In this document: positions 1 to 61,643 of the stretch, one piece after another
Layout: each line of letters starts with the position of its first letter
How positions within the stretch are numbered: position 1 is the first letter of the stretch
Assembly (NCBI GenBank): GCA_943356485.1
Contig: CALRFD010000003.1
Span: 101,815 to 163,457 of the forward strand
Direction: 5' to 3'
Length of the DNA stretch: 61,643 nucleotides
Source: Patescibacteria group bacterium
GTDB taxonomy: Bacteria; Patescibacteriota; Microgenomatia; Daviesbacterales; UBA10151
Notes under the pieces: model-generated
Database searches by the model: none
Told to the model about the DNA's origin: nothing
What the model saw: the letters and a program-made list of their open reading frames with translations, nothing else
Translations under genes and position numbers: made by a program

Positions 1-1
1 T

Positions 2-1417
2 CTGTTTTCAACCTGGTTAATTTTTATGATTATTCCCAAAGAAAACTGGTCGCTGCTTCTACCGATAGGGTTTATATTCTTACATGTTTTAAGAGAGAGG
101 TTAGAGTTAAGACCGGAGATTTTTAGTTTTCTTTTTACCGCTATATCTGTTTATATTCTAAATAAGTACATACAGCAAAAAACAAAATTAATTTATCTGT
201 TACCCCTGATCCAACTTATCTGGATCAATACCCATATTTACTTTTTTGTAGGCTTAATCTTAGAATTCATTTTTCTTATTGATTTGTTTATTAGGAGACG
301 AGGTGTGAATGTAATCCACCCTTCGGGTGGTCTAGCTTGGCACCTTGTCTTAATTCTTCTACTATCCCTTGGAGTGAGTTTAATTAATCCTAATGGTATA
401 AGAGGACTACTTTATCCTTTGAATGTAAATGCAAACTATGGCTACAGCATCGTAGAGAACCAAACCATGTTCCTACTCCAAAACATAGGATTTAGGGATC
501 CTAACTTTTTGTTCGTAAAACTCGCGGTAACAATTTGTGCGATCGCATTATTTGTTGCCGCGGCGAGAAGGGTGTTTGATTTAAGGAATATTTTGTTGGT
601 TGTTTTTGGAGCTGGTTTAGCTTTACTTAATGTCAGAAGCTTTCCTTATCTGATTTTTTTATCTCTGCCTTCTGTAATGATCAGTTTAGGCAGCATTAAA
701 AGAAGCTGGTTTACGAATTTTTTATCCGTTGTTACTTTTGTTTTACTGATTACAGAATCATTTCTTTACCTTAACGGCGACTATTACAAATATATCGAAA
801 ACCCAAATACTCCAACTTTAAGCTACGTTGAATCAGGAGAGAAAGCTTTGGATTTTGTTTTAGCGAATAATCTCCCTCAGCCGATCTTTAATAACTTTGA
901 TATCGGCAGCTATATTATTTACAGGGGATTCCCAAAATACCGGGTATTTGTTGACGGCAGGCCGGAGGCATACCCGGCCGAATTTTTCCTTAATACCTAT
1001 ATTCCTGACCAGTATGATTACAATAAATTTAAAATCTTGGAAAGCCAGGTAAATTTTAAAACTATTATTTTTTCCCATACTGACCAGACTCCTTGGGGAG
1101 TTTCATTTTTAAAATCTGTAGTAGCAGACAGCACCTGGAAAATAGTCTATATTGATGACTTTATGATTATATTAACTAAGCCCGAAGTGACTAACCAAAA
1201 ACAAATACCTATATTAGATCTTGCTCAATTGAATCCTGATTCTTATCAATTTAGCAGCTACTTGTCTTATCTAAAATTAGGTCTATTTCTGCTTAGAACG
1301 CAAAATACAGAAAGCGCCGGAAGGTTTATTGAAAAAACTCTTAAGCTTTTTCCAAAAGATCCAATTGCTAATTCATTAATAGGAAACCAGCTTCCTACAA
1401 ATTGGTTTTTTTGGTAG
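2..1417 (+). CDS. polytopic membrane protein, 5'-partial
   Basis: ORF track 26..1417. The same frame has no stop back to nt 2, so the gene probably starts upstream of the window. Many hydrophobic helices. A REP-like hairpin lies in frame at 316..345. Confidence 0.45.
   Translation: MFSTWLIFMIIPKENWSLLLPIGFIFLHVLRERLELRPEIFSFLFTAISVYILNKYIQQKTKLIYLLPLIQLIWINTHIYFFVGLILEFIFLIDLFIRRRGVNVIHPSGGLAWHLVLILLLSLGVSLINPNGIRGLLYPLNVNANYGYSIVENQTMFLLQNIGFRDPNFLFVKLAVTICAIALFVAAARRVFDLRNILLVVFGAGLALLNVRSFPYLIFLSLPSVMISLGSIKRSWFTNFLSVVTFVLLITESFLYLNGDYYKYIENPNTPTLSYVESGEKALDFVLANNLPQPIFNNFDIGSYIIYRGFPKYRVFVDGRPEAYPAEFFLNTYIPDQYDYNKFKILESQVNFKTIIFSHTDQTPWGVSFLKSVVADSTWKIVYIDDFMIILTKPEVTNQKQIPILDLAQLNPDSYQFSSYLSYLKLGLFLLRTQNTESAGRFIEKTLKLFPKDPIANSLIGNQLPTNWFFW
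316..345. repeat. REP-like UUCG-hairpin element, copy 1 (inside a coding region)
   Basis: CCACCCTTCGGGTGGTCTAGCTTGGCACCT is the reverse complement of the family consensus. Translated in frame as HPSGGLAWH. Confidence 0.6.
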
Positions 1418-2306
1418 ACATCAGGAAAAAGTAAAGCACAATTACAAATGTGGCTAAGGGTGATAACCAAATAGGTATATTAAATCCAAAACCATCAAGA
1501 ATCATTATAGCTCCCAAAAACAATACAGAATACATTGCCCCATTTTTCAAAAAAATATATTTTTTGATCCTGTCAATGTTACTTAAAGTCAGTTGCCTGA
1601 CAATAATTGCCCCGATCCCGTTTCCAATTAAGATCAGTGGGACTGAAAGAGTATATGCAAAAGAGCCAATCACTCCGTCAATTGAAAACGTCGCATCAAT
1701 TACCTCAAGAAAAAGGATCTTTGCCAGATCAGATTTCACTGAAGAGAGCAGATTCTTTTCACTTCTTTCAGCAGTCTGCCTAAAACCATGAATTATGAAA
1801 AACGAAGTAGAACCAACCACTGCCCCAAAAGCCATCAGCGGGTTGGTGTTAACAGAAAACCAGACTACGACAGCTAAAATGATTGAGACAAGTGCGTAAA
1901 ACCAAACACCCTGCTTTTGAAAAAAACTCTCACCTTTTAATCCAAATTCCTTAGGTTCTAAAAATAGCCAATGGAAAAAAAGAAAAATTAAGAAGATGCC
2001 TCCTCCTGTTAATAAAACATGAGATGAACGCTCAATAGCCATTGCCACTTCCGGATTACTCGATAACGCGGCTGTTAGCGCCCCAAAAGGGCCTAGGCTA
2101 GGGTTCGTTAACCAAACTATTGCCCAAGGCAATGCGCCTCTTAATAAAAACACTGCTATCAAAAGACCCCAAAATAAAAACCATCTCCTGGCTTTCTGTG
2201 ACATAGTAGAAAGTACCTCAGCGTTAATTATTGCGTTATCAACTGAAGAGATAGTTTCAAAAAGGATTAATCCAAATACAGTTAAAAAGATTGCTAAGAT
2301 AGACAT
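1395..2306 (-). CDS. DUF475/TerC-like integral membrane protein
   Basis: N-terminal ETISSVDNAIINAEVL motif typical of the DUF475/TerC family; multi-TM. Confidence 0.5.
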   Translation of the reverse strand: MSILAIFLTVFGLILFETISSVDNAIINAEVLSTMSQKARRWFLFWGLLIAVFLLRGALPWAIVWLTNPSLGPFGALTAALSSNPEVAMAIERSSHVLLTGGGIFLIFLFFHWLFLEPKEFGLKGESFFQKQGVWFYALVSIILAVVVWFSVNTNPLMAFGAVVGSTSFFIIHGFRQTAERSEKNLLSSVKSDLAKILFLEVIDATFSIDGVIGSFAYTLSVPLILIGNGIGAIIVRQLTLSNIDRIKKYIFLKNGAMYSVLFLGAIMILDGFGFNIPIWLSPLATFVIVLYFFLMSTKKTNL

Positions 2307-2335
2307 GCTTTGATTATACTAAACTAACAAATTAA

Positions 2336-3637
2336 ATGCTTAAAAGAATTAATCCTGATCTATTAACAAAATTTCTAATATTTCTTGTCATCTTCTCCCT
2401 TGGACTGGGGCTCGGTTCAACTTATATAAATAAAAACTCTCAGACTACAACCAAATTTGTAGAAAAAAATACTGCAAAGGCATTTATCTCGGAAATCTAC
2501 GATAAAATAAAGGAGAACTATTGGGATAATACTTCAGATAACCAACTTCTGGATTTATTTAAACTCTCCTTTGACAAAAATGGTGGGTCAATATCTGTCG
2601 CTAAATTTGAGAGTAAAGAAAAACTCCTGGGAAGTATCGCCGAAAGCACCCATAACATGAATGAAGATCAGAGAAATAAATTCCTTTCCAATGTAGCAGG
2701 TACTGTTCTTGCTTCCCTAAATCCATCCGGCAGATCCGGTCTTTATACACAAAAAAATGAGGAGCAGTTAAAAAATACCGTCAATAACGTAGATCCGGGT
2801 AAAGATTTATATTCAGACTTAGGTTTGTCTAAAGGCGCATCCTCTGAAGCAGTAACCAAGGCATATCAGAAAAAAGCCGAAGATTTAAAAAAGGATAACT
2901 CACCTCAAGCGCAGGAAAAATTAAAACAAATAGCCTATTCTAAGGATGTTTTAACAAAGCAGGATACCAAATTAAGATATGACAGCGCTCAAATTGAACC
3001 GACGATTTTTACGAGGATTGCCAGACCGGGAATTCTATACATGCAGTTTAAAAAATTCTCTCCCACCTCCTATGATGAATTTATAAAAGCTTTTGATGCT
3101 TACAAAGATGATCCAAATTTGACTGGATTAATCTTTGATTTGAGGGGAAACATCGGAGGGGCAATAGATGCTACCCCATATTTTCTGGGTAATTTTATTG
3201 GAAAAAATCAATACGCCTTTGATTTTTACCACAAGGGTGAATATCTGCCGTTTAAAACACCAACGGAAAAATTAGCATCAGTTTCGAAATATAAACAGGT
3301 GGTAATCCTGGTTGATAATCAAACCCAATCATCGGCTGAAATTATGACCGCCTCTTTTAAAAAATACCATGTTGGCGTGGTAGTTGGGGTTCCTACCAAA
3401 GGATGGGGGACTGTGGAACGGGTTTTTCCGCTGGATAATCAAATTAGCAAAACCGAAATATATTCTATTTTTTTAGTGCATTCAATAACGATCAGAGAAG
3501 ATAACCAGCCGATTGAAGGCAGGGGAGTAGAACCTGACATAAATATTAAGGGAGAAAATTGGCAAAATCAGCTACTGCAGTACTATAATAACCAATCGTT
3601 AATTGAGGCAATCAGGGAGATCTTAAACCGTTCCTAA
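2336..3637 (+). CDS. S41-family (C-terminal processing) peptidase-like protein with an internal J-like segment
   Basis: N-terminal TM anchor. LIFDLRGNIGGAID, QSSAEIM and PTKGWG resemble S41 motifs. DLYSDLGLSKGASSEAVTKAYQKKAEDL...LRYD resembles a J-domain but lacks HPD. Confidence 0.55.
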   Translation: MLKRINPDLLTKFLIFLVIFSLGLGLGSTYINKNSQTTTKFVEKNTAKAFISEIYDKIKENYWDNTSDNQLLDLFKLSFDKNGGSISVAKFESKEKLLGSIAESTHNMNEDQRNKFLSNVAGTVLASLNPSGRSGLYTQKNEEQLKNTVNNVDPGKDLYSDLGLSKGASSEAVTKAYQKKAEDLKKDNSPQAQEKLKQIAYSKDVLTKQDTKLRYDSAQIEPTIFTRIARPGILYMQFKKFSPTSYDEFIKAFDAYKDDPNLTGLIFDLRGNIGGAIDATPYFLGNFIGKNQYAFDFYHKGEYLPFKTPTEKLASVSKYKQVVILVDNQTQSSAEIMTASFKKYHVGVVVGVPTKGWGTVERVFPLDNQISKTEIYSIFLVHSITIREDNQPIEGRGVEPDINIKGENWQNQLLQYYNNQSLIEAIREILNRS

Positions 3638-4289
3638 ATCCTTCTATAAATCTCCTGGTGCTGCTGCCCAAAATTGCCCCTACATTTTCAGGAATTTTTT
3701 TCCAATTAATTTTACCTAATATTTTTTTAAATTCCATGCTGGCAGTTATCTGATGGCAGGAAAAGGACTTTTCTTTATATACAATTTTCTCCAGATCAAG
3801 GAAAGGAACAGGGGAGGTAACTGAGCTTGGAATAACCACTCTGGCTTGCAGGTAGTCTAGCTGCTCGTTTGGTTTCCAGAATCCGAATTTTTCCTCGCCC
3901 AACTTGCCTTTTTCTCTTAATGCATCAAAGATACAATCTGCCTGATCTAAAACGGCTTCTGCTTCATCACTTCTATCAGTGCCGGAATCAAGAGTAGCAA
4001 GGTAAGCTGTCCCTGTAATCCAGGGAAAACGGAACACTCTTTTAATAAGTCCTCCTCTTTGCAGAGTTATAACTTCATCTTTCTTTGCTTGTTCTACTAG
4101 AGATTTATTTAACGTATCTTTTGAAGGAGTAGGTGTCAGCACGCCAGGAGCGCTGGGAGATAAAACAAGAGCAGGCCTATTGGGCAAAGAATTTTCCACT
4201 GAGGGATCTGTACACCCAACACCAAGGGCTACCACTAAGGGTAAGGTACTTAAAACACCATATTTAATGCCTCTTTCTAAAGGATTCAT
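3612..4289 (-). CDS. hypothetical lipoprotein
   Basis: ORF track 3612..4310. An internal Met (MNPLERG) avoids overlap with the upstream gene. Signal peptide with lipobox LGVGC. Confidence 0.4.
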   Translation of the reverse strand: MNPLERGIKYGVLSTLPLVVALGVGCTDPSVENSLPNRPALVLSPSAPGVLTPTPSKDTLNKSLVEQAKKDEVITLQRGGLIKRVFRFPWITGTAYLATLDSGTDRSDEAEAVLDQADCIFDALREKGKLGEEKFGFWKPNEQLDYLQARVVIPSSVTSPVPFLDLEKIVYKEKSFSCHQITASMEFKKILGKINWKKIPENVGAILGSSTRRFIEGFRNGLRSP

Positions 4290-4297
4290 TTTTACTG

Positions 4298-4756
4298 TTA
4301 GCCCTTCCAACCCCGGTTTGGATCTTTTCTCATTAACTCTGTCTCAGTAGGCCGGCTATAATCATCCTCTAATCTGTAAGTATTACCTATTTCAGGTGTG
4401 GAGACCTCCAATACATCAGCAACTTCTACTCCCACCAGGCGGTGCTTTTGACCCTGGCTGGTGGTATAGCCAACCCCTTTTTCCATATTTATTTCATCCA
4501 GATCTCCTTTGGTATTTTCAATTACCATAGTCACTTTTCCGGAAAGTAAGAACCAGCTTTCGGTTTTTTTATCATGGACTTGTAGACTTAGTTTCTTTCC
4601 GCTGTTTATGTGTAATATTTTACCCATGTATGGAGCTACTTCCGCTACAAAGTGAAGTTCATACCCCCAGGGCTTTTCTACTTTTTTAATATAAGATTTA
4701 TTTCTAAATTTTGATCTGTCTATAGTTTTTAGAAATCCGGCTAAATCTTCATCCAT
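4298..4756 (-). CDS. cupin-domain protein (mannose-6-phosphate isomerase type II-like)
   Basis: KPWGYELHF...LSLQVHDKKTESWFLLSGKV...QKHRL is a cupin/PMI-like pattern. Confidence 0.55.
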   Translation of the reverse strand: MDEDLAGFLKTIDRSKFRNKSYIKKVEKPWGYELHFVAEVAPYMGKILHINSGKKLSLQVHDKKTESWFLLSGKVTMVIENTKGDLDEINMEKGVGYTTSQGQKHRLVGVEVADVLEVSTPEIGNTYRLEDDYSRPTETELMRKDPNRGWKG

Positions 4757-4760
4757 TCTT

Positions 4761-6392
4761 CTAGTATAACATTGTGGGTAAACTATAACCCTGCGCTCTC
4801 AATTTATCCAGATGTTCTTGCCTGCGCTCTTTAGTAAACCCTATTCTTTCCATCACTTCATCAGAATGGCTTTCAGTAGAAATTCCAGGTAATAGTTTAT
4901 GGGTTGAGGTACTGCCTGAAAATTCCACCTGCCAGAATCGGCCTAATTTTCTTTTCCTAAAATCCTCTGCAAGCTGATGGTTATGGGTAACTAATATAGT
5001 ACTATTACCAATCCTGGCAAAATCCTTCAATATCTCTGCTGAATGCATTAATCTTTCTTCGTAAGTTGTCGCTTCAATTAATTCATCAAGCATCACCAGA
5101 CTTTGAGGAGTGGTTTGAAAAAATATATCCCTTACCCCGCTGCCTTCTGTACCGAGTCTTCCCTCACTGTCTCGTAAACTGTTTATCATCGGAGCCTGAT
5201 AAAAGACCCTGTCAGCCACAGAAACTCTAGCTTCCTTTCCGGGTATCGCTGAGCCAATTTGTGCCAGAATTTGAGCTTGGGCAATAGACTTACAGGTAGA
5301 GGTTTTCCCTCCGCTGTTAGGACCTGTTAGAAACGTCAGCCTTTCTTCGTCAAGGTCTATATCGTTTGGAACATAGTTTGGATCATCCAAAACCATGCGA
5401 GGATTAGACAAACCCTTAACCATAAACTGATGATAGGGGGAATCTATTATTTCCGGAATAGTGGATAATCCCTTTAAGCTTTCACCGTATTTTACCAGGG
5501 TCAGGATCTCATCAATCCTGCCTAAATCATCAACTGCCTGCGAAATAGCCTGGCTCCTAAAATAGCGTTTGGCCATTGGCTTTATAAATAAATCATCATC
5601 AGCTATCCTGTGAAATCCGCGGAGGGCACTTACCAGTAGAAGCATCGGTACTGTTGTTTGCATAAGTTCCCCTGCAGTCTCACCTGCCCTTGAAATTATG
5701 GGTAGGTTTGATGCACCACTCAGCAGTGCCAGCGAACTACCTGCTAATGCAGTCATAAATAATATCGAGCCAAGCGCTCCTGTGGCGCCAATATAAAAAT
5801 GTGGTTTTAAATCACGAGGATAAAAAGTAAATTTCGGTAAATACCATGGGGTATTATCTTCTAGCCTTAAACCTAAAGGGGTTCCAAATATCTCTTGCTT
5901 AACCCAATCATAATCATTAGAATCCCCAAGACGCTTTAGAGAGCTAACTCTGCTTCTTAAATACTTTGAATGAGGATTTAAACCATCCACATCAACTGAA
6001 TGTTTAAGAAAATCTCTTGTACCCTTAAAGGCCTCGTATAGATTAGGTTGATCCGAGTAACCTAGTTTATAATCTCCGTAAAAATACGAATAAAATTCAT
6101 CCTCATGTTCAGCAGCCTCTTTAAGGTAGCTCTCAACCTTAGCCCTTAGCTTATCATCGAAGCTAAGCTCTTTAACTGCTTCCTGCTTTGACCTTATTTC
6201 AGAAGCAGAGGTTAAGGGTTGCCTGAATGAACGCTTTAAGCTTAGTGACCCTGAGCTGGTAACAGATGTATCCATCGCCTTAAGTAAATCAGGCATCTCC
6301 ACTAGTTGGTAAGTTAACTCATCCATTACAGTGGGTTCAGGATTGAAAATAATATTTCTCTTTTTTGGCAGTTGTTCTAACAAAGTACTCAT
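4761..6392 (-). CDS. MutS-related ATPase (domain V only) with a central hydrophobic segment
   Basis: Walker A LTGPNSGGKTSTCKSIAQAQILAQIG and MLDELIEATTYEE match the MutS ATPase core. There is no mismatch-binding N-terminus. Confidence 0.6.
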   Translation of the reverse strand: MSTLLEQLPKKRNIIFNPEPTVMDELTYQLVEMPDLLKAMDTSVTSSGSLSLKRSFRQPLTSASEIRSKQEAVKELSFDDKLRAKVESYLKEAAEHEDEFYSYFYGDYKLGYSDQPNLYEAFKGTRDFLKHSVDVDGLNPHSKYLRSRVSSLKRLGDSNDYDWVKQEIFGTPLGLRLEDNTPWYLPKFTFYPRDLKPHFYIGATGALGSILFMTALAGSSLALLSGASNLPIISRAGETAGELMQTTVPMLLLVSALRGFHRIADDDLFIKPMAKRYFRSQAISQAVDDLGRIDEILTLVKYGESLKGLSTIPEIIDSPYHQFMVKGLSNPRMVLDDPNYVPNDIDLDEERLTFLTGPNSGGKTSTCKSIAQAQILAQIGSAIPGKEARVSVADRVFYQAPMINSLRDSEGRLGTEGSGVRDIFFQTTPQSLVMLDELIEATTYEERLMHSAEILKDFARIGNSTILVTHNHQLAEDFRKRKLGRFWQVEFSGSTSTHKLLPGISTESHSDEVMERIGFTKERRQEHLDKLRAQGYSLPTMLY

Positions 6393-6440
6393 GACTTTAA
6401 TTATGGGATACTATATTAGCGGGTAATGAAAGTCAAATAA

Positions 6441-7064
6441 TTAAGCCGTATTTTCTTTAGCAATTCTTATATCTTTAGAAATAATCTTTCCGTTTTTATC
6501 AAGTTCATAAACATAAACCTGACCTGTGGCAATTTCAAGCAGGGAAATCTCTTTGTCAGGAATTTGCTCTAAATATTTAACCAAAGCCCGCATGCTGTTT
6601 CCGCTTAGTGAAAGCAGGACATTTTTCCCGGATTTTACCTCAGGCAGGATATTGGAAGCATAGTAGGGGACAATCCGCTCATAAACCTGTTTTAAACTTT
6701 CTCCTGCCTCAATTTGAAAGTCATAGCTTCTTCTGATTTTTTGAAAAGTCTCTTCTCCTACCTCTTTTTTAACTTCCCATTTATTTTTGTTAGTGTAGAC
6801 ACCGTAGTTTCTCTCATTAAGCTCCCAGGCAACTGTAGTTGGCACTTTTAGATTTAAAGCCTTTAGCATCTCACTTAGGGTTTGCCTTGCCCTAACTAAA
6901 ACAGCCGTATATGCCAAATCTATCTTTAAATCCAGGATCGCTTCTCCGGCTTGCTTTGCCTCTTTAAACCCTTTTTTGGATAACCCAGGATCAGACCAGC
7001 CAGTCCAAATTCCTTTGGCATTATAGGTTGACTCTCCATGACGGACTAAAATTAAATTAGCCAT
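6441..7064 (-). CDS. gpmA: 2,3-bisphosphoglycerate-dependent phosphoglycerate mutase
   Basis: [26 protein letters not shown] histidine-phosphatase signature; adjacent to eno. Confidence 0.8.
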
Positions 7065-8355
7065 TTTTCTTTAAAATTCCTCCTCCAATATATAAAGCCT
7101 TGTTCCCCAGCTCTTTTTCTATTCTAAGCAGTTGATTATATTTTGCCACCCTCTCAGTCCGAGACATCGAACCTGTTTTTATCTGTCCGCTGGAGAGTCC
7201 TACTGCCAGATCAGCAATAGTTGTATCTTCAGTTTCACCAGAGCGGTGGGAAATTACCGTGCCCCAACTTGCACTTTGTGCCATTGCAACAGTCTTTATT
7301 GTTTCAGTTAAAGTCCCAATCTGGTTTGGCTTAATTAAAATAGCATTGGCAGCTCCTATATCGATCCCTTTTTGTAAAAATTTAGTGTTTGTAACAAATA
7401 AATCATCTCCAACAATTTGTATTTTTTCACCTAATTTTTCAGTTAATTTACGCCAGCCTTCCCAATCATCCTGATCCAAACAGTCCTCCATTGAAACAAT
7501 CGGGAATTTCCGGCTCAATTGCGCAAGCCAGTCAATCATCTCATCCGTAGATAAAACTTTACCCTCGTTTTTAAGATGATACTTACCATCCTTGTAGAAC
7601 TCCGATGCAGCTGCGTCCAGTCCGAAAACAACATCTTCACCCAACTTATAACCTGCCTTAAAAACTGCCTCGGCAATTAACTCAAACGCCTCAGAGTTTC
7701 CATTCTTAACTAAAGGAGCATATCCTCCTTCATCACCAACAGATGTGCAGTAACCTTTTTTATCTAAAACCTTAGCCAAGGTATGAAATATTTCTGAGCT
7801 TATCTGGACAGCCTGGCTAAAAGTCTCTGCCCCTGATGGAAATATCATGTATTCCTGTAGATCCATCGCCCAATTAGCATGTTTACCGCCATTAATAATA
7901 TTTATCATGGGCAAAGGTAGAAGGAAATCTTCTTTCTTTCCTGAAAGTTTCGAAATATATTGAAATAACGGTATTTTCAGGCAAGCGCAAGCTGCATGCG
8001 AGCAGGCTAGCGATACAGCCAGTATCGCATTCGCCCCCAGATTGGATTTATTTTCAGTCCCGTCTAAATCAATCATGGTTTGATCAATTAGAAACTGATC
8101 TTCTATATTTAATCCCCTCAGAGCATTTGATATTTTACTATTGATATTTTCTACAGCTTTTAAAACGCCTTTACCGTTGTATTTTTGGTAATCCTCATCG
8201 CGTAACTCCAATGCCTCACGCGCTCCGGTAGATGCGCCGGATGGTGCAGCAGCCCTGCCGGATGTATTATCCTCAAGATAAACCTGCGCCTCAACTGTAG
8301 GATTACCTCTTGAGTCAAGGATTTGCATAGCAGAGATGCTTTGAATTTTTGACAT
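7057..8355 (-). CDS. eno: enolase
   Basis: [23 protein letters not shown]..., [39 protein letters not shown]. Start moved to the conserved MSKI Met (ORF track 7057..8382). Confidence 0.95.
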
Positions 8356-8373
8356 ATTAAGTATAATAGCAAA

Positions 8374-9603
8374 ATGAATCAAAAAAGATTAGCGGTCATT
8401 TCTTATCATACCTGTCCGCTCTCGGATGAAAAAGATGCAGAGATCGGTGGAATCAACACCTACGTTTTGGAGCTTTCAAAATCACTAGTAAAAGTCGGCT
8501 ACCTCGTTGATATTTTTACCAGATGCGTTCACAAGGACAGCCCGAAGATAGTTAGTCCTTCAAGCAATCTCCGCATCATACACCTGGACGCAGGGCAAAA
8601 AGTCAAAAGAGATAAAAAAGAACTCATCCAATATATCCCTGAATTTATCTACAACCTTTTAGGATTTATGCAGAGGGAGAACTTCAAATACGATTTAATC
8701 TCTGCCCATTACTATATGTCGGGAATAATTGGGCTGGAGATTAAAAAAGTTAAAAAAATGCCAATGATAATGACTTTTCATACCCTAGGATTAATGAAAA
8801 ATTTGGTAGCCCGAAATGAAAGTGAAAAAGCAGATTTTTTTAGGATCGAATCAGAGATAGCGCTTTGCCGCCAGTCAGACCGGATAATAGCTACCAGCGA
8901 AGCAGATATGGAGTATATCAATTCTTTATATGATTGCCCAAAGGAAAAAATCTGCATCCTTACTCCGGGGGTAGATTTAAATCTTTTTAAACCTATCGAT
9001 AAAAAATTGGCTAAAGATAAAATAGGCGCAGAGCCGGATCACAAACTTATTTTGTTTGTTGGGAGAATTGAGGCTTTAAAGGGAATTGATGTGCTCCTTT
9101 ATGCTATAAAAATCCTGGCGCAGAAAAATTTGCTTCCTAAAATATGTTTGTGGATTGTCGGAGGCAGTAGAAAAGGAGACCGGGAAGAGTGGCCAGAGGA
9201 GCTGTTAAGGTTAGAGGCTATCAGGAAATTGTTAAAAATCTCATCCTTTGTAAAATTTGTGGGCAAGAAAAGCCGATTGGAGCTGCCTTTTTATTACAAC
9301 TCCTGCGAGGTCGCTATTATGCCATCATTATATGAGTCGTTTGGTCAAACTACTCTGGAAGCAATGGCCTGCGGGGTACCGGTAATCACCACCGATGTTT
9401 CAGGAGTTTCCAGTTTTTTGGATTCAGATCATAACTCTCTTATCACCTCAGCAAGTAATCCTATAATGCTGGCGCAAAAGATATTTAATCTGCTAAAAGA
9501 TGATAAGAAACGGGAAAAAATGAGTCAGGAAGTTTATGAAAAGGTAGCCGATCTAAGCTGGGATAAACTGGCTGAAAAATTTGATTATTTCTTAACCAAG
9601 TAA
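8374..9603 (+). CDS. GT4-family glycosyltransferase
   Basis: [12 protein letters not shown]-terminus and [19 protein letters not shown]-terminal GT-B motif. Confidence 0.75.
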
Positions 9604-10139
9604 AATTCCCCTGTTTTTATATAATCACCTTTATCAGGACGTAGCGCTGAGTTAGAAATCGTCAAACCTTCGTTTAAAATCTTAACTGCCATGATTGGAT
9701 CGCCGTGAGAGACTGCCACAATATTTTTCCCTTTATATTTTCTTACAACTTTTTCAATGAATTTCTTCATCCTCTCTTCTAACTCTTGCGCTGTTTCTCC
9801 CCTAACATTATTTTTATTCGAAGCCAATACATCGTAGTGAATTGTCTGAAGAAATTCATCAGAGCTTCCCTGCAAGGATGAATCAATCTCCAGGATATCT
9901 TTTGAAAAATGGATTTTTTTTAATCCTAATATCTGCTTTATAATTTCCGCGCTTTGCCTGGCCCGGAGCAGGGGACTGGAAAAAATGACCGCTATATTTT
10001 TCTTTAATAACTTTTTTGCGGTTTCTTCAATCTCTCTTCTTCCTTTTTTTGTTAAACCAAATCCGGGAAGCCGGCCGTAGAAAACCTTATTTGGATTATC
10101 TACCTCACCATGCCTGACAAAATAAATTGAGGTTGTCAT
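9585..10139 (-). CDS. histidine phosphatase family protein
   Basis: IYFVRHGEVDNP ... VAVSHGDPI (RHG/H motifs). Confidence 0.7.
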   Translation of the reverse strand: MTTSIYFVRHGEVDNPNKVFYGRLPGFGLTKKGRREIEETAKKLLKKNIAVIFSSPLLRARQSAEIIKQILGLKKIHFSKDILEIDSSLQGSSDEFLQTIHYDVLASNKNNVRGETAQELEERMKKFIEKVVRKYKGKNIVAVSHGDPIMAVKILNEGLTISNSALRPDKGDYIKTGEFYLVKK

Positions 10140-10151
10140 AATTTAAACAGA

Positions 10152-10391
10152 TTATACTATCAATTTCTCTTTTTCTACCCTGTCAAACCTTTTTATTTCA
10201 GCTTCTCTTTTTCTGGCATCAGCTAGAGTCTCATATTCTTCAAAGTATTTTAAGCTCACCGGCCTTCTTATTTTTGTGTAATGCGCGCCGGTTTTAGATC
10301 CATTATGCTCTTTTAACCTTTTCTTCAAATTATTAGTACACCCGGTATAGTAAGTTAAATCTGCACATTGAAGAATATATACATAATACAT
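10152..10391 (-). CDS. GIY-YIG (URI) domain nuclease, small stand-alone
   Basis: MYYVYILQCADLTYYTGCTNNLKKRLKEHN...REAEIKRF. Confidence 0.8.
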   Translation of the reverse strand: MYYVYILQCADLTYYTGCTNNLKKRLKEHNGSKTGAHYTKIRRPVSLKYFEEYETLADARKREAEIKRFDRVEKEKLIV

Positions 10392-10403
10392 TAAGAAGTA
10401 ATT

Positions 10404-10853
10404 TTAAGGCCTGTACTGCGATTTTTTAACCAACTTTGCAGTATATATTATCTCCCTTAGCTGCCCGTCTTCACCTTCTATCTCGTTAGAACCGGAAAGG
10501 CGCTGGTACTCCCTTAAATAATCTGATAATCCATCCGCAAGCTCGGCTTTTTCTGACTTTAAGCCCTTAAGCTTACTGGAAAAACCTGCCACATCTGATC
10601 TTTTCATAATCTCAGATTTTGTTTTAGATTTTATTTTTGCCGCTTCCTTGGCAATTTTGTCATGCTCCTGAAAGGTTTGATCGTTAGCAAAGATATCATC
10701 AACCAGCTCTTTATACTTGGTAATCTCCTCAGTTAAGCTTTCCATCTGGGAGATATGAGTTTTTATCATCTCCTCAATCCTAACTAGCAAAACGCCGTCA
10801 TTTTCAGAAATTGGGGTTATCTTTTCGCCGGGTTTGGTAGTCTTATCATCCAT
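10404..10853 (-). CDS. hypothetical coiled-coil protein
   Basis: ORF track 10404..10880, start uncertain; charged/heptad-rich; no family recognised. Confidence 0.35.
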   Translation of the reverse strand: MDDKTTKPGEKITPISENDGVLLVRIEEMIKTHISQMESLTEEITKYKELVDDIFANDQTFQEHDKIAKEAAKIKSKTKSEIMKRSDVAGFSSKLKGLKSEKAELADGLSDYLREYQRLSGSNEIEGEDGQLREIIYTAKLVKKSQYRP

Positions 10854-10903
10854 AGGTAAACTATCATATCTAATTACCACTTAAAAAAACAAGCGGTAAT
10901 TTT

Positions 10904-11026
10904 GTATTTATTCAGTGTTTCCCAGCAGGTGTCATTCTGGAGCGAAGCGAGAGAATCTAAAAAGATCCTATCAGTCGGCTTTCAGCCTCCTTCCAGGATG
11001 ACTACTGGGAAAGACTGAATACTTAC
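10904..11026. mobile_element. 123-bp MITE-like element, copy 1
   Basis: Identical over 10908..11026 to 51809..51927. About 27-bp imperfect terminal inverted repeats (GTAtTTATTCAGTGTTTCCCAG.. / ..CTGGGAAAGACTGAATACTTAC). Flanked by a perfect 8-bp direct repeat GTAATTTT (10896..10903 and 11027..11034). Confidence 0.75.
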
Positions 11027-11062
11027 GTAATTTTACAAATAAGCAAATCCAAAGATAGTAGC

Positions 11063-11776
11063 CTAAATCATTTTTGTTAGCTTTAACTTATAGTAATTTA
11101 CTTTCAATTTAGGCATCTGCTCTACCTCAATAACGTCTATTTCTACATCAGGAAAGCTTTGTAAAAATTCCAGTCTGTCTTGTGATACATAGTTTAAATA
11201 ACCAACTCCATTCTTTTTTAAAATACTATGAAGGCTAGTAAGGTATTGCTTAGATTTTTCCTCATCCTCCAAATAGGCATTAGCGCCAAATGTATCAAAG
11301 AAAACATCTACTGAATTATCACGTATTGGTAGATGTGGGGCAAATGCTACAATTGCTCCAGGAACTTCCGTTGCTTTAGAAATTCTTCTTTTTTGAAACT
11401 CCGCATGATTAAGGGGGATTTTGTATTTACTATCTTGAGTTTTTGGCTTATCACTACTTTTATAAAGCAACTCATCACTATAATCCTCTATGTACCATCC
11501 ATCCGGATCACGCTCAAAATTTATCGAAAGGGTAGGATCTATAGATACAAAACGAATATCCTCCCGAGCTTGCTTGATTTGTTTCTCAAAAGTACGATAA
11601 ATGCCGCTTCCGACATTCAAAACAATGGCACCTTTTGGTAAATTGCCAATCCAGGAATCGTCTAAGTGAAAAATCTTGGAATAAGATTCAACGCCTGCCC
11701 TCGGATCTTCTACAAAGGGTCTATCCGTTACTCTAAATTCATCTACTTCTTTAAGAGAAGATAGTTTACCTTCCAT
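11063..11776 (-). CDS. hypothetical protein (weak SAM-methyltransferase-like glycine motif)
   Basis: ORF track 11063..11818. VLNVGSGIY resembles MTase motif I, but nothing else was recognised. Confidence 0.3.
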   Translation of the reverse strand: MEGKLSSLKEVDEFRVTDRPFVEDPRAGVESYSKIFHLDDSWIGNLPKGAIVLNVGSGIYRTFEKQIKQAREDIRFVSIDPTLSINFERDPDGWYIEDYSDELLYKSSDKPKTQDSKYKIPLNHAEFQKRRISKATEVPGAIVAFAPHLPIRDNSVDVFFDTFGANAYLEDEEKSKQYLTSLHSILKKNGVGYLNYVSQDRLEFLQSFPDVEIDVIEVEQMPKLKVNYYKLKLTKMI

Positions 11777-11844
11777 ATTTATAATAATATACCTTTCTTG
11801 AATGAGTTTGCAAACCAACCAGCATTGATTTAAACTGACTTACG

Positions 11845-12345
11845 ATGATTATTTTAGGTATTGACCCTGGAATTGGCAGGGTTGGGTGGGGGATAATTAA
11901 AGACGAATCCGGCAAGCAGGAAGCTGTTGATTATGGTTGTTTCGAGACTCTACCAAATTCAAACTTAGATGAGCGGCTGGCCAGGATTTATGATTTTATC
12001 GTTTTGCTTATCAAAAAATTTAACCCTGACGTCTTAGCTATTGAACAGCTGTATTTTGCTGCTAATTCCAAAACTGCTTTAATCGTTGGACAAGCCAGGG
12101 GGGTAATACTTCTGGCAGCTTCAAAGTCTAATCTTCCAACAGAATCCTATACCCCGCTACAAGTAAAACAAGCCTTAACCGGCTACGGTAGAGCCGATAA
12201 AAATCAGATACAAAATATGGTCAAATCAATACTGCGTTTATCTAAGAAGCTCACTCAGGACGACAGTGCCGATGCGCTGGCTATTGCCATAACACACGCC
12301 TTTTCGTATAAAATACGTAAGGTATCTGAGTATAAGTTAAAATAA
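11845..12345 (+). CDS. ruvC: crossover junction endodeoxyribonuclease RuvC
   Basis: MIILGIDPGIGRVGWGII ... DDSADALAIAITH. Confidence 0.9.
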   Translation: MIILGIDPGIGRVGWGIIKDESGKQEAVDYGCFETLPNSNLDERLARIYDFIVLLIKKFNPDVLAIEQLYFAANSKTALIVGQARGVILLAASKSNLPTESYTPLQVKQALTGYGRADKNQIQNMVKSILRLSKKLTQDDSADALAIAITHAFSYKIRKVSEYKLK

Positions 12346-12349
12346 TAAA

Positions 12350-12931
12350 ATGATTGGTTTTCTATCCGGCACAATACATTCAAAACAACTTGGACAGATT
12401 ATTCTACTTACTGGCGGTGTTGGCTATTTAGTGACTCCTCCGCCAAACTATTTAAATTTACTTAAATCATCAGATAAGATTGAGTTATTTATCTATACTC
12501 ATGTCCGGGAAGATGCTCTTGACCTATATGGATTTTCTACTCATGATGAATTAGCGCTTTTTAAACTGGTGTTAAGCGTTTCTGGTATTGGTCCAAAAAC
12601 TGCGCTTTTGGTGCTTGATAAAGGGGTAGAAAAAGTTGAGCAAGCTATTAAGAACGCTGACACTGATTTTTTTACTACTGTCCCCAGACTAGGACATAAG
12701 AACGCCCAAAAGATTATCATTGAGCTTAAAAATCGGCTTGGTGGGTTAAAGGAACTGGATCTGTCTTCAGAAAGCGAAGAAAATACTCAAGCGATTGAGG
12801 CTTTAGTTAACCTGGGGTACAGCAAAAATGAAGCCTTAGAATCAATATCCGCTGTACCAGCCTCCTTAAAAACCCTTGAAGAGAAAATAAGTTATGCCCT
12901 GCGTCAACTTGGTAAGGCAAAATTGAAATAA
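12350..12931 (+). CDS. ruvA: Holliday junction DNA helicase RuvA
   Basis: MIGFLSGTI..., [11 protein letters not shown] HhH motif; located between ruvC and ruvB. Confidence 0.85.
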
Positions 12932-13959
12932 TGACTAAAACTAAACCTGATCTAAAAATACCCGAAGTTTTGGAGGTTGAGGAAGAAAAGCTTTTTAACT
13001 CGCTTCGGGCTAGCGATTGGGAAGAATTTGTCGGCCAGGAGAAGATTAAGCAGTCCCTTAATATCGCAATCACTGCGTCCAGAAAAAGAGCCGAGGCAAT
13101 GGAGCATACCTTACTTTATGGCCCTCCCGGGCTTGGTAAAACCACACTAACTCATCTAATAGCAAAAGGAATGGGCAATAATATTAGAGTCACCTCCGGC
13201 CCGGCTATTGAAAGAGCCGGTGATTTAGCTGCTATTTTAACCAGCCTGGAACCTCATGATATTTTATTTATTGATGAAATTCATCGCTTAAGCAAGGTGG
13301 TTGAGGAAACCCTTTACCCGGCAATGGAGGATTTTGCCCTGGATATGGTGATCGGCAAAGGCCCATCAGCCAGAACCCTCAGGTTAGAACTGCCACAAAT
13401 TACAATTATTGGTGCTACAACCAGAATTGGCATGATCTCCTCACCGCTGAGGGATCGTTTTGGAGTAATACATAGACTATCTTTCTATGTCCCCGGTGAA
13501 CTGGCTAAAATTATCAAACGGGCAGCGCAAAAACTCAAGATCTCTATCGATCAGGAAGAGATTTCGGAGCTAGCAAAAAGAGCCCGGGGCACACCCAGGA
13601 TTGCCCTGAAGCTTTTAAAACGAGTGCGTGATGTAACTGAGGTTCATGGGCAGGGAAGGGTTACAAAGGAACTTCTCGCTCAAACTCTGGACTTACTTGA
13701 AGTTGATCCGCTAGGTTTGGACGATTCAGACAGGAGGCTGCTTTTAACTATAATTGATAAATTTAATGGCGGACCGGTTGGAATAGAAACTCTGGCAGCT
13801 ACTATCTCTGAGGATATTGGCACTATCGAAGAAGTGATTGAACCATATCTTATGCAGGTAGGTTTTCTAAAGCGCACGCCTCGGGGTAGAGTAGTTACCA
13901 GATCAGCTTATATACATCTAGGTAAGCCTATACCTGCAGAAAGAGAGGAGGATCAATAA
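12931..13959 (+). CDS. ruvB: Holliday junction DNA helicase RuvB
   Basis: [34 protein letters not shown]. Confidence 0.95.
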
Positions 13960-13963
13960 ATCT

Positions 13964-15256
13964 ATGCAAGATGAAATAGGTAATAAATTAGGACGAATTA
14001 TAGAAAATCAGCCAAAAATACCAGAAGAAGTCAGAGCCAGACTCTTTCCAGGATATTTGATGTTTGAATCGAGCGGAGGATTTATTGGTTCAAATGAGGA
14101 TCCTGATGAAGTCATAAAGAACGATCTTGAGCTATTAGCAGCTGTTAATATAACTCCTGAGGAGATTGCCGCAGCTCTTGAAGATGCCCAAAAATCTTAT
14201 GGAGTCCACAGAACTGTTTATAATGGTGTGCAGGACTGTCCTTTTGCAGATGGGCCAGCATCTGATACCAGCTATCTAAAATTAGACGGGAAAAAGGGAA
14301 TTGGCTGGTCAGGACTTCACCCCCATTTGATCAGAGCTCATCATTTTTTTGAAGGGAAGGGAGTCTCTCATCGGCTAGAACCAATAGAAGCTATTCTAAT
14401 GCTGGGAATAAAATCACCAACTCATTCTGTCTCTGAACTTGAAAATATTCATAAGCAAATCATGGATGAGGATATTAAAAGCCCATACGAACAGACAAGA
14501 AACCGGGCTTTATCAACATTAGGATTATGGTATCCCAGTGACCCGGACGTAATAAAAAGATTAATGGAACTTGCTAAGTCAGAGGAATTAGAAGATGTTA
14601 TTGCCCCTCTTATTGATATCTGTCTTACTGATAACCCTAGTCTTGAACCGGTTAAATCTGTCCTGGCCGGTAGAATAAATGAATTTAAGCCGGGATCAGT
14701 TGAATGGAAATTTCTAAGAGATTTTAATCCTCCCTCAGACGGTAACAAAATAATCGGATATTACTGGTCTGATTATATCAATTTTCCGGAGACACAAAGG
14801 CGGTGCGAAAACGGAAAATTAAGCATATGTTTAGATTTTATATCCAAGTTTTCCATAAATCCTCAAAAAATTGCCGAATTAGGAGCTCCTTTTTATATCG
14901 AACAATATCCTGCTAAAAACCCTACTGAGGTAATTGAGTTTATAGCTAGAAGACTAACCGAAAGCGATAGACCATATAGGCCATATAAGGATGACCTACC
15001 GTATTTGAAACACCCAAAAAACAATGAGGAGGAGCAAAAAAGAATCAACTATTGGACTTTTATAGCTTATATGGATGCCCAAACACTTTACCCCGCATCC
15101 TTAAAGTCTTCTTTATTTGAACTAATTAAATCATTAGATAGTGTGGGCAGAAAAGTCGAGGCATTAGAGTATGTGCCATATTTAATCAGGTTATATGAAG
15201 CAGACGAGTATAAAGAAAAATATCAGGACAACTTAGACTATCTTCGCTCATTATAG
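13964..15256 (+). CDS. hypothetical protein
   Basis: Long ORF 5 nt downstream of ruvB; no recognisable motif. Confidence 0.4.
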   Translation: MQDEIGNKLGRIIENQPKIPEEVRARLFPGYLMFESSGGFIGSNEDPDEVIKNDLELLAAVNITPEEIAAALEDAQKSYGVHRTVYNGVQDCPFADGPASDTSYLKLDGKKGIGWSGLHPHLIRAHHFFEGKGVSHRLEPIEAILMLGIKSPTHSVSELENIHKQIMDEDIKSPYEQTRNRALSTLGLWYPSDPDVIKRLMELAKSEELEDVIAPLIDICLTDNPSLEPVKSVLAGRINEFKPGSVEWKFLRDFNPPSDGNKIIGYYWSDYINFPETQRRCENGKLSICLDFISKFSINPQKIAELGAPFYIEQYPAKNPTEVIEFIARRLTESDRPYRPYKDDLPYLKHPKNNEEEQKRINYWTFIAYMDAQTLYPASLKSSLFELIKSLDSVGRKVEALEYVPYLIRLYEADEYKEKYQDNLDYLRSL

Positions 15257-15348
15257 TTTTACTTATCTTTAAATTAATTAAGTATGTATTAGTTTGATAC
15301 TTGTTTAATTATTGAAAATAATAAACTAATCGGTATATACTTTAAGCG

Positions 15349-15636
15349 ATGAATGATACCCAAAAAATGCTCCAGGATATTATTAATGGACAAAGTACCA
15401 TTAAACAGGAACTATTAAGTAAAATCGACGAAGTCGATAAAAAAGTAGACAGACTTGATGCGAAGGTAGCAGGACTGGATGGAAAAATAGATAAAGTCGA
15501 GAAAAGGTTGACACAAAGACTGGATAAAATTGGCAGTCAGCTTGCGTACTTAGAGGATGATACACCAACAAGAGAAGAATACGACGACTTAGAAAAAAGA
15601 GTGGATAAAATAGAAAAGTATACTGTAGCTACTTAA
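15349..15636 (+). CDS. hypothetical coiled-coil protein
   Basis: 95-aa ORF with repeating KxDxxDxKV heptads. Confidence 0.35.
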   Translation: MNDTQKMLQDIINGQSTIKQELLSKIDEVDKKVDRLDAKVAGLDGKIDKVEKRLTQRLDKIGSQLAYLEDDTPTREEYDDLEKRVDKIEKYTVAT

Positions 15637-15757
15637 TCTTATCTATCATTTGACCTAAGGATAATAACTCCCCCTGAACTTCCAGAATTTTTTCCATGGC
15701 AGTTTCACCTTCAAACTGAACTTGTTATTACATAATTTTTTTGCTAGAATCCACCAC

Positions 15758-17182
15758 ATGGCTAAGCCTGAACAAAAGGTATCAACTCTTAGGAAAAGAA
15801 GATCTTTGATCGCTGGTTTGGGTATGCTGGCTGGAGTGCTTGCTGCTGATGCCGGAGGGATAGATGCCTACAGACTATTTAGAGAGCAAGATGCCTACGC
15901 TGAGTATCTAAATACATTCTTCCCTCAAGTATCAGAAGAAGAAGTAAAGACAGCACAGGATAAGCTCCTTGAGGCTAGAAACCAGTTGAAGTCTTTAGCT
16001 ATGAAAGATCAATTTGAAGAGATGATCCAGCTCATGGATTCCCCGGATGTAAGAAAAGCCTCTGATATAAACAGAAAAAATAAAGATATACTTGCGGTAA
16101 GAATTGATTCTCTCCAGTCAAAAACCCATGGGGAAGTGAGGCATTTTCTGGATATATTTTCTATGGCATTTGGAGGAGCCGGAGCTTTTTTTAGTACAAT
16201 ATATTTGGATAATTTATTGAAAAAACCGGTTTTAGATAGAGCAAACGATACTGAGAATCAGAGCTTAGGGATAAAAGATCAGAAATTTAGAAAAATAGCT
16301 CCACTTTTTCATCCTGAATGGGAAACAAAGCCTCCTTCTTTGGAAGATTTTAAGAGATTTTCTAATGCAGTATCCTATCTGCCGCCGGTTGGCGGAAAAA
16401 TCCCGGTAGTCCTTGGAGGAAAACCTATATTTCAGTTACGACCGACACTGACGGCAGAGGAGCAGGTTCAAGAAGTAACGAGACTAAAAGAAGAAGGAAG
16501 CCTGGGTACAGCTTATATTCATCAGTTAACTGTTCAAGGACGATTACCAGATATTTTTAAATATGTTGCTATAGCTCTAATATTAGATAGCCCTTATCGA
16601 AATGATTGGAATAAACCTTTTTTTGAAGTTCCCTGGGGCAAAGTAGCACCCCTTATTCATGACGGTGGATTTTCAGAGATAGGTTTAAATCCGAATTGGA
16701 ATTATATTCCCGGAAGAACTGACTTTTTACAAAGAATAGCAAGCGTGCATAGAAGAGGGGAGTTACCCGGGAGTCCGGAGCAGAAAGCAGAAGATGAAAG
16801 ATTATTGCTTGAGGAGAGATCCTATCAAAGACTTGCGCTAACATTACACTGTAAACTTGGTAGTGCACCTTCTCATATTCCTGAAGATATGAAAGAAGGA
16901 TTAGCAGCGCGTTGGGATTTCTTTCAAGGAAGGATGGATAGACTCCTACAAGAATATGGTCTTAAGGATATTTCCCAAACCAGATGGATTAATGAAGTTC
17001 CCCGTAACCTTAGTGGTTTTCCTGGTCACCGATATGAGGCCGATTGGTCGCCAATTCAGCAAGATCTTACCAGATTAGAAGATACCCGTTGGCACCATAC
17101 AGAGATGAGAGAACAAGCTAATTTTATATTAAAAGAAGAAACAGATCTAATTGATAGGATTATTGGGCTTAAGACAGCTTAA
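15758..17182 (+). CDS. hypothetical membrane-anchored protein
   Basis: ORF track 15722..17182; start taken at MAKPEQ; one N-terminal TM (LIAGLGMLAGVLAA). Confidence 0.4.
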   Translation: MAKPEQKVSTLRKRRSLIAGLGMLAGVLAADAGGIDAYRLFREQDAYAEYLNTFFPQVSEEEVKTAQDKLLEARNQLKSLAMKDQFEEMIQLMDSPDVRKASDINRKNKDILAVRIDSLQSKTHGEVRHFLDIFSMAFGGAGAFFSTIYLDNLLKKPVLDRANDTENQSLGIKDQKFRKIAPLFHPEWETKPPSLEDFKRFSNAVSYLPPVGGKIPVVLGGKPIFQLRPTLTAEEQVQEVTRLKEEGSLGTAYIHQLTVQGRLPDIFKYVAIALILDSPYRNDWNKPFFEVPWGKVAPLIHDGGFSEIGLNPNWNYIPGRTDFLQRIASVHRRGELPGSPEQKAEDERLLLEERSYQRLALTLHCKLGSAPSHIPEDMKEGLAARWDFFQGRMDRLLQEYGLKDISQTRWINEVPRNLSGFPGHRYEADWSPIQQDLTRLEDTRWHHTEMREQANFILKEETDLIDRIIGLKTA

Positions 17183-17212
17183 GTGAGACCGAAAAAAGTC
17201 CATTCATTCAGA

Positions 17213-19105
17213 TTAGAACTCAAGCGCTTTCTCCGCTTCTAGCATTTTATATATCTCCACTAATGGTAACGGAGAATCCCAAAACTCTTTGTCTGTTGGA
17301 AACTTCTTACGGAACTCCTGATCCAATCCAGCTTTCTTCCAGATATCAGCAGCATTCTTATTATCTCTTTGAAACTGCTCATATAGTGTTAACTCGCTTC
17401 CCGCCCTAATATCACCAGGATTACGGATAGTATTTAATGGTTTTGTTATAGTCTCTAAATCACGCTGAAGGAGATCCCTATTCCATTTCATTTCAAAAGC
17501 AAGCGAGCTAGCCTTACGAAAACTTGTTAATGCTTCCTGCCTGTCATAGCGAGGCTTAAAACCTCGTTTCATCATTGTTAGTATACGATAAGCCTCCTGT
17601 TGTTTTACATTAAGCTCCATGTCCTGTTGTTCAAAAATTAACTTGACTTCCGGGTGAGCTCTGATAACATCCTCTATTGACTGTGGACCATCTTCAGTAA
17701 ATTTATAACCGAATCTTTGAGTCAAGTAGTCCATAATTGAAGGTTGTCTAAGAATTTCTAAAGCAGTAGCTAATCTATTGTTATCTGTAGTTAAGTATTC
17801 TTGTAGGCTTCTAAAAATTTCTGATTCTCGGTCTTTCTTTACATCAGGGGTAATGTTTCGAACAGATTCAGCTAACATTTGGTCTAGGCCCTCTTCATGG
17901 GCTCTTTCACTTTTAATTATAAGCCAGCGGCCTATGGCATAACTAGCATAAAATCTTGGGAGTTCAATAAGTTGAAAGGGCTCAGGATTTTGAGCCATAA
18001 ACTCCTTTATTTCTTCAGGTGACATACCCTGAAGCATTTCTGCTAATACAGAAGCAGAAATAGGTTCGTCTTCAGGAACAGGTTTTAAACTGGGTGCTTG
18101 TATCTCAACTGCTAATTTCAAGTCTTCAGGACTATACCTATGCCTTCTTACTTGTTTTTGCGCCCATTCAGAAGCACCACTTAATGTAACACCCAATCTT
18201 TCTCTTAAATCTAAATCTGCATCAACTATATTAAGCCATCCTTCCAATTTTCTCTTTTTGTCCTCAAAGGCTTGTGTTGCTTCAGGTTGTAAAGTCTGAG
18301 CCTGTAGTGAATATTCAAGCCTTGCTAAATTATGAGTTACGATACCTCTATAAAGCCTTATCGCTGAATTGCCATATCCATACCAGTGATCAGAATAGGT
18401 TTTCATAAGTATGTTCAAAGTGTGTTCAATTAAACCAAAACGGAAAGCATCTCCTCTTTCTGGATTCAAGTGAGTACCATAGGAAACTTGAGGAAGCTTT
18501 TCATAAAGTGAACTAAAAAACTCCGCGGAATTTATTTCTTCACCGTCAATGTATGCAACTGAACCAATAGCTACGCCTTCAGGTTGCATACGGAATTGCC
18601 AGCCATTCTTATCTTTAATAACTTGGTCTACCGCGCCTCTTAAACCTACATCATCGTTATATTCCAAAACGTTCACCTCTGGTGGCAGCTTTGACACATC
18701 TGTACCTTTGGGGACAAGTAAAATATCCTCAGGAGTTAGACGATAGTCACCAAGAACAAATGTATCATTAGGGAAAATATTGATAAGTTGTCCCTCCAAG
18801 CTTTTAATTGGAGTAACTATGGCGTATGGATTTTCATCCCAACTAAAACCATGATGCTCTTTAACAATCTCGCCTAATGAAAAATGTATTGTCGGTCTAA
18901 AAGAGGGGGGTTCATCGTCCCATTTCCCACCATAAGAGGTATCTCTTGCTCCTGCTTTAAGGACACCATTCTTCGGCAGTATTGGGGTTGAATGAACTGC
19001 GAATACTTTCGACTCAATCTCGCTAATTGGAGGGGGATTTTCTACAGAATAAGGAAATCTACCTTGGCTCTCCTGGGTGAAAGGTGTCTCTGCATTCTCT
19101 GACAT
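17213..19105 (-). CDS. hypothetical protein (630 aa)
   Basis: Long uninterrupted ORF; no recognisable motif; downstream partner of the IS-disrupted gene. Confidence 0.45.
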   Translation of the reverse strand: MSENAETPFTQESQGRFPYSVENPPPISEIESKVFAVHSTPILPKNGVLKAGARDTSYGGKWDDEPPSFRPTIHFSLGEIVKEHHGFSWDENPYAIVTPIKSLEGQLINIFPNDTFVLGDYRLTPEDILLVPKGTDVSKLPPEVNVLEYNDDVGLRGAVDQVIKDKNGWQFRMQPEGVAIGSVAYIDGEEINSAEFFSSLYEKLPQVSYGTHLNPERGDAFRFGLIEHTLNILMKTYSDHWYGYGNSAIRLYRGIVTHNLARLEYSLQAQTLQPEATQAFEDKKRKLEGWLNIVDADLDLRERLGVTLSGASEWAQKQVRRHRYSPEDLKLAVEIQAPSLKPVPEDEPISASVLAEMLQGMSPEEIKEFMAQNPEPFQLIELPRFYASYAIGRWLIIKSERAHEEGLDQMLAESVRNITPDVKKDRESEIFRSLQEYLTTDNNRLATALEILRQPSIMDYLTQRFGYKFTEDGPQSIEDVIRAHPEVKLIFEQQDMELNVKQQEAYRILTMMKRGFKPRYDRQEALTSFRKASSLAFEMKWNRDLLQRDLETITKPLNTIRNPGDIRAGSELTLYEQFQRDNKNAADIWKKAGLDQEFRKKFPTDKEFWDSPLPLVEIYKMLEAEKALEF

Positions 19106-19137
19106 AGTAAATTTATTATATCACTGTAGCCGGTGGT

Positions 19138-19485
19138 CTATCTGCTAACAATAAACATGCCTACAAATTCAGGCTTTCTGGATTCTCTTAATACATCTGC
19201 AGCTTTTTTTGTAGCTAATGCAACCCCAAAAATTACTGCTTCTGTACCTAATATAGATATTGTATCCCTATTTGGATCTACTACTGAGGCTCTTCTTAAT
19301 AACTCTATAGCTAAAGGTGCGAAAACAAATGCTTCTGCGGCAGCCACTGAAATAACGCGATAACCTCGTTCAGCTACACAAGCAATAGTTTTATATACAG
19401 AACCTGGTTCATCAGATCCTTCAAAAAACCTTTCTCCTCTGGAAAGCATAAACACGAATTTAGCATTTCTATAAATCAAAGTCAA
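19138..19485 (-). pseudogene. small gene split by an IS insertion (body); its first 9 codons lie at 20577..20602
   Basis: Removing 19497..20576 plus one copy of the 13-bp duplication restores ATG GCA CAA CAA CAG GAC AAG AAA TTG ACT..., giving MAQQQDKKLTLIYRNAKF... in frame. Confidence 0.6.
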
Positions 19486-19496
19486 TTTCTTGTCCT

Positions 19497-20576
19497 AGTT
19501 CACTACTTTTGAGACAATCTCCTTTCTTGTAAGTACTGGTAAGGTGATAAATATTCGAGTGACTGATGAGGTCTTTTTAGATTGTACCAGATGAGCCATT
19601 CTGTCAGTTTAACTTTAAATTCTTCTGGGTAAAGAAGGTAATCTTCAGCATCAAAGATGAACTCATCTTGTATAGGTCCAGTTAAACCTTTCTACATAGG
19701 CTGTTGATTTAGGGGATTTGGGATAGTTCCAAAGGTGAATTAAGTTTGATTCCTTTACAGCTTCTTCAAAGAACAACTCAAATTCAGAACCATTATCTGT
19801 TTGGATAGTATGTAATTTGTACCAAGATGTTTGGATAATTTCAGTCAAGATTTTAGCTGTATGTTTGCTTTTTAAGGATGGTACTAATTTTACCCAAGCT
19901 TGCTTTGTGACAATATCTACTGCTGTTAAAAAGTAATAATATCTACCTAGGTAGTAAAATTTAACTCCATCTAGCTGGATATATCCAGGTTTTGTATCAG
20001 AGGCTTTAGGAGTACCTTTAACTCTGGTTTTACCTGAGTTAGGTCTAGCTTTTCTTCCTCTTCCTTTACCTGCAAAGAACAGATTGTTTCTTTTAATTAC
20101 TTTCCCAATAGTTGACTGAGCCAATGTTTCAATACCTACCTCTTTGCAAAACTCATCCACAAACCTTTTAATTTTAGCTTTACCCATTCTGGGATACTTC
20201 AGTCTCAAAGATTTAATCAAGGAATATACAGAAGGTGGAGTTTGCATAAATCTAACTTTCTTAGGTTTAGTTGATTTAGGTACCAATGAATTTAGTCTCT
20301 TGCCTGAGCTTTCATATGCTTTCTTCCACCTGTACAAAGTTGCTCTTTTGAGATTTGGGAAAGCCAGTTTAACAGCACTCCATCCTGATGCATAAAATAC
20401 CTCCAGTACATGGAATCTAAATTTAGCCTCATCTGATGAGTCAAACCCCATGATAGTCTCAAGTGTTTGCATGAGGCTAATGTAATCTCTCCTTGAGAAT
20501 TTGGGAAGAGCATAAATTATCTTGTTAAAATCACTTGGCAATTATTTAATTTGTCTCAAATGTATCGTAACTTTTT
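19497..20576 (-). mobile_element. IS481/IS3-like insertion sequence
   Basis: Bounded by a 13-bp direct repeat AATTTCTTGTCCT (19484..19496 and 20577..20589). Imperfect terminal inverted repeats AGTTCACTACTTTTGAGACAA / TTGTCTCAAATGTATCGTAACT. Carries an rve-type DDE transposase. Confidence 0.8.
19503..20541 (-). pseudogene. DDE (rve/integrase-core) transposase, frameshifted
   Basis: ORF 19663..20541 ends ...TDNGSEF...YVERFNWTYTR*. Another frame continues QDEFIFDAEDYL...WLIWYNLKRPHQSLEYLSPYQYL to a stop at 19503. An apparent 1-nt indel lies near 19668..19676. Confidence 0.7.
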
Positions 20577-20595
20577 AATTTCTTGTCCTGTTGTT

Positions 20596-20635
20596 GTGCC
20601 ATGTAACACCCTTCGGGTGGTTTAGGTTCACACCT
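20596..20635. repeat. REP-like UUCG-hairpin element, copy 2
   Basis: GTGCCATGTAACACCCTTCGGGTGGTTTAGGTTCACACC. Its edge overlaps the ATG (20600..20602, minus strand) of the IS-disrupted gene. Confidence 0.6.
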
Positions 20636-20675
20636 ATTCTATTGGTTTGAAATATGGAGATAAAACTTGAATTTG

Positions 20676-20948
20676 CTAAAGCTTTTTTAATAATTCTATA
20701 CTTCCAGTTATTAATGCTTCCTTTTTAGCTCTAGTCCATCCTTTAAGCTGCTTCTCTCTTCTCATAGCTTTTAACTAAGTTGCATAATTCTCCGTATAAA
20801 CTATTTTAAAATCCCCATTATCTTTAGAAAACTTTGATGCTCTAGTTGTTTTGGATAAGTGATCCTTTAATCGTTGTTCTAAATTATTTGTTTGACCAAT
20901 GTATAACCTATTATTAGAGAACCTTAGAATATAAACTGCATAAGACAC
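20676..20948 (-). pseudogene. GIY-YIG domain gene with an in-frame TAG
   Basis: Manual translation: (GTG)SYAVYILRFSNNRLYIGQTNNLEQRLKDH...VYTENYAT*LKAMRREKQLKGWTRAKKEAL. The TAG is at 20775..20777. Confidence 0.6.
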
Positions 20949-21038
20949 ATAAATATTATAATCCTTCGACTCCTTTCAGTCGCTCAGGACATTCGACCTA
21001 ATTATCAACTATCTCTGTTATATAAATCGGCTATAGCC

Positions 21039-21215
21039 ATGAGCGAAGTTCAATTTATTGAACTGAGTCGAATGGCTGGCGAGCTTGCCTCCAGGTGGAA
21101 CCTACATTATCCTTCACTCCTCGGTTCTTATGAAAAACTAAGAAAACTTGGTTTAACCCACCGGATAGAAAACTCTGTCGTTATTGTATCAAAAATAGAG
21201 GAGGAAAATGTTTAG
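21039..21215 (+). CDS. small hypothetical protein (58 aa) overlapping the PLD gene start
   Basis: Manual translation MSEVQFIELSRMAGELASRWNLHYPSLLG...; its stop overlaps the ATG at 21208 by 8 nt. Confidence 0.3.
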   Translation: MSEVQFIELSRMAGELASRWNLHYPSLLGSYEKLRKLGLTHRIENSVVIVSKIEEENV

Positions 21216-21684
21216 CTTTCTTCGTTCAAAACCTCCTACCGAGCTTTTAGCTTCTGAACTTCATGATGAAAAGACATTTTATAATGTTTTCATTCAGGAC
21301 TTAGAAAATTGCAAAGAAGAAGTCATTATTGAATCTCCATATATTACAAATGTTAGAGCGCAACAATTAAGACCAATATTTCAAGAATTGCTTGATCGTG
21401 GGGTAAAAATTTACATAATCACTCGTGACCCAAGAGAACATGATGAGAATTTGGAAGTTCAAGCCGAAGGAGAAATAGCGGAATTCGAGATCATGGGAGT
21501 ACAAGTTTTACTTTGTTCTGGCAATCATCATCGAAAATTAGCAATTCTAGATAGAAAGATGCTCTGGGAAGGATCACTAAATATTTTGAGCCAAACTAGG
21601 AGCAGAGAGATTATGAGAAGAATCGAATCAAAGGAATTGGCTATGCAGATGTTCAACTTTTTGAAGCTGGGCAGAGTTTTATAA
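21208..21684 (+). CDS. PLD-family (HKD) nuclease-like protein
   Basis: HRKLAILD...EGSLN matches HxKx4D..GSxN; single HKD domain as in Nuc-type nucleases. Confidence 0.65.
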   Translation: MFSFLRSKPPTELLASELHDEKTFYNVFIQDLENCKEEVIIESPYITNVRAQQLRPIFQELLDRGVKIYIITRDPREHDENLEVQAEGEIAEFEIMGVQVLLCSGNHHRKLAILDRKMLWEGSLNILSQTRSREIMRRIESKELAMQMFNFLKLGRVL

Positions 21685-21703
21685 AATTTGCTACAATACC
21701 GCT

Positions 21704-21916
21704 ATGAGTAACGGATATCAGATCAACGAAAAAGACATTGATTCAGTGTTGAATTATCTAAAAATTCACGACCCAGAAAATGCTACACCAGAGATGGCTA
21801 TAGCTCTTCTTGAGTTTTATAAAACCAAATTCCATGAAATGGCTCACACAGATTTAAGTAAATTAGAAAAAATTTATGAAGAATTTAGGAAAAGCATTAG
21901 CACAGAGAAAAATTAG
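21704..21916 (+). CDS. hypothetical small protein
   Basis: 70-aa ORF 19 nt after the PLD gene. Confidence 0.3.
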   Translation: MSNGYQINEKDIDSVLNYLKIHDPENATPEMAIALLEFYKTKFHEMAHTDLSKLEKIYEEFRKSISTEKN

Positions 21917-21956
21917 CGATAACGCAGCCTTCCAAAAAGTTCCATCTTAAGAATTC

Positions 21957-22493
21957 TTATCTACTGAGCACATTTAACTTTTCTATTTGTTCTTGAACTT
22001 GTTCTTCATTCTCACTCCCGAATGATATGAGTGCTTTATCTCCATCCTTTATTTCTCGATCTAATAAGTTGTCATATTGCACTCCATTGATATAAAATTT
22101 TAAAGTTTTACTCTGGTTGGTACAGAAGGTTTCTTTGGTACCGGTTGTCAGGCAGCTTTTTGTTAATGAAAAAGGGAGGGTCTTAAAGAAGTCATTCCAG
22201 GTAACACCTGACTTTTTGACAAGAACTATATTTGGGTTATCTGCCTGAATATAAACATCCTCTGAAAGATTGTGATACATAGATGCGGTAAAGATCCGAA
22301 ATATCCCGTTGGTAAATATCGCAAATGAAGCCTTTTTATCTACTGTTTGTGGGACGGGTGAAGAAGTATCATCCTGCTTCATGACATCTTTTGACTTAGA
22401 AGTATTACTTATATTTCTACTGGAACTTGTAAAAATAAAATAACCAGCAATAAGAAGAATGATAATAACTGCTATTGCAATGCTTTTACTCAT
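21957..22493 (-). CDS. hypothetical secreted/anchored protein
   Basis: N-terminal TM/signal (IAIAVIIILLIAGYFIF). Confidence 0.4.
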   Translation of the reverse strand: MSKSIAIAVIIILLIAGYFIFTSSSRNISNTSKSKDVMKQDDTSSPVPQTVDKKASFAIFTNGIFRIFTASMYHNLSEDVYIQADNPNIVLVKKSGVTWNDFFKTLPFSLTKSCLTTGTKETFCTNQSKTLKFYINGVQYDNLLDREIKDGDKALISFGSENEEQVQEQIEKLNVLSR

Positions 22494-22580
22494 AAAAATG
22501 CAACTAACATACCCTGTTTACTGCAAAGCAGAAAGTTTACTTTATTGTAGCAGGATATGTTAGAAGCCTTATACAAACTT

Positions 22581-22919
22581 TTACATTCCTGGTACAGGTA
22601 AAGATTCAAATACCTCAATTTGACAACCATCTGCCCAATGAAGATGTGGATGTTGCTTTAACAACTCTACCGCTTCTTCCATTGACTCTGCTTGAATAAT
22701 GGAATAACCATTTACATCAGAGCTACTTGCTGAACTGCCAGAGTTAGTAACAGCTTGAGCATTTCCAAGTGGCGTTCCAAACTCTACCAACTTATCACCA
22801 GCTTTTTGAGACCACTCCATCCATTCTGCCATGCCTGCTTTCATATCTTCAGGGGAAGATGCGTTCATCTTTTCAGCAGCGGACTGCGGAGCATGATATA
22901 AAACTATAAATTTTTTCAT
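22581..22919 (-). CDS. YCII/DGPF-like small protein
   Basis: MKKFIVLYHAP...MAEWMEW...GYSIIQAESMEEAVELLKQHP parallels the YCII-related domain layout. Start moved to MKKF. Confidence 0.4.
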   Translation of the reverse strand: MKKFIVLYHAPQSAAEKMNASSPEDMKAGMAEWMEWSQKAGDKLVEFGTPLGNAQAVTNSGSSASSSDVNGYSIIQAESMEEAVELLKQHPHLHWADGCQIEVFESLPVPGM

Positions 22920-22936
22920 TAATAATTCACCTCCTC

Positions 22937-23239
22937 TCAAACTCTTATTTCAAGTAATATTGTAACAGTATCACCTTCTTCAATCTCTTCCTTTTTTCTC
23001 ACCCCAGCTTTGAGTGGCAGAAGATACTCTTCTGTCTTTTTGTCAGGGAAAATTGATGTTTTCCAGCTGGTTTTTCCAATGGTTACCAAAACCGGAATAG
23101 AACCCCAGCCTCTTTTCATATCGCCAAATTGTTTCTTTATATCTTCAGATACGTCATGGGGTATAGAAACAAAATGCCACCCTGCCATTCCAGGATAAAG
23201 CCAAACATTTGATTTGAATTTATATTGGTTGTATTTCAT
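22937..23239 (-). CDS. DUF1905-domain protein
   Basis: WHFVSIP...GWGSIPVLVTIGKTSWKTSIFP pattern. Confidence 0.55.
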   Translation of the reverse strand: MKYNQYKFKSNVWLYPGMAGWHFVSIPHDVSEDIKKQFGDMKRGWGSIPVLVTIGKTSWKTSIFPDKKTEEYLLPLKAGVRKKEEIEEGDTVTILLEIRV

Positions 23240-23243
23240 TTAC

Positions 23244-23804
23244 TTATGGTTTGATTACGACAGAAGCCGAAACTACCAGAAATATACCAATGGCATTTAA
23301 GATAAAAGAAATAAGCAAGAATTGATGCGTCTTTAACTTTGAAATTCCCATTAAGCTTACACCAATCTCGTCAGGTAACGGTGAAGCGATGATTGCCGCC
23401 CCAAGGACTGGAAATGTCCAGCTAAAATACTTAGTCTGAAAAACCTTTTTTAAGTGATGATTTGTGTCTAACCTGTCATATATAGATTTAATCTCTCGTG
23501 CCAAATCATCCTTAACGAAACGGAAAATAACAAAATCTCCTACAACAGCACCAAGCCCTGCAATTATTCCTATTTCAATTGGGGATAATGTTTCTGCGAG
23601 TACCAGCAGAATAACAGCTCCAGTAGCGACTGTGAAGGTTGATACAAATAAAATACCGGCAAGAAATGCTCCAATGTAACCCAAATTACCTAGATGAAGT
23701 AAGTAACTATGAAGTATTTCATTTCGAAAAACAAAATAGGCTAAAAGTAGAGATAATAGAAGAAATACAATGTTTTTATATCCATGACTTGTACTTTTTC
23801 TCAT
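23244..23804 (-). CDS. hypothetical polytopic membrane protein
   Basis: 4-5 predicted TM helices. Confidence 0.4.
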   Translation of the reverse strand: MRKSTSHGYKNIVFLLLSLLLAYFVFRNEILHSYLLHLGNLGYIGAFLAGILFVSTFTVATGAVILLVLAETLSPIEIGIIAGLGAVVGDFVIFRFVKDDLAREIKSIYDRLDTNHHLKKVFQTKYFSWTFPVLGAAIIASPLPDEIGVSLMGISKLKTHQFLLISFILNAIGIFLVVSASVVIKP

Positions 23805-23877
23805 ACAACCAGTGTATCAAAAGTCAGCGCTAGAAGGTACTTTGTCGTTATTTTTGAGTTGTGGTATTTTGGAAGGT

Positions 23878-24399
23878 TTATTCATCTGGTACAAATTTTA
23901 ACGCTACTGAGTTCATGCAGTATCTTTTACCCGAAGGCTCAGGACCGTCATCAAATACGTGTCCTAAATGTCCTCCACAGGTATCAAGTACTTCAACTCG
24001 GTCATCTCCTAACCCTGTTTCTTTCCGAAGCACGAGAGCGTTTTCATCAATCGGAGCCCAAAAGCTCGGCCAGCCAGTTCCGGAATCATACTTTTGCTCT
24101 GACCGAAAAAGTGGTTTGTCACAACCAACACTAAAGTATGTACCTTTCCGTTTTTCGTTATTTAGCTCACCTGTAAAGGGAATCTCCGTCCCTGCCTCAC
24201 GCAAGATGTGATATTGTTCTGGAGTTAAGATTTTCTTCCACTCTGCTTCAGACTTAAACTTATCTTGGTTAAATGCGCCAGAAATTACTGAACCAACTGT
24301 TTCTGGTACTCTGTTCTTAGAAATCGATGAGTTTTCTAACTTTAAAAAGATGAATCCAGCGGTTACCACGATTGCTATTCCATAAATTATTCTTTTCAT
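23878..24399 (-). CDS. msrB: peptide-methionine (R)-S-oxide reductase, membrane-anchored
   Basis: [25 protein letters not shown]; N-terminal TM. Confidence 0.9.
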
Positions 24400-24893
24400 A
24401 CGGCATCTTTCAAATAGCTATCAAAATATATTCTGTGACATGTATATCCGTGAGGATTCTTTATTAAATAGTCCTGATGATAATCTTCTGCTTCTGTGAA
24501 TTTTACAAGTGGCTCTAAAGAAGTGACTACCGGATTTTCCCAACGTTTAGATTCATTTACGATATCTATCATATCCTGAGCATCATTTTTTTCTTGCTCA
24601 TTGTTGTAAAATATTACCGATCGGTATGATGTTCCTCGGTCGTTTCCTTGCTGATTCATTGTCGTAGGGTTATGTATTTGAAAAAAGAAATCAAGTAATT
24701 TCTTGAAGGATGTCTTCCGTGGGTCGTATTCAATCTTAACCACTTCAGCATGGCCTTCATGATTTTCGTAAGTAGGATTTTCAACTTTCCCACCAGAGTA
24801 TCCGACACTTGTAGTAACAACTCCTTCTTGCTTTCGGATTAAATCTTGTAGTCCCCAAAAACAACCACCGCCTAATACAATTATTTTAGTCAT
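24396..24893 (-). CDS. msrA: peptide-methionine (S)-S-oxide reductase
   Basis: [20 protein letters not shown]-like region, DYHQDYL. Confidence 0.9.
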
Positions 24894-24899
24894 ATCAAT

Positions 24900-26624
24900 T
24901 TATCCAAAAGTAAAAGCAAATAATTCTGCGTTGCTATCTTCAAATTCTAAATGCAATATATGCTGGCCAGGTGTTTGTAATTTTATAAGTTTATATAGTC
25001 TATCTACGTCAACAGTTACTGTACCGCTTTTATTGTCATCACCAAAATCTTGTAATTTGCCATCAACATACACTTTTATTTTCGCAGGTTCTCCTTTTGT
25101 TCTCATGACCAAAAATACCTCTTTCGATTCAAAATTAAGCTGTAGTTTGGCACCTTTTTGGGGACTAGCATATTCCTCCATCACATTCCAGTTACCCTCA
25201 TATGCCATTTCGTTGTTCCCAAGAGTCTTTGGAGAAGTATATGTTTCTGGAGTATTTTGCTTTATGGTTTCAGGAGAAGCAAAATGATCGATACGTCCAT
25301 ATCCTAAATATATTTCAGGAGTTTTCGCCTGAATTTGATAGGTTGGGTTATTTATTTCATTTGAAACATCCTTAGCACCCGTCTCTTTGAGTAAGTCCTG
25401 GATTACCTTCTCAGTTTCATCATATGCTCCTTCACCAAAATGGGTGTAACGGATATATCCTTCCTTATCAATAATGTATTTGGCTGGCCAATAACGGTTG
25501 CTGTACGCTCTCCAGGTTGCAAAATCATTATCTTGAACAATAGGATAAGGGAGCTTGAAGTCTTTGATAGCTTGGGCCAGATTTTTTTCGCTTTTCTCAA
25601 ATTCAAACTCTGGAGAATGGACGCCAATAATCACGAGCCCCTTGTCTTTGTATGTTTCCCACCACTTTCGAAGATACGGCATTGTCCTTTGACAGTTGAT
25701 GCAGGAATATGTCCAGAAATCGATAATTACTACTTTGCCTCTCAGTTGTTCGAGGGTAAGTGGTTCAGAATTAAACCAGATGCCTCCAGAAATAAGTTCA
25801 GGTGCAATAGGATCTTTTGGCAGCATATCTGAAGTTGGTTTTCCCATTTTTGTCTGATCCACTGGTTTTTGATTCATATCTTGCAATTGTTTTTTGACTG
25901 CGTCATTATCTTCAAACTTAGTTAACCCTACTCCATATTGAGGAAAAGCAGTTAGTATAAATGTTTGGAACTTCCGATCAATATTAAAAAATATCCCAAT
26001 CGCTGTTAGGATCATAAGAACCCCGAAGAGTTTTTGAATGTTACCTAAGTTTGAAAGTAACCATGGAACGCGACGCAGAGCATTTTGACCACCAAGCATT
26101 ATTAAAAACATTGGTATTGCTGTACCCAAAGCGTACGCTAAGGTAATCAGGAAGGCGTCAAAAGTAATAGTTCCGGTAATAGCAAGGGATATGACAGACG
26201 CAAGAATTGGCCCAACACACGGTGTCCAAAGAAGTCCTACAGAAAGACCTATGATTAGTCCACCCCCAAAGCCTGTTCTATTTTGACTACTTGGCATAAA
26301 GGCTGCTAATTTTGAAAATAACCGTTCAACCAACACTTGAAACTGAGGAATAAGAAGGGAGGTACCAAAACCTCCAATAACAAGTACTGAAACAAGTCTT
26401 AGTGTATCTGCAGAAATACCGCTAAGTCTGACAATTGTTGAAAGAAAGAGCGTGAAGAAAGTAAAGCTAAGAATAAATCCAATAACTACTCCCATTGGCC
26501 TGGATTTTCCCGTGTTCACTCCGCCTATACTGGAAGTAAGTATTATTGGAAGAATCGGCAAGATACACGGTGAAAGTACCGTTATAACTCCAGCTAAAAA
26601 TGCAAATGCTATAAGTAAAATCAT
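24900..26624 (-). CDS. CcdA/DsbD-like thiol-disulfide transporter fused to a thioredoxin-like (redoxin) domain (DipZ-like)
   Basis: TM core with LSPCILPILP and TPCVGPIL; periplasmic FWTYSCINCQ redoxin motif. Start moved to MILLIAF (ORF track 24900..26675). Confidence 0.75.
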   Translation of the reverse strand: MILLIAFAFLAGVITVLSPCILPILPIILTSSIGGVNTGKSRPMGVVIGFILSFTFFTLFLSTIVRLSGISADTLRLVSVLVIGGFGTSLLIPQFQVLVERLFSKLAAFMPSSQNRTGFGGGLIIGLSVGLLWTPCVGPILASVISLAITGTITFDAFLITLAYALGTAIPMFLIMLGGQNALRRVPWLLSNLGNIQKLFGVLMILTAIGIFFNIDRKFQTFILTAFPQYGVGLTKFEDNDAVKKQLQDMNQKPVDQTKMGKPTSDMLPKDPIAPELISGGIWFNSEPLTLEQLRGKVVIIDFWTYSCINCQRTMPYLRKWWETYKDKGLVIIGVHSPEFEFEKSEKNLAQAIKDFKLPYPIVQDNDFATWRAYSNRYWPAKYIIDKEGYIRYTHFGEGAYDETEKVIQDLLKETGAKDVSNEINNPTYQIQAKTPEIYLGYGRIDHFASPETIKQNTPETYTSPKTLGNNEMAYEGNWNVMEEYASPQKGAKLQLNFESKEVFLVMRTKGEPAKIKVYVDGKLQDFGDDNKSGTVTVDVDRLYKLIKLQTPGQHILHLEFEDSNAELFAFTFG

Positions 26625-26678
26625 ATTTTTAATTAACCTCTGATATGGCTTTTCTATCAAGAAAAACCACACCACAGA

Positions 26679-27230
26679 CTACTTAATATTAGCAAGTAAC
26701 TCATCTGTTTTACCACCGTTCCACTTGGTTACTTCTTTTCCCTGTGAATCAATTTGCACAAATGTGTGTTGGTAGGTAATACCATACTTTTTAGCAAGGT
26801 CTTTTTCTTCCTGATCTGTTTCAGGGTCGTTATAATTGACTCTTATAACCGTTACATCAGATGGAATTTTACTTGAGTTCGCTTTTAGATCTGCATCTGC
26901 TGGTTTACAAATTGGGCACCAGGATGCATAAAAGAACAGCACTCGACGATTGTTTGCGGCACTATCTAAAGTTGCTTTTGAGTATTCGACATAACGTGCC
27001 GAATCTGCTTTCATCATTTTGTCATCATTTTTTTCCATCATGGCTTCACCCTCTTTTTTCTCCATCGCTTCCTTTTGCGGAGTTTCAGATGAATCCTTTT
27101 GCATCATGGCAGCCTTTTCCTGTGCCATTTTTGCCTCTTGTGTACTCTTAGATTGTTGATTGGCAAAAAAGAGTCCTCCACCAACCAAAACTAAAAGTAC
27201 TACGCCTGCAATTACTATCTTGTTATTCAT
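26679..27230 (-). CDS. secreted thioredoxin-family protein
   Basis: N-terminal TM; FYASWCPICKP CxxC motif. Confidence 0.7.
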   Translation of the reverse strand: MNNKIVIAGVVLLVLVGGGLFFANQQSKSTQEAKMAQEKAAMMQKDSSETPQKEAMEKKEGEAMMEKNDDKMMKADSARYVEYSKATLDSAANNRRVLFFYASWCPICKPADADLKANSSKIPSDVTVIRVNYNDPETDQEEKDLAKKYGITYQHTFVQIDSQGKEVTKWNGGKTDELLANIK

Positions 27231-27251
27231 TATCTCTCACCCCCTTTCATA

Positions 27252-27617
27252 CTAATGTTTGATATGTCCGTATATTAATCCGAGTATCTTTGCAAGAAGT
27301 GCAACACAAATTCCAATAATAAGAAAAGGATCAACCTCTCCGTTGAAGCTTTGAAAAATAACACCAGTAATAAGGATCGTTATAACCGCGAAGTAGGCAA
27401 GACGTGAGGCAATAAATTTATGCAGTTGATCTCGTTCGTCTCCTGGTGTTTCCTTCCAAAGAAAACCTGTAAAAATTATAAAAAGCACTACCAGAAATGG
27501 AACCATAAATGGATGTAGAGCATGAGGCATAAGAAGGTCAAGAGGATTAATAAAAAAGATTAGTAGTCCAATTAAGGCTAGAGAAATTAATGTTTCGCCT
27601 ACAAAATTATTTTTCAT
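27252..27617 (-). CDS. small membrane protein paired with an XRE regulator
   Basis: ORF track 27252..27665; start at MKNNF; 4 TM helices; overlaps the upstream HTH gene. Confidence 0.45.
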   Translation of the reverse strand: MKNNFVGETLISLALIGLLIFFINPLDLLMPHALHPFMVPFLVVLFIIFTGFLWKETPGDERDQLHKFIASRLAYFAVITILITGVIFQSFNGEVDPFLIIGICVALLAKILGLIYGHIKH

Positions 27618-27804
27618 ACTTATATTTGAAGACCTCTTCCATGGGCTTTCTGAAAAAGCGTGCAATTTTTAGACCAAGCATTAGTGACGGGATATAATTC
27701 CCTTTTTCTATTGCAATAATTGTTTGACGGCTTACTCCCACAGCTTTTGCAAGGTCTTCCTGGGTTATATTCTTTTCTTTGCGTAACTCAATAACCCTGT
27801 TCAT
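27607..27804 (-). CDS. XRE-family HTH transcriptional regulator
   Basis: MNRVIELRKEKNITQEDLAKAVGVSRQTIIAIEKGNYIPS. Confidence 0.8.
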   Translation of the reverse strand: MNRVIELRKEKNITQEDLAKAVGVSRQTIIAIEKGNYIPSLMLGLKIARFFRKPMEEVFKYKYEK

Positions 27805-27904
27805 AATATAGTCTCTCATGGATAATAAAATGTCAAGTAGATTTGACATTATTTTAGGTAGCAAAATTCCTTTTGTCAAGGAAAATTATAAAAATAATGA
27901 AGAC

Positions 27905-28129
27905 TCAAACTGGTAAGATATCTGAGGATTTAACCCCAAGAGCTTTGATTATTTTTACCAGCGTTAATCCCTTTGGTCTGGATTCTCCACGCTCGATTTT
28001 AGCAAGAGAGTTTCCATCAACTCCGGCTTTCTTTGCAAGCTCTTCCTGAGTCCAGCCTTTAACTTCTCTGGCTTTCTTAATGTTCTCTGCAATTTCTTTA
28101 ATAGTTTTCTTATCTTCCGCTATACCCAT
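27905..28129 (-). CDS. XRE-family HTH transcriptional regulator
   Basis: IKKAREVKGWTQEELAKKAGVDGNSLAKIERGES; divergent from the 28206 operon. Confidence 0.8.
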   Translation of the reverse strand: MGIAEDKKTIKEIAENIKKAREVKGWTQEELAKKAGVDGNSLAKIERGESRPKGLTLVKIIKALGVKSSDILPV

Positions 28130-28205
28130 AAGGATAGTATATCACTTCTTGTTTGCTCATATCTGCTAGGCAGGGTTTCTGCTAAAATTGATCTGGCAAA
28201 AAGTT

Positions 28206-28667
28206 ATGAACGAAAACATACAAACACTTATCAGTTGGTGGAAATTAAAAGGTCAGCGAGAAAGCGATCCATTCATCCGATTTTTCTTATTCTATATGTG
28301 TTTTGATGCTTGGATCACAGCAGAATCAGGAGAAGATCGTGATGATAAAAAACTTGAGTGGCTTTTTACCCAAGATAATTGTTTAAAAGACAAATGGGCA
28401 GAAATTCAATCAGAAACAACAAAATCGTGGATTGCTAACCTACGAAATCTATCCCCTATAGAAGATATGCGCCCAAAGTACCGTGGAGAATTTACTCATT
28501 TGAATAATGTTGAGAATTTTGAAGAGATTATTAGATTTATATATCAGATTAGGTGTAACTTATTTCATGGATCAAAAAATCCTATGGATACTAAAGATGC
28601 AAGCTTAGTTGAATTATCAGGAATGATATTTCAAAAATGGATTGTTTGGGCTCATCACAAATGTTGA
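28206..28667 (+). CDS. HEPN-like protein (Rx4H motif)
   Basis: YQIRCNLFHGSK contains Rx4H. The helical N-terminus FIRFFLFYMCFDAW resembles HEPN families. ATG start chosen over the TTG at 28188. Confidence 0.45.
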   Translation: MNENIQTLISWWKLKGQRESDPFIRFFLFYMCFDAWITAESGEDRDDKKLEWLFTQDNCLKDKWAEIQSETTKSWIANLRNLSPIEDMRPKYRGEFTHLNNVENFEEIIRFIYQIRCNLFHGSKNPMDTKDASLVELSGMIFQKWIVWAHHKC

Positions 28668-28668
28668 T

Positions 28669-29628
28669 ATGAAATATATAAATAACATACTTAAACAAAA
28701 CGTTCCTCTTTTCGTAGAGTTATTCAACGCTCATGAATATAAAGACGATTTTGGTCATAGTCCAGAATGGAACGAGGAAATGGAGCAGTGGTTATCTTTT
28801 GTGAAATCAATAAATCCAACATGGTATGAATCTAACAAGTCACGCGTCAACACTGAAAAACAAAGAGACGAGTTACTTGGAGAATACAAATCTCTGTATT
28901 ACTTCGGGAAAATATTAGGATGTAAAATAACCCAATTTGAACCAGCAGGTAACAATAACAAAAAGAACGATTACGCCTTTTACGATAAAGGCAACGAGGA
29001 GTGGTATACCGAAGTTAAATCACCGTCTTGGAGAGGTGAAGTCTCTAAAGAAATAAACAGCTCGTATTTAGATAAGCTAAAGCAAAATATAGTAATAACT
29101 GAGAGTTGGCCAGAATGTAAAGCCGAGATTACTTGTCCGAATTGCTCAAATGTTATAGAAATAAAACTGTCGAGTTTCGAATTTAAACAAGAAGAAGTAT
29201 ATGAAATTATCAAAAAAACTCTTTGTAACAAATGTAAGAAAAATATTTGGCATTTTTCTGAAAACGAACGAGCCAAATTAAAAAAAGAAAGATTATCTAA
29301 GCCACAATTTATCAATGGAGAAGGTAGATCCTACTCAGATAGAGACGCTGTTGAAGATGCTGTTAAAAAATCAGTAGCTCAATTTGCCAAAGGAAGAAAT
29401 AACTTACTATTTATTCCTCATAATATGTTTGCCGGGATTGGTACAGGCTTGTTCACGGCAATGAATGGAGGTACTACTGTAATGGAGGTTGTAAAAAAAT
29501 ATGATCCCGAAGGGATAATTACTTGTGTTTGTCTGCTAGACGTTCAATTAGATGAAAAGGGTATTAAATTTATTCCCGTATTCGTTCCTATCCTCAAACA
29601 ACCCTTAGTGAATAATGAAAAACTATGA
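28669..29628 (+). CDS. hypothetical protein, PD-(D/E)xK-like motif plus zinc ribbon
   Basis: NDYAFYD...WYTEVKS (D..ExK) and CPNC...CNKC. ATG lies 1 nt after the upstream stop. Confidence 0.35.
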   Translation: MKYINNILKQNVPLFVELFNAHEYKDDFGHSPEWNEEMEQWLSFVKSINPTWYESNKSRVNTEKQRDELLGEYKSLYYFGKILGCKITQFEPAGNNNKKNDYAFYDKGNEEWYTEVKSPSWRGEVSKEINSSYLDKLKQNIVITESWPECKAEITCPNCSNVIEIKLSSFEFKQEEVYEIIKKTLCNKCKKNIWHFSENERAKLKKERLSKPQFINGEGRSYSDRDAVEDAVKKSVAQFAKGRNNLLFIPHNMFAGIGTGLFTAMNGGTTVMEVVKKYDPEGIITCVCLLDVQLDEKGIKFIPVFVPILKQPLVNNEKL

Positions 29629-30236
29629 AAAATTGTTACTTATGCACCTCGACTAAAAACCTTACAAAAGATCATATCCCGCCAAAGAATCTGTTTCCCT
29701 CTCCGAAACCAACCAATCTCATTACAGTGTGGTGTTGTAAAAAGTGTAATGAAAAATTCAGTTTAATTGACGAATCATTTAGAGTATTCACTTCTTCCGT
29801 AATTAATCGGTCGAAGTCTGGTACGAGAATTTGGGACGAAAAAGTAATGGAATCTAGTTTTAAAAGAAGTCCAAAGCTAAAAACTGCAACCATAAAAAGT
29901 CTTGTTCCTGTAGAAACAGAAATCAATGGTATTAAAGTCCAAACCACAGGCATGACCTACCCTATCAAAAAAACAAATGATTACTTAGTTAGATTAACTA
30001 AAGGTTTCACAAGACATTTTAATCCAGAAATTGATCTTTCTCGGGCAAATTTTAAAGTTAATAATATCATCCCCAACCAGCAGATAATAGACATGCTTTA
30101 TCAAAAATTCTTCTATGTAGAAAGAGGAGACGGAGTATTCAAGATGTGGAGAATGTTTGCTAAAGATATGGGAGTTATGAGTATTTGGGTATATGTTTTT
30201 TATGATGGCTTGATGTTCACGATTGAAGTAAATTAG
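29625..30236 (+). CDS. HNH-like (CxxC..DH..CxxC) protein
   Basis: CYLCTSTKNLTKDHIPPKNLF...WCCKKCNEKF; 4-nt overlap with the upstream gene. Confidence 0.4.
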   Translation: MKNCYLCTSTKNLTKDHIPPKNLFPSPKPTNLITVWCCKKCNEKFSLIDESFRVFTSSVINRSKSGTRIWDEKVMESSFKRSPKLKTATIKSLVPVETEINGIKVQTTGMTYPIKKTNDYLVRLTKGFTRHFNPEIDLSRANFKVNNIIPNQQIIDMLYQKFFYVERGDGVFKMWRMFAKDMGVMSIWVYVFYDGLMFTIEVN

Positions 30237-30241
30237 ATACA

Positions 30242-31171
30242 ATGACTAAACTTTTTAATGAAAACTTAGGAAAAGCTTCTAATAGTAAAGAGCTGGCTAT
30301 ATTGAAAAAGAAGTTTAACCATTACGACTCCTTGTATGTAGCCGTTTCAACCATGACTACTCGCCCCGACTTTCGCGATTGGTTAGAGGTTCTTTGGAAG
30401 CAATATGAGCCACATGCGGACACTAACTTTTCGGATGAGTTTAAAAAACAATTTAATCAAAGAGCTTGGGAAATGTATCTAGGATCAACATTGTTAAATA
30501 AAGGTCATGTACTAGGAGATCATAGTGATGTAGGTCCTGACTTCAAAATTGCCTATGAGAATAAACAAATTTGGGTTGAGGCAATTGCGGTTGAAAAAGG
30601 GACTGGAAAAGACAAAGTACCCGATATTGTATACGGAAAAATGATAGATGTTCCCGAAAAGGAAATGCTCCTACGCCTCACTTCTGGCATAAAAGAAAAG
30701 TACCAAAAATATTTGTCATACTTAAGTAATAACCTCATTAATCCAAATGACCCTTTCATAATTGCAATTGATCGATCTCCGTTAGAACATTCAGATCCAC
30801 AGATACCGCTCATTTTTAAATGTCTTTTTGCAATTGGCCATCAAGTTCTTCATATTAAAAAACTAGGATCTCAAACAAAAGCCAAGACAAGGACAGAAGC
30901 GAGTAATTGGTCTAGTAGAGATAAGGTTTATAAAATAAGTGGCAGTGAAGTGGGGATGTTTGTATTTGGAGATAATAGTTTTGAAGGTGTAAGTGCAATT
31001 ATTTATTGCATACAGAATATTTTGAATAGTCCCCAAGAAATTGATCGAATGGGAGACGGTTTTATTATTGTTCATAATCCATTTGCTAAGAATCCTCTTC
31101 CAGATAATTTCTTCAAATTTGGTGAAGAATGGAAACAAGAGGGCGATCAGTTGAAGAGAATTAATACTTAG
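30242..31171 (+). CDS. hypothetical protein, possible PD-(D/E)xK fold
   Basis: GPDFKIAYENKQIWVEAIAVEKG; no other motif. Confidence 0.3.
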   Translation: MTKLFNENLGKASNSKELAILKKKFNHYDSLYVAVSTMTTRPDFRDWLEVLWKQYEPHADTNFSDEFKKQFNQRAWEMYLGSTLLNKGHVLGDHSDVGPDFKIAYENKQIWVEAIAVEKGTGKDKVPDIVYGKMIDVPEKEMLLRLTSGIKEKYQKYLSYLSNNLINPNDPFIIAIDRSPLEHSDPQIPLIFKCLFAIGHQVLHIKKLGSQTKAKTRTEASNWSSRDKVYKISGSEVGMFVFGDNSFEGVSAIIYCIQNILNSPQEIDRMGDGFIIVHNPFAKNPLPDNFFKFGEEWKQEGDQLKRINT

Positions 31172-31173
31172 AG

Positions 31174-32028
31174 TTAGTCTTCCTCATCCTCCGACGACAC
31201 GGTAATCCAGCCAGTCTTCTCAGATTTAGTTTTTAATTTCTTGTAGATTTGGTTTCTGGTAGCAAAATGAAAAAGAAGAGTTTTTCCGTAATACCTTTCA
31301 AAGTAAGGTTTTAAGGCTCTTCTTAGGTAGATAATGACCATATTATTAGGACAGATTACATATATTTGAAGATTTTGAATATCATCATTCTCCCAATATT
31401 CCTCTTCTAATGAGGTAAAGATATTTTTAAGGAAGTACCTTAGCATTAATCTGGGAATATAAGCATCTAAGACATAGACTATAGAGTAGACTGTTTTTCC
31501 TTTTATCACCTGATGCATGTATCCATCTGGCTTAAGTCTGGGAAGCAGTATCCAACCTATATCTTCATAAAACAGAGAGGTAAAGAACTGAAGCTTATCA
31601 TTTTCAAACTCTGTTCCATTAAGTAAATAATCTTTTATGTCTTCCAGGTTTTTCTTAATATCTTCAGAGAAAAATGCAAGGTAGAAATCTGCTAATATCT
31701 GGCACTTAATTTTGAAACCTTTAGATCTTGTATTGTCTTCTCTTAATTTAGTTAAATATTTTCTTGAAACATCCTCATAAGTTTCTCTGATATATTTTCT
31801 TCCAGTATGTGACAAATTAAATACTGCTGGTTTAGTTAAGTTTCCATATATTGGTTTAAAGTCTCGTTCTACATATTCTTTATCTGTTAAGTCTTTAAGC
31901 CATGAGTTTATTCTTCTATGATCTTTATGATTTAAGAATTGTTGTATTTGTTTACTGTTTAAGAATCTGAATATTAGGAGTAGGGTTAGTATAGTATGTT
32001 GTTTGTTAGTTATTAGTTTCTTTGACAT
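31174..32028 (-). CDS. replication-relaxation-like protein
   Basis: The N-terminus KQHTILTLLLIFRFLNSKQIQQFL resembles the wHTH start of the Replication-relaxation family. Confidence 0.4.
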   Translation of the reverse strand: MSKKLITNKQHTILTLLLIFRFLNSKQIQQFLNHKDHRRINSWLKDLTDKEYVERDFKPIYGNLTKPAVFNLSHTGRKYIRETYEDVSRKYLTKLREDNTRSKGFKIKCQILADFYLAFFSEDIKKNLEDIKDYLLNGTEFENDKLQFFTSLFYEDIGWILLPRLKPDGYMHQVIKGKTVYSIVYVLDAYIPRLMLRYFLKNIFTSLEEEYWENDDIQNLQIYVICPNNMVIIYLRRALKPYFERYYGKTLLFHFATRNQIYKKLKTKSEKTGWITVSSEDEED

Positions 32029-32259
32029 ATTTGTATTAAGTTTTATTGATTAGTTATTTTTCTATTTAGAGGCAGTTAGTTATTTAGAGGGCAGGATAAT
32101 CGGACAGAAGATTTAATACAGAATTATTAATTATTTATATGAAAGGATAATAGCCAAGCTTTTTATCCAATTCTAAGGCTGAAGTATATCATAAATTGTC
32201 CCAGAAGGGTGGGACAAAAAAGGCCTTACGTAGGGACTATTTTTACCCTCATTTACCTC

Positions 32260-32304
32260 TTGACATTATCCTAGTAGGGATAGTAAACTATCCTTGTAAG
32301 GATA
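32260..32304 (+). promoter_or_regulatory. promoter with two palindromic operator-like sites
   Basis: TTGACA (32260..32265), 18 nt, TAAACT (32284..32289). Overlapped by TATCCTAGTAGGGATA (32267..32282) and TATCCTTGTAAGGATA (32289..32304). Confidence 0.45.
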
Positions 32305-32312
32305 ATTAAGAT

Positions 32313-32480
32313 ATGGGAAGAGTAAAAGGAAGCCACAATAAAAATTCCACAATTAGACCCTCAACTTCTACTCTGACATCTGCTGAAAGAATCCAACTTC
32401 TCGCCAATTTAATTATAGACAGAATCTTAGAAGACCAAAGAAACGGAAAACCGTTACTTAAAAAGTTAAAGATGAATTGA
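32313..32480 (+). CDS. small basic protein (55 aa) translationally coupled to recombinase 1
   Basis: Manual translation MGRVKGSHNKNSTIRPSTSTLTSAERIQLLANLIIDRILEDQRNGKPLLKKLKMN*. Its stop is 1 nt before the ATG at 32482. Confidence 0.4.
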   Translation: MGRVKGSHNKNSTIRPSTSTLTSAERIQLLANLIIDRILEDQRNGKPLLKKLKMN

Positions 32481-32481
32481 T

Positions 32482-34275
32482 ATGGACAATCAACTTAAAG
32501 TTGAAAATGCAGTTGCAGCAATAAGAGTTTCCTCAACACAACAAGGAACTGATGGTGATTCCCCTGAAGCCCAAAAAGAACAGATCGAACAGTTTGCCAA
32601 AAGACATAATATTAATGTTAAAAAGTTCTTTGTCTTTATGGAATCTGCCTCCAAAGAACAACAACCTATGCAGGAGGCAATTGACTACTGCAAGAATCCT
32701 AAAAACGGCATCCAACTATTTGTTATCAAATCCATAGACCGATTTACCAGAGGTGGTTCATATTCATATGACCATTTAAAAATGCAGTTGGAAAAGTGTG
32801 GTGTACAACTTGTTGATATTTACGGCATTATCAGTTCTCAAAAAGTTAATACTTTAGAACACTTGGGGGTTTCATTTAATTGGAGTGTTTACTCACCCAC
32901 TAAAAAAGCTGAGATTTTAGAAGCAGAGAGAGCCAAAGATGAGATGCGGGATATTATGTCCAGAATGATTGGAGCAGAAATACGATATGCCAGAATGGGA
33001 TATTGGGTACGGGAAGCTCCAATGGGATATCAATTAGAAAAGATAGAAACTCCTAATGGCAAACGTTGTATCTTAAAACCTCATCCGATTGAAGCACAGT
33101 GGTTTATTAAAATGTTTGAACTGCGTTGTAGAGGAACACTAAATGATCACCAAATAGTTGATGAGATTAATAAACTTGGATTTAAAGCACGGATAAAATA
33201 TGTCAGAGACCCACAAGACAGAACCAAAATAATTAAAGAGCATGGTGGAGGTAAACTGAATGTTAAAGCTTTATGGCGATATATTCAAAATCCAACATAT
33301 GCAGGAGTAAGTGGAGAAAAATGGACAGAAAATCATAGGATAAAAGCTAAGTTCGAAGGATTAGTCTCCATAGAGACTTTTAATAAAGCCAATAAAGGAA
33401 AAGTGGTAATTTCAGAAGAAGATGGACAGGTAAAAATCTACCAAAGACCAGCACCGGAGTATTTAGTTAAAAAAGGCGTTAGAAATCCAGATTTTCCCTA
33501 TAAACGAGTTGTCATGTGTCCTCATTGTGAGAAGCCACTCTTTGGTAGTGCTTCAAGAGGAAGACTTGGTAAATACTATCCTGCGTATCATTGTAACAAG
33601 CGCGGACACTATTTTAGAGTATCTAAAGAGGCTTTAGAAGGAGTTGTGGAAAGGTTTGTACAGAATATTGATCTAGCACCGGAATTTGCTCCTGAATTAA
33701 CTTCAGCAGTCATAAATGAGTGGGACAAGAGACAACTAGAAATGACTAAGGACACAGTGAATATTGACAACAAACTCGAAGAGCTAAAAACCCAAGTAAA
33801 ACTAACGGTCGATAAAATTAAGATATTAACTTCTGAAGTTGCCATTAAATATCTTGAGCAAGACTTAATTAAACTGGAACAAGAGATTGGAGATTTAGTA
33901 TTAGAGAAAGAAAAAGCAGACCAGGAAAAACCAACAGATGCACGGATTGTGATGGCCTACATCAAATACTTTCTGGAACACATGGATGAATTACTACTTT
34001 CGAACCCAGATCCAGAAAATAAAGCGGGGCATTTTGGTGTTTTATTTGATAAAGCCCCTACCTATGAAGAAATAAATTCTGGAACACCACAAATAGCTTC
34101 TTGTATCAGCCTAAATGAGATATTTAGGCAGGGTCAAGGTATGTTGGCTGGCGGTCTATCGAAAAATTCGAACGCAATTCCAATCGCATTGAGTCGAAAG
34201 ATGCCCCGCCTGCGGCGGGGCTTTTATCTGTATCCGCTCGGCCTTCGGCCTCGCTCTGGTATTTTTTGCATATAA
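32482..34275 (+). CDS. large serine recombinase (recombinase 1)
   Basis: AAIRVSSTQQ catalytic-Ser region, IKSIDRFTRGG, zinc ribbon CPHCEKP...YHCNKRGH, coiled-coil tail. The last ~43 codons lie in the 97-bp inverted repeat and terminator, so the true stop is uncertain. Confidence 0.85.
   Translation: MDNQLKVENAVAAIRVSSTQQGTDGDSPEAQKEQIEQFAKRHNINVKKFFVFMESASKEQQPMQEAIDYCKNPKNGIQLFVIKSIDRFTRGGSYSYDHLKMQLEKCGVQLVDIYGIISSQKVNTLEHLGVSFNWSVYSPTKKAEILEAERAKDEMRDIMSRMIGAEIRYARMGYWVREAPMGYQLEKIETPNGKRCILKPHPIEAQWFIKMFELRCRGTLNDHQIVDEINKLGFKARIKYVRDPQDRTKIIKEHGGGKLNVKALWRYIQNPTYAGVSGEKWTENHRIKAKFEGLVSIETFNKANKGKVVISEEDGQVKIYQRPAPEYLVKKGVRNPDFPYKRVVMCPHCEKPLFGSASRGRLGKYYPAYHCNKRGHYFRVSKEALEGVVERFVQNIDLAPEFAPELTSAVINEWDKRQLEMTKDTVNIDNKLEELKTQVKLTVDKIKILTSEVAIKYLEQDLIKLEQEIGDLVLEKEKADQEKPTDARIVMAYIKYFLEHMDELLLSNPDPENKAGHFGVLFDKAPTYEEINSGTPQIASCISLNEIFRQGQGMLAGGLSKNSNAIPIALSRKMPRLRRGFYLYPLGLRPRSGIFCI
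34147..34243. repeat. 97-bp perfect inverted repeat, arm A (partner 46584..46680)
   Basis: Direct comparison: 34147..34243 equals the reverse complement of 46584..46680. Similarity continues imperfectly for about 17 nt. Confidence 0.9.
34203..34227 (+). terminator. intrinsic terminator inside repeat arm A
   Basis: GCCCCGCC-TGC-GGCGGGGC followed by TTTTAT. Confidence 0.6.
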
Positions 34276-34314
34276 CATAAAGACAAATGCGCGCGATTTT
34301 TATATCTATCTATA

Positions 34315-34332
34315 GTCCCGCTACCGCGGGAC
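34315..34332. repeat. GTCCCG..CGGGAC hairpin, copy 1
   Basis: tAGTCCCGCTACCGCGGGACGt; compare 46530..46548 and 49258..49276. Confidence 0.5.
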
Positions 34333-34368
34333 GTTAAGACATTAAAATAATTTAAACAATTTTTTAAT

Positions 34369-34520
34369 TCACCGTTTCGGGCTTTTGTAAAGCCCTAATC
34401 ACCGTAAAACGGTGAACGGTAACGGTAGCCTTACCGTAATTTAGGCTCTAAATTAAGCTAATCACGGTTGAACCGGTGCGTAGTACCGTTGCCTTTATCC
34501 GTTAACCGTACCGTAACGGT
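34369..34520. repeat. iteron-like cluster of ACCGT/ACGGT pentamers
   Basis: 6 ACCGT + 5 ACGGT copies in 150 bp, several as dyads (TCACCGT-AAA-ACGGTGA at 34399..34415; TACCGT-A-ACGGTG at 34509..34521). Confidence 0.7.
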
Positions 34521-35155
34521 GAAAAGCAAAAAACACATAGAGAAAAACAAAATAATCCCTAGGCTTTACTAAATCCCTACATCCCACCCACCCAAATAAT
34601 TGTTGGCGGCACCCCCGCTTTGTCGCTTGCTCGTTTTTACTGCGAAGCAGGAGCTTCGCTCATTTTAAGAAACATCTTATAGAGGTAACTCGCTGCGCTG
34701 GGCGAGAGGGCTCCCTAGGGGGAGCCTCACCCATATCTTCGGCTTCGATTTAGTCTTTACAGTCTCTACCTCGCTACGGGATTAGAGTTTAGTTTTTATA
34801 ATCATGGCATACACCCTCGCTCCCTTTTTTCTGTATATTAACCTCCTGCCGTTGCGGGGGTAATTCCTTTTTGCCCCCGCCTTTTTTATCTATACCCCTG
34901 TCTGTTTCCGGCCGTTCGCTTGCTCTCAAGAGCTGCGCTTCACGAAGCGGTTCCGATGGCTCGGGCCGATGGTACAAATCATCAAGTAAATCTATCGGCC
35001 CTCGCGGAGGTCGGGCAGCACCCAATTTAGTTTTATCTAAGTTCCGAAAAATCTCCTTCTAATGGTGCTGCCCTCCTTTTTTGGGACTATATACCTTGGC
35101 TGGCGGGGGCAGGAAGCCGCCAAAATAATAATGTCGCTTTTGTTATAATGCAAAA

Positions 35156-35953
35156 ATGCCTACAGTTAACGATAAACATTATTATCAGAGTTTCGCAAAA
35201 GAATTAGATAGTAAGTTAGGTAGGATAAACTCATTAATAAATAACCACCCTGGAGAAAAAGGAAATTACCATGAGTATATCCTTAAAAATTTAATATCTA
35301 ATTACCTTCCTTCAAGATATTCTGTTAAAACAGGATTTATTTATGTAGATGATACTCATGTTAGCCCTCAAATAGATCTTATGATTATTGATGAATCTCA
35401 ATCTCCATGTTTTTTGGCTCAATATAATGATTTTGTTGTTACTTACCCTGAGGCAGTTTGTTGCGTTATAGAGGTTAAAACAACTCTTGAAATTGAGGAA
35501 TTCAAAGAATCCACAAATCTAATACAGTTAGTCAAAAATTTAAGTCAATATAATAATCCTAAGGGTGAGGTAATAGGTGGGTTAATTTTTGGCTTTGGGG
35601 GAACTAGATTTAGACCAAAAACTTTAGATAATTGGTATAAAAATAAAATTGAATGTGATTTTACGGAATATCCAGAAGCCATTTTATCTCTCAAAACAGG
35701 ATTAATATTAAAGCATCATCTAAATACTGCTTATGAAGGACACTATTTTATTACAGGGGAAAGTGATTCTTTAAAATGGAAATCATTATCAATATTTATG
35801 GCTATAATTATAAAATTTTGTGAATTAAGATCAGGTGTAGAAAGACCAGAGGGAAAGAATGCATTTGAAAGATTTTCTCTGATACGAGATTTAATGCTAT
35901 CTGCTGAGTTTTTAAGGTACAAAATCGGATTACAAACAAGAAGTAAAAAATAA
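35156..35953 (+). CDS. PD-(D/E)xK-type nuclease-like protein (DUF6602-like N-terminus)
   Basis: GEKGNYHEYILKNLISNYLPSRYSVKTGFIY...SPQIDLMIIDES...VIEVKTTL (D..ExK). Confidence 0.5.
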   Translation: MPTVNDKHYYQSFAKELDSKLGRINSLINNHPGEKGNYHEYILKNLISNYLPSRYSVKTGFIYVDDTHVSPQIDLMIIDESQSPCFLAQYNDFVVTYPEAVCCVIEVKTTLEIEEFKESTNLIQLVKNLSQYNNPKGEVIGGLIFGFGGTRFRPKTLDNWYKNKIECDFTEYPEAILSLKTGLILKHHLNTAYEGHYFITGESDSLKWKSLSIFMAIIIKFCELRSGVERPEGKNAFERFSLIRDLMLSAEFLRYKIGLQTRSKK

Positions 35954-35954
35954 T

Positions 35955-36545
35955 ATGGCCTTTTCCGAAGATCAAAAGTTACAAGTCAAAAAGAAAGCAA
36001 TGTTCCGATGTTGCCGCTGTCAGAATATTGGGATAGATATTCACCATATATTACCTCAAAAAGATAGCGGACCGGATACTTTAGATAATGCTGCTCCATT
36101 ATGTCAAAATTGTCATGATCAATTTGGGGATAATCCAATAAAAAGGAAAGAAATTAAACAAATGAGAGATCACTGGTATGAAGTAGTTGAGCAAATGTAT
36201 ACTCCGAAAACAAGTCTCGAGTTCCCTCTGAAGGAAATAAATGATAAATTGGAAAGCTTGCAAAAAAATCAACAAACAGATTTGTCTGATCTGAAGAAAA
36301 TGCTAAAAGAAATTTCATTTAAGACTATTGATAATATTACTCCGGGTACCGCAGTAGTTACTGCATCAGGTATTATGAACGTTTCAACTGCCTCAATATA
36401 TACAAAACCTTTAAATGGAGGTATTGCAATTAATCCGATGAATCAATGCCAAAAATGCGGTAAATGGTATACAAGAAATATGTCTCCTTTTGGTTATGTA
36501 ACTGTAGACAATTTGTGTGACCAATGTAAATTAGAGACGTGGTAA
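35955..36545 (+). CDS. HNH endonuclease-domain protein
   Basis: CCRCQNIGIDIHHILPQKDSGPDTLDNAAPLCQNCHDQF; start 1 nt after the upstream stop; C-terminal CxxC..CxxC. Confidence 0.7.
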   Translation: MAFSEDQKLQVKKKAMFRCCRCQNIGIDIHHILPQKDSGPDTLDNAAPLCQNCHDQFGDNPIKRKEIKQMRDHWYEVVEQMYTPKTSLEFPLKEINDKLESLQKNQQTDLSDLKKMLKEISFKTIDNITPGTAVVTASGIMNVSTASIYTKPLNGGIAINPMNQCQKCGKWYTRNMSPFGYVTVDNLCDQCKLETW

Positions 36546-36599
36546 TTTTAAAGGTGTAAAATATTTGCACTGATAGATTATTAGATTTATACTAATCTT

Positions 36600-37367
36600 A
36601 TGTCTGATGATTCGCCCAATCAGAATGAGAGTCCGGTTTCTACCCCTCCTGCGTTTGGGACTAATTTCAATGGTTCAGCAGATCCATTAAGTGAAATCCA
36701 TAGGCAAGTAGCAGAACACGAGCAAAGAGACTCTCATGGCAGGTTTGTATCTAGCCATCATGATACAAATCCTGTAAATCTACCTGTTCCACCACAACCT
36801 ACACCTATTCAACCAAATCCCCCAAGTATCCCTAATTACCCCAATCTTCCTAATACTCCTAATCCTTCTGCTCCTACTATTCCACCTGAACCACAAGTAA
36901 TCCATAATAATAACTCAACTACTTCTTCAGATGATGATCCTCTCTTTGAAGCCAAAATCAATAATCCTTTTACTAAATTTTTTAACTGGCTCAAGAAGTT
37001 AATTAAAAATGAAGGAATAAATATTAAGATTAAACCGTTAACTGCAATTGCAATGGTTGTAGCATTAACCGGAGGTGGAGGATTAATTGGTGGAGTTGTT
37101 GGTTATGCTTTCCCTCATTCCTCACCGATACTACACAGAGAAGTAGCTTATCAAGGCTCTATTCAAAAAACTTCCAGTGGGATCTTCTTAATCCTGCCAA
37201 ACTTAGACAAATATACTTTAAAACCTAAAATAAATTCTCCTGTGGATTTTCAGAACTTAAATTCTGGACAAGCGTTTGTCAAAGGTAATTTAACCCCAGA
37301 GAATTTTGTAATTGAGGTAAGTGAAGTTATTCCATTAAATAATGGAAATGTTCAACCTAACCTTTAA
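36600..37367 (+). CDS. proline-rich membrane-anchored hypothetical protein
   Basis: PVPPQPTPIQPNPPSIPNYPNLPNTPNPSAP low-complexity region, then one TM. Confidence 0.4.
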   Translation: MSDDSPNQNESPVSTPPAFGTNFNGSADPLSEIHRQVAEHEQRDSHGRFVSSHHDTNPVNLPVPPQPTPIQPNPPSIPNYPNLPNTPNPSAPTIPPEPQVIHNNNSTTSSDDDPLFEAKINNPFTKFFNWLKKLIKNEGINIKIKPLTAIAMVVALTGGGGLIGGVVGYAFPHSSPILHREVAYQGSIQKTSSGIFLILPNLDKYTLKPKINSPVDFQNLNSGQAFVKGNLTPENFVIEVSEVIPLNNGNVQPNL

Positions 37368-37917
37368 TCAAATTAGATTAAACAGGAATCAAGGTTTTAC
37401 CCTTGTTGAGCTGCTTGTGGTCATTTCTATTATTGGAGTTTTAGCCGCAGTAATTACCTTCGTGATTAATCCCTTAGAATTGCTCAGAAGAAGCAGGGAT
37501 TCAAACAGGCTTAGGGATTTAGATAGTTTATCCCAAGCGATCAATGTGGCTTTGCAAGAAGGATCTTTATCTTCCAGTTATATAGCTACTATATTATGTA
37601 AAGAATCAGGAGAATACCCATGTGTGGGAAAATCTGATGCTGAAACTAGAATGACTGATGGTACTGGCTGGGTTAAAGTAAATTTTGCTTCCCAGAAAGC
37701 ATTAAGTATTCCTACTCTTCCAATAGATCCCACCAATAATAATGAATACCATTACACATATTGTGCAGATAATGACTCGTTTGAATTAGATACTACTTTA
37801 GAATCAGATAAATTTAGAGCTCAATCTGCTATGGACGGAGGAGATACAGCAGATTATTATGAAACAGGATCAAATCTAAACCTGATAGCTAATTCAGGTG
37901 GAAGTTGTGAATATTAA
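37348..37917 (+). CDS. type IV pilin-like / pseudopilin protein
   Basis: Prepilin N-terminal motif GFTLVELLVVISIIGVLAAV. Confidence 0.7.
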   Translation: MFNLTFNQIRLNRNQGFTLVELLVVISIIGVLAAVITFVINPLELLRRSRDSNRLRDLDSLSQAINVALQEGSLSSSYIATILCKESGEYPCVGKSDAETRMTDGTGWVKVNFASQKALSIPTLPIDPTNNNEYHYTYCADNDSFELDTTLESDKFRAQSAMDGGDTADYYETGSNLNLIANSGGSCEY

Positions 37918-38195
37918 GATAGTTTTCTTCTTTTATTTAGTTCTTTAACAATATCTCTTGGTGTTATTTTGAAAAAACTCATCATAACTAGCAAGTGAAA
38001 AAATAAATCTGCAATCTCTGAAATAAGCCTTTCTTTACTTTCATTTTTTGCAGCAATAATTACCTCTGTTGATTCCTCACCAACTTTTTGAATTATTCTA
38101 TCTCCTCCTCTTTTAAACAAAGAGGCAACATAAGAATTTTCTGGCATTTTCTTTTTACGATCTTCGATTATTTTATAAAGTTCTTCTAAATTCAT
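37914..38195 (-). CDS. hisE: phosphoribosyl-ATP pyrophosphatase
   Basis: SYVASLF..G...I.QKVGEESTEVIIAA...SEIADLFFHLLVM. Confidence 0.8.
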   Translation of the reverse strand: MNLEELYKIIEDRKKKMPENSYVASLFKRGGDRIIQKVGEESTEVIIAAKNESKERLISEIADLFFHLLVMMSFFKITPRDIVKELNKRRKLS

Positions 38196-38506
38196 ATTAC
38201 CTCCTGATAAAAACAAGCTTTATTTCCAGTGTGACAAACATTTTTTCCAACAAGTTCTACCTTTATTAAAATTGCATCTTTGTCGCAATCAACAAAAATA
38301 TTTTTTACTTTTAATTTATTTCCTGATGTTTCACCTTTCATCCAAAGTTTTCTTCTACTTCTGCTCCAAAAATATACCAATCCTGTTTTTAAGGTTTCTT
38401 GCAAAGCTTCCTTATTTATATAGCCAAGCATTAGAACCTCATTACTCTTATAATCTTGTATAACAGCAGGGATAAGTCCATTACTTTTTTCAAAGTTGAT
38501 TTTCAT
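38192..38506 (-). CDS. hisI: phosphoribosyl-AMP cyclohydrolase
   Basis: LIPAVIQD...SRSRRKLWMKGETSGN...DCDKDAILIKV..G..CHTG. Confidence 0.9.
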   Translation of the reverse strand: MKINFEKSNGLIPAVIQDYKSNEVLMLGYINKEALQETLKTGLVYFWSRSRRKLWMKGETSGNKLKVKNIFVDCDKDAILIKVELVGKNVCHTGNKACFYQEVI

Positions 38507-38509
38507 AAT

Positions 38510-39265
38510 TTAACTCCTCATTGGAATATTTTTTCTTCTTAAATAATTTTTTAAATCTCCAATAGTTAAATCACCAAAGTGGAACAAAGAAGCAGCTAGT
38601 GCTGCATCAGCAGATCCTTTATTAAAAACATCAAGAAAATCCTCAAGTTTTCCAGCTCCACCGGATGCAATTACTGGCACACTCACAACTTTAGAAATAT
38701 TTTTAGTTAGTTCCAGATCATACCCATTCTTGGTACCATCTCTGTCCATACTAGTTAATAAAATTTCACCAGCACCTTTTCTTACCCCTTCTTTAGCCCA
38801 CTCAATTGCATCTAATCCAGTTGCAGTTCTTCCTCCATTAATAAATACTTCCCAACCTTTCTCATTTTTCTTTGCATCAATTGCTAAAACAATACACTGG
38901 TTACCAAATATCTTTGCTGCTCCTTTAATAAGTTCAGGATTTTTAACAGCACTTGTATTTAAAGACACCTTATCTGCACCTGCCAGCAGAATATTTTGTA
39001 TATCTTCAATAGATCTAATTCCACCGCCGACAGTAAATGGAATAAATACCTGTTTTGCTACTTCTTTGACCACATCAACCATAGTCTCTCTATTATCAGA
39101 TGAAGCAGTAATATCTAGGAATACTAACTCATCAGCTCCTTGACTGTTATAAAACTTAGCCAACTCTACTGGATCTCCAGCATCTTTTATATTTATAAAA
39201 TTAACACCTTTCACGACCTTTCCTTTATCAACATCAAGACAAGGTATTATTCTTTTAGTTAACAT
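38510..39265 (-). CDS. hisF: imidazole glycerol phosphate synthase cyclase subunit
   Basis: [40 protein letters not shown]. Confidence 0.95.
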
Positions 39266-39965
39266 TTGTTACCTCCTCTAAATTTATTCTTCCTTCATAT
39301 AAAGCTTTACCTACTATAACTCCCTCAACACCAATATCTTTTAGCTTTTGAATATCGGAAACATTAGATATTCCACCAGCAATAATTACAGGAATATTTA
39401 TATTTTCTAATAAGCTTTCAACTGATTCGTAATTTGGAGAAGTGAGAGTTCCATCTTTTGTTACGTCTGTATAAATAAATCTTTTGACTCCCAGCTTTTC
39501 CAAGCGTTTAGCGGTTTCGATAAGATTTTTATCTGTACTATCTAACCAGCCATTTTTCATCAATACTCCATTTTTAGCATCCAGACTTACTATTATTTGT
39601 GTAGGATATTGACTGATTAATTCTTTAAATAATTCTTCATCCTCAAATATAATTGTTCCAAGAACAACCTTAGATACCCCTAATCCTAGAAGTTTATCAA
39701 TAGATTCTTTATTTCTAATACCTCCACCTATTTGTATAGGGATAGTGACCGTTTGCAAGATATCTTTTATAACTTCGATATTATCTAATGCTCCATTTTT
39801 AGCACCATCTAAATCTACTATGTGGACAATCTTAGCACCCTTTGACTGCCAAACTTTAGCAACTTTGACAGGATTATCGTTATATATTTTTTCCTTATTA
39901 AAATCACCTTGAATTAGACGGACACATTTACCGTTTTTAATATCAATAGCTGGGATAATTAACAT
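39255..39965 (-). CDS. hisA: ProFAR isomerase
   Basis: [42 protein letters not shown]. Confidence 0.9.
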
Positions 39966-40558
39966 ATTGCCTCCCAAAAGTTTTTTAATAACTCAAATCC
40001 AATCTTTCCACTTTTTTCTGGGTGGAATTGGACACCAAAAATATTATCTTTTTCTAAAACACTACAAAACTTTTCTCCGTATTCTGTTATTCCTTTAGTT
40101 GTCTCTTTATCCTTAGGATCACAATAGTAAGAATTAACAAAATAGAAATAGCTATTATTAATTCCTTTAAGTAGCTTTGAGTTATTACTTATCTTTACCT
40201 GATTCCATCCTATTTCTGGAACCTTCAGTTCAGTATTAAACTTTTTAACCTTCCCCTTTATTATATTTAGACAATCTACATCTCCTTCCTCACTAAAAGA
40301 AAATAGAAGTTGCATTCCTAAGCAAATACCAAGGATTGGTTTATTAGCTTTAACCTGATTAACAATTAATTTATCTAAACTTAGCTTTTTAAGATTAATC
40401 ATTCCCTGACCAGCAGCACCAACTCCTGGTAAAATCAATGCCTTAGCTCTTTTGATTTCTTCAGGATCATTCGAAATTGTCACAGGAATACCTAGCTTAG
40501 TTAAAGCATTTTTAACACTAGTTAGATTTCCTAATCCATAATCAATTACCACTATCAT
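39959..40558 (-). CDS. hisH: imidazole glycerol phosphate synthase glutaminase subunit
   Basis: VIDYGLGNL.SV, LPGVGA, GICLGMQLL, GVQFHPEKS. Confidence 0.95.
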   Translation of the reverse strand: MIVVIDYGLGNLTSVKNALTKLGIPVTISNDPEEIKRAKALILPGVGAAGQGMINLKKLSLDKLIVNQVKANKPILGICLGMQLLFSFSEEGDVDCLNIIKGKVKKFNTELKVPEIGWNQVKISNNSKLLKGINNSYFYFVNSYYCDPKDKETTKGITEYGEKFCSVLEKDNIFGVQFHPEKSGKIGFELLKNFWEAIC

Positions 40559-41145
40559 AATTTCCCTTTCGTTGAAGGTATCTGATTTATTGCTCTTTGA
40601 TCCAACTCACAAGCCATACGAATTGCCCGAGAAACTGCCTTAAAAATTGCTTCAATTTTGTGGTGCTCATTCTCTCCATATTCAACTTTTATAAATAAAT
40701 TAACTTTGGCATTTTGAGCAAAAGCATCCCAAAAGTGTTTTACAAGTTCAGTAGATAAATCTCCAACTTCTTCCCGAACAAAAGGGCACTCAAATCTAAA
40801 TGAGTATCTACCTGCAAAATCTATAACAACTGTAGCTAATGCTTCATCCATCGGCAGGATAAAAAAACCATAACGATTAATCCCTTTTTTATCTCCCAAG
40901 GCTTTTGCAAAAGTTTCACCTAAAACTATTCCTATATCTTCCACTGTGTGATGTTCATCAATATAAGTGTCCCCAGTTGCTTTAACAGTTAAGTCAAACA
41001 ATCCACCTTTGGCAAAAAGATCCAACATGTGGTTTAAAAATCCAACCGACGTCTCAATTTTTCTTTCTCCCACGCCATCAACATTTAATGAAATCTCTAC
41101 ATTAGTTTCATTAGTTTTTCTTTTTATTATTGCTTTACGATTCAT
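40555..41145 (-). CDS. hisB: imidazoleglycerol-phosphate dehydratase
   Basis: RKTNETNVEISLNVDG, DEHHTVEDIGIVLG, ENEHHKIEAIFKA. Confidence 0.95.
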   Translation of the reverse strand: MNRKAIIKRKTNETNVEISLNVDGVGERKIETSVGFLNHMLDLFAKGGLFDLTVKATGDTYIDEHHTVEDIGIVLGETFAKALGDKKGINRYGFFILPMDEALATVVIDFAGRYSFRFECPFVREEVGDLSTELVKHFWDAFAQNAKVNLFIKVEYGENEHHKIEAIFKAVSRAIRMACELDQRAINQIPSTKGKL

Positions 41146-42695
41146 ACAATTATTCCTCCTTTCATAAGTGCGTTGTAAAAATTACCATTAGTTTGCATAT
41201 AGACAAATTTAACTCCAATATTCTTTGCAAATAATTTATCCGTTGGTCTATCTCCACATACAAAAGATTTATCTTTATTTATTTGATTTTTAATTAGAAA
41301 CTTTTCAACAAGACCTGTTTTAGGTTTTCTGCAATTACAATTTTCTGATGGTAAGTGTGGACAAATAAATATTTCTTTAAACGTAATTCCATTTTTCTTA
41401 AAGATACTAAGCATTTTATTTTGAGGGATTTCAAAATTAGCTTTTGGAAATGAAGCAGTTCCTATTCCATTTTGATTTGAAATCATTATAAGTTCATATC
41501 CTCTATTATTAAGTTCCTTAAGACCTTTAATCACTCCATCTAAAATTCTTAATTTTTCAATACTGTCAATTTGAAATGTATCTTGCGGCTCAAAAATTAA
41601 AGTGCCATCTCTATCTAAAAATGCATACTTTGGTTTGCTTAATATTACGTTTTCGTATACCTCAATAAATTGTTTCATTTGCTTCACAGTTCCAATACTT
41701 ACACGAAGAGTATTTTCTATATTCGTCTTATCTTGAGGTCGCAATAAAATACCATTTTCTTTTAATAGCCTCCCTACCTGATTATTATTTGGTTTAAAAA
41801 GTATAAAGTTAGCTGATGAAGAATAATAAGTTACATCATTTTTATTAAAAAATTCTTCAACCATAGGTTTTGCCTTAGTCATAACTTCATCTACATAGTT
41901 TTGTATTTTTTTAAAATCCTCAAGTGAAGCAAAAGCGGCTGATAAAGCCACCATATTTACATCATAGGGACCACGGATTTTTAAAAACTCATTGATATAA
42001 ATATTTGAAGCAACAATATAACCAACTCTAAGTGAAGCGAGACCAAAAGCTTTTGATAGAGTTCTGGTGACAATAATATTTGGATATTTATTTATAAGTG
42101 GAACTGCGCTAACTCCTGAAAATTCAAAATATGCCTCATCAACCAATACGATAGAGTTTGAAGCTTTTTGTGCAATTTTTTTAATATCATTAATTGATAC
42201 CAAAGTTCCTGTGGGGTTATTAGGGTTACAAACTACAATGAGTTTTACCGATTTATTAATCATTCCTAATACCTCATTAATAGGAAATGATAAATCTGCT
42301 TTTTTGTATAAAGGAGTTAGTATTTTATTTCCCATTATTTGAGCAGATTGATAAAACATTGCAAAGCTGGGAGTAGGGATAATTACAGTATCATCCGTCT
42401 TTGTGAATGTACGGAAAATAATATCAATTGCTTGATCAGATCCGTTGGTGATCATAATCTGATCTGCGTTTACACCTACATATTTAGCCAACTTTTTCTC
42501 AAGGCCACCATATTCTGGATAAACCTGTAATTTATTTGTTGTCAAAAAGTCCTGAATAGCTTTTTGTACCTTTAATGGAGGTGGGAGAGTTCGCTCATTA
42601 AAATCCAATAGTATTCCACTAAATCCACGCCGTCCCGAAAGTGGCGGATTATATGATTTCATTTCTTTAATTCTTTGTAATGCTATATTTTTCAT
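41142..42695 (-). CDS. hisC: histidinol-phosphate aminotransferase fused to a HAD-type histidinol-phosphatase domain
   Basis: N-terminal class-II aminotransferase (NPNNPTG, SKAFGLASLRVGY). C-terminal about 160 aa with FLDRDGTL (DxDxT) and CNCRKPK as in HisB-N/GmhB phosphatases. Confidence 0.8.
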   Translation of the reverse strand: MKNIALQRIKEMKSYNPPLSGRRGFSGILLDFNERTLPPPLKVQKAIQDFLTTNKLQVYPEYGGLEKKLAKYVGVNADQIMITNGSDQAIDIIFRTFTKTDDTVIIPTPSFAMFYQSAQIMGNKILTPLYKKADLSFPINEVLGMINKSVKLIVVCNPNNPTGTLVSINDIKKIAQKASNSIVLVDEAYFEFSGVSAVPLINKYPNIIVTRTLSKAFGLASLRVGYIVASNIYINEFLKIRGPYDVNMVALSAAFASLEDFKKIQNYVDEVMTKAKPMVEEFFNKNDVTYYSSSANFILFKPNNNQVGRLLKENGILLRPQDKTNIENTLRVSIGTVKQMKQFIEVYENVILSKPKYAFLDRDGTLIFEPQDTFQIDSIEKLRILDGVIKGLKELNNRGYELIMISNQNGIGTASFPKANFEIPQNKMLSIFKKNGITFKEIFICPHLPSENCNCRKPKTGLVEKFLIKNQINKDKSFVCGDRPTDKLFAKNIGVKFVYMQTNGNFYNALMKGGIIV

Positions 42696-42699
42696 ATTT

Positions 42700-43986
42700 T
42701 TAAAACCTTATTGATACAGAATTTTTGTGAGCTGGTAATTGCTCAACTGTTGCAACTGTTTCAATCGTTTCTTTAATTTTTAACAATCCATCTTTGGTAC
42801 ACTTTTGCACTTGCATCCATTTTCCAAATGCATCAACCCCTAGAGGTGGATACATTTTTGCCATACCACCTGTTGGTAAAACGTGATTCGCTCCAGTTGC
42901 ATAATCTCCACTGGATTTAGATGTATAGTCTCCTAAGAAAACTGATCCAGCATTAGTTATTTTTGAAACTTTCTTTTCTGGATTTTTAGTCATAATTTCC
43001 AAATGCTCAGGCGCATATTCATTACTAAACTTTATTGCCTCGTCTAAGCTTTCAACCAAAGCAATAAGGCCATATTTAGTTAAGGATTCTTTAGCTCTAT
43101 CTTGAGTAGAGAGTGCAGGTAATTGTTTTTCAATTTCTTTGATAGTTTGTTCTGCTATCTCTTTTGAGGTTGTTAAAAGAACACAAGCAGAATCTCCTCC
43201 GTGTTCACCATCTGCCAGTAAATCGGCTGCAATAAATTTAGGATTTGCTGTCTCATCTGCAATAATAAAAACTTCAGAAGGCCCAGCTGGCATATCAATT
43301 GCAATTTTTTCTAAAGCAAGGATTTTTGCTGCTGTTACGTAGATATTTCCTGCTCCGAATATTTTATAGACACTAGGAATTGTTTCCGTTCCATAAAGCA
43401 TTGCAGCAATGGCTTCAGCTCCACCTACTTTATAAATCCTTTTAATATCCAACATTTCTGCTGCAAGTAAAACAACTGGATTAATTTGTCCATTTGATTG
43501 TGGGGGAGTACAGACAATAATTTCTTTACAACCAGCAATTTTGGCAGGTATTGCTGTCATTAAAAGTGATGAAGGATAAACAGCTTTTCCTCCTGGAATA
43601 TATAATCCTACTTTTTCAATCGCTCTCCATTCTCTCCATACTTCTATTCCCCTTTCAGTTTCTACTATATTATCTTTCTTCGCTTTCAGTTGGTTTTTAC
43701 ATACTTGAGTGATATTTTTGATCATTTGTCGAAGTCCAAATATGACTTGAATATCAACTTCATTGTAAGCTTTATCTAATTCTTCCTTAGTGATTTGAAT
43801 AGAATAATCCCCTTTATTACCCGAGAATTTTCTATAGTATCTAATTAGAGCCTTATCGCCATTTTGTTTAACATCTTGCATAATTTGCTTTACCACAGGA
43901 ATAACACTCTGGTAATCACCAGCAGATCTGTTAATAATTCTTTGATAATCTTTATTTGATAAATCTTTTAGTTTAATTACTTTCAT
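42700..43986 (-). CDS. hisD: histidinol dehydrogenase
   Basis: YIPGGKA.YPSS.LM, PSEV.IIAD, DLLADGEHG, GDY..G.NHVLPT. Start moved to MKVIKL behind an AAGGAG RBS (ORF track 42700..44109). Confidence 0.9.
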   Translation of the reverse strand: MKVIKLKDLSNKDYQRIINRSAGDYQSVIPVVKQIMQDVKQNGDKALIRYYRKFSGNKGDYSIQITKEELDKAYNEVDIQVIFGLRQMIKNITQVCKNQLKAKKDNIVETERGIEVWREWRAIEKVGLYIPGGKAVYPSSLLMTAIPAKIAGCKEIIVCTPPQSNGQINPVVLLAAEMLDIKRIYKVGGAEAIAAMLYGTETIPSVYKIFGAGNIYVTAAKILALEKIAIDMPAGPSEVFIIADETANPKFIAADLLADGEHGGDSACVLLTTSKEIAEQTIKEIEKQLPALSTQDRAKESLTKYGLIALVESLDEAIKFSNEYAPEHLEIMTKNPEKKVSKITNAGSVFLGDYTSKSSGDYATGANHVLPTGGMAKMYPPLGVDAFGKWMQVQKCTKDGLLKIKETIETVATVEQLPAHKNSVSIRF

Positions 43987-43994
43987 ATTTCTCC

Positions 43995-44867
43995 TTAAAT
44001 AATTTTCTCTATTGGCAAAACAATTATTCCTTGTGCACCAATATTTTTTAGTTTTTCTATTGTTTCCCAAAAGACCTGTTCTTTGATAACTGTTTGAATT
44101 GATATCCAACCTGTTTTTGCAAGTGGAGCAATGGTTGGAGATTTAAGACCAGGGACTATTTTCTTTATTTTAGGTAGTAAGTCTTTGGGAGCATTCATCA
44201 TTACATATTTGTAATCCTTAGCTGATAACACACCTTTAAATCTGGTGAGCAACTTTTCCACTAAAATTTTTCTTCCGTTTAATAAACTCTTTTCATTTGC
44301 TACTAAAACCGCTTCAGATTCGTATATTTTGGTAAGCATTCTTAAATCATTCAAAGCAAGAGTACTTCCTGTTGAAGTAAGGTCAACTATAGCTTCTGCT
44401 ACTCCTAGAGCTGGAGCAATTTCTACCGAACCACTAATTTTAACTACTTCTATTGATATGTTATTCTCTTTGAAAAACTTTTTTGTAGACTCTGGATACG
44501 AGGTCGCAATAGTCTTACCTTTTAGATCAGATATATCTTTAACCTCTGAATCCTTAGGCACTGCTACCATTAGGGAGCAGAAACCATATCTTAGATTAAG
44601 AAGTTTCTTAACCTTAGGTCTTTCTTCGTTTAGTATATTTTGACCTAAAATACCCAGGTCCACGGTTCCAGATGCTACATAGTCAGGAATATCATCGTCT
44701 CTGACATATAAAATTTCTAAGGGAAAATTTCTGCATACAGAAAATAGCCTTTGTTTGTAACTTTCAAACTCAAGACCTGATTTCCTTAGGAATTCAAGCG
44801 TCTCTTCAGTTAAACGCCCTCCTTTTTGTATTGCTAGTTTTAATTTTTTACTATCTAAATTTGCCAT
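43995..44867 (-). CDS. hisG: ATP phosphoribosyltransferase, long form
   Basis: LKLAIQKGGRL, RDDDIPDYV..G..DLGI.G, DLTSTGSTL, plus a C-terminal regulatory domain. Confidence 0.9.
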   Translation of the reverse strand: MANLDSKKLKLAIQKGGRLTEETLEFLRKSGLEFESYKQRLFSVCRNFPLEILYVRDDDIPDYVASGTVDLGILGQNILNEERPKVKKLLNLRYGFCSLMVAVPKDSEVKDISDLKGKTIATSYPESTKKFFKENNISIEVVKISGSVEIAPALGVAEAIVDLTSTGSTLALNDLRMLTKIYESEAVLVANEKSLLNGRKILVEKLLTRFKGVLSAKDYKYVMMNAPKDLLPKIKKIVPGLKSPTIAPLAKTGWISIQTVIKEQVFWETIEKLKNIGAQGIIVLPIEKII

Positions 44868-44889
44868 ATTTTTCCTTTCAATCTTTGTG

Positions 44890-44961
44890 GGTGGCTAAGG
44901 AGAATCGAACTCCCGCAACTGATTCCACAAACCAGTGTTCTGCCACTGAACTATAGCCACC
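44890..44961 (-). tRNA. tRNA-His (GUG) with G-1 and C73
   Basis: Hand fold: G-1, acceptor GTGGCTA/TAGCCAC, anticodon loop TTGTGGA, T-loop TTCGATT. Ends 22 nt upstream of the hisG ATG. Confidence 0.9.
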
Positions 44962-44965
44962 ATTT

Positions 44966-45225
44966 TTCCAATAAAAAACCTCCCGTTCATTACCAACCAC
45001 GAAAAATACGTGATTAATAAGGAACGAGAGGCCATAAAAAAAGGACCCCCCGCGGTCCCATCCTTTGTTCTTAAAAAGAGTTACTTCTTAAGCTCTTGGT
45101 CCGGCTCTAGTCTTGTGACTGACAGCGGTCGATATTCTTTGTACAGCTATATCTTTCTGTAGGGTATTTGGCCCTCAGCTCTTGGATCGTGACTCCAATA
45201 CAAACGCCTTTACATATTCAGTTGT
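44966..45225 (-). promoter_or_regulatory. candidate T-box riboswitch leader, His-specific
   Basis: Minus-strand AAAGGAUGGGACCGCGG (45050..45066) against T-box consensus GGGUGGNACCGCG. UGGG matches C73 of tRNA-His. An antiterminator/terminator alternative can be drawn. CAC triplets at 45115..45117 and 45189..45191. Confidence 0.6.
44973..45031 (-). terminator. long intrinsic terminator (T-box terminator helix)
   Basis: Minus strand: CCUCUCGUUCC...GAACGGGAGG followed by UUUUUU. Confidence 0.7.
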
Positions 45226-45231
45226 AAAAGT

Positions 45232-45260
45232 AGTATAACAATAAATACTTATCTTGTCAA
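45232..45260 (-). promoter_or_regulatory. sigma70-type promoter for the T-box/tRNA-His/his transcript
   Basis: Minus strand: TTGACA (45260..45255), 17 nt, TATACT (45237..45232). Confidence 0.55.
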
Positions 45261-45283
45261 ATATGTTATAGGATATCTTAATA

Positions 45284-46372
45284 TTACTTAACTATTTCTT
45301 CTTTCTTATCGCTGCTATCGGTCTTAATTGTTTTAGCTTGTAGTAATTTCCGTTTTTCTAAACTACCCTCCAACATCTCTATTTTTTTATACTTATCAGC
45401 TAATTGCATTTGTAAAGAATCTGTACTCCCATCTTCTTCAGAGATATCTACTCTTCCTCCATTATCAATAAATCTATAGATTAGATCTATAGCCTTTACT
45501 AGTGCAGTGTTAACCTCTTTTGTATCGTTAGTCCCTTCTAGTTTATTTGAGAACTTCTCCATTAACACTCCAACTATTCTTTCGACATTCCCATCTAGCA
45601 GTTTTTCCTCATCCTGTTTCATACCTAAAGAGGCATTTTCTAGTTGTAGTTTTTCTATCTCCAAGTTTAATTTTCTAAGACTTAAAATCTTTTCATAAAT
45701 ACTAAGTAGTTCTTTAACAACTATACCTATAGCCTTTGCAACCAAAACAGCTAGTGCCAGATCTACTACTAACGGAGATCCCTTCTGAATAGAAAATATC
45801 TTAGATTCCTCTGCGGGGTCCTTTGTTAATCTGGAGAAAGCTAATAAAATAATTCTCCATTCTTTAGAATACTTTTCTAAATCATTAAGAGTTTCTACTG
45901 AAGAATCTTTATCGAATACTAATTGTAATAGTTGTTTACCTTTTTCTAATTCTTCACCACCTTGAGTTGCTAGGTTAGTCATATTACTTAGAAGATTTTT
46001 TGTAGTTTGGTTGAAGTTTGTTAAGTTATTTAAAATCTCTTGAACTTGTTGTGCAGCACCAGCAGGATCTGCTTGATATTTTTCAAAGATACTTTCCAAG
46101 GCTTTTTTCGCTTTGATACCTATAAATTTATCTGCTCCATAATCCTCAAATAATTTTAATTTTAAGAAGTCCCATCCTTTTGGTTGAATTTCGGTTTGAA
46201 GCTGCTCAATTTGTTCTTTTTTTTGGAGTAATTGAGCTGAATTTTCTGGAGAAGGAGAGGATTGAGCTTGATTGAGTAGATTTATTAATTCTTGATATAA
46301 ATTGGGGAGATTATTCTCGTTTATAACTTTGTCTATATAACTTAAAACTGAAACAAATTCTTTTAATTGCAT
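45284..46372 (-). CDS. hypothetical coiled-coil protein with one central TM
   Basis: 362-aa ORF; no motif recognised. Its ATG directly follows a hairpin + T-run, so the start is uncertain. Confidence 0.4.
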   Translation of the reverse strand: MQLKEFVSVLSYIDKVINENNLPNLYQELINLLNQAQSSPSPENSAQLLQKKEQIEQLQTEIQPKGWDFLKLKLFEDYGADKFIGIKAKKALESIFEKYQADPAGAAQQVQEILNNLTNFNQTTKNLLSNMTNLATQGGEELEKGKQLLQLVFDKDSSVETLNDLEKYSKEWRIILLAFSRLTKDPAEESKIFSIQKGSPLVVDLALAVLVAKAIGIVVKELLSIYEKILSLRKLNLEIEKLQLENASLGMKQDEEKLLDGNVERIVGVLMEKFSNKLEGTNDTKEVNTALVKAIDLIYRFIDNGGRVDISEEDGSTDSLQMQLADKYKKIEMLEGSLEKRKLLQAKTIKTDSSDKKEEIVK

Positions 46373-46393
46373 AAAAAAGCCCCTCTTGGGGGC
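46373..46393 (-). terminator. intrinsic terminator abutting the start codon of the 45284..46372 ORF
   Basis: Minus strand: GCCCCCAAGAGGGGC + TTTTTT, then immediately ATG. Confidence 0.45.
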
Positions 46394-46529
46394 ATTAATA
46401 AAAAGTATATAACTTTACTTAATAAACCACAAGATTATATTTTGATATAAATTGCCTCTCTTGAAACAATATCTTTAAGCAGTATAGTAAGGGGGCGAAA
46501 AGTTCTTTAAAATTTTTGCGTTTTTTGTA

Positions 46530-46548
46530 GTCCCGATTATATCGGGAC
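46530..46548. repeat. GTCCCG..CGGGAC hairpin, copy 2
   Basis: tAGTCCCGATTATATCGGGACGt. Confidence 0.5.
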
Positions 46549-46583
46549 GTGTTCGAGCCGACAGTTTAGAGCGGTAGGCCTCC

Positions 46584-46680
46584 GGCCGAGCGGATACAGA
46601 TAAAAGCCCCGCCGCAGGCGGGGCATCTTTCGACTCAATGCGATTGGAATTGCGTTCGAATTTTTCGATAGACCGCCAGC
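46584..46680. repeat. 97-bp perfect inverted repeat, arm B (partner 34147..34243)
   Basis: Reverse complement identical to 34147..34243. Confidence 0.9.
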
Positions 46681-46760
46681 AAATCTGGATCGGAGGGGCG
46701 CGGAACGTCAGAAATCGCGGGGAGGGGGTACGTTGCGAGGGTTTTCCAGCCTCGGTTTTG
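46677..46760. repeat. 84-bp perfect inverted repeat, left arm (partner 48311..48394)
   Basis: Reverse complement identical to 48311..48394. Shares the 4 nt CAGC/GCTG with arm B. Confidence 0.9.
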
Positions 46761-46885
46761 GAAGTTGTCGGGAATAAAAAGAAACAAAAAACGGACTGGT
46801 ACGCAAAAATTTAGCTCACGTTGTTCGCAGAAAAGAACTTTTCCTTTTAAGAGGAAAACCAAAAAATATAATTAAATAAACTGCC

Positions 46886-48424
46886 ATGAAATATATAGCA
46901 TATTGCAGAAAATCTACAGATGAACCAGACAGACAGATCCTCTCCATTGAGGCTCAAATTGCAGAAGTTAAGGAGTTTGCAGAGAGAGAAGGTTTAGAAG
47001 TAGTTAAATTTATTACCGAGAGTAAAACTGCTAAAGAACCTGGAAGAGAAAAATTTACAGAACTTATAAGGATGTTGGAAGCAGGAGAGGCTAATGGAAT
47101 CTTGAGTTGGCATCCGGATAGATTAGCTAGAAACTCGATAGACGGAGGAAGAATTATTTACCTTTTAGATACAGGTAAGTTACTTGACTTAAAGTTTCCT
47201 CAATTTTGGTTTGATAATACTCCTCAGGGAAAGTTCATGCTAAATATTGCTTTTGGGCAAAGTAAATATTATGTAGACAATTTATCTGAAAATGTTAAAA
47301 GGGGTAACAGACAAAAACTTCGTAGAGGTGAGTGGCCTAATCACGCACCATTTGGGTACATTAATGACTCGAGGACAAAACTTATTCAGATAGATAGGAA
47401 ACGAGCTCCGTTTTTAGTTAAGGCTTTTGAAATGTTTTCAACTGGTGGATACACCTATGTAGACATCATAAATTATTTTACTAAGAATAAAGTATTTAAT
47501 ACTTCTAATGGAGATAGAATTTTCCATAAAGATAAGATGAAAAGAATATTAGGAGATCCTTTCTATACAGGATTGATGAGATTTAATGGTGAACTATATG
47601 AGGGGAAGCATAAATCTTTAATAACTAAAAAGCTATTTGACCAAGTTCAGGAAATAATTAAATCCAGGAATAGAAAACAAAAAGTTATTAAACAGGAGTT
47701 TGAATTTTTAGGACTAATGATGTGTAAAGAATGTGGTGGAGCAATAACTGCTGAAAAACATACAAGATTTTATCCCAGAACTAATAATACTGTAGATTTC
47801 ATTTACTACAGATGCTCTAAGAAAAAAGGCTACTGTTCACAAAGGTACGCTAAAAAAGATGATATAGAGCAACAGATTAAGGATGCTGTGTCAAAAGTTT
47901 CTTTAACCGAGTTTGCCGCCAATAAATTCCTAGAATGGGCCAATAAAGATGCTGAGAAAGAAAAGACAAAAGTATCTGGGTTAATAGAACAGTTAAAAAG
48001 AGAACTCAAAGAAACCGAAGAAAAATTAGATAGATTACTTGAAGGCTACCTAGACAAAGTAATTGATTCCCAAGAATATCAACATAAAAAGAACGTCCTA
48101 ATACAAGAAAAACTATCATTACAGGGAAGAATTAAGGAAATTTCAGAGCGAGGCACTGAATGGCTCGAACCACTCAAAAACTTCATTGGTAGCGCACTTT
48201 CGTGCGCAAAAATCGCGCGCGCAAAAAATACCAACCATGATTTGGCAATCATGGTAAAAACTGTCGGCTCGAACTTCTTTTTATTCAATCAACAACTTCA
48301 AGTGGAATATCAAAACCGAGGCTGGAAAACCCTCGCAACGTACCCCCTCCCCGCGATTTCTGACGTTCCGCGCCCCTCCGATCCAGATTTGCTGCGGGAC
48401 ATGGATTCGAACCATGATAGATAG
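46886..48424 (+). CDS. large serine recombinase (recombinase 2)
   Basis: AYCRKSTDEPDRQ..SIEAQ, WHPDRLARN, zinc ribbon CKECGG...YYRCSKKKGYC, coiled coil. The last ~38 codons lie in the IR and tRNA-Gln, so the true stop is uncertain. Confidence 0.85.
   Translation: MKYIAYCRKSTDEPDRQILSIEAQIAEVKEFAEREGLEVVKFITESKTAKEPGREKFTELIRMLEAGEANGILSWHPDRLARNSIDGGRIIYLLDTGKLLDLKFPQFWFDNTPQGKFMLNIAFGQSKYYVDNLSENVKRGNRQKLRRGEWPNHAPFGYINDSRTKLIQIDRKRAPFLVKAFEMFSTGGYTYVDIINYFTKNKVFNTSNGDRIFHKDKMKRILGDPFYTGLMRFNGELYEGKHKSLITKKLFDQVQEIIKSRNRKQKVIKQEFEFLGLMMCKECGGAITAEKHTRFYPRTNNTVDFIYYRCSKKKGYCSQRYAKKDDIEQQIKDAVSKVSLTEFAANKFLEWANKDAEKEKTKVSGLIEQLKRELKETEEKLDRLLEGYLDKVIDSQEYQHKKNVLIQEKLSLQGRIKEISERGTEWLEPLKNFIGSALSCAKIARAKNTNHDLAIMVKTVGSNFFLFNQQLQVEYQNRGWKTLATYPLPAISDVPRPSDPDLLRDMDSNHDR
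48311..48394. repeat. 84-bp perfect inverted repeat, right arm
   Basis: Identical to the reverse complement of 46677..46760. Overlaps the tRNA-Gln 3' end by 3 nt. Confidence 0.9.
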
Positions 48425-48462
48425 CTCCAAAGGCTATCGTCCTGCCATTAGACGATCCCGCA
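48392..48462 (-). tRNA. tRNA-Gln (UUG)
   Basis: Hand fold: U1-A72 acceptor TGCGGGA/TCCCGCA, G73, anticodon loop CTTTGGA, T-arm CATGG-TTCGAAT-CCATG. Confidence 0.85.
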
Positions 48463-48568
48463 TTATAAACCTCTACGTATTATACCCTAAATTAACTGAT
48501 ATGAAATATTTGCATCCTGAATAAAAATATGACTACTATAAAGATATTATAGAAAGGAGGTGAAAAAC

Positions 48569-48772
48569 ATGGATAGCAAAAAATTAATAGGTTGGACAGT
48601 TGCAATAGCAGCTCTAAATTGGGGATTGGTAGGACTTTTAAATATAAATCTGGTCGAGTCAATTTTAGGCCAGGGAACAATGCTGACTAAGGTAGTCTAT
48701 ATTCTTATTGGACTTGCTGGCGCGTATAAGCTTTATATGCTTTCGACAGGAGGATATAAAAGTAAAAAATAA
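48569..48772 (+). CDS. DUF378-family small membrane protein
   Basis: IAALNWGLVGLLNINLVE...YILIGLAGAY; AGGAGG 8 nt upstream of the ATG. Confidence 0.65.
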   Translation: MDSKKLIGWTVAIAALNWGLVGLLNINLVESILGQGTMLTKVVYILIGLAGAYKLYMLSTGGYKSKK

Positions 48773-48799
48773 GTTTTAGATTATTAAGTACTTATTTAA

Positions 48800-48831
48800 A
48801 TCCGGTTCAATTTTTGAGCCGGATTTTTTTT
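48800..48831 (+). terminator. intrinsic terminator
   Basis: ATCCGGTTC-AATTTTT-GAGCCGGAT + T8. Confidence 0.65.
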
Positions 48832-48877
48832 GAACTGGACTTTTTTCGAGTGTAAGTGATAAAATTCCTTTTGTGCT

Positions 48878-48950
48878 GCCGCAGTAGCCAAGGTGGTCAA
48901 GGCGGGCGCCTGAAGAGCGTCTTATATTGGTTCGACTCCAGTCTGCGGCA
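48878..48950 (+). tRNA. tRNA-Phe (GAA)
   Basis: Hand fold: acceptor GCCGCAG/CTGCGGC, anticodon loop CTGAAGA, T-arm ATTGG-TTCGACT-CCAGT. The D-arm is unusual (A13-A22). Confidence 0.7.
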
Positions 48951-48985
48951 CCCTTCGAAGCTTTGCTTCTCAGGGCAAGCCCTTT

Positions 48986-49291
48986 ATGGCTCATTTTATT
49001 TACATTTTAGAATGTAAGGATGGCAGTTATTATACAGGTATCACCTGGAATATAACTAAAAGAGTCAATGAGCACAGTAATAGATTGTCTTTGGCAACAA
49101 AAGCAAAGCTTCCGATTAAGTTGGTGTATTGGGAAAGATTGGAAAATAGGTTTTTAGCAGCTAAGAGAGAAAAAGAAATTAAGGGCTGGTCAAGAGTTAA
49201 GAAGCAGAGATTGATAAGTAGTTTAGATAAAAGTGTAACAAGAGTAGTTTACACTGAGTCCCGATTTAGTCGGGACGAAGTGCGGGAGTAA
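48986..49291 (+). CDS. GIY-YIG (URI) domain nuclease
   Basis: MAHFIYILECKDGSYYTGITWNITKRVNEHSN...REKEIKGWSR. The stop codon lies inside a copy of the tRNA-Gly 5' end. Confidence 0.8.
   Translation: MAHFIYILECKDGSYYTGITWNITKRVNEHSNRLSLATKAKLPIKLVYWERLENRFLAAKREKEIKGWSRVKKQRLISSLDKSVTRVVYTESRFSRDEVRE
49258..49276. repeat. GTCCCG..CGGGAC hairpin, copy 3 (inside the GIY-YIG 3' coding region)
   Basis: gAGTCCCGATTTAGTCGGGACGa. Confidence 0.5.
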
Positions 49292-49359
49292 CTCAGTGGG
49301 TCGTGCACCACTTGGTGCATGACGGGAATCTAAATGATTCCCCGGAAGAGTGCCTCGTT
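49281..49359 (+). pseudogene. tRNA-Gly 5'-half pseudo-copy split by a 44-nt hairpin insert
   Basis: 49281..49299 equals 49418..49436 of the intact locus. 49344..49359 (GGaAGAGTGCCTCGTT) matches D-stem to anticodon-loop positions. It diverges exactly at the anticodon. Confidence 0.7.
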
Positions 49360-49418
49360 TTCTGCAAAGCAGAAATGAAGAACAGAGATTTAGTTTAAGG
49401 CTAAGTGTTAGTTTGATT

Positions 49419-49490
49419 GCGGGAGTAACTCAGTGGTAGAGTGCCTCGTTGCCAACGAGGATGTCGCGGATTCGAGTTCCGTCTCCCGCT
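49419..49490 (+). tRNA. tRNA-Gly (GCC)
   Basis: Hand fold: acceptor GCGGGAG/CTCCCGC, anticodon loop TTGCCAA, T-loop TTCGAGT. Confidence 0.9.
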
Positions 49491-49610
49491 CACCTTAAAT
49501 AGTAAAAGGATATGTGCCGATCTAGGTCAAATGGAAGGTGGTATGTATTTCTTAAATTTTTTAAGAAGAGGTGTCAAGCCTGCCTCGCCCGCTTTCCAGC
49601 GAGGTCAACC

Positions 49611-49641
49611 GGCAAGGCGGGCTAGTCCGCCCGAAGGGTGG
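49611..49641. repeat. REP-like UUCG-hairpin element, copy 3
   Basis: GGCGGGCTAGTCCGCCCGAAGGGTGG; family consensus AGGTGCCrrGCTAGwCCrCCCGAAGGGTGG. Confidence 0.65.
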
Positions 49642-50413
49642 GAATGCGAAGGGTGGTAATAATTTTATCTAAGTCTTCCGGAACTATAATTTGATTAGAA
49701 TCCCACAATAGCAAGTTTGCACACATCCATCTTAATCCTTGCCACAAATACCTGTATCTTCCCGCAGTTGGTTTTTCTACAAAGTCATCGGTTGATACCG
49801 AAAATCCACTCCCAATATTACTGACCCTGGGTCGTGCTACCTTTCTATCGTCAAAGAATCCACCAAATTTGTACTCACCTCCTGCATGTTTACCTTCCAA
49901 AAGAGAAAAATGAGAGCTGAGACGAACAACGTTTTTAGTGGGGTGCGTAAATTCCATATAGCTATATATACTAAATGGATTATATGGCTCAATTCCACTA
50001 TTATATCTTTCAGAAGCAGGGTAGGCTTCCGTAAAAGGTTTTAAGAACAATTCAAGTATAAGATCGTCACGCTCCGCAACCTCACCCCTTTTATCCACCA
50101 TTTTCCATCCGCCGTTCGAATCGTCTTCATACTGGTGAAAGCGCTTTAATCTTAGAGCCATCGCATGATTTTTGCGCGTGGTCTCCCAAAGATCATCACT
50201 AAAATATGGGGCAATGTCTCGATGAGTAAAATGTTGGGTTGGAGAATCGAGAAAAATTTGTTTAGCAACTACCCGCAGGGAAGATTTAATTTCTTTTATA
50301 AAAGCAGTTTGATCCACTCCTGGACGCAATCCTAAACTCCCTGGGGAGGATTCAGGAGTTTTAACGACCCATCTTAAAGTATGCACTGCCTCTTCGAAAT
50401 TTAATTCACTCAT
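49622..50413 (-). CDS. hypothetical protein
   Basis: 263-aa ORF. Its C-terminal ~10 codons are encoded by the REP-like element. No motif recognised. Confidence 0.4.
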   Translation of the reverse strand: MSELNFEEAVHTLRWVVKTPESSPGSLGLRPGVDQTAFIKEIKSSLRVVAKQIFLDSPTQHFTHRDIAPYFSDDLWETTRKNHAMALRLKRFHQYEDDSNGGWKMVDKRGEVAERDDLILELFLKPFTEAYPASERYNSGIEPYNPFSIYSYMEFTHPTKNVVRLSSHFSLLEGKHAGGEYKFGGFFDDRKVARPRVSNIGSGFSVSTDDFVEKPTAGRYRYLWQGLRWMCANLLLWDSNQIIVPEDLDKIITTLRIPTLRAD

Positions 50414-50488
50414 TTGCTAATTATAGCAGTTTATAAACTATAAGTCTACTTATAGTGAAGGTGCTCTGTGGATTGAAAAGGGAAGGAC

Positions 50489-50518
50489 AGGTGCCGGGCT
50501 AGTCCACCCGAAGGGTGG
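50489..50518. repeat. REP-like UUCG-hairpin element, copy 4
   Basis: AGGTGCCGGGCTAGTCCACCCGAAGGGTGG; 26/30 identical to the reverse complement of 316..345. Confidence 0.65.
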
Positions 50519-50554
50519 GAAGTGGGAATGATAGTAGGGAATATATCTACCAGA

Positions 50555-51766
50555 TTATTTTGCAGGGTTAAAGCTAACAGGCAGTATCTGCATAATTTTT
50601 CCGGGATCCAAGTTTACATCTTTTATTCTCTCAATTACCTCTAATATTGATCCGATCAAGGGGAAAGAGGCATCCCATCTCCTTACACCCCTATCAGAAA
50701 AACAAAGGGTTCCAATTTCATCACTATTTTTTGTAAAAACAAACCTATTATCTTTAATATCTACTCTTTGACCATACTCAGAAATATTATGACTGCTTAC
50801 AGTTTCTAAATCATAGCTGGCCACATTAGAGTTTACTTCCACCGCTAACTCAGCCCACTCAAATTCACTTTCTCTAAACGATTCTACAGATATCACTGAT
50901 AAAAACTCCTGGTCTAAACGACCAGATGTAGTAAGAACGTTTAAATAAGAATCAATCATTTGACTTAATATCTCCTCACAATCCATCTCTTTAAGTCCAC
51001 TTATATCAATTTCTGAACTTGATATCATTCTAACTAATTCATTAATTGTAAATATTCTAAATTCACTCTTGGCTAGGAAATCCTCTAAGTAAGAAACATC
51101 TGCTATATCTGTACTTATTTTACTTATAGCTTCATCAACTTTCTGCTCAACTGTATTAATTAGCTCTTCTCCTTCACTATTCTTGTAGTCTTTATAAGCA
51201 TCTTTGCTCGTCTCTACCAACTCTTCAATAGACTGCTCAGCCTTAGGATCAGGGTGTAATATTAAATTTTTTAAAAGTCCCAAATTTATCTTCCAGTTGG
51301 AGTGAGGATCCTTATTTTCTCCAACTTTAACAGGCGATTCTGCTTGAGCAAGACAATAAACTAATTCATCATCCTCATAATTAAGTGTTAAAAGGGAATC
51401 CCAAGAGTTATGCTGTTCTTCTATAGAGGATTTAAAGGGCAAAATATAAATACCCAAATCTCCATCTGATTCCATCCTATATTCAGTTAAAATACTCTGG
51501 CCTGAATTTAAGAATCGAACTAATTGCCTTTGTCTCGAGAATTCAAGAAGACTACCGGCAACTGCTTCGCTCAACCGGACTACCTTGGGATTTAGCCGAT
51601 TTGGAAAATATTCAGCTCTTTGGAAAACTCCGATTGTTTGATCATTATATCTAAGCTCTACAACATCCTGACCAAGCAAACCCTTACCCTCCCTCTCAAG
51701 AGTATTGTTAGAGTTTCTTTGCCAGGAAGAGAAAGCTATATTATTTTCAGGATTCATATACCTCAT
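50555..51766 (-). CDS. hypothetical protein
   Basis: 403-aa ORF; no motif recognised. Confidence 0.4.
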   Translation of the reverse strand: MRYMNPENNIAFSSWQRNSNNTLEREGKGLLGQDVVELRYNDQTIGVFQRAEYFPNRLNPKVVRLSEAVAGSLLEFSRQRQLVRFLNSGQSILTEYRMESDGDLGIYILPFKSSIEEQHNSWDSLLTLNYEDDELVYCLAQAESPVKVGENKDPHSNWKINLGLLKNLILHPDPKAEQSIEELVETSKDAYKDYKNSEGEELINTVEQKVDEAISKISTDIADVSYLEDFLAKSEFRIFTINELVRMISSSEIDISGLKEMDCEEILSQMIDSYLNVLTTSGRLDQEFLSVISVESFRESEFEWAELAVEVNSNVASYDLETVSSHNISEYGQRVDIKDNRFVFTKNSDEIGTLCFSDRGVRRWDASFPLIGSILEVIERIKDVNLDPGKIMQILPVSFNPAK

Positions 51767-51804
51767 TATAACCTATAATTATTTAAGACGCAAGCTAGTT
51801 TTTG

Positions 51805-51927
51805 GTACTTATTCAGTGTTTCCCAGCAGGTGTCATTCTGGAGCGAAGCGAGAGAATCTAAAAAGATCCTATCAGTCGGCTTTCAGCCTCCTTCCAGGAT
51901 GACTACTGGGAAAGACTGAATACTTAC
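51805..51927. mobile_element. 123-bp MITE-like element, copy 2
   Basis: 51809..51927 identical to 10908..11026. Flanks AGTTTTTG / AGTTTATA are only a partial direct repeat. Confidence 0.75.
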
Positions 51928-51988
51928 AGTTTATAATTTTAACACACTATAAGTTTGACAAAAACAATTTTGTTGCTATAATCTAGGA

Positions 51989-52531
51989 ATGGTAGAATTA
52001 GACCCAATAAATAATCCAGCTTTTTATCAGGATCACCCGGGTTTGGAGGAGTGGTTTAAGAGTGGAAATCGTTATGCTCTATATGACTCAGACAAAAGGC
52101 TTCCCAGCCCGGAAGAAAAAATAGAGCTGTCCGGGGGTCTGGCAAGAGTACAGGAAAATTTAGTTGTTGCGCAAAGAGCCGGATTAGCTGATGTGTATCT
52201 GACTTTATTATTTTGTGACAGGACACATATGGATAATCTTAATATTCTTCGCGGTCGGGAACTCATTTCAAAAAAATCTGTCTCAATTGGTCAGGGATAT
52301 GTAGAAATAAGAAAACTCCTGGACAACGGGTTATTGGAGAAAAAAGAGGGTCTAACCCGGATCGCAAATTGGGAAGGAGTTTTAAATATTGTACAAACTC
52401 GAGGTTATGTTGCTACCAATGAAGGGTTAGCGCGCAGGGTAGGTATTTTAGAAACAGGTAATAATTCGGGATTTTTAGGAAGATTATTTCCCGGGCTTTC
52501 TCCTTTATCTGACCACCACGCTTTTAGCTAG
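51989..52531 (+). CDS. hypothetical protein
   Basis: 180-aa ORF; no motif recognised. Confidence 0.35.
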   Translation: MVELDPINNPAFYQDHPGLEEWFKSGNRYALYDSDKRLPSPEEKIELSGGLARVQENLVVAQRAGLADVYLTLLFCDRTHMDNLNILRGRELISKKSVSIGQGYVEIRKLLDNGLLEKKEGLTRIANWEGVLNIVQTRGYVATNEGLARRVGILETGNNSGFLGRLFPGLSPLSDHHAFS

Positions 52532-54256
52532 ATTTCTCGGTTTATCAGGATTCAAGCCCTTCTGCACAGCCAGATAATAACCCAATAGCTGGGCAAAGAC
52601 TACGTGAGGTAAAATAGAACTAGCTCCACAATCTGCTACTTTAAAGAAAAAATCAAACACCGGATTTTCTTCAACACCATCAGCGAAGCCAACTCCTATC
52701 ACAAAAGCCCCTCTGGCTTTAACCTCCATAGCATTAGCCATTACCGCCCCTTTTGTTTCATCATCAGGTACATAAACTATCACCGGCGTCCCTTTTTCAA
52801 TTAAGGCTAGGGCTCCATGTTTTAACTCACCTGAAGCAAACCCTTCTGCATGAATATACGAGGTCTCTTTTATTTTAAGTGCAGACTCCAAAGCCAGAGG
52901 ATAAGACAGACCTCTTCCTAAAATATACATATGTTCCGAATCTTTAATTATTAAGGCTAATTTAGAAATCTCTTCGCTTTTTGCTAAAACCTTTTCTATC
53001 TCCTTCGCGCTTTTTTCTATAATACTAACTCCCTGCGCTAATTTATCTGCCAGGGCAAAACCAAGCAAAATAATATTTGCCACCATCGCCATAAAAGCCT
53101 TAGTTGAAGCAACTGCTTTTTCAGGCCCTGCCTGAAGGAGCATTTTTGTATCAGCTAACCGATACAGACTGGATCCAAGAGTATTGGAAATAGTTACGAT
53201 TTGCACCCCTTTTCTTTTTGCCGCATTTACCGGCTCGACCACATCAATTGTTTCTCCGCTTTGAGAAATTGCAATCAGCAAACTCTTATCTGTTAGAAAA
53301 TCTTCAGTGTAGTTAAACTCAGAACCAATAGAAAAATTAACATGCTTCCTTGCCACCTTCGAAAAAAGATAAACTCCCAAAAGACAAGCAAACCCGGCAG
53401 TCCCGCAGCCAATAAAATATGTTCCATATGCCTTATTGATTTGTCCGGCAATTTTTTTAATTGATTCCAAATCCTGAATTTGATTATATAGAACCTGCGG
53501 CTGTTCAAAAATTTCTTTCAACATAAAGTGCGGATACTGCGCTAGTGTTGCACTGCTATGTTCCCAGGCAACTTCAATAAATTTTGGCTCTAGCTTTTTT
53601 AAATCAGCTATTTCGTAATATTCAAGGCTACTGCTTAAAGACACCATCTGACCATCTTCAATGAATAGTAAATTATTGGTCTGAGGCAAAATTGCATTCG
53701 GATCTGAGGCTATTATAAACCCATCACTATTTTTCCCCACCACAAGAGGTGAGCCAGTTTTGCAGGCTACAATTTCTAAACCATCAGAAACAACCACTGC
53801 ATTCAGACCTTCCAGTCGTTTAAAAACATTTGCAACAGCTTCCTTTAAACTCAGCTTTCCTTTGTACTCATCCTCTATCAAATGGACAATAACTTCACTG
53901 TCAGTTTCTGATTTAAATTTATGTTTTTTTAATTTCCTTTTAAGTTCCAGATAATTTTCCACAATCCCGTTATGGATTAAGACGAGTTTCTCGGAGCAAT
54001 CACTATGAGGATGAGCGTTAGCTTCATTAACTCCGCCATGAGTAGCCCAACGGGTGTGTCCCAAAGCCAGGTTTGCAGAGGGAAAATCAAAGCTTTTGGG
54101 CAAAAATCCGACTTTTTTTACAATCTTAAAACTATCTTTTTCTGGATAGGCTATTCCCCAGGAATCATAACCTCGGTATTCTATATCTATCAAACCATTG
54201 AAAACTTTTTTCGGGGCGTCCTTACTCTTACCAATGTAGCCAAAAATTCCACACAT
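52505..54256 (-). CDS. glmS: glutamine--fructose-6-phosphate aminotransferase
   Basis: MCGIFGYIG N-terminal Cys, GHTRWATHG, two SIS domains, C-terminal NLAKSVVV. Start moved to MCGI. Confidence 0.95.
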   Translation of the reverse strand: MCGIFGYIGKSKDAPKKVFNGLIDIEYRGYDSWGIAYPEKDSFKIVKKVGFLPKSFDFPSANLALGHTRWATHGGVNEANAHPHSDCSEKLVLIHNGIVENYLELKRKLKKHKFKSETDSEVIVHLIEDEYKGKLSLKEAVANVFKRLEGLNAVVVSDGLEIVACKTGSPLVVGKNSDGFIIASDPNAILPQTNNLLFIEDGQMVSLSSSLEYYEIADLKKLEPKFIEVAWEHSSATLAQYPHFMLKEIFEQPQVLYNQIQDLESIKKIAGQINKAYGTYFIGCGTAGFACLLGVYLFSKVARKHVNFSIGSEFNYTEDFLTDKSLLIAISQSGETIDVVEPVNAAKRKGVQIVTISNTLGSSLYRLADTKMLLQAGPEKAVASTKAFMAMVANIILLGFALADKLAQGVSIIEKSAKEIEKVLAKSEEISKLALIIKDSEHMYILGRGLSYPLALESALKIKETSYIHAEGFASGELKHGALALIEKGTPVIVYVPDDETKGAVMANAMEVKARGAFVIGVGFADGVEENPVFDFFFKVADCGASSILPHVVFAQLLGYYLAVQKGLNPDKPRNLAKSVVVR

Positions 54257-54327
54257 TTTAGGATTATACCATTTTTTTAAATTGAACCCTTGCAAAGAAA
54301 AATCTTCTTTGATAAAGTAAAATTATT

Positions 54328-54918
54328 ATGGCTGGATTCGAAAGAGGGTGGTGGGTAAAACCATCAGCAACAGTAGCAGAAGAGCCGGTTAACGATTCAA
54401 AATCATCAGTAAAAAGATTTTGGACAAAAAGTCAAACAGATAATCCTGCTTGGGATCTAAGAACAAGAGTGCTTGTAATGCGGGAGATACCTTCTAAATT
54501 GGTCTCACTAGGAATTAGAGATGAGGTAAACTCTTCCAGAGAATCTGATCCTTTTTCACCTGAAGCATTAAATTTTATCGGACTTGCAGGCAGGAAAGCA
54601 ATCCTTGAAGGCAAATTGCCTGAAGAAGCAGTAATACCTTGGGAAGATTTAGTAAATGAAAAACTATCAGCAAGAAAGATAGAGGAAGAATTATTCAGGA
54701 AACTTGAACCGCTCCAACATCACCAGGATCATTTCCGTTCAGCAGGAGATTTACAGAGTTTCTGGTCTGAGGAGTATGCCTGGTGGGCACTGATACTTAG
54801 AGAGCTAAGACCTCTTCGTATTCGGGGTACTAATGATAGGATAAACCCAAACTTTGCACCTATTGTTAATATCCAGGTGGGCAATGAGGGGCTCGAACCC
54901 CCGACATCTTCAGTGTAA
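54328..54918 (+). CDS. hypothetical protein
   Basis: 196-aa ORF. Its last ~13 codons overlap tRNA-Val on the opposite strand, so the C-terminus is doubtful. Confidence 0.3.
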   Translation: MAGFERGWWVKPSATVAEEPVNDSKSSVKRFWTKSQTDNPAWDLRTRVLVMREIPSKLVSLGIRDEVNSSRESDPFSPEALNFIGLAGRKAILEGKLPEEAVIPWEDLVNEKLSARKIEEELFRKLEPLQHHQDHFRSAGDLQSFWSEEYAWWALILRELRPLRIRGTNDRINPNFAPIVNIQVGNEGLEPPTSSV

Positions 54919-54950
54919 ATGAAGCGCTCTACCAGCTGAGCTAATTGCCC
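54878..54950 (-). tRNA. tRNA-Val (UAC)
   Basis: Hand fold: GGGCAAT/ATTGCCC, anticodon loop TTTACAC, T-loop TTCGAGC. Confidence 0.9.
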
Positions 54951-55058
54951 ATTTCGTCGTTTTACTCCTCAATATAAACTACTTGACCTCAGTATTTTAA
55001 ACCAAGTCTTATCTAAACACCATAACTACTAACAGTTTACCCTGAACTTCGTGAAGGG

Positions 55059-55141
55059 TGGGCGAGAGAGGAGTTGAACCTCCACACCATTTCTGGCATT
55101 ACCACCTCAAGGTAACGTGTATACCATTTCACCACTCGCCC
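55059..55141 (-). tRNA. tRNA-Leu (GAG)
   Basis: Hand fold: GGGCGAG/CTCGCCC, anticodon loop TTGAGGT, long variable arm, T-loop TTCAACT. Confidence 0.9.
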
Positions 55142-55189
55142 AGTTACTAGGATTATACTTGAAAATGATTCTAATTTAAATTGTAGAAA

Positions 55190-56020
55190 TTATTCGACTC
55201 CTAAGAACCTCAAAGGTATTTTTTCAGCTAAACTGATCCAGTCTCTTCCTGGTTGTCCTGCATCTGTAAACCATTTCTGTATGTCAATTTCTCTTGGACT
55301 AACCTCAAGTCTCCTGCTTACATCTGCTTTTATATCCTCAATGCCTATTACCAACCGCTCAGAACGATCCTCTATAATTTTATACCTATGCGACCAAACA
55401 GAAACTGTGTTATCCCTAACTACAGGTTTGGGTTCTGGTTTCTTTGAGTCTTCATCAATTGCATCATACAACCATACCCCATCATGCTTATACAACTCCA
55501 CACGTCTTTCGTAAAGACCACCTTCTAGCTCCACCAATGGCTCTAGAGCAAATGCAAAGCTATTAATTAAACCCCCATTTACGTACGTATTATAATTAAG
55601 ATGATCTTTACCACTTATTGCCCATATACCTAACTGCATTCTTAATACATCTGCCCTAGCTAGATCTGTAGTTTGTGAAACTTTAACCCAAGAACAACTG
55701 TTATCAGTAGGATGATAAAAAACAAGCTCTTCACTGATACCATTAACTGTGCTTTCAGGTCTGAAATCATGTCTTAGAATTCTTCTGGTAGCTGACGGCC
55801 TTCCATCGGGTTGAAGAGAAACATTATCAACTCCTTTAAAAACTTCATTATGCCATGAAAAGCTATAATATCTGCTGTCCAAATCTGCTTCCAAAACTAT
55901 AACATCTGATGCAGAAAACAATTCAGGATCATGATAATTGCTTTTTAGGTAAGTACTAAGTAAAGCTGGTATTTCGGGCGCAGGGTTTGGTTTTAACTCG
56001 CTTTCTAATCGGCTACTCAT
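55190..56020 (-). CDS. hypothetical protein
   Basis: ORF track 55190..56179, but the first 53 codons overlap tRNA-Leu(CAG). Start moved to MSSRLESE. Confidence 0.4.
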   Translation of the reverse strand: MSSRLESELKPNPAPEIPALLSTYLKSNYHDPELFSASDVIVLEADLDSRYYSFSWHNEVFKGVDNVSLQPDGRPSATRRILRHDFRPESTVNGISEELVFYHPTDNSCSWVKVSQTTDLARADVLRMQLGIWAISGKDHLNYNTYVNGGLINSFAFALEPLVELEGGLYERRVELYKHDGVWLYDAIDEDSKKPEPKPVVRDNTVSVWSHRYKIIEDRSERLVIGIEDIKADVSRRLEVSPREIDIQKWFTDAGQPGRDWISLAEKIPLRFLGVE

Positions 56021-56065
56021 TAATTTTAGTATAGTTAAACTCAGCAAATTATTCAATATTACAGG

Positions 56066-56150
56066 TGTCGAAGAGAGGAGTTGAACCTCCACCCCTCTTG
56101 CGAGGGACAGGCTTCTGAGGCCTGCGCGTCTGCCATTCCGCCACTTCGAC
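56066..56150 (-). tRNA. tRNA-Leu (CAG)
   Basis: Hand fold: GTCGAAG/CTTCGAC, anticodon loop CTCAGAA, 17-nt variable arm, T-loop TTCAACT. Confidence 0.9.
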
Positions 56151-56402
56151 TTATCTACCCATAGTCTGGATAAGTTCATGAATTATCTCACGTCCAAAAC
56201 CTGATTTAAAGAGCTTCTCCCTGTTTCTGGCCTCTATCCTATTCTGGCATATCTCAACATGTATAAGCTCAAGTGGCAATCTAGTTTTAGTTGAAGGTGA
56301 CTTACCTGAAAAATGCTGTTGCAAACGCCTGTCTAAATTATTAGTGAGCCCTTTATAAAACTCTCCGGTCTTTAAGCTCTTAAGTACATATACATAATAC
56401 AT
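56151..56402 (-). CDS. GIY-YIG (URI) domain nuclease
   Basis: MYYVYVLKSLKTGEFYKGLTNNLDRRLQQH...REKLFKSGFGR. Its stop codon directly abuts nt 1 of tRNA-Leu(CAG). Confidence 0.8.
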   Translation of the reverse strand: MYYVYVLKSLKTGEFYKGLTNNLDRRLQQHFSGKSPSTKTRLPLELIHVEICQNRIEARNREKLFKSGFGREIIHELIQTMGR

Positions 56403-56406
56403 CTTG

Positions 56407-56464
56407 TTCTGAGGCCTGAGCGCCTACCTGCCGGCAGGCAGGTCTGCCATTCCGCCACTTCGAC
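56407..56464 (-). pseudogene. tRNA-Leu(CAG) 5'-half pseudo-copy with an 18-nt palindromic insert
   Basis: Minus strand: GTCGAAGTGGCGGAATGGCAGAC (nt 1-23 identical) + CTGCCTGCCGGCAGGTAG + GCGCtcAGGCCTCAGAA. Ends at the anticodon-loop 3' edge, 4 nt before the GIY-YIG ATG. Confidence 0.7.
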
Positions 56465-56528
56465 AAAAACTATACTTCCCGCACACATTTTAACAAATTA
56501 ATGATTTACTGTATAATACTAAAGTTCA

Positions 56529-57548
56529 ATGAATATAAGTTACAAAAAATACGCCTATCAACAAAAAATAGTCACCTTTGGCGGAGGAACAGGACATTTT
56601 TCGCTCCTTAGGGGACTGGTGGATCTTAATCAGCCGGATCTAATTTCCGCTATTGTTGGCACCTGGGATTCCGGAGGTTCCTCTGGAAGACTTCGTACAG
56701 AACTCGGAGTATTGCCGCCAGGGGATATTAGACAGTGCCTCTTAGCTTTAATGGAGGATACAAAACAAAGACAGGTGGCTCAAAAACTTTTTGATGACAG
56801 GCTGACAGATATAGATGGCCCCTTAAAGGGACACAGTTTCGGAAACTTGATTGCCGCGAGGCTGGAGCATATTTATAAAGGCCCGGATCGGGGAACTGAA
56901 GCCGAAAGGCTGCTTTTTCGAATCAACGGAAGAGTATTACCTGTTTCGCTCTCCGAACTTAATCTGATGGCTAAATTGGAAGGAGGGGAGGAGTTAAGCG
57001 GTGAAACTAACATCGACCTGCGTGGCCAGAAACCGGATTATAACCCTAAGAAGAAAATTACCAGGATCTATTTTGAAACTAATGCTGACCCTAATCCGGA
57101 GGTGATTCAGACTATACTCGATGCAGAGAAAATAATATTTTCTGCCGGAGATCTTTATACCAGCATCCTGCCTCATTTACTGGTAGCAGGAATAAAAGAG
57201 GCTATAGAACAATCAAAGGCTAAGGTGATTATAGTTTTGAACTTAATGACCAAAGTAGGAGAAACAGATAATTTTAGAGCTTCAGATTATTTGAAAAATT
57301 TTATCTATTACCTGGGATCTAAAAATAGAATAGATTTTGTGATTGCAAACTCCAATGGACTAGACGCTGAGGTACTGAAGGTTTATAAAAAAGACAAGCA
57401 ACTGCCGGTAAACATTGATGAGACAGAGTGTAAAAAGATCGCTCCTGAGAGCAAAATTATAAAAGAGCATCTGGCAGTTTACCATGTAAGAGAGCACCTT
57501 TTCAGACATGATCCCACCAATCTGGCAACTACTGTCTTAGAGCTTTAG
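56529..57548 (+). CDS. YvcK/CofD-like (UPF0052, gluconeogenesis factor) protein
   Basis: VTFGGGTGHFSLLRGL, DSGGSSGRLR, PPGDIRQCL. Confidence 0.75.
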   Translation: MNISYKKYAYQQKIVTFGGGTGHFSLLRGLVDLNQPDLISAIVGTWDSGGSSGRLRTELGVLPPGDIRQCLLALMEDTKQRQVAQKLFDDRLTDIDGPLKGHSFGNLIAARLEHIYKGPDRGTEAERLLFRINGRVLPVSLSELNLMAKLEGGEELSGETNIDLRGQKPDYNPKKKITRIYFETNADPNPEVIQTILDAEKIIFSAGDLYTSILPHLLVAGIKEAIEQSKAKVIIVLNLMTKVGETDNFRASDYLKNFIYYLGSKNRIDFVIANSNGLDAEVLKVYKKDKQLPVNIDETECKKIAPESKIIKEHLAVYHVREHLFRHDPTNLATTVLEL

Positions 57549-57657
57549 TAGAGCTTCTTTTTTGACTTTTCGTCTTTTATTTGGTATTATATACAACTCA
57601 TCCTGTTATTTGTTCTTCAAGTATCAGGATTTTTTTATGCTTTAAATAAGCATATGT

Positions 57658-58281
57658 ATGAATAAAAATATTACATTTTTTGTAATCTTATTTCTCACCT
57701 TTATTGGACTGGCTAATATAGCGACGATCAAGGTAAAGGCTTCTAATGTACCAAATAGCCTACAAACTAATTCCGCTCAGGAAGTAGTTTCTAAAAAACT
57801 CGATAAAGAAGCTCTTATATTGCAAAAATATTTAGCTCAATTTGATTCACCTATGCAGGATCAGGCACAGGATTTTATTGATGCAGCTAAAACATACGAC
57901 TTAGACTGGAAGATGCTTCCGGCAATAGCAGGAGTTGAATCTACTTTTGGTAAACAGATTCCCGGAGGATTCAACGCTTACGGTTGGGGGGTGTACGGCG
58001 ATCAGGCTTTATACTTTAAATCCTGGACTGATGGAATTTTTACTGTTGCAAAAGGTTTAAGGGAAGGTTATTTAAATAAAGGATATACTGATCCTTACAC
58101 TATAAACAGAATCTATGCCGCTTCACCTAGCTGGGGCAGCAGAGTCACCTATTTTATGCAGGATTTAGAGAAATTTGCTAAAAACTTTAACTCATCTTTA
58201 ATAAGTAATAATAAAATAGAAAATACCCCAAGTATTGCTGCAGTTTCAGGACAACTGGTTTCCGAGAAAAGTAGTGACTAA
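57658..58281 (+). CDS. secreted glucosaminidase-domain (peptidoglycan hydrolase-like) protein
   Basis: Signal peptide; DWKMLPAIAGVESTFGK...NAYGWG. Confidence 0.55.
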   Translation: MNKNITFFVILFLTFIGLANIATIKVKASNVPNSLQTNSAQEVVSKKLDKEALILQKYLAQFDSPMQDQAQDFIDAAKTYDLDWKMLPAIAGVESTFGKQIPGGFNAYGWGVYGDQALYFKSWTDGIFTVAKGLREGYLNKGYTDPYTINRIYAASPSWGSRVTYFMQDLEKFAKNFNSSLISNNKIENTPSIAAVSGQLVSEKSSD

Positions 58282-58309
58282 TAACAACCGATATAGTTAT
58301 AATGCAGGA

Positions 58310-59578
58310 ATGAGAACTACCCTTGCCATAATTTTAGGTAAATTAATCGCTTACTCCTCAAAGCTCTTAAATATAGGTGGCGGCTCGACAGCTCCGGGAC
58401 TATATTCTCTAAAAATTGATCCTAAATTAATAGAAAAATTATCAGCAAAAATTCCTACTAATATTGTAATCACAGGCACAAATGGAAAAACAACTACCTC
58501 CAGGCTCATCTCTCATTTTGCAGCTTCACAAGGCTTAAAAGTAATACGTAACCACACCGGCTCCAATTTAGAACGCGGCATAGCCTCCACGCTTATTCAG
58601 GTCGCACCTCAACAAAGGTTCGACCTTGGTATCTGGGAGTTGGATGAAGCTGCATTTAATCTGGTTGTACCTAAGCTAAACCCTAACTTAATTGTTTTCT
58701 TAAACGTGTTTAGGGATCAACTAGATAGATATGGCGAGATTGACAGTATTGTTAATAACTGGGGGCAAACCATACAAACAATTAGTAAAAATACAAAAAT
58801 CCTGATTAATGGTGACGATCAAAATCTAGCAGTTCTTAAAAAAGGTTTCAAAGGCAAAGTGCAACAATTCGGGGTAAAAGACTACAAGATAGTAGGCGAA
58901 GGATTATCCCACAAAAGAGAAAAAGAAAACCTTGATTTCGAAGTAAAAAATGTTCAACCAAAAGGACTGAACGGCTCTATCTTCCAATTAACTATTAACA
59001 ATGAACTATTAACTATTAACCTTCCTCTTCCTGGCATTTATCATATTTATGATTTTTTGGCTGCTTTTTCTGCAGGTATACTGTTAAAGATAGATCCTAA
59101 GCAGATGATCTTAAGTCTTAAAAATTTCAGCCCAGCCTTCGGCAGGGTAGAGAAATTGGATTTTGGATATATCTTTCTGATAAAAAATCCGGCTGGGGCA
59201 ACTCAGGTCTTTGAAACTATTGCACCACTATTAAAACCCGAGGATCGATTACTTTTCGCTTTAAATGATAATTTAGCAGACGGAACAGATGTTTCCTGGA
59301 TCTGGGATGCGGATTTTGAGCAACTGAAAATTGAAAATTTAAAATTGAAAATTGTAGCGAGTGGAACACGAGCGAATGATTTGGCTCTTAGGCTAAAATA
59401 TTCTGGCTTTGATCCTAAGAATATAATAATTGAAGAGGATATGAAAAATGCCCTCAAACAGGCTAGAAAGGGTCTTAAAGGCACCCTTTTCATCCTTCCT
59501 ACATATACGGCTATGCTAAAGCTGCAAGGTATACTTACAAAGTCCGGTATTAAGAAACACTATTGGGAGGAATCATGA
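58310..59578 (+). CDS. murT: lipid II isoglutaminyl synthase subunit MurT (Mur-ligase family)
   Basis: ITGTNGKTTTS, NVFRDQLDRYGE, C-terminal DUF1727-like region. Start moved to MRTTLAI. Confidence 0.8.
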   Translation: MRTTLAIILGKLIAYSSKLLNIGGGSTAPGLYSLKIDPKLIEKLSAKIPTNIVITGTNGKTTTSRLISHFAASQGLKVIRNHTGSNLERGIASTLIQVAPQQRFDLGIWELDEAAFNLVVPKLNPNLIVFLNVFRDQLDRYGEIDSIVNNWGQTIQTISKNTKILINGDDQNLAVLKKGFKGKVQQFGVKDYKIVGEGLSHKREKENLDFEVKNVQPKGLNGSIFQLTINNELLTINLPLPGIYHIYDFLAAFSAGILLKIDPKQMILSLKNFSPAFGRVEKLDFGYIFLIKNPAGATQVFETIAPLLKPEDRLLFALNDNLADGTDVSWIWDADFEQLKIENLKLKIVASGTRANDLALRLKYSGFDPKNIIIEEDMKNALKQARKGLKGTLFILPTYTAMLKLQGILTKSGIKKHYWEES

Positions 59579-60297
59579 AGCTAACTATTGGTTATTTATA
59601 TGGTGATTTAATGAATATCTATGGTGATATTGGTAATATAATTGCTTTAAAAAAACGTCTTGAATGGAGAGGAATTGAGGTAGAAGTAAGAGTCAAGAGT
59701 CAAGAGTCAAGAGTCAATAAAGGTGAAATAGACTTATATTTTTTCGGAGGGGGACAGGATCAACAACAAACTCTAGTTGCAAGTGACTTAGAGTCAAGCG
59801 GGAAGGGGAGGATAATAAAAGAAGAGGTTGAAAGGGGAGTGCCGTTGCTTTCGATTTGTGGGGGATACCAGCTATTGGGTGAATATTATAAACCGCATAA
59901 TAGCCAAAAACTCCCCGGCGTAGGAATATTTCCAGTCTATACAGAAGCCAGTCATGACAGGATGATTGGTAATATAGTAATCGATTCTATGTTTAATACT
60001 TTAGTGGGGTTTGAAAATCATTCAGGCAAGACTTACTTAAAAAAGGGAGCAATTCCTTTGGGAATGGTTAAAACCGGCTTTGGAAACAATGGAAGCGATA
60101 AATCAGAGGGTTGCATTTATAAAAATGCCATCGGATGTTATATGCACGGCTCGCTTTTACCTAAAAATCCAAAGTTAGCCGACTGGCTGCTTGAAAAAGC
60201 ATTAAAGGTTAAATACGGCAAAGAGGTGAAGCTAGCAGTATTAGATGATGAACTGGAAAATAAAGCACAGCAAATAGCTGTTTCAAGATTTGGTTAA
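59575..60297 (+). CDS. gatD: lipid II isoglutaminyl synthase glutaminase subunit GatD (CobQ-type GATase)
   Basis: YGDLMNIYGDIGNI, ICGGYQLLG, GFENHSG, YMHGSLLPKNP; ATGA overlap with murT. Confidence 0.8.
   Translation: MKLTIGYLYGDLMNIYGDIGNIIALKKRLEWRGIEVEVRVKSQESRVNKGEIDLYFFGGGQDQQQTLVASDLESSGKGRIIKEEVERGVPLLSICGGYQLLGEYYKPHNSQKLPGVGIFPVYTEASHDRMIGNIVIDSMFNTLVGFENHSGKTYLKKGAIPLGMVKTGFGNNGSDKSEGCIYKNAIGCYMHGSLLPKNPKLADWLLEKALKVKYGKEVKLAVLDDELENKAQQIAVSRFG
59688..59715 (+). repeat. perfect heptanucleotide tandem repeat (AAGAGTC)x4 inside gatD
   Basis: Read directly: AAGAGTCAAGAGTCAAGAGTCAAGAGTC, coding VKSQESRV. Confidence 0.85.
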
Positions 60298-60320
60298 AAG
60301 CTGTAAAATACCAAAAAGAT

Positions 60321-60401
60321 GCGGATGTGGTGAAATGGTATACACGTAGCGTTTAGGGCGCTATGTCGCAAGACGTGGAGGTTCGAGTCCTCTCATCCGC
60401 A
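60321..60401 (+). tRNA. tRNA-Leu (UAG)
   Basis: Hand fold: GCGGATG/CATCCGC, anticodon loop TTTAGGG, long variable arm, T-loop TTCGAGT. Confidence 0.9.
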
Positions 60402-60568
60402 CTAGAGAGTCTATTTGGTATTTTTGTAACTTTTTGATTCATTTTAGCCTCAATTTTGATGTTCAATAGCTTCAGTTGTATTCTGATAGGATCGTGCGTA
60501 ATTTTTGACCATGAGGACAGGAGTTGAACCGTTTGCTTTTTCCAGATGAATTGTGCTACAAAATAACC

Positions 60569-60766
60569 ATGGACCAAGATTTAACAAATAACGAGATGAC
60601 GATTGAAGAAGCAAGAAAAATTCTCGGTAAAACTGCTGACGGAATGTCTGATGAGCAGCTTCAGAATCAACTAACCATGATGGAGTTTTTGACCGAATCC
60701 TGGCTTGATGATTATGAAAAATCAATTTTTGAAGGTAAGACATTACAAGAATTTGTTCAGTCCTAA
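60569..60766 (+). CDS. hypothetical small acidic protein
   Basis: ORF track 60524..60766; start taken at MDQDL. Confidence 0.3.
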   Translation: MDQDLTNNEMTIEEARKILGKTADGMSDEQLQNQLTMMEFLTESWLDDYEKSIFEGKTLQEFVQS

Positions 60767-60783
60767 TCATATATTTTCCTATT

Positions 60784-61548
60784 TCATGGAGTGAGACCCA
60801 TACCCTGAATCTTTGTTTCGAGTACCTTTATCTTGGCAAGAAAGTTCTGATTTGAAACCATTTCTTGAACATGTTTAAAGTATTTATCGATTTCTAAATA
60901 CCAATCACCTTCATGTTTATGGTGTACTGAAAAGGGAACATGACTTCTAGATAAAAGCCGATTACTTATTTCTACAAATAATCCAAATACTAAGTAAATA
61001 ATATAAATATCTTCAAAACCAATTTTAGCAGGCTGTACATTTAGTCCTAAATTTCTCGTTTTTCGAGTTCGTTCTATAACTAACCCACTACGTAGTCTTC
61101 TATTATCTCCATATCCTTTTAATAATTTTTGTCTATGATTCAGCATCTTCCAATCCTGATCATTAATAACTGTAACCTCATAAATGTGATTATGAACGAT
61201 AACATCTCTTACTAAAAAAACTTCATTTAACAAATCAGAAAATAGGATTTTGGGGAAACTTGCATCTTTTACTAGAAAGATTGTGGTTAAATCATTGGTT
61301 ACACTACTGCTAACTTGTTTCCTTTCTAGGTAATATATTCTATTTCTGTAGGCTTCAATTCCTAGTACGGTTAACACAATCCCTGCTGTGGCATTTGTAT
61401 TCTCTGTTACACTAACCTGGAAGTTTCTCTGTGAAAAGTCTTTTTTATTATAAACATCTAAACTCTGTTCTATTAATTCTGGTACTAAAGTATCTGCATA
61501 ATTAGTTCCTACAACAGTTACAAGCCTTTGACGATTAGTGTTACTCAT
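60784..61548 (-). CDS. hypothetical protein with a possible HEPN-type Rx4H motif
   Basis: FLVRDVIVHNHIYE (R-x4-H); nothing else recognised. Confidence 0.35.
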   Translation of the reverse strand: MSNTNRQRLVTVVGTNYADTLVPELIEQSLDVYNKKDFSQRNFQVSVTENTNATAGIVLTVLGIEAYRNRIYYLERKQVSSSVTNDLTTIFLVKDASFPKILFSDLLNEVFLVRDVIVHNHIYEVTVINDQDWKMLNHRQKLLKGYGDNRRLRSGLVIERTRKTRNLGLNVQPAKIGFEDIYIIYLVFGLFVEISNRLLSRSHVPFSVHHKHEGDWYLEIDKYFKHVQEMVSNQNFLAKIKVLETKIQGMGLTP

Positions 61549-61551
61549 TTT

Positions 61552-61643
61552 CTAAACTGTTACATTTTTTCTATAAAAATCTTCATCCACTTCATATCCA
61601 TCAGTTCCCTTTTTAAGATATTTATATTTATCCTCGACTGCCC
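61552..61643 (-). CDS. hypothetical protein, 3' end only (gene continues beyond the window)
   Basis: Open frame ...AVEDKYKYLKKGTDGYEVDEDFYRKNVTV*; stop is 3 nt before the next ATG. Confidence 0.3.
   Translation of the reverse strand, partial: AVEDKYKYLKKGTDGYEVDEDFYRKNVTV

What the first reader, a model, noticed from the sequence alone, without database searches (positions are those of the whole stretch)
46584..48462. Chimeric junction and three-site relationship at the tRNA-Gln 3' end (att-like sites of the serine recombinases)
Three junctions share a 4-nt core GCTG. Site A is ..ggtatgttg|GCTG|gcggtctatcg (34143..). Site B, read on the minus strand, is ..ccagattt|GCTG|gcggtctatcg (46680..). 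Site C is ..ccagattt|GCTG|cgggacatgg (48391..), where the right side is the 3' end of tRNA-Gln. Site B therefore equals the left half of C plus the right half of A, which is the signature of a recombinant (attL/attR-type) site. The right half shared by A and B begins like a decayed tRNA-Gln 3' end: gcggtctatcgaaaaattcgaac against cgggacatgg---attcgaac. This is consistent with successive integrations at tRNA-Gln. Both recombinase ORFs read through these sites, so recombination would change their C-terminal tails.
Basis: seen in the sequence. Interest (0 to 1): 0.7.

Follow-up and report, generated by a model that had tools for sequence, protein, structure and literature searches.

The report
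Integrase attachment sites at tRNA-Gln
The three related junctions are real attachment sites of a 14-kb mobile element that a serine integrase inserted at the end of a tRNA-Gln gene, and the "chimeric" middle site is an inverted spare copy of the element's own attachment site, kept by nearly all relatives for an unknown reason.

Summary
Site B (core 46677-46680, minus strand) equals the left arm of C (84 nt, 100%) plus the right arm of A (108 nt, 96%).

A and C are the hybrid sites (attL, attR) and B has the parental attP arrangement. The fourth site, attB (A-left joined to tRNA-Gln), exists in two related metagenome contigs that lack the 14.2 kb in between.

So element E2 (34147-48390: Rec2, B, and a cargo that includes a his operon) inserted at a tRNA-Gln already occupied by the Rec1 element.

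The shared right arm is not a decayed tRNA. It is a conserved P' arm that carries the T-loop word TTCGAAC 4-5 bp further from the core than the tRNA does. That offset is the known attP/attB rule of large serine integrases.

The same layout recurs across this family from candidate phyla radiation (CPR, Patescibacteria) bacteria: x.Ra - cargo - inverted attP - integrase reading antisense into a tRNA. It is seen in 66 of 80 genome loci.

Neither module was ever found flipped, so B is not an evident inversion switch. Its role is unresolved. I rate this a new variant of a known kind.

The parts
32482..34275 (+). Rec1, the serine recombinase of the older element E1. Its last 125 nt (34151-34275) are read-through into E2 DNA. 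The native end would be ..MLAAGHGFEP, read antisense into tRNA-Gln.
   Evidence: Pfam Resolvase. Homolog tails read antisense into tRNA T-arms as ..GFEP. The rebuilt tail equals that of P0121.
34147..34257 (+). Site A = attL of E2. It comprises core GCTG (34147-34150) plus the P' arm Ra, which carries TTCGAAC 15 nt from the core and a terminator hairpin at 34203-34221. The left flank is the Rec1 3' end, which served as the B arm.
34257..34334 (+). Flank of A. It holds inverted copies of int codons KIARAKNT (34257-34269 and 34289-34301, matching 48208-48233) and a hairpin (about 34313-34334). The same arrangement is seen in the related element L037.
34259..35122 (.). Element-borne non-coding region with an iteron-like ACCGT/ACGGT cluster (34361-34540) and GC-rich blocks, conserved 80-87% with the L037 element. 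It has no Rfam match.
35156..46372 (.). Cargo of E2: DUF6602, HNH, a hypothetical protein and a pilin-like protein on the + strand; the his operon, tRNA-His (44889-44960) and a 362-aa hypothetical protein on the - strand.
   Evidence: Pfam; tRNA. The cargo is absent from the empty site in L081/L082.
46498..46567 (+). Left flank of B. It holds the conserved block AAAATTTTTGCGTTTTTT (reverse complement of the block upstream of int), a hairpin with covarying stems (46527-46551), and GTTCGAGCCGACAGTTT (46551-46567, reverse complement of int codons KTVGSN).
46576..46760 (-). Site B: a complete attP-configured copy, inverted and internal to E2. It comprises Ra' (46576-46676, terminator at 46606-46624 on the - strand), core CAGC (46677-46680) and Lc' (46681-46760).
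   Evidence: The family-wide presence is shown.
46784..46843 (+). Conserved A-rich block (AAAAAACG..CGCAAAAATTT..AAAAGAACTTTT) upstream of the Rec2 start. In this window it is split by insertions.
46886..48424 (+). Rec2, a large serine recombinase (Resolvase + Recombinase + Zn_ribbon_recom). The last 30 nt read antisense into tRNA-Gln, giving the tail ..DLLRDMDSNHDR. In the attP form the tail would be ..DLLAVYRKIRTQFQSH.
48311..48394 (+). Site C = attR of E2. It comprises the P arm Lc (48311-48390, the int 3' end) and core GCTG (48391-48394, which are tRNA positions 71-74). Upstream accessory words lie at 48208-48233 and 48258-48274.
48391..48462 (-). tRNA-Gln(UUG), the B' arm of attB. TTCGAAC (the T-loop) lies 10 nt from the core. 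The encoded 3' end is now ..G-CAA instead of ..G-CCA.

Best explanation
Notation: Lc is the P arm (the Rec2 3' end), Ra is the P' arm, La is the Rec1 3' end, Rc is the tRNA-Gln arm, and x is variable chromosomal flank.

Shown. The window holds two mobile elements stacked at one tRNA-Gln gene. E1 carries Rec1 and first sat directly against the tRNA 3' end. A 14.2-kb element E2 (34147-48390) then entered the same place. It did so by large-serine-recombinase recombination between its attP (Lc-GCTG-Ra) and an attB made of the Rec1 3' end plus the tRNA-Gln acceptor/T-arm. This produced attL (site A) and attR (site C).

The crossover lies inside GCTG, which corresponds to tRNA positions 71-74.

Inferred. 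Rec2 most likely reads the universal T-loop word TTCGAAC with its zinc-ribbon domain. The word sits 10 bp from the core in the tRNA arm and 15 bp from the core in the P' arm.

Shown. Site B is not a product of these events. It is a second, inverted, complete attP-configured copy that this integrase family carries between the divergently placed integrase and cargo genes.

Inferred, with low confidence. B is most likely a cis-acting part of the module: an integrase-binding and terminator-bearing insulator or operator between the two conserved promoter-proximal blocks. Its two arms are kept like the working arms by DNA-level homogenisation. It is probably not a site that is itself recombined.
For: Four-site quartet with an empty site. 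L081/L082 match window 32252-34154 and then jump straight to 48388-48466. The rebuilt Rec1 tail is identical to that of P0121.

Family-wide pattern. In 60 of 80 genome loci the int ORF runs antisense into a tRNA gene. An inverted upstream copy of the int 3' end is present in 66 of 80 loci. The conserved P' arm lies outside that copy whichever tRNA is targeted. A third site, x.Ra, lies 0.6-8.8 kb upstream in 37 loci.

Spacing rule. TTCGAAC is shifted by +4 or +5 bp in 29 of 33 loci, matching the published attP/attB rule.

Other support. Rec2 has the full domain set of large serine recombinases (LSRs) and the R8/S10/R79/R82 motif. Cargo between A and B varies from locus to locus. B contains a predicted terminator and lies between two inverted conserved blocks. 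The arrangement is replicated in 25 metagenome contigs.
Against: No experiment has been done. The crossover is placed only to within 4 nt.

The B arm of attB shows no conserved sequence, which is unusual for LSRs.

No recombination directionality factor (RDF) and no free circular form of this particular element was found; the exact B junction had no hit in the metagenome collection.

The operator/insulator role for B does not explain why about 100 nt per arm stay 98% identical with evenly spread mismatches. It also does not explain the short co-varying inverted words, m17 (the int KTVGSN codons) and the KIARAKNT-coding piece.

The his operon could in principle have entered the element by a later event.
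Confidence: 0.8

Rival explanations
1. One reading: B is an attL/attR-type recombinant made in this genome by recombination between an A-type and a C-type site, and Ra is a decayed, displaced tRNA-Gln 3' end.
For: B does equal C-left plus A-right. Ra shares GCTG and TTCGAAC with the tRNA arm.
Against: The empty site pairs A-left with the tRNA, so A and C are the hybrids. B-type sites occur in 66 of 80 independent loci. The Ra-like arm is conserved in elements that target other tRNAs, and it carries the attP-type 4-5 bp offset.
Confidence: 0.04
2. B is one arm of a Hin/Gin-like invertible switch. On this view Rec2 flips its own gene (B x C) or the cargo (A x B), changing its tail or cargo expression.
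For: The recombinase gene sits between near-perfect inverted repeats, and the cargo sits between a second pair. The arms are homogenised within each element.
Against: No flipped integrase was seen: 0 of 66 genome loci and 0 of 10 complete metagenome loci have the tRNA next to the upstream copy. No flipped cargo was seen: the m17/P1 blocks (the KTVGSN-codon word and the A-rich block upstream of int) are on the B side in all 38 cases (the window and 37 loci) and never on the A side. LSRs do not normally pair attP with attR, attL or attP (abstract listed).
Confidence: 0.07
3. A minimal IS-like transposon: only Rec2 between 84-nt terminal inverted repeats, inserted between an Ra' sequence and the tRNA.
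For: Perfect 84-nt inverted repeats bracket a single gene.
Against: The empty site shows the insertion ends at A and C, 14.2 kb apart. The Ra' flank is element DNA conserved across the family. There is no target-site duplication. The core is not palindromic in many loci (GTGA, GTGG), so a Lc.Lc' circle joint could not form.
Confidence: 0.03
4. B exists so that a single-stranded form of the element can fold back. The B strand is the exact complement of the A x C joint. It could therefore make a double-stranded attP, or act as a splint, after uptake of single-stranded DNA, as in CTXphi.
For: The complementarity is a geometric fact. Long, evenly conserved arms fit a need for a duplex. The elements carry no transfer genes.
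Against: There is no evidence of a single-stranded stage and no rolling-circle or ssDNA genes in E2. The short inverted words are not collinear with such a fold.
Confidence: 0.06
5. Assembly artefact: the inverted repeats come from a mis-joined metagenome contig.
For: The 84-nt perfect repeat is close to assembler k-mer sizes.
Against: The same layout appears in 66 genome loci and 25 metagenome contigs from many projects. Repeat lengths range from 43 to 166 nt and identities from 73 to 100%. The inner junction at 46760/46761 shares no long k-mer with 48310/48311.
Confidence: 0.01

Closest known systems
Phage large serine integrases (Listeria A118/LI, Bxb1, phiC31) and their attP/attB/attL/attR logic
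   Same: The domain set is the same. A short core is flanked by arms. The hybrid sites are as expected. The zinc-ribbon motif lies about 5 bp further out in attP than in attB (PMC3783163).
   Different: The target is the 3' end of tRNA genes, with the universal T-loop as the outer motif. The attP overlaps the integrase's own 3' end. There are no phage genes and no recognisable RDF. There is an extra inverted attP copy inside the element.
Tyrosine-integrase genomic islands at tRNA 3' ends, with tandem accretion
   Same: Integration is at the tRNA 3' end. The integrase gene sits next to the tRNA. Elements stack at one tRNA (E1 then E2).
   Different: The enzyme is a serine recombinase, not a tyrosine one. 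The shared core is only 4-7 nt rather than a long direct repeat of the tRNA end.
Mx8 IntP (attP inside the int gene, from my own knowledge) and SCCmec Ccr recombinases
   Same: As in Mx8, integration rewrites the integrase C-terminus. As with Ccr, an LSR targets the 3' end of a conserved gene and composite islands form.
   Different: Mx8 Int is a tyrosine enzyme. SCC elements have no internal inverted attP copy and do not target tRNAs.
Hin/Gin invertible segments and the yeast 2-micron FLP inverted repeats
   Same: The recombinase gene is bracketed by inverted repeats that contain its site.
   Different: No flipped isomer was seen in any locus. The enzyme is an LSR. One repeat copy is split by integration.
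Integron cassette arrays
   Same: Single or few ordinary genes (def, EamA, MFS, RmlD, GNAT and others) are carried as units. Direct arrays of integrase-less units occur in L087, L104 and L160.
   Different: There is no IntI, attI or attC. Each unit carries its own conserved upstream block. The units are anchored at tRNA genes.

Membership tests
Large serine recombinase (serine integrase) | N-terminal resolvase catalytic domain with the nucleophilic serine and conserved arginines | tested here: met
   PF00239 E=4.6e-22 for Rec2 and 4.5e-9 for Rec1. R8, S10, R79 and R82 are invariant in 16 homologs.
Large serine recombinase (serine integrase) | C-terminal recombinase domain plus zinc ribbon domain | tested here: met
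   PF07508 and PF13408 hit Rec2. For Rec1 only the resolvase domain passes, although some homologs carry PF07508.
Large serine recombinase (serine integrase) | attP x attB gives attL + attR with arms exchanged at a short core | tested here: met
   All four sites were recovered: B, L081/L082, A and C.
Large serine recombinase (serine integrase) | Outer (zinc-ribbon) motif about 5 bp further from the core in attP than in attB | tested here: met
   The spacing is 15 versus 10 nt in the window. The shift is +4 or +5 in 29 of 33 loci. The rule is from PMC3783163.
Large serine recombinase (serine integrase) | 2-bp crossover, and directionality controlled by an RDF | not testable with these tools
   The crossover is narrowed to GCTG only. 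No conserved small partner gene was found in the cargo.
DNA invertase switch (Hin/Gin type) | Both orientations of the segment occur | tested here: not met
   No flipped integrase in 0 of 66 plus 0 of 10 loci, and no flipped cargo in 0 of 38 cases (the window and 37 loci).
DNA invertase switch (Hin/Gin type) | Small serine recombinase with a C-terminal HTH | tested here: not met
   Rec2 is a 512-aa LSR.
IS / transposon with terminal inverted repeats | The inverted repeats mark the ends of the inserted DNA, with a target-site duplication | tested here: not met
   The insertion ends are A and C, in direct orientation and 14.2 kb apart. B is internal.
Integron | IntI tyrosine recombinase, attI, and attC-bounded promoterless cassettes | tested here: not met
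   The recombinase is a serine enzyme. The units carry their own conserved upstream block.

The most novel reading that the evidence does not exclude
The internal inverted attP copy, together with the short co-varying inverted words around both attP copies, is a working part of a previously undescribed mobility mechanism. In this reading an RDF-less serine-integrase platform stacks gene units at tRNA genes of CPR bacteria. The spare copy would act as a fold-back or splint partner, a repair template, or a topological accessory site that sets directionality. The platform would move ordinary metabolic genes, up to a whole his operon, between these reduced genomes.
Probability: 0.25. Interest if true: 0.8.

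Novelty: new variant of a known kind. Interest (0 to 1): 0.6.

Why it matters
It gives a complete, sequence-defined attP/attB/attL/attR set for a large and diverse family of serine integrases. Their target half-site is the universal tRNA T-arm, which makes the family a natural test of the zinc-ribbon spacing rule.

The relatives target at least 15 different tRNAs. They could therefore show how target specificity is re-programmed.

It also shows that CPR/Patescibacteria genomes carry small integrase-plus-cargo units that bring in housekeeping-type genes, here a his operon. This bears on how these reduced genomes gain metabolism.

The conserved inverted attP copy is unexplained. It may point to a control or mobility step not known for serine integrases.

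Tried and rejected
1. TTGGCTGGCGG at 35096 as a fourth site. Rejected, because the related element L037 has an unrelated sequence at that position.

2. RNA pairing between the repeat copies. The mismatch spectrum shows no G.U bias on either strand (28 versus 29; 14 versus 22), and half of the Lc mismatches are transversion-type.

3. An LTR-like "born identical, then decay" clock. Divergences of the two repeat pairs are uncorrelated (rho -0.18, n=38), and there are strongly discordant loci.

4. Selection limited to the integrase binding site. Mismatches are spread evenly over about 90 nt.

5. A conserved partner gene (RDF) next to B. The 362-aa neighbour has no homolog in the 80 loci, and the cargo is unrelated between loci.

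6. A phage origin. Only 1 hit in the viral contig collection.

7. A free circular form of this element. The exact 24-nt B junction is absent from the metagenome collection. A pattern for gene-m17-Lc.Ra-m17 (m17 = the KTVGSN-codon word, flanking the joint on both sides) found nothing in the fetched loci.

8. Rfam matches for the B region and for the GC-rich non-coding region. None found.

9. The left end of E1. It was not found.

10. Dyad symmetry between the P and P' arms. Inspected by eye only and inconclusive.

11. Literature. No paper describing this family or layout was found.
Full report
**Notation.** La is the Rec1 3' end (left arm of A). Lc is the Rec2 3' end (the P arm). Ra is the P' arm. 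Rc is the tRNA-Gln arm. x is variable chromosomal flank. m17 is the 17-nt word that encodes the int residues KTVGSN. "Rec2" and "int" name the same integrase gene.

**1. Checking the observation.** The sequence is as described.
- Site A reads ..ggtatgTTGGCTG|GCGGTCTATCGAAAAATTCGAAC (core 34147-34150).
- Site B on the minus strand reads ..ccagaTTTGCTG|GCGGTCTATCGAAAAATTCGAAC (core 46677-46680).
- Site C reads ..ccagaTTTGCTG|CGGGACATGGATTCGAAC (core 48391-48394). Its right side is the reverse complement of the 3' end of tRNA-Gln(UUG), which lies at 48391/2-48462 on the minus strand.

The repeat finder reports two inverted repeats that meet at B: 34144-34251 / 46576-46683 (108 nt, 96%) and 46677-46760 / 48311-48394 (84 nt, 100%). 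BLAST E-values are 1e-50 and 9e-43. The motif GCTG-N8-22-TYCGAAC occurs three times in 61.6 kb, exactly at these sites, against 0.28 expected. This is far beyond chance.

**2. The genes.** Rec2 (46886-48424, 512 aa) has the full large-serine-recombinase domain set. Rec1 (32482-34275, 597 aa) passes only the resolvase domain.

The 12.3 kb between A and B holds:
- a GC-rich non-coding stretch;
- DUF6602, HNH and pilin-like genes;
- a complete his operon, tRNA-His and a 362-aa hypothetical protein.

A Replic_Relax gene lies upstream of Rec1. Homologs place the organism in the CPR/Patescibacteria, Microgenomates group, with Daviesbacteria closest.

**3. The family pattern.** I fetched 80 loci encoding Rec2 relatives from one-per-species genomes.
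- In 60 of them the ORF runs antisense into a tRNA gene. The 23 tRNA-Gln cases include all the closest relatives. More distant members target Glu, Leu, Lys, Pro, Val, Ser, Ile and others. This explains the recurrent ..DSN.. tails in the protein alignment.
- In 66 of 80 loci the last 43-166 nt of the gene, ending at the tRNA junction, are repeated in inverted orientation upstream of the start. The gap is 31-150 nt in all but four loci, where it is 466-628 nt.
- The DNA outside that upstream copy is not chromosome. Read on the minus strand, it is a conserved arm (..GTTTACGAAAAAATTCGAAC..) whichever tRNA is targeted.
- In 37 loci a third site lies 0.6-8.8 kb further upstream, in direct orientation with the tRNA junction. 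It consists of variable flank, then the core, then that same arm.

The general map is therefore: x.Ra - cargo - Ra'.Lc' - int - Lc.tRNA. The window follows it exactly. Twenty-five metagenome contigs show the same B-type module, and the ten with a complete integrase all read into a tRNA.

**4. Which site is which.** Rec1 relatives also read antisense into tRNAs, with ..LAAxxGFEP tails. P0121, 90% identical to Rec1, ends ..QGQGMLAAGHGFEP. Joining the window's A-left to the window's tRNA-Gln predicts exactly this tail and the same length, 563 aa.

P0121's two contigs (L081, L082) match window 32252-34154 at 85%. They then continue directly into window 48388-48466 (tRNA-Gln, 97%), with nothing in between.

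The four-way alignment is a textbook quartet:
- attB = La.Rc (L081);
- attP = Lc.Ra (site B);
- attL = La.Ra (site A);
- attR = Lc.Rc (site C).

A keeps the G of TTGGCTG and C keeps the T of TTTGCTG, so the exchange lies within GCTG. These are tRNA positions 71-74. Hence E2 is 34147-48390 (14.2 kb), and it entered a tRNA-Gln already occupied by E1.

**5. The right arm is an attP half-site, not a dead tRNA.** From the core to TTCGAAC is 10 nt in the tRNA arm, where the word is the T-loop, and 15 nt in Ra. Across the family the shift is +5 in 18 loci and +4 in 11 loci out of 33; the four others are pattern mis-calls.

Rutherford et al. showed that LSR attB sites carry the zinc-ribbon motif 5 bp closer to the centre than attP sites do (PMC3783163). 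The fit suggests, by inference, that this family uses the universal T-loop as its outer motif. Re-targeting to other tRNAs would then happen through the acceptor and T-stem positions.

The left (B) arm of attB shows no conservation. This explains why an occupied site (La.Rc) could be used, and why stacking is common. Tails that do not read into a tRNA are junctions with a later element's P' arm (L083, and probably L021) or attP-type joints (L031).

**6. Consequences for the two proteins.** Integration of E2 replaced Rec1's ..MLAAGHGFEP end by 44 codons of read-through across the Ra terminator (predicted hairpin at 34203-34221). Rec2 changed from ..DLLAVYRKIRTQFQSH in the attP form to ..DLLRDMDSNHDR. 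The attP-form tail resembles the tails of P0010, L031 and L021. Ra is read in different frames at A and at B, so it is not conserved coding DNA. The encoded tRNA 3' end changed from ..G-CCA to ..G-CAA.

**7. What is B for?** B is conserved in nearly every locus that has enough flank. It lies between two inverted, highly conserved blocks: AAAATTTTTGCGTTTTTT on its left and the reverse complement upstream of int.

To its left there is also:
- a hairpin whose stem differs between loci but is always present;
- an inverted copy of the int codons KTVGSN (m17), whose variants co-vary with the gene copy within each locus.

An inverted copy of the int codons KIARAKNT follows Ra at site A.

Within an element the two repeat pairs are 98.2% (Lc) and 98.5% (Ra) identical, although the arms diverge strongly between elements. 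Three further results bear on how this identity is kept:
- The mismatches show no G.U strand bias.
- They are spread evenly over about 90 nt.
- Divergence of the two pairs is uncorrelated.

These results point to DNA-level homogenisation. They argue against RNA pairing, against selection limited to the binding site, and against a single duplication event.

Neither the integrase segment nor the cargo segment is ever found flipped: 0 of 66 and 0 of 10 loci for the integrase, and 0 of 38 cases (the window and 37 loci) for the cargo. An inversion switch is therefore unlikely.

B carries a predicted terminator on the minus strand. By eye, there is also a hairpin plus T-run at the inner end of Lc' on the plus strand.

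My best guess, at low confidence, is an integrase-binding insulator or operator between the divergent integrase and cargo units. A role in mobility is not excluded, for example as a fold-back partner, a repair template or a topological accessory site.

**8. Cargo.** Between A and B, other loci carry one to a few ordinary genes. In the loci with small cargo these are mostly divergent from int. Examples are peptide deformylase (twice), EamA (twice), MFS, RmlD, an anthranilate-PRT-like gene, radical SAM, GNAT and HTH.

The closest element (L037, integrase 81% identical) shares with E2 the non-coding region next to A, at 80-87% nt identity. It does not share the his operon.

Metagenome contigs also show integrase-less units. 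Some are direct arrays, in which each unit ends in an int 3' remnant joined to the next unit's P' arm (L087, L104, L160). One is a unit lying between 267-nt inverted B-type modules (L149).

**9. Comparison and novelty.** This works like a phage or island LSR, and it meets every LSR criterion I could test in silico. It differs in the following ways:
- it targets tRNA 3' ends, usually the domain of tyrosine integrases;
- its attP overlaps the integrase's own 3' end;
- it has no phage genes (one hit in the viral collection) and no recognisable RDF;
- it always keeps an inverted spare attP with bracketing inverted words.

I found no paper describing this. I rate it a new variant of a known kind.

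Noticed in passing
window 34361-34540; L037 1280-1395: An iteron-like cluster: 11 of the window's 45 ACCGT/ACGGT pentamers fall within 180 nt. The related element has a different repeated word (AATTGTGG/CCACAATT) at the same position, which suggests an element-specific DNA-binding array or origin.
   Followed up: partly
window 34572-35122 (L037 1402-1874): GC-rich non-coding DNA conserved at 80-87% nt between two elements whose integrases are only 79% identical at the nucleotide level. It has no Rfam match and ends in a TGTTATAAT -10-like box ahead of the first cargo gene.
   Followed up: partly
window 37914-44960: A complete histidine biosynthesis operon plus tRNA-His lies inside the inserted 14.2 kb of a CPR genome. 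It is absent between the Rec1 homolog and tRNA-Gln in L081/L082.
   Followed up: partly
L087 1450-3600; L104 1750-3100; L160 10580-11925; L149 1-3345: Integrase-less units. Three are direct arrays of the form 'P' arm - KTVGSN word - hairpin - A-rich block - cargo - int 3' remnant - core - next P' arm'. L149 is a two-gene unit between 267-nt inverted attP-type modules.
   Followed up: partly
window 48389-48391: After integration the tRNA-Gln gene encodes ..G-CAA instead of ..G-CCA (as in L081), so the mature 3' end must be added enzymatically.
   Followed up: yes
window 32482-34150 and P0121-P0240: The Rec1 family is a second, unrelated-looking serine recombinase family that also reads antisense into tRNA T-arms (..GFEP tails). 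In this window it shows no upstream inverted copy of its 3' end.
   Followed up: partly
window 317, 20607, 49627, 50504: A dispersed GC-rich hairpin word, CACCCTTCGGGTGG (and its reverse complement), occurs four times in the window.
   Followed up: no
L069 11489-11540; L073 8795-8840: Two relatives are joined not to a tRNA or a P' arm but to a shared sequence (..GGTGGAACC(C/T)(T)TTTTCGA..), a possible non-tRNA target.
   Followed up: no
L001-L080: Many contigs end within or next to these elements, which suggests the repeats often break metagenome assemblies. Several of the metagenome-assembled genomes (MAGs) that carry this CPR gene are labelled Gammaproteobacteria or similar.
   Followed up: no

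Follow-up and report, generated by a model that had tools for sequence, protein, structure and literature searches.

Two probable layers of miniature GIY-YIG nuclease cassettes at a tRNA-Gly locus of Patescibacteria

Between tRNA-Phe and an intact tRNA-Gly of a Patescibacteria contig lie a small GIY-YIG nuclease gene and a broken, hairpin-bearing copy of the 5' half of tRNA-Gly, raising the question of how this arrangement arose and whether the gene and the broken copy share a single origin. The locus is part of a 61.6 kb stretch of DNA (61,643 nt; hereafter the window) that carries 8 tRNAs. The earlier note on this sequence proposed that the gene, like a second one at a tRNA-Leu, behaves as a selfish cassette that targets tRNA genes and duplicates their 5' half up to the anticodon. 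The analysis reported here leads us, with modest confidence, to regard the locus as two layers of miniature, probably selfish nuclease cassettes residing in tRNA operons of Patescibacteria.

The locus lies on the plus strand and begins with a promoter-like site (TGGACT-18-TAAAAT with TG; 48836..48865) located 12 nt 5' of tRNA-Phe(GAA) (48877-48953; ARAGORN; Rfam 58.3 bits). This site is likely the start of a Phe-GIY-Gly transcription unit, and we infer that the genes form a single unit; no comparable promoter-like site was found between tRNA-Phe and tRNA-Gly, the only candidate there being a weak one inside the open reading frame (ORF). tRNA-Phe is the left anchor of a cassette of the class referred to here as type A, which comprises a leader, or left inverted repeat, directly adjoining the tRNA-Phe 3' end (48954..48985), a UPF0213/COG2827-like GIY-YIG gene (48986-49291; 101 aa; Pfam PF01541, E=1.6e-14) and a trailer, or right inverted repeat, that extends up to the first base of the former tRNA-Gly (49246..49281). 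The pseudo-tRNA-Gly follows, with an exact segment "a" (tRNA positions 1-18; 49282..49299), two GC-rich stem-loops that together form a 44-nt insert in the D loop (49300..49343) and a segment "b" (tRNA positions 17-32, 15/16 identical; 49344..49359), and a 59-nt spacer (49360..49418) separates this pseudo-half from the intact tRNA-Gly(GCC) (49419-49491; ARAGORN; Rfam 67.1 bits).

The protein encoded by the window type A gene retains all of the conserved motif residues (Y6, Y16, G18, R26, H30 and E62), which are invariant in the type A alignment (A1). Members of this small GIY-YIG family normally span 78-83 aa and consist of the catalytic core only; a Pfam search returned PF01541 and nothing else, with no room beyond the core in ~80 aa, and the only sequence relatives in the PDB were 1ZG2 (BH0048, E=1e-20) and 1YWL (EF2693, E=3.5e-18). 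Type A homologues measure 81-82 aa and end in SLH*. The overlap of the window gene's stop codon with the pseudo-tRNA, to which the earlier note had attached meaning, proved accidental: the normal SLH* stop was lost via a 26-nt duplication (AGTTTA at 49220-49225 and 49246-49251), and the final ~20 codons are read-through past it. The type A gene at locus L161, 81% identical to the window copy, has kept its normal stop.

As a class, type A cassettes fill the spacer between two tRNAs and carry inverted repeats at both ends, with no tRNA duplication. A tRNA on the same strand adjoins at least one side in all 36 type A loci, one of which is cut by a contig end, and tRNAs are present on both sides in ~32 of them. 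The leader layout CACTTCG ... CTCAGTGTAAAC, mostly 4-8 nt 5' of the ATG, is common to 30 related loci, in which 10-12 of 12 trailer positions are complementary to the leader. In the window the leader reads CCCTTCG, a GAAGC-TTT-GCTTC hairpin and CTCAGGGCAAGC, and the trailer AGTTTACACTGAG, the hairpin GTCCCGATTTAGTCGGGAC and CGAAGT. The window's own leader-trailer stem is not formed in the minimum-free-energy fold because its leader has diverged, the pairing being clear only across the family, and true compensatory changes between leader and trailer are few, so that an RNA stem and a DNA inverted repeat are indistinguishable. The Phe-Gly spacer spans 4-8 nt in two other genomes (L001 and L099) versus ~300 nt when filled. 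A second type A site in the window, between tRNA-Leu(GAG) and tRNA-Val, holds an ORF-less remnant with leader TTCACGAAGTTCAGGGTAAAC and trailer AGTTTATATTGAGGAGTAAAACGACGAAAT (54951..55055, minus strand), and this spacer measures 105 nt in the window against 0-6 nt in several other genomes.

The repeat described in the earlier note was recovered in full. Positions 49281-49299 match 49418-49436 exactly over 19 nt (tRNA positions 1-18 and the 1 nt that precedes them), the copy resumes at 49344-49359, matching 49435-49450 at 15 of 16 positions, and it stops at tRNA position 32, immediately 5' of the GCC anticodon; the gap to the intact gene is 59 nt. The two hairpins of the 44-nt insert are indeed perfect: the first (49300-49323) reads GTCGTGCACCA-CT-TGGTGCATGAC around the core TGCACC-ACTT-GGTGCA, and the second (49324-49342) GGGAATC-TAAAT-GATTCCC. 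The repeat is beyond chance, since a blastn-short search of tRNA-Gly against the window returned an 18-nt piece with E=5e-5, truncated copies exist for just 2 of the 8 tRNAs of the window (tRNA-Gly and tRNA-Leu(CAG)), and the 137-nt Gly module folds with z=-5.7 against shuffles. The module is absent from L161 and from a contig of run X4, where segment "a" corresponds to the place of the functional tRNA-Gly, after the trailer.

The attribution of this pseudo-half to the adjacent GIY-YIG gene did not hold, as the neighbor is of type A, a class without tRNA duplication. Hairpins analogous to the 44-nt insert are found in truncated tRNA copies beside genes of a second class, type B, at more than 60 other loci. 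Type B genes directly precede, or in rare cases follow, an intact tRNA, a truncated version of which flanks the gene and bears a hairpin specific to the subfamily. Since type A spares tRNAs and the hairpin-bearing pseudo-half is the signature of type B, we read the Gly pseudo-half as probably what remains of a type-B-like event that has since lost its ORF, and not as a product of the type A neighbor.

A complete type B cassette is present at the tRNA-Leu(CAG) locus of the window, on the minus strand, and its order of pseudo 5' half, GIY-YIG ORF and intact tRNA agrees with the earlier description. A promoter-like site (56496-56469) stands just 5' of the truncated tRNA-Leu(CAG) (56464-56407), which consists of tRNA positions 1-22, a 20-nt palindrome (CCTGCCTGCCGGCAGGTAGG; 56442-56423) and positions 23-38 through the anticodon loop. 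A gap of 4 nt leads to the ATG of a type B1 GIY-YIG gene (56402-56151; 83 aa; PF01541, E=1.4e-14), and its stop abuts exactly, with 0 nt between them, the 5' end of the intact tRNA-Leu(CAG) (56150-56064; ARAGORN; Rfam). Four runs (X1-X4) yielded no variant of the Leu locus without the cassette. The B1 protein of the window has 120 homologues, with Y5, Y16, G18, H30 and E62 invariant and R26 nearly so in a second alignment (A2), and the Leu-locus architecture recurs in 80 metagenome loci. In 56 of these 80 B1 loci a tRNA lies at most 30 nt downstream of the ORF; 7 show the mirror arrangement (5 counted, plus L100 and L134 read from the sequence), and the remaining 17 are mostly cut by contig ends.

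Truncated tRNA copies beside GIY-YIG ORFs, as anticipated in the earlier note, are the rule for type B. The break is not always at the anticodon, as had been supposed: breakpoints are spread over positions 17 to 60, and some copies are mirror images that comprise the 3' part. The B1 hairpin is a 20-nt palindrome, CCTGCCTGCCGGCAGGCAGG, with 64 exact copies; it forms a clean 20-nt insertion in most loci that can be aligned to their downstream tRNA, and its position varies widely within truncated copies of Leu, Asn, Pro, Arg and Lys tRNAs. Copies beside His, Met and Glu tRNAs have a variant hairpin in place of the palindrome, and in the B2 subfamily the copies of Gly(GCC), Gly(TCC), Ala and Asp tRNAs have a GTCGCC-loop-GGCGAC hairpin exactly where the anticodon arm would be. 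Hairpin type varies together with nuclease subfamily (B1, B2, the Glu clade and type C), and the hairpin insert is a conserved, subfamily-specific module, not random decay. Boxes of the -10 type are present 5-10 nt 5' of pseudo-halves. Tandem arrays of pseudo-half plus ORF (L208-L210) and stacked pseudo-halves (L031) form the pattern expected from repeated invasion of the surviving intact copy. At L198 the intact tRNA-Gly and the flanking pseudo copy are different alleles, which fits a cassette that arrived with a tRNA sequence of its own; L203 has the same layout with smaller differences, and pseudo and intact alleles also differ at L081, L089 and L090.

Comparison with these loci bears on what is missing at the Gly site of the window. 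At L005 a type B ORF lies between such a pseudo-half and tRNA-Gly, in the position where the window has none, and ORF-less modules of the pseudo-half kind occur elsewhere (L083 and L121). No convincing relatives of the 44-nt insert or the 59-nt spacer emerged from a similarity search beyond one 16-nt exact match, TTTTCTGCAAAGCAGA, between the spacer and the interior of the B2-type ORF of L031, with E=0.019 in a small database. The corresponding frame of the spacer, ..VFCKAEMKNRDLV*, may be set beside ..FFCKADARHRE.. of the L031 ORF, a weak resemblance in sequence by which the spacer is possibly the leftover of a deleted type B ORF.

In the survey of related genomes, small GIY-YIG genes proved very strongly enriched beside tRNA genes, contrary to the outcome that the earlier note had named as refuting its proposal. 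Nearly every small GIY-YIG locus examined in Patescibacteria adjoins a same-strand tRNA, in at least two kinds of arrangement, against an expectation by position alone of ~2-4% (8 tRNAs in 61.6 kb), and fetched homologues from Bacteroidota and other phyla outside the Patescibacteria had no tRNA within 4 kb. More than 100 independent loci share the cassette architecture, and empty, filled, ORF-less and tandemly re-invaded sites all exist, the presence/absence comparisons being between distant genomes, not strains. Forms of decay include a pseudogene in the window with an in-frame stop (20775-20948), ORF-deleted cassettes (L121, L083 and 54951-55055 of the window) and the lost stop at the Gly locus. 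The tRNA adjoining the nearest protein neighbor has the same amino-acid identity in 53 of 65 cases, with occasional jumps.

The broad conservation of the type A locus might also reflect a useful gene passed on vertically, as the order Phe-type A-Gly is kept across Daviesbacteria, Woesebacteria, Roizmanbacteria and Wildermuthbacteria. Under this alternative, the GIY-YIG genes would be domesticated host genes of tRNA operons, acting, for instance, in RNA processing or in repair of tRNA DNA under heavy transcription, and the hairpins and truncated copies would be signals that govern processing or stability of an mRNA contained within a tRNA precursor. Such a role would fit the purifying selection on the motif residues, the probable transcription of the ORFs from the tRNA promoter and a leader and trailer that could pair as a ~20-bp stem joining two tRNA ends. 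It would also fit the excess of wobble pairs over A.C mismatches on the sense strand, seen in the type A stem and in the palindrome variants; for the latter the counts are 13 and 6 (p=0.08), or 13 and 4 by hand count once three misaligned 16-nt forms are left out, a bias that is suggestive only. We nevertheless consider a host function unlikely, given the patchy occurrence of the genes, whose sites in related genomes can be empty spacers of 0-8 nt, the pseudogenes and ORF-less remnants, the several divergent copies per genome at different tRNAs, the tandem arrays and the jumps between tRNA identities; moreover, 2 of the 4 GIY-YIG copies in the window are not beside a tRNA.

A different reading separates the hairpins from the nuclease. 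The 20-nt palindrome may be independent of the cassette and have its own life: 34 IMG/VR contigs, mostly of high GC, carry it in fetched loci that lack a GIY-YIG gene, in many cases with short direct repeats on either side. At L164 and L187 it sits inside the variable region of tRNA-Met, and some of its copies in CPR loci are not close to an ORF. Together with its clean insertion at many positions, these occurrences would suit REP/MITE-like elements, the palindrome above all, gathering in non-functional tRNA copies, with the tRNA duplications arising separately and the GIY-YIG protein either unrelated or the mobilizing enzyme, as RAYT is for REP. We give this proposal little credence, since 55 of 80 copies in CPR loci lie 0-80 nt 5' of a GIY-YIG start codon and most others just 3' of the gene in the mirror arrangement, the 61.6 kb of the window hold just one copy, in contrast to dispersed REPs, hairpin type follows nuclease subfamily, and the exact replacement of the anticodon arm by the B2 hairpin in four tRNAs is unlike random insertion. 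An adapter or assembly artefact was rejected as the source of the palindrome, which occurs in NCBI, ENA, JGI and Logan assemblies, has natural variants (one in the window) and keeps a specific context; to our knowledge it matches no sequencing adapter.

The Gly pseudo-half might instead be an att-type scar of an integrase-driven element that was later lost. A large serine recombinase is encoded 0.5 kb upstream (46886-48424), its gene ending beside the anticodon of tRNA-Gln; related elements interrupt tRNAs at the anticodon, and at L194 an island with a serine recombinase splits a tRNA at this point. The recombinase of the window is, however, associated with tRNA-Gln and not with tRNA-Gly; the repeats are only 137 nt apart, the duplicated part is a 5' half with hairpin inserts, and no recombinase ORF was found between the tRNA repeats, either in the 137 nt at Gly or in the 314 nt at Leu. 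Size, and recurrence of the same architecture in more than 60 loci with GIY-YIG genes and not integrases, led us to reject this very improbable origin. Chance replication slippage followed by random decay, with accidental hairpins, could account for a single locus alone and is barely credible, given a fold z of -5.7 and conserved hairpin sequences that recur over many genomes and tRNA types.

Two forms of interrupted tRNA gene were also discarded. The pseudo-halves have no 3' half downstream, receive no tRNA call from ARAGORN or Rfam and stand alongside a complete gene; an archaeal-type split or intron-bearing tRNA, which needs a matching 3' half or a bulge-helix-bulge motif to yield a functional product, was ruled out. 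A group I intron with a homing gene in the anticodon loop was dismissed for want of a ribozyme, and a full tRNA follows in place of a 3' exon; Rfam at the gathering threshold identified tRNAs and no other RNA family in the window. In the RNA runs, the ~5% of words in common were tRNA pieces from other organisms.

We therefore return to two layers of selfish cassettes as the probable explanation of the Gly locus. The first layer would be the type A cassette, a leader, an 81-aa stand-alone GIY-YIG gene and a trailer with inverted repeats as its ends, filling a Phe/Gly spacer that is 4-8 nt in other genomes. The second would be the left-hand scar of a type-B-like event in tRNA-Gly, in which the 5' part of the resident tRNA-Gly was left with two GC-rich stem-loops in its D loop and the nuclease ORF was later deleted, 59 nt remaining, with the complete tRNA-Gly downstream presumably keeping the cell viable. 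Judged from sequence, such cassettes would be mobile and would cleave tRNA genes: the nuclease would break a tRNA gene, and repair would copy from the cassette-bearing allele. The truncated copy and the intact tRNA could serve as portable homology arms, by which a cassette could enter any genome with that conserved tRNA regardless of the flanking genes. The hairpin may confer immunity by removing or splitting the cleavage site in the truncated copy, and may break up a direct repeat that would otherwise delete the ORF. Lacking its own promoter, the ORF would be driven by the tRNA promoter and released by tRNA processing. Several points speak against this model: the intact tRNA beside a cassette should stay cleavable, the clean insertion of the same 20-nt palindrome at a new position for each new tRNA is not explained by it, and recognition of tRNA genes by ~80-aa proteins without a DNA-binding domain is unaccounted for.

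GIY-YIG homing endonucleases of the I-TevI and Seg type combine the catalytic domain with a C-terminal DNA-binding domain, and Seg proteins measure ~200 aa or more, with DNA-binding modules. The cassette proteins, by contrast, are catalytic cores of ~80 aa without this C-terminal feature, although they share with homing genes a presence/absence polymorphism, seen between distant genomes and not strains. Like the free-standing GIY-YIG homing endonucleases of T-even phages, SegB above all, they are encoded by stand-alone GIY-YIG genes between tRNA genes. SegB, from the T4 tRNA cluster, is reported to cut within the tRNA region of a relative's genome and to be passed on along with its flanking DNA, and a 2026 paper links it to segmental amplification of a tRNA locus (PMC2330249; PMC13096335). 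Neither truncated tRNA copies nor a conserved hairpin module came up in the accounts of SegB drawn on here, and the host differs, being a cellular CPR genome for the cassettes and a phage for SegB. With integrative elements that target tRNA genes and bring a replacement tRNA segment, the cassettes share direct repeats and an intact tRNA copy beside a truncated one, but they are ~0.3 kb long, have no integrase, duplicate either the 5' or the 3' part and carry an inserted hairpin. In fungal mitochondria, with their AT-rich genomes and free-standing GIY-YIG ORFs, GC-rich palindromes flank tRNA genes, and mobile GC clusters occur; the palindromes there have other sequences and hosts, are not known to lie inside truncated tRNAs and are not known to be paired one-to-one with a nuclease ORF. 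In size and single-domain architecture the cassette proteins match the UPF0213/COG2827 (YhbQ-like) family, including 1ZG2 and 1YWL, both labeled by their depositors as hypothetical UPF0213 proteins.

Within the CPR, GIY-YIG ORFs have been described in non-intron insertions of rRNA genes (PMC11270868). These share with the cassettes the clade, the protein family and a stable-RNA target, and are likewise not group I/II introns, but they lie inside rRNA genes, and the main text of that paper makes no mention of tRNA (PMC11270868). GIY-YIG genes are also among those passed from Patescibacteria to other bacteria (PMC12455944). Our literature searches found no published description of a tRNA-dwelling small GIY-YIG family, no CPR paper that connects GIY-YIG and tRNA genes, no occurrence of the 20-nt or the 18-nt palindrome string, and nothing for YhbQ with GIY-YIG; this widespread ~80-residue family of tRNA operons is apparently undescribed.

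More broadly, and more tentatively, Patescibacteria may carry undescribed minimal mobile elements of ~0.3-0.4 kb, each made of an 80-aa stand-alone GIY-YIG gene, a subfamily-specific GC-rich stem-loop, tRNA-derived homology arms and sometimes a replacement tRNA, which would invade tRNA genes or their junctions, ride tRNA promoters and mark the disabled copy by the stem-loop, acting as a nuclease cis-site or an immunity patch. If mobile, the cassettes would be among the smallest nuclease-encoding elements known to us and would represent a new selfish route into an essential, conserved target, in which the target is duplicated in part, the spare is disabled by a hairpin and the tRNA serves as portable homology. 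Mobility would also account for the many partial tRNA copies in CPR tRNA operons, a possible source of error in tRNA annotation and in the assembly of MAGs. The small proteins and their conserved palindrome partners would make a tractable system in which to study how a minimal GIY-YIG core recognizes DNA or RNA and, if the cassettes are mobile, they would supply a function for the large orphan UPF0213/COG2827 family.

The window (61,643 nt, 36.8% G+C) belongs to a Patescibacteria/CPR genome, with best protein matches in Daviesbacteria, Woesebacteria and other Microgenomates MAGs, and the metagenome runs containing its sequence come from lake water. A 101-aa GIY-YIG ORF (48986-49291) lies between tRNA-Phe(GAA) (48877-48953) and tRNA-Gly(GCC) (49419-49491). 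The split partial copy of tRNA-Gly described in the earlier note was confirmed, comprising a 19-nt exact repeat (49281-49299, identical to 49418-49436) and a second repeat identical at 15 of 16 positions (49344-49359 versus 49435-49450), and the intervening 44 nt contain two perfect stem-loops; the copy ends at tRNA position 32, directly 5' of the anticodon. The resulting 137-nt module (49282-49418) folds much better than shuffled sequences (z=-5.7). Only two of the eight window tRNAs, tRNA-Gly and tRNA-Leu(CAG), have extra partial copies.

A set of 80 loci related to the 48986-49291 product was fetched from species-representative genomes, and 36 of these, with at least 55% identity to the consensus, define the type A group. 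Judging by informative record labels (several of which are wrong) and by tRNA context, these 36 loci are from Patescibacteria. The homologues are 81-82 aa long with a C-terminal SLH*, and a same-strand tRNA is found on at least one side in all 36 loci and on both sides in about 32. The commonest order is Phe-ORF-Gly(GCC), with Leu(taa)-ORF-Pro, Pro-ORF-Gly(tcc) and Arg-ORF-His also present; no tRNA was found within 4 kb of the more distant homologues making up the rest of the 80 loci (Bacteroidota, Ignavibacteria, Cyanobacteria and others). Inverted repeats frame the type A ORF. The leader, directly 3' of the upstream tRNA, reads CACTTCG-[variable hairpin]-CTCAGTGTAAAC and precedes the ATG by 4-8 nt in most loci, while the trailer, GTTTACACTGAG-[variable hairpin]-CGAAGTG, overlaps the final codons and ends at base 1 of the downstream tRNA; 30 loci show 10-12 complementary positions out of 12 between the leader and trailer 12-mers. 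The same tRNA pairs lie 0-8 nt apart in other genomes, constituting empty sites, and some genomes have spacers of intermediate length consisting of leader and trailer remnants without an ORF. One such ORF-less remnant (55055-54951) fills the Leu(GAG)-Val spacer of the window.

Several further features accompany the window type A locus. A 12-nt part of the leader, GAAGCTTTGCTT (48957-48968), is perfectly complementary to AAGCAAAGCTTC within the ORF (49101-49112), and the predicted fold includes this pairing, which could reflect chance or translational control. A hairpin closely resembling the trailer hairpin GTCCCGATTTAGTCGGGAC (49258-49276) lies at 46530-46548, in intergenic sequence 5' of a serine recombinase gene, and reads GTCCCGATTATATCGGGAC. 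A cluster of GC-rich hairpins 3' of tRNA-Gly (49560-49660) holds two minus-strand CACCCTTCG motifs resembling type A leaders, as well as a dispersed repeat, GGCAAGGCGGGCTAGTCCGCCCGAAGGGTGGGAAT (49610-49644), about 32 nt of which form the sole match in further contigs from the same metagenome runs.

The second locus, on the minus strand, consists of a truncated tRNA-Leu(CAG) copy (56464-56407) split by CCTGCCTGCCGGCAGGTAGG, a GIY-YIG ORF of 83 aa beginning after 4 nt (56402-56151), and the intact tRNA-Leu(CAG) (56150-56064). Its protein defines subfamily B1, for which 80 metagenome loci were surveyed. A same-strand tRNA lies within 30 nt 3' of the ORF, at times overlapping it, in 56 loci, and seven have the mirror arrangement (five from a count and two, L100 and L134, recognized by inspecting the sequence), in which the intact tRNA comes first, then the ORF, then a 3' partial copy whose T arm holds the palindrome; most of the remaining loci are cut by contig ends. 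The tRNA partner is chiefly Leu, with all five isoacceptors represented, but also Asn, Glu, Arg, Met, Pro, His, Lys or Cys. A perfect 20-nt palindrome, CCTGCCTGCCGGCAGGCAGG, occurs within the 120 nt 5' of the ATG in 54 of the 80 loci (allowing up to 3 mismatches), with 64 exact copies in the set, and lies inside the truncated copy of the neighboring tRNA. Since the left flank stops at tRNA position x and the right flank resumes at x+1, the palindrome is a clean insertion in most loci alignable to their downstream tRNA, with x at 9, 11, 12, 15, 17, 18, 20, 22-24 and 39. Truncated copies end a few nt 5' of the ATG, between positions 17 and 60 and mostly at 28-40, so that a break at the anticodon, as postulated in the earlier note, holds for the Gly copy but not as a general rule. 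Among palindrome variants, G.U mismatches on the sense strand outnumber A.C mismatches 13 to 6 (p=0.08), or 13 to 4 by a hand count omitting three misaligned short forms (p not recomputed), a weak excess hinting that the palindrome matters in RNA too.

Truncated tRNA copies with hairpins recur across type B loci. Subfamily B2 was reached through a locus with the order Phe, type A, pseudo-Gly, B2 ORF, tRNA-Gly (L005). Its hairpin, GTCGCC-(GC/AC/TA/AA/TTA)-GGCGAC, is distinct from the B1 palindrome and stands exactly in place of the anticodon arm of truncated Gly(GCC), Gly(TCC), Ala and Asp tRNAs. Other subfamilies carry different GC-rich D-loop hairpins (L001, L008, L072 and a Glu clade), and there are type B loci without an ORF (L083, L121), stacked pseudo-halves (L031) and tandem [pseudo+ORF] arrays (L208-L210).

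The origin of the Gly pseudo-half can be traced through the closest relative, L161 (81% aa identity). Its ORF ends in SLH*, and its tRNA-Gly starts 21 nt 3' of the stop, in the same place as the window pseudo-half; a groundwater contig joining 49241 to 49430 has the same arrangement. Because both lack the module, the pseudo-half represents the original tRNA-Gly 5' end, and the 137 nt at 49282-49418 were added later. The L161 stop further indicates that the window ORF lost its own through a 26-nt duplication (AGTTTA at 49220-49225 and 49246-49251), and the TAA inside the pseudo-tRNA, to which the earlier note drew attention, is accidental. The window module combines a 5' copy that breaks off before the anticodon with two D-loop hairpins and a 59-nt spacer, and fits the type B class with the ORF deleted; a 16-nt match between the spacer and the interior of a B2 ORF supports this weakly. 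Contigs from two lake samples (X2, X3) match 49278-49589 with 13 differences, and on the left side of 49278 their sequence (..TTGGGAGAATATCCA) is unrelated, so a co-occurring strain has the module without the preceding type A cassette. The proposal that GIY-YIG genes target tRNAs and duplicate their 5' halves is partly supported: adjacency holds (36/36 type A, 56/80 B1), but the neighboring gene is probably not the duplicator, since that gene is type A and the pseudo-half is a type B signature.

The window contains other GIY-YIG and tRNA-linked features. Two GIY-YIG sequences have no adjoining tRNA: a minus-strand gene (10152-10391) in a protein-coding operon with 12-nt spacers, and a minus-strand pseudogene with an in-frame TAG (20775-20948), preceded by GC-rich leader-like sequence TCCTGAGCGACTGAAAGGAGTCGAAGGA and about 230 nt from a 292-aa ORF (19663-20541). 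Inverted repeats of ~115 nt (34150-34265 and 46563-46678) enclose a ~12.3-kb segment ending beside a large serine recombinase gene (512 aa, 46886-48424). The 3' end of this gene runs into tRNA-Gln (48391-48462, minus strand) and covers its 3' half as far as the anticodon. The segment resembles an element, integrated or invertible, that exploits the anticodon loop of tRNA-Gln; the window yielded no displaced half of this tRNA. The unusually GC-rich stretch 34275-35156 has no plus-strand ORF of at least 70 aa, and GC hairpins lie in or near it (34203, 34315, 34642, 34709). A minus-strand 276-aa ORF without a Pfam match (55190-56020) occupies the 921 nt that separate tRNA-Leu(CAG) from tRNA-Leu(GAG), and is a tRNA operon insertion, given that these tRNAs are 6-24 nt apart in other genomes. 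At L194, a typical B-type cassette with pseudo-tRNA, palindrome and ORF (460-900) precedes a tRNA copy that an island interrupts at the anticodon. The island has a weak HNH match below the Pfam cut-off and encodes a large serine recombinase, a primase-polymerase and type III restriction-modification functions, stacking two kinds of tRNA-targeting element on one tRNA.

Observed so far are the recurrent architecture, the matching of hairpin to subfamily, sites that are empty, filled, decayed or tandem, and the conserved motif residues. In the proposed mechanism, the cassettes would be selfish nuclease genes and the tRNA gene would serve as both target and homology. Once a tRNA gene is broken, one of the two ends would pair with the truncated copy in a cassette-bearing allele and the second with the intact copy there, and repair would copy in the whole intervening segment. 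This would explain why a partial tRNA copy is integral to the element, given that genomes do not share the sequence around the tRNA. Such homing would yield tandem arrays by re-invasion, pseudo and intact alleles that differ at times (L198, L081, L089, L090), and protein relatedness tracking tRNA identity with occasional jumps. The hairpin would abolish the cleavage site in the spare tRNA copy, the B2 hairpin standing exactly at the former anticodon arm, and would also break up a direct repeat able to delete the ORF. Because -10 boxes lie 5-10 nt 5' of pseudo-halves and also upstream of tRNA-Phe, the ORF probably uses the tRNA promoter, and tRNA processing would release its transcript.

This selfish model leaves the clean entry of the palindrome at a new position in each newly colonized tRNA unaccounted for. 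The palindrome may be an independent element, as suggested by its presence in 35 viral-collection contigs (IMG/VR loci L163-L197), 34 of which, mostly of 54-68% G+C, have no GIY-YIG gene in the fetched locus; in these 34 it is often flanked by 5-14-nt direct repeats, and at L164 and L187 it lies within the tRNA-Met variable region. The selfish model also demands that an 80-aa core find its target without a DNA-binding domain, and under it the intact tRNA copy should stay cleavable; less probably, the GIY-YIG genes may have a domesticated, vertically inherited role.

The cassette proteins fall within the GIY-YIG superfamily and the UPF0213/COG2827 class; their only PDB relatives, 1ZG2 and 1YWL, were both deposited as hypothetical proteins. 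Free-standing GIY-YIG homing endonucleases of the SegB type typically carry a DNA-binding part, which the cassette proteins lack. The nearest working analogue of these cassettes is T4 SegB, described as a free-standing GIY-YIG homing endonuclease within a tRNA cluster (PMC2330249). Non-intron insertions with GIY-YIG ORFs have been reported in CPR rRNA genes (PMC11270868), and another paper reports that GIY-YIG genes have passed from Patescibacteria to other bacteria (PMC12455944); the main text of neither paper mentions tRNA. No description of the palindrome string, or of GIY-YIG genes with tRNAs in CPR, was found in the literature, and none of the known systems compared has a counterpart of the truncated-tRNA and hairpin module. 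The family architecture is apparently widespread and undescribed. We rate the cassettes as probably akin to known free-standing homing-endonuclease-like cassettes, and there is a real chance that hairpin-marked tRNA duplication represents a new mobility strategy.
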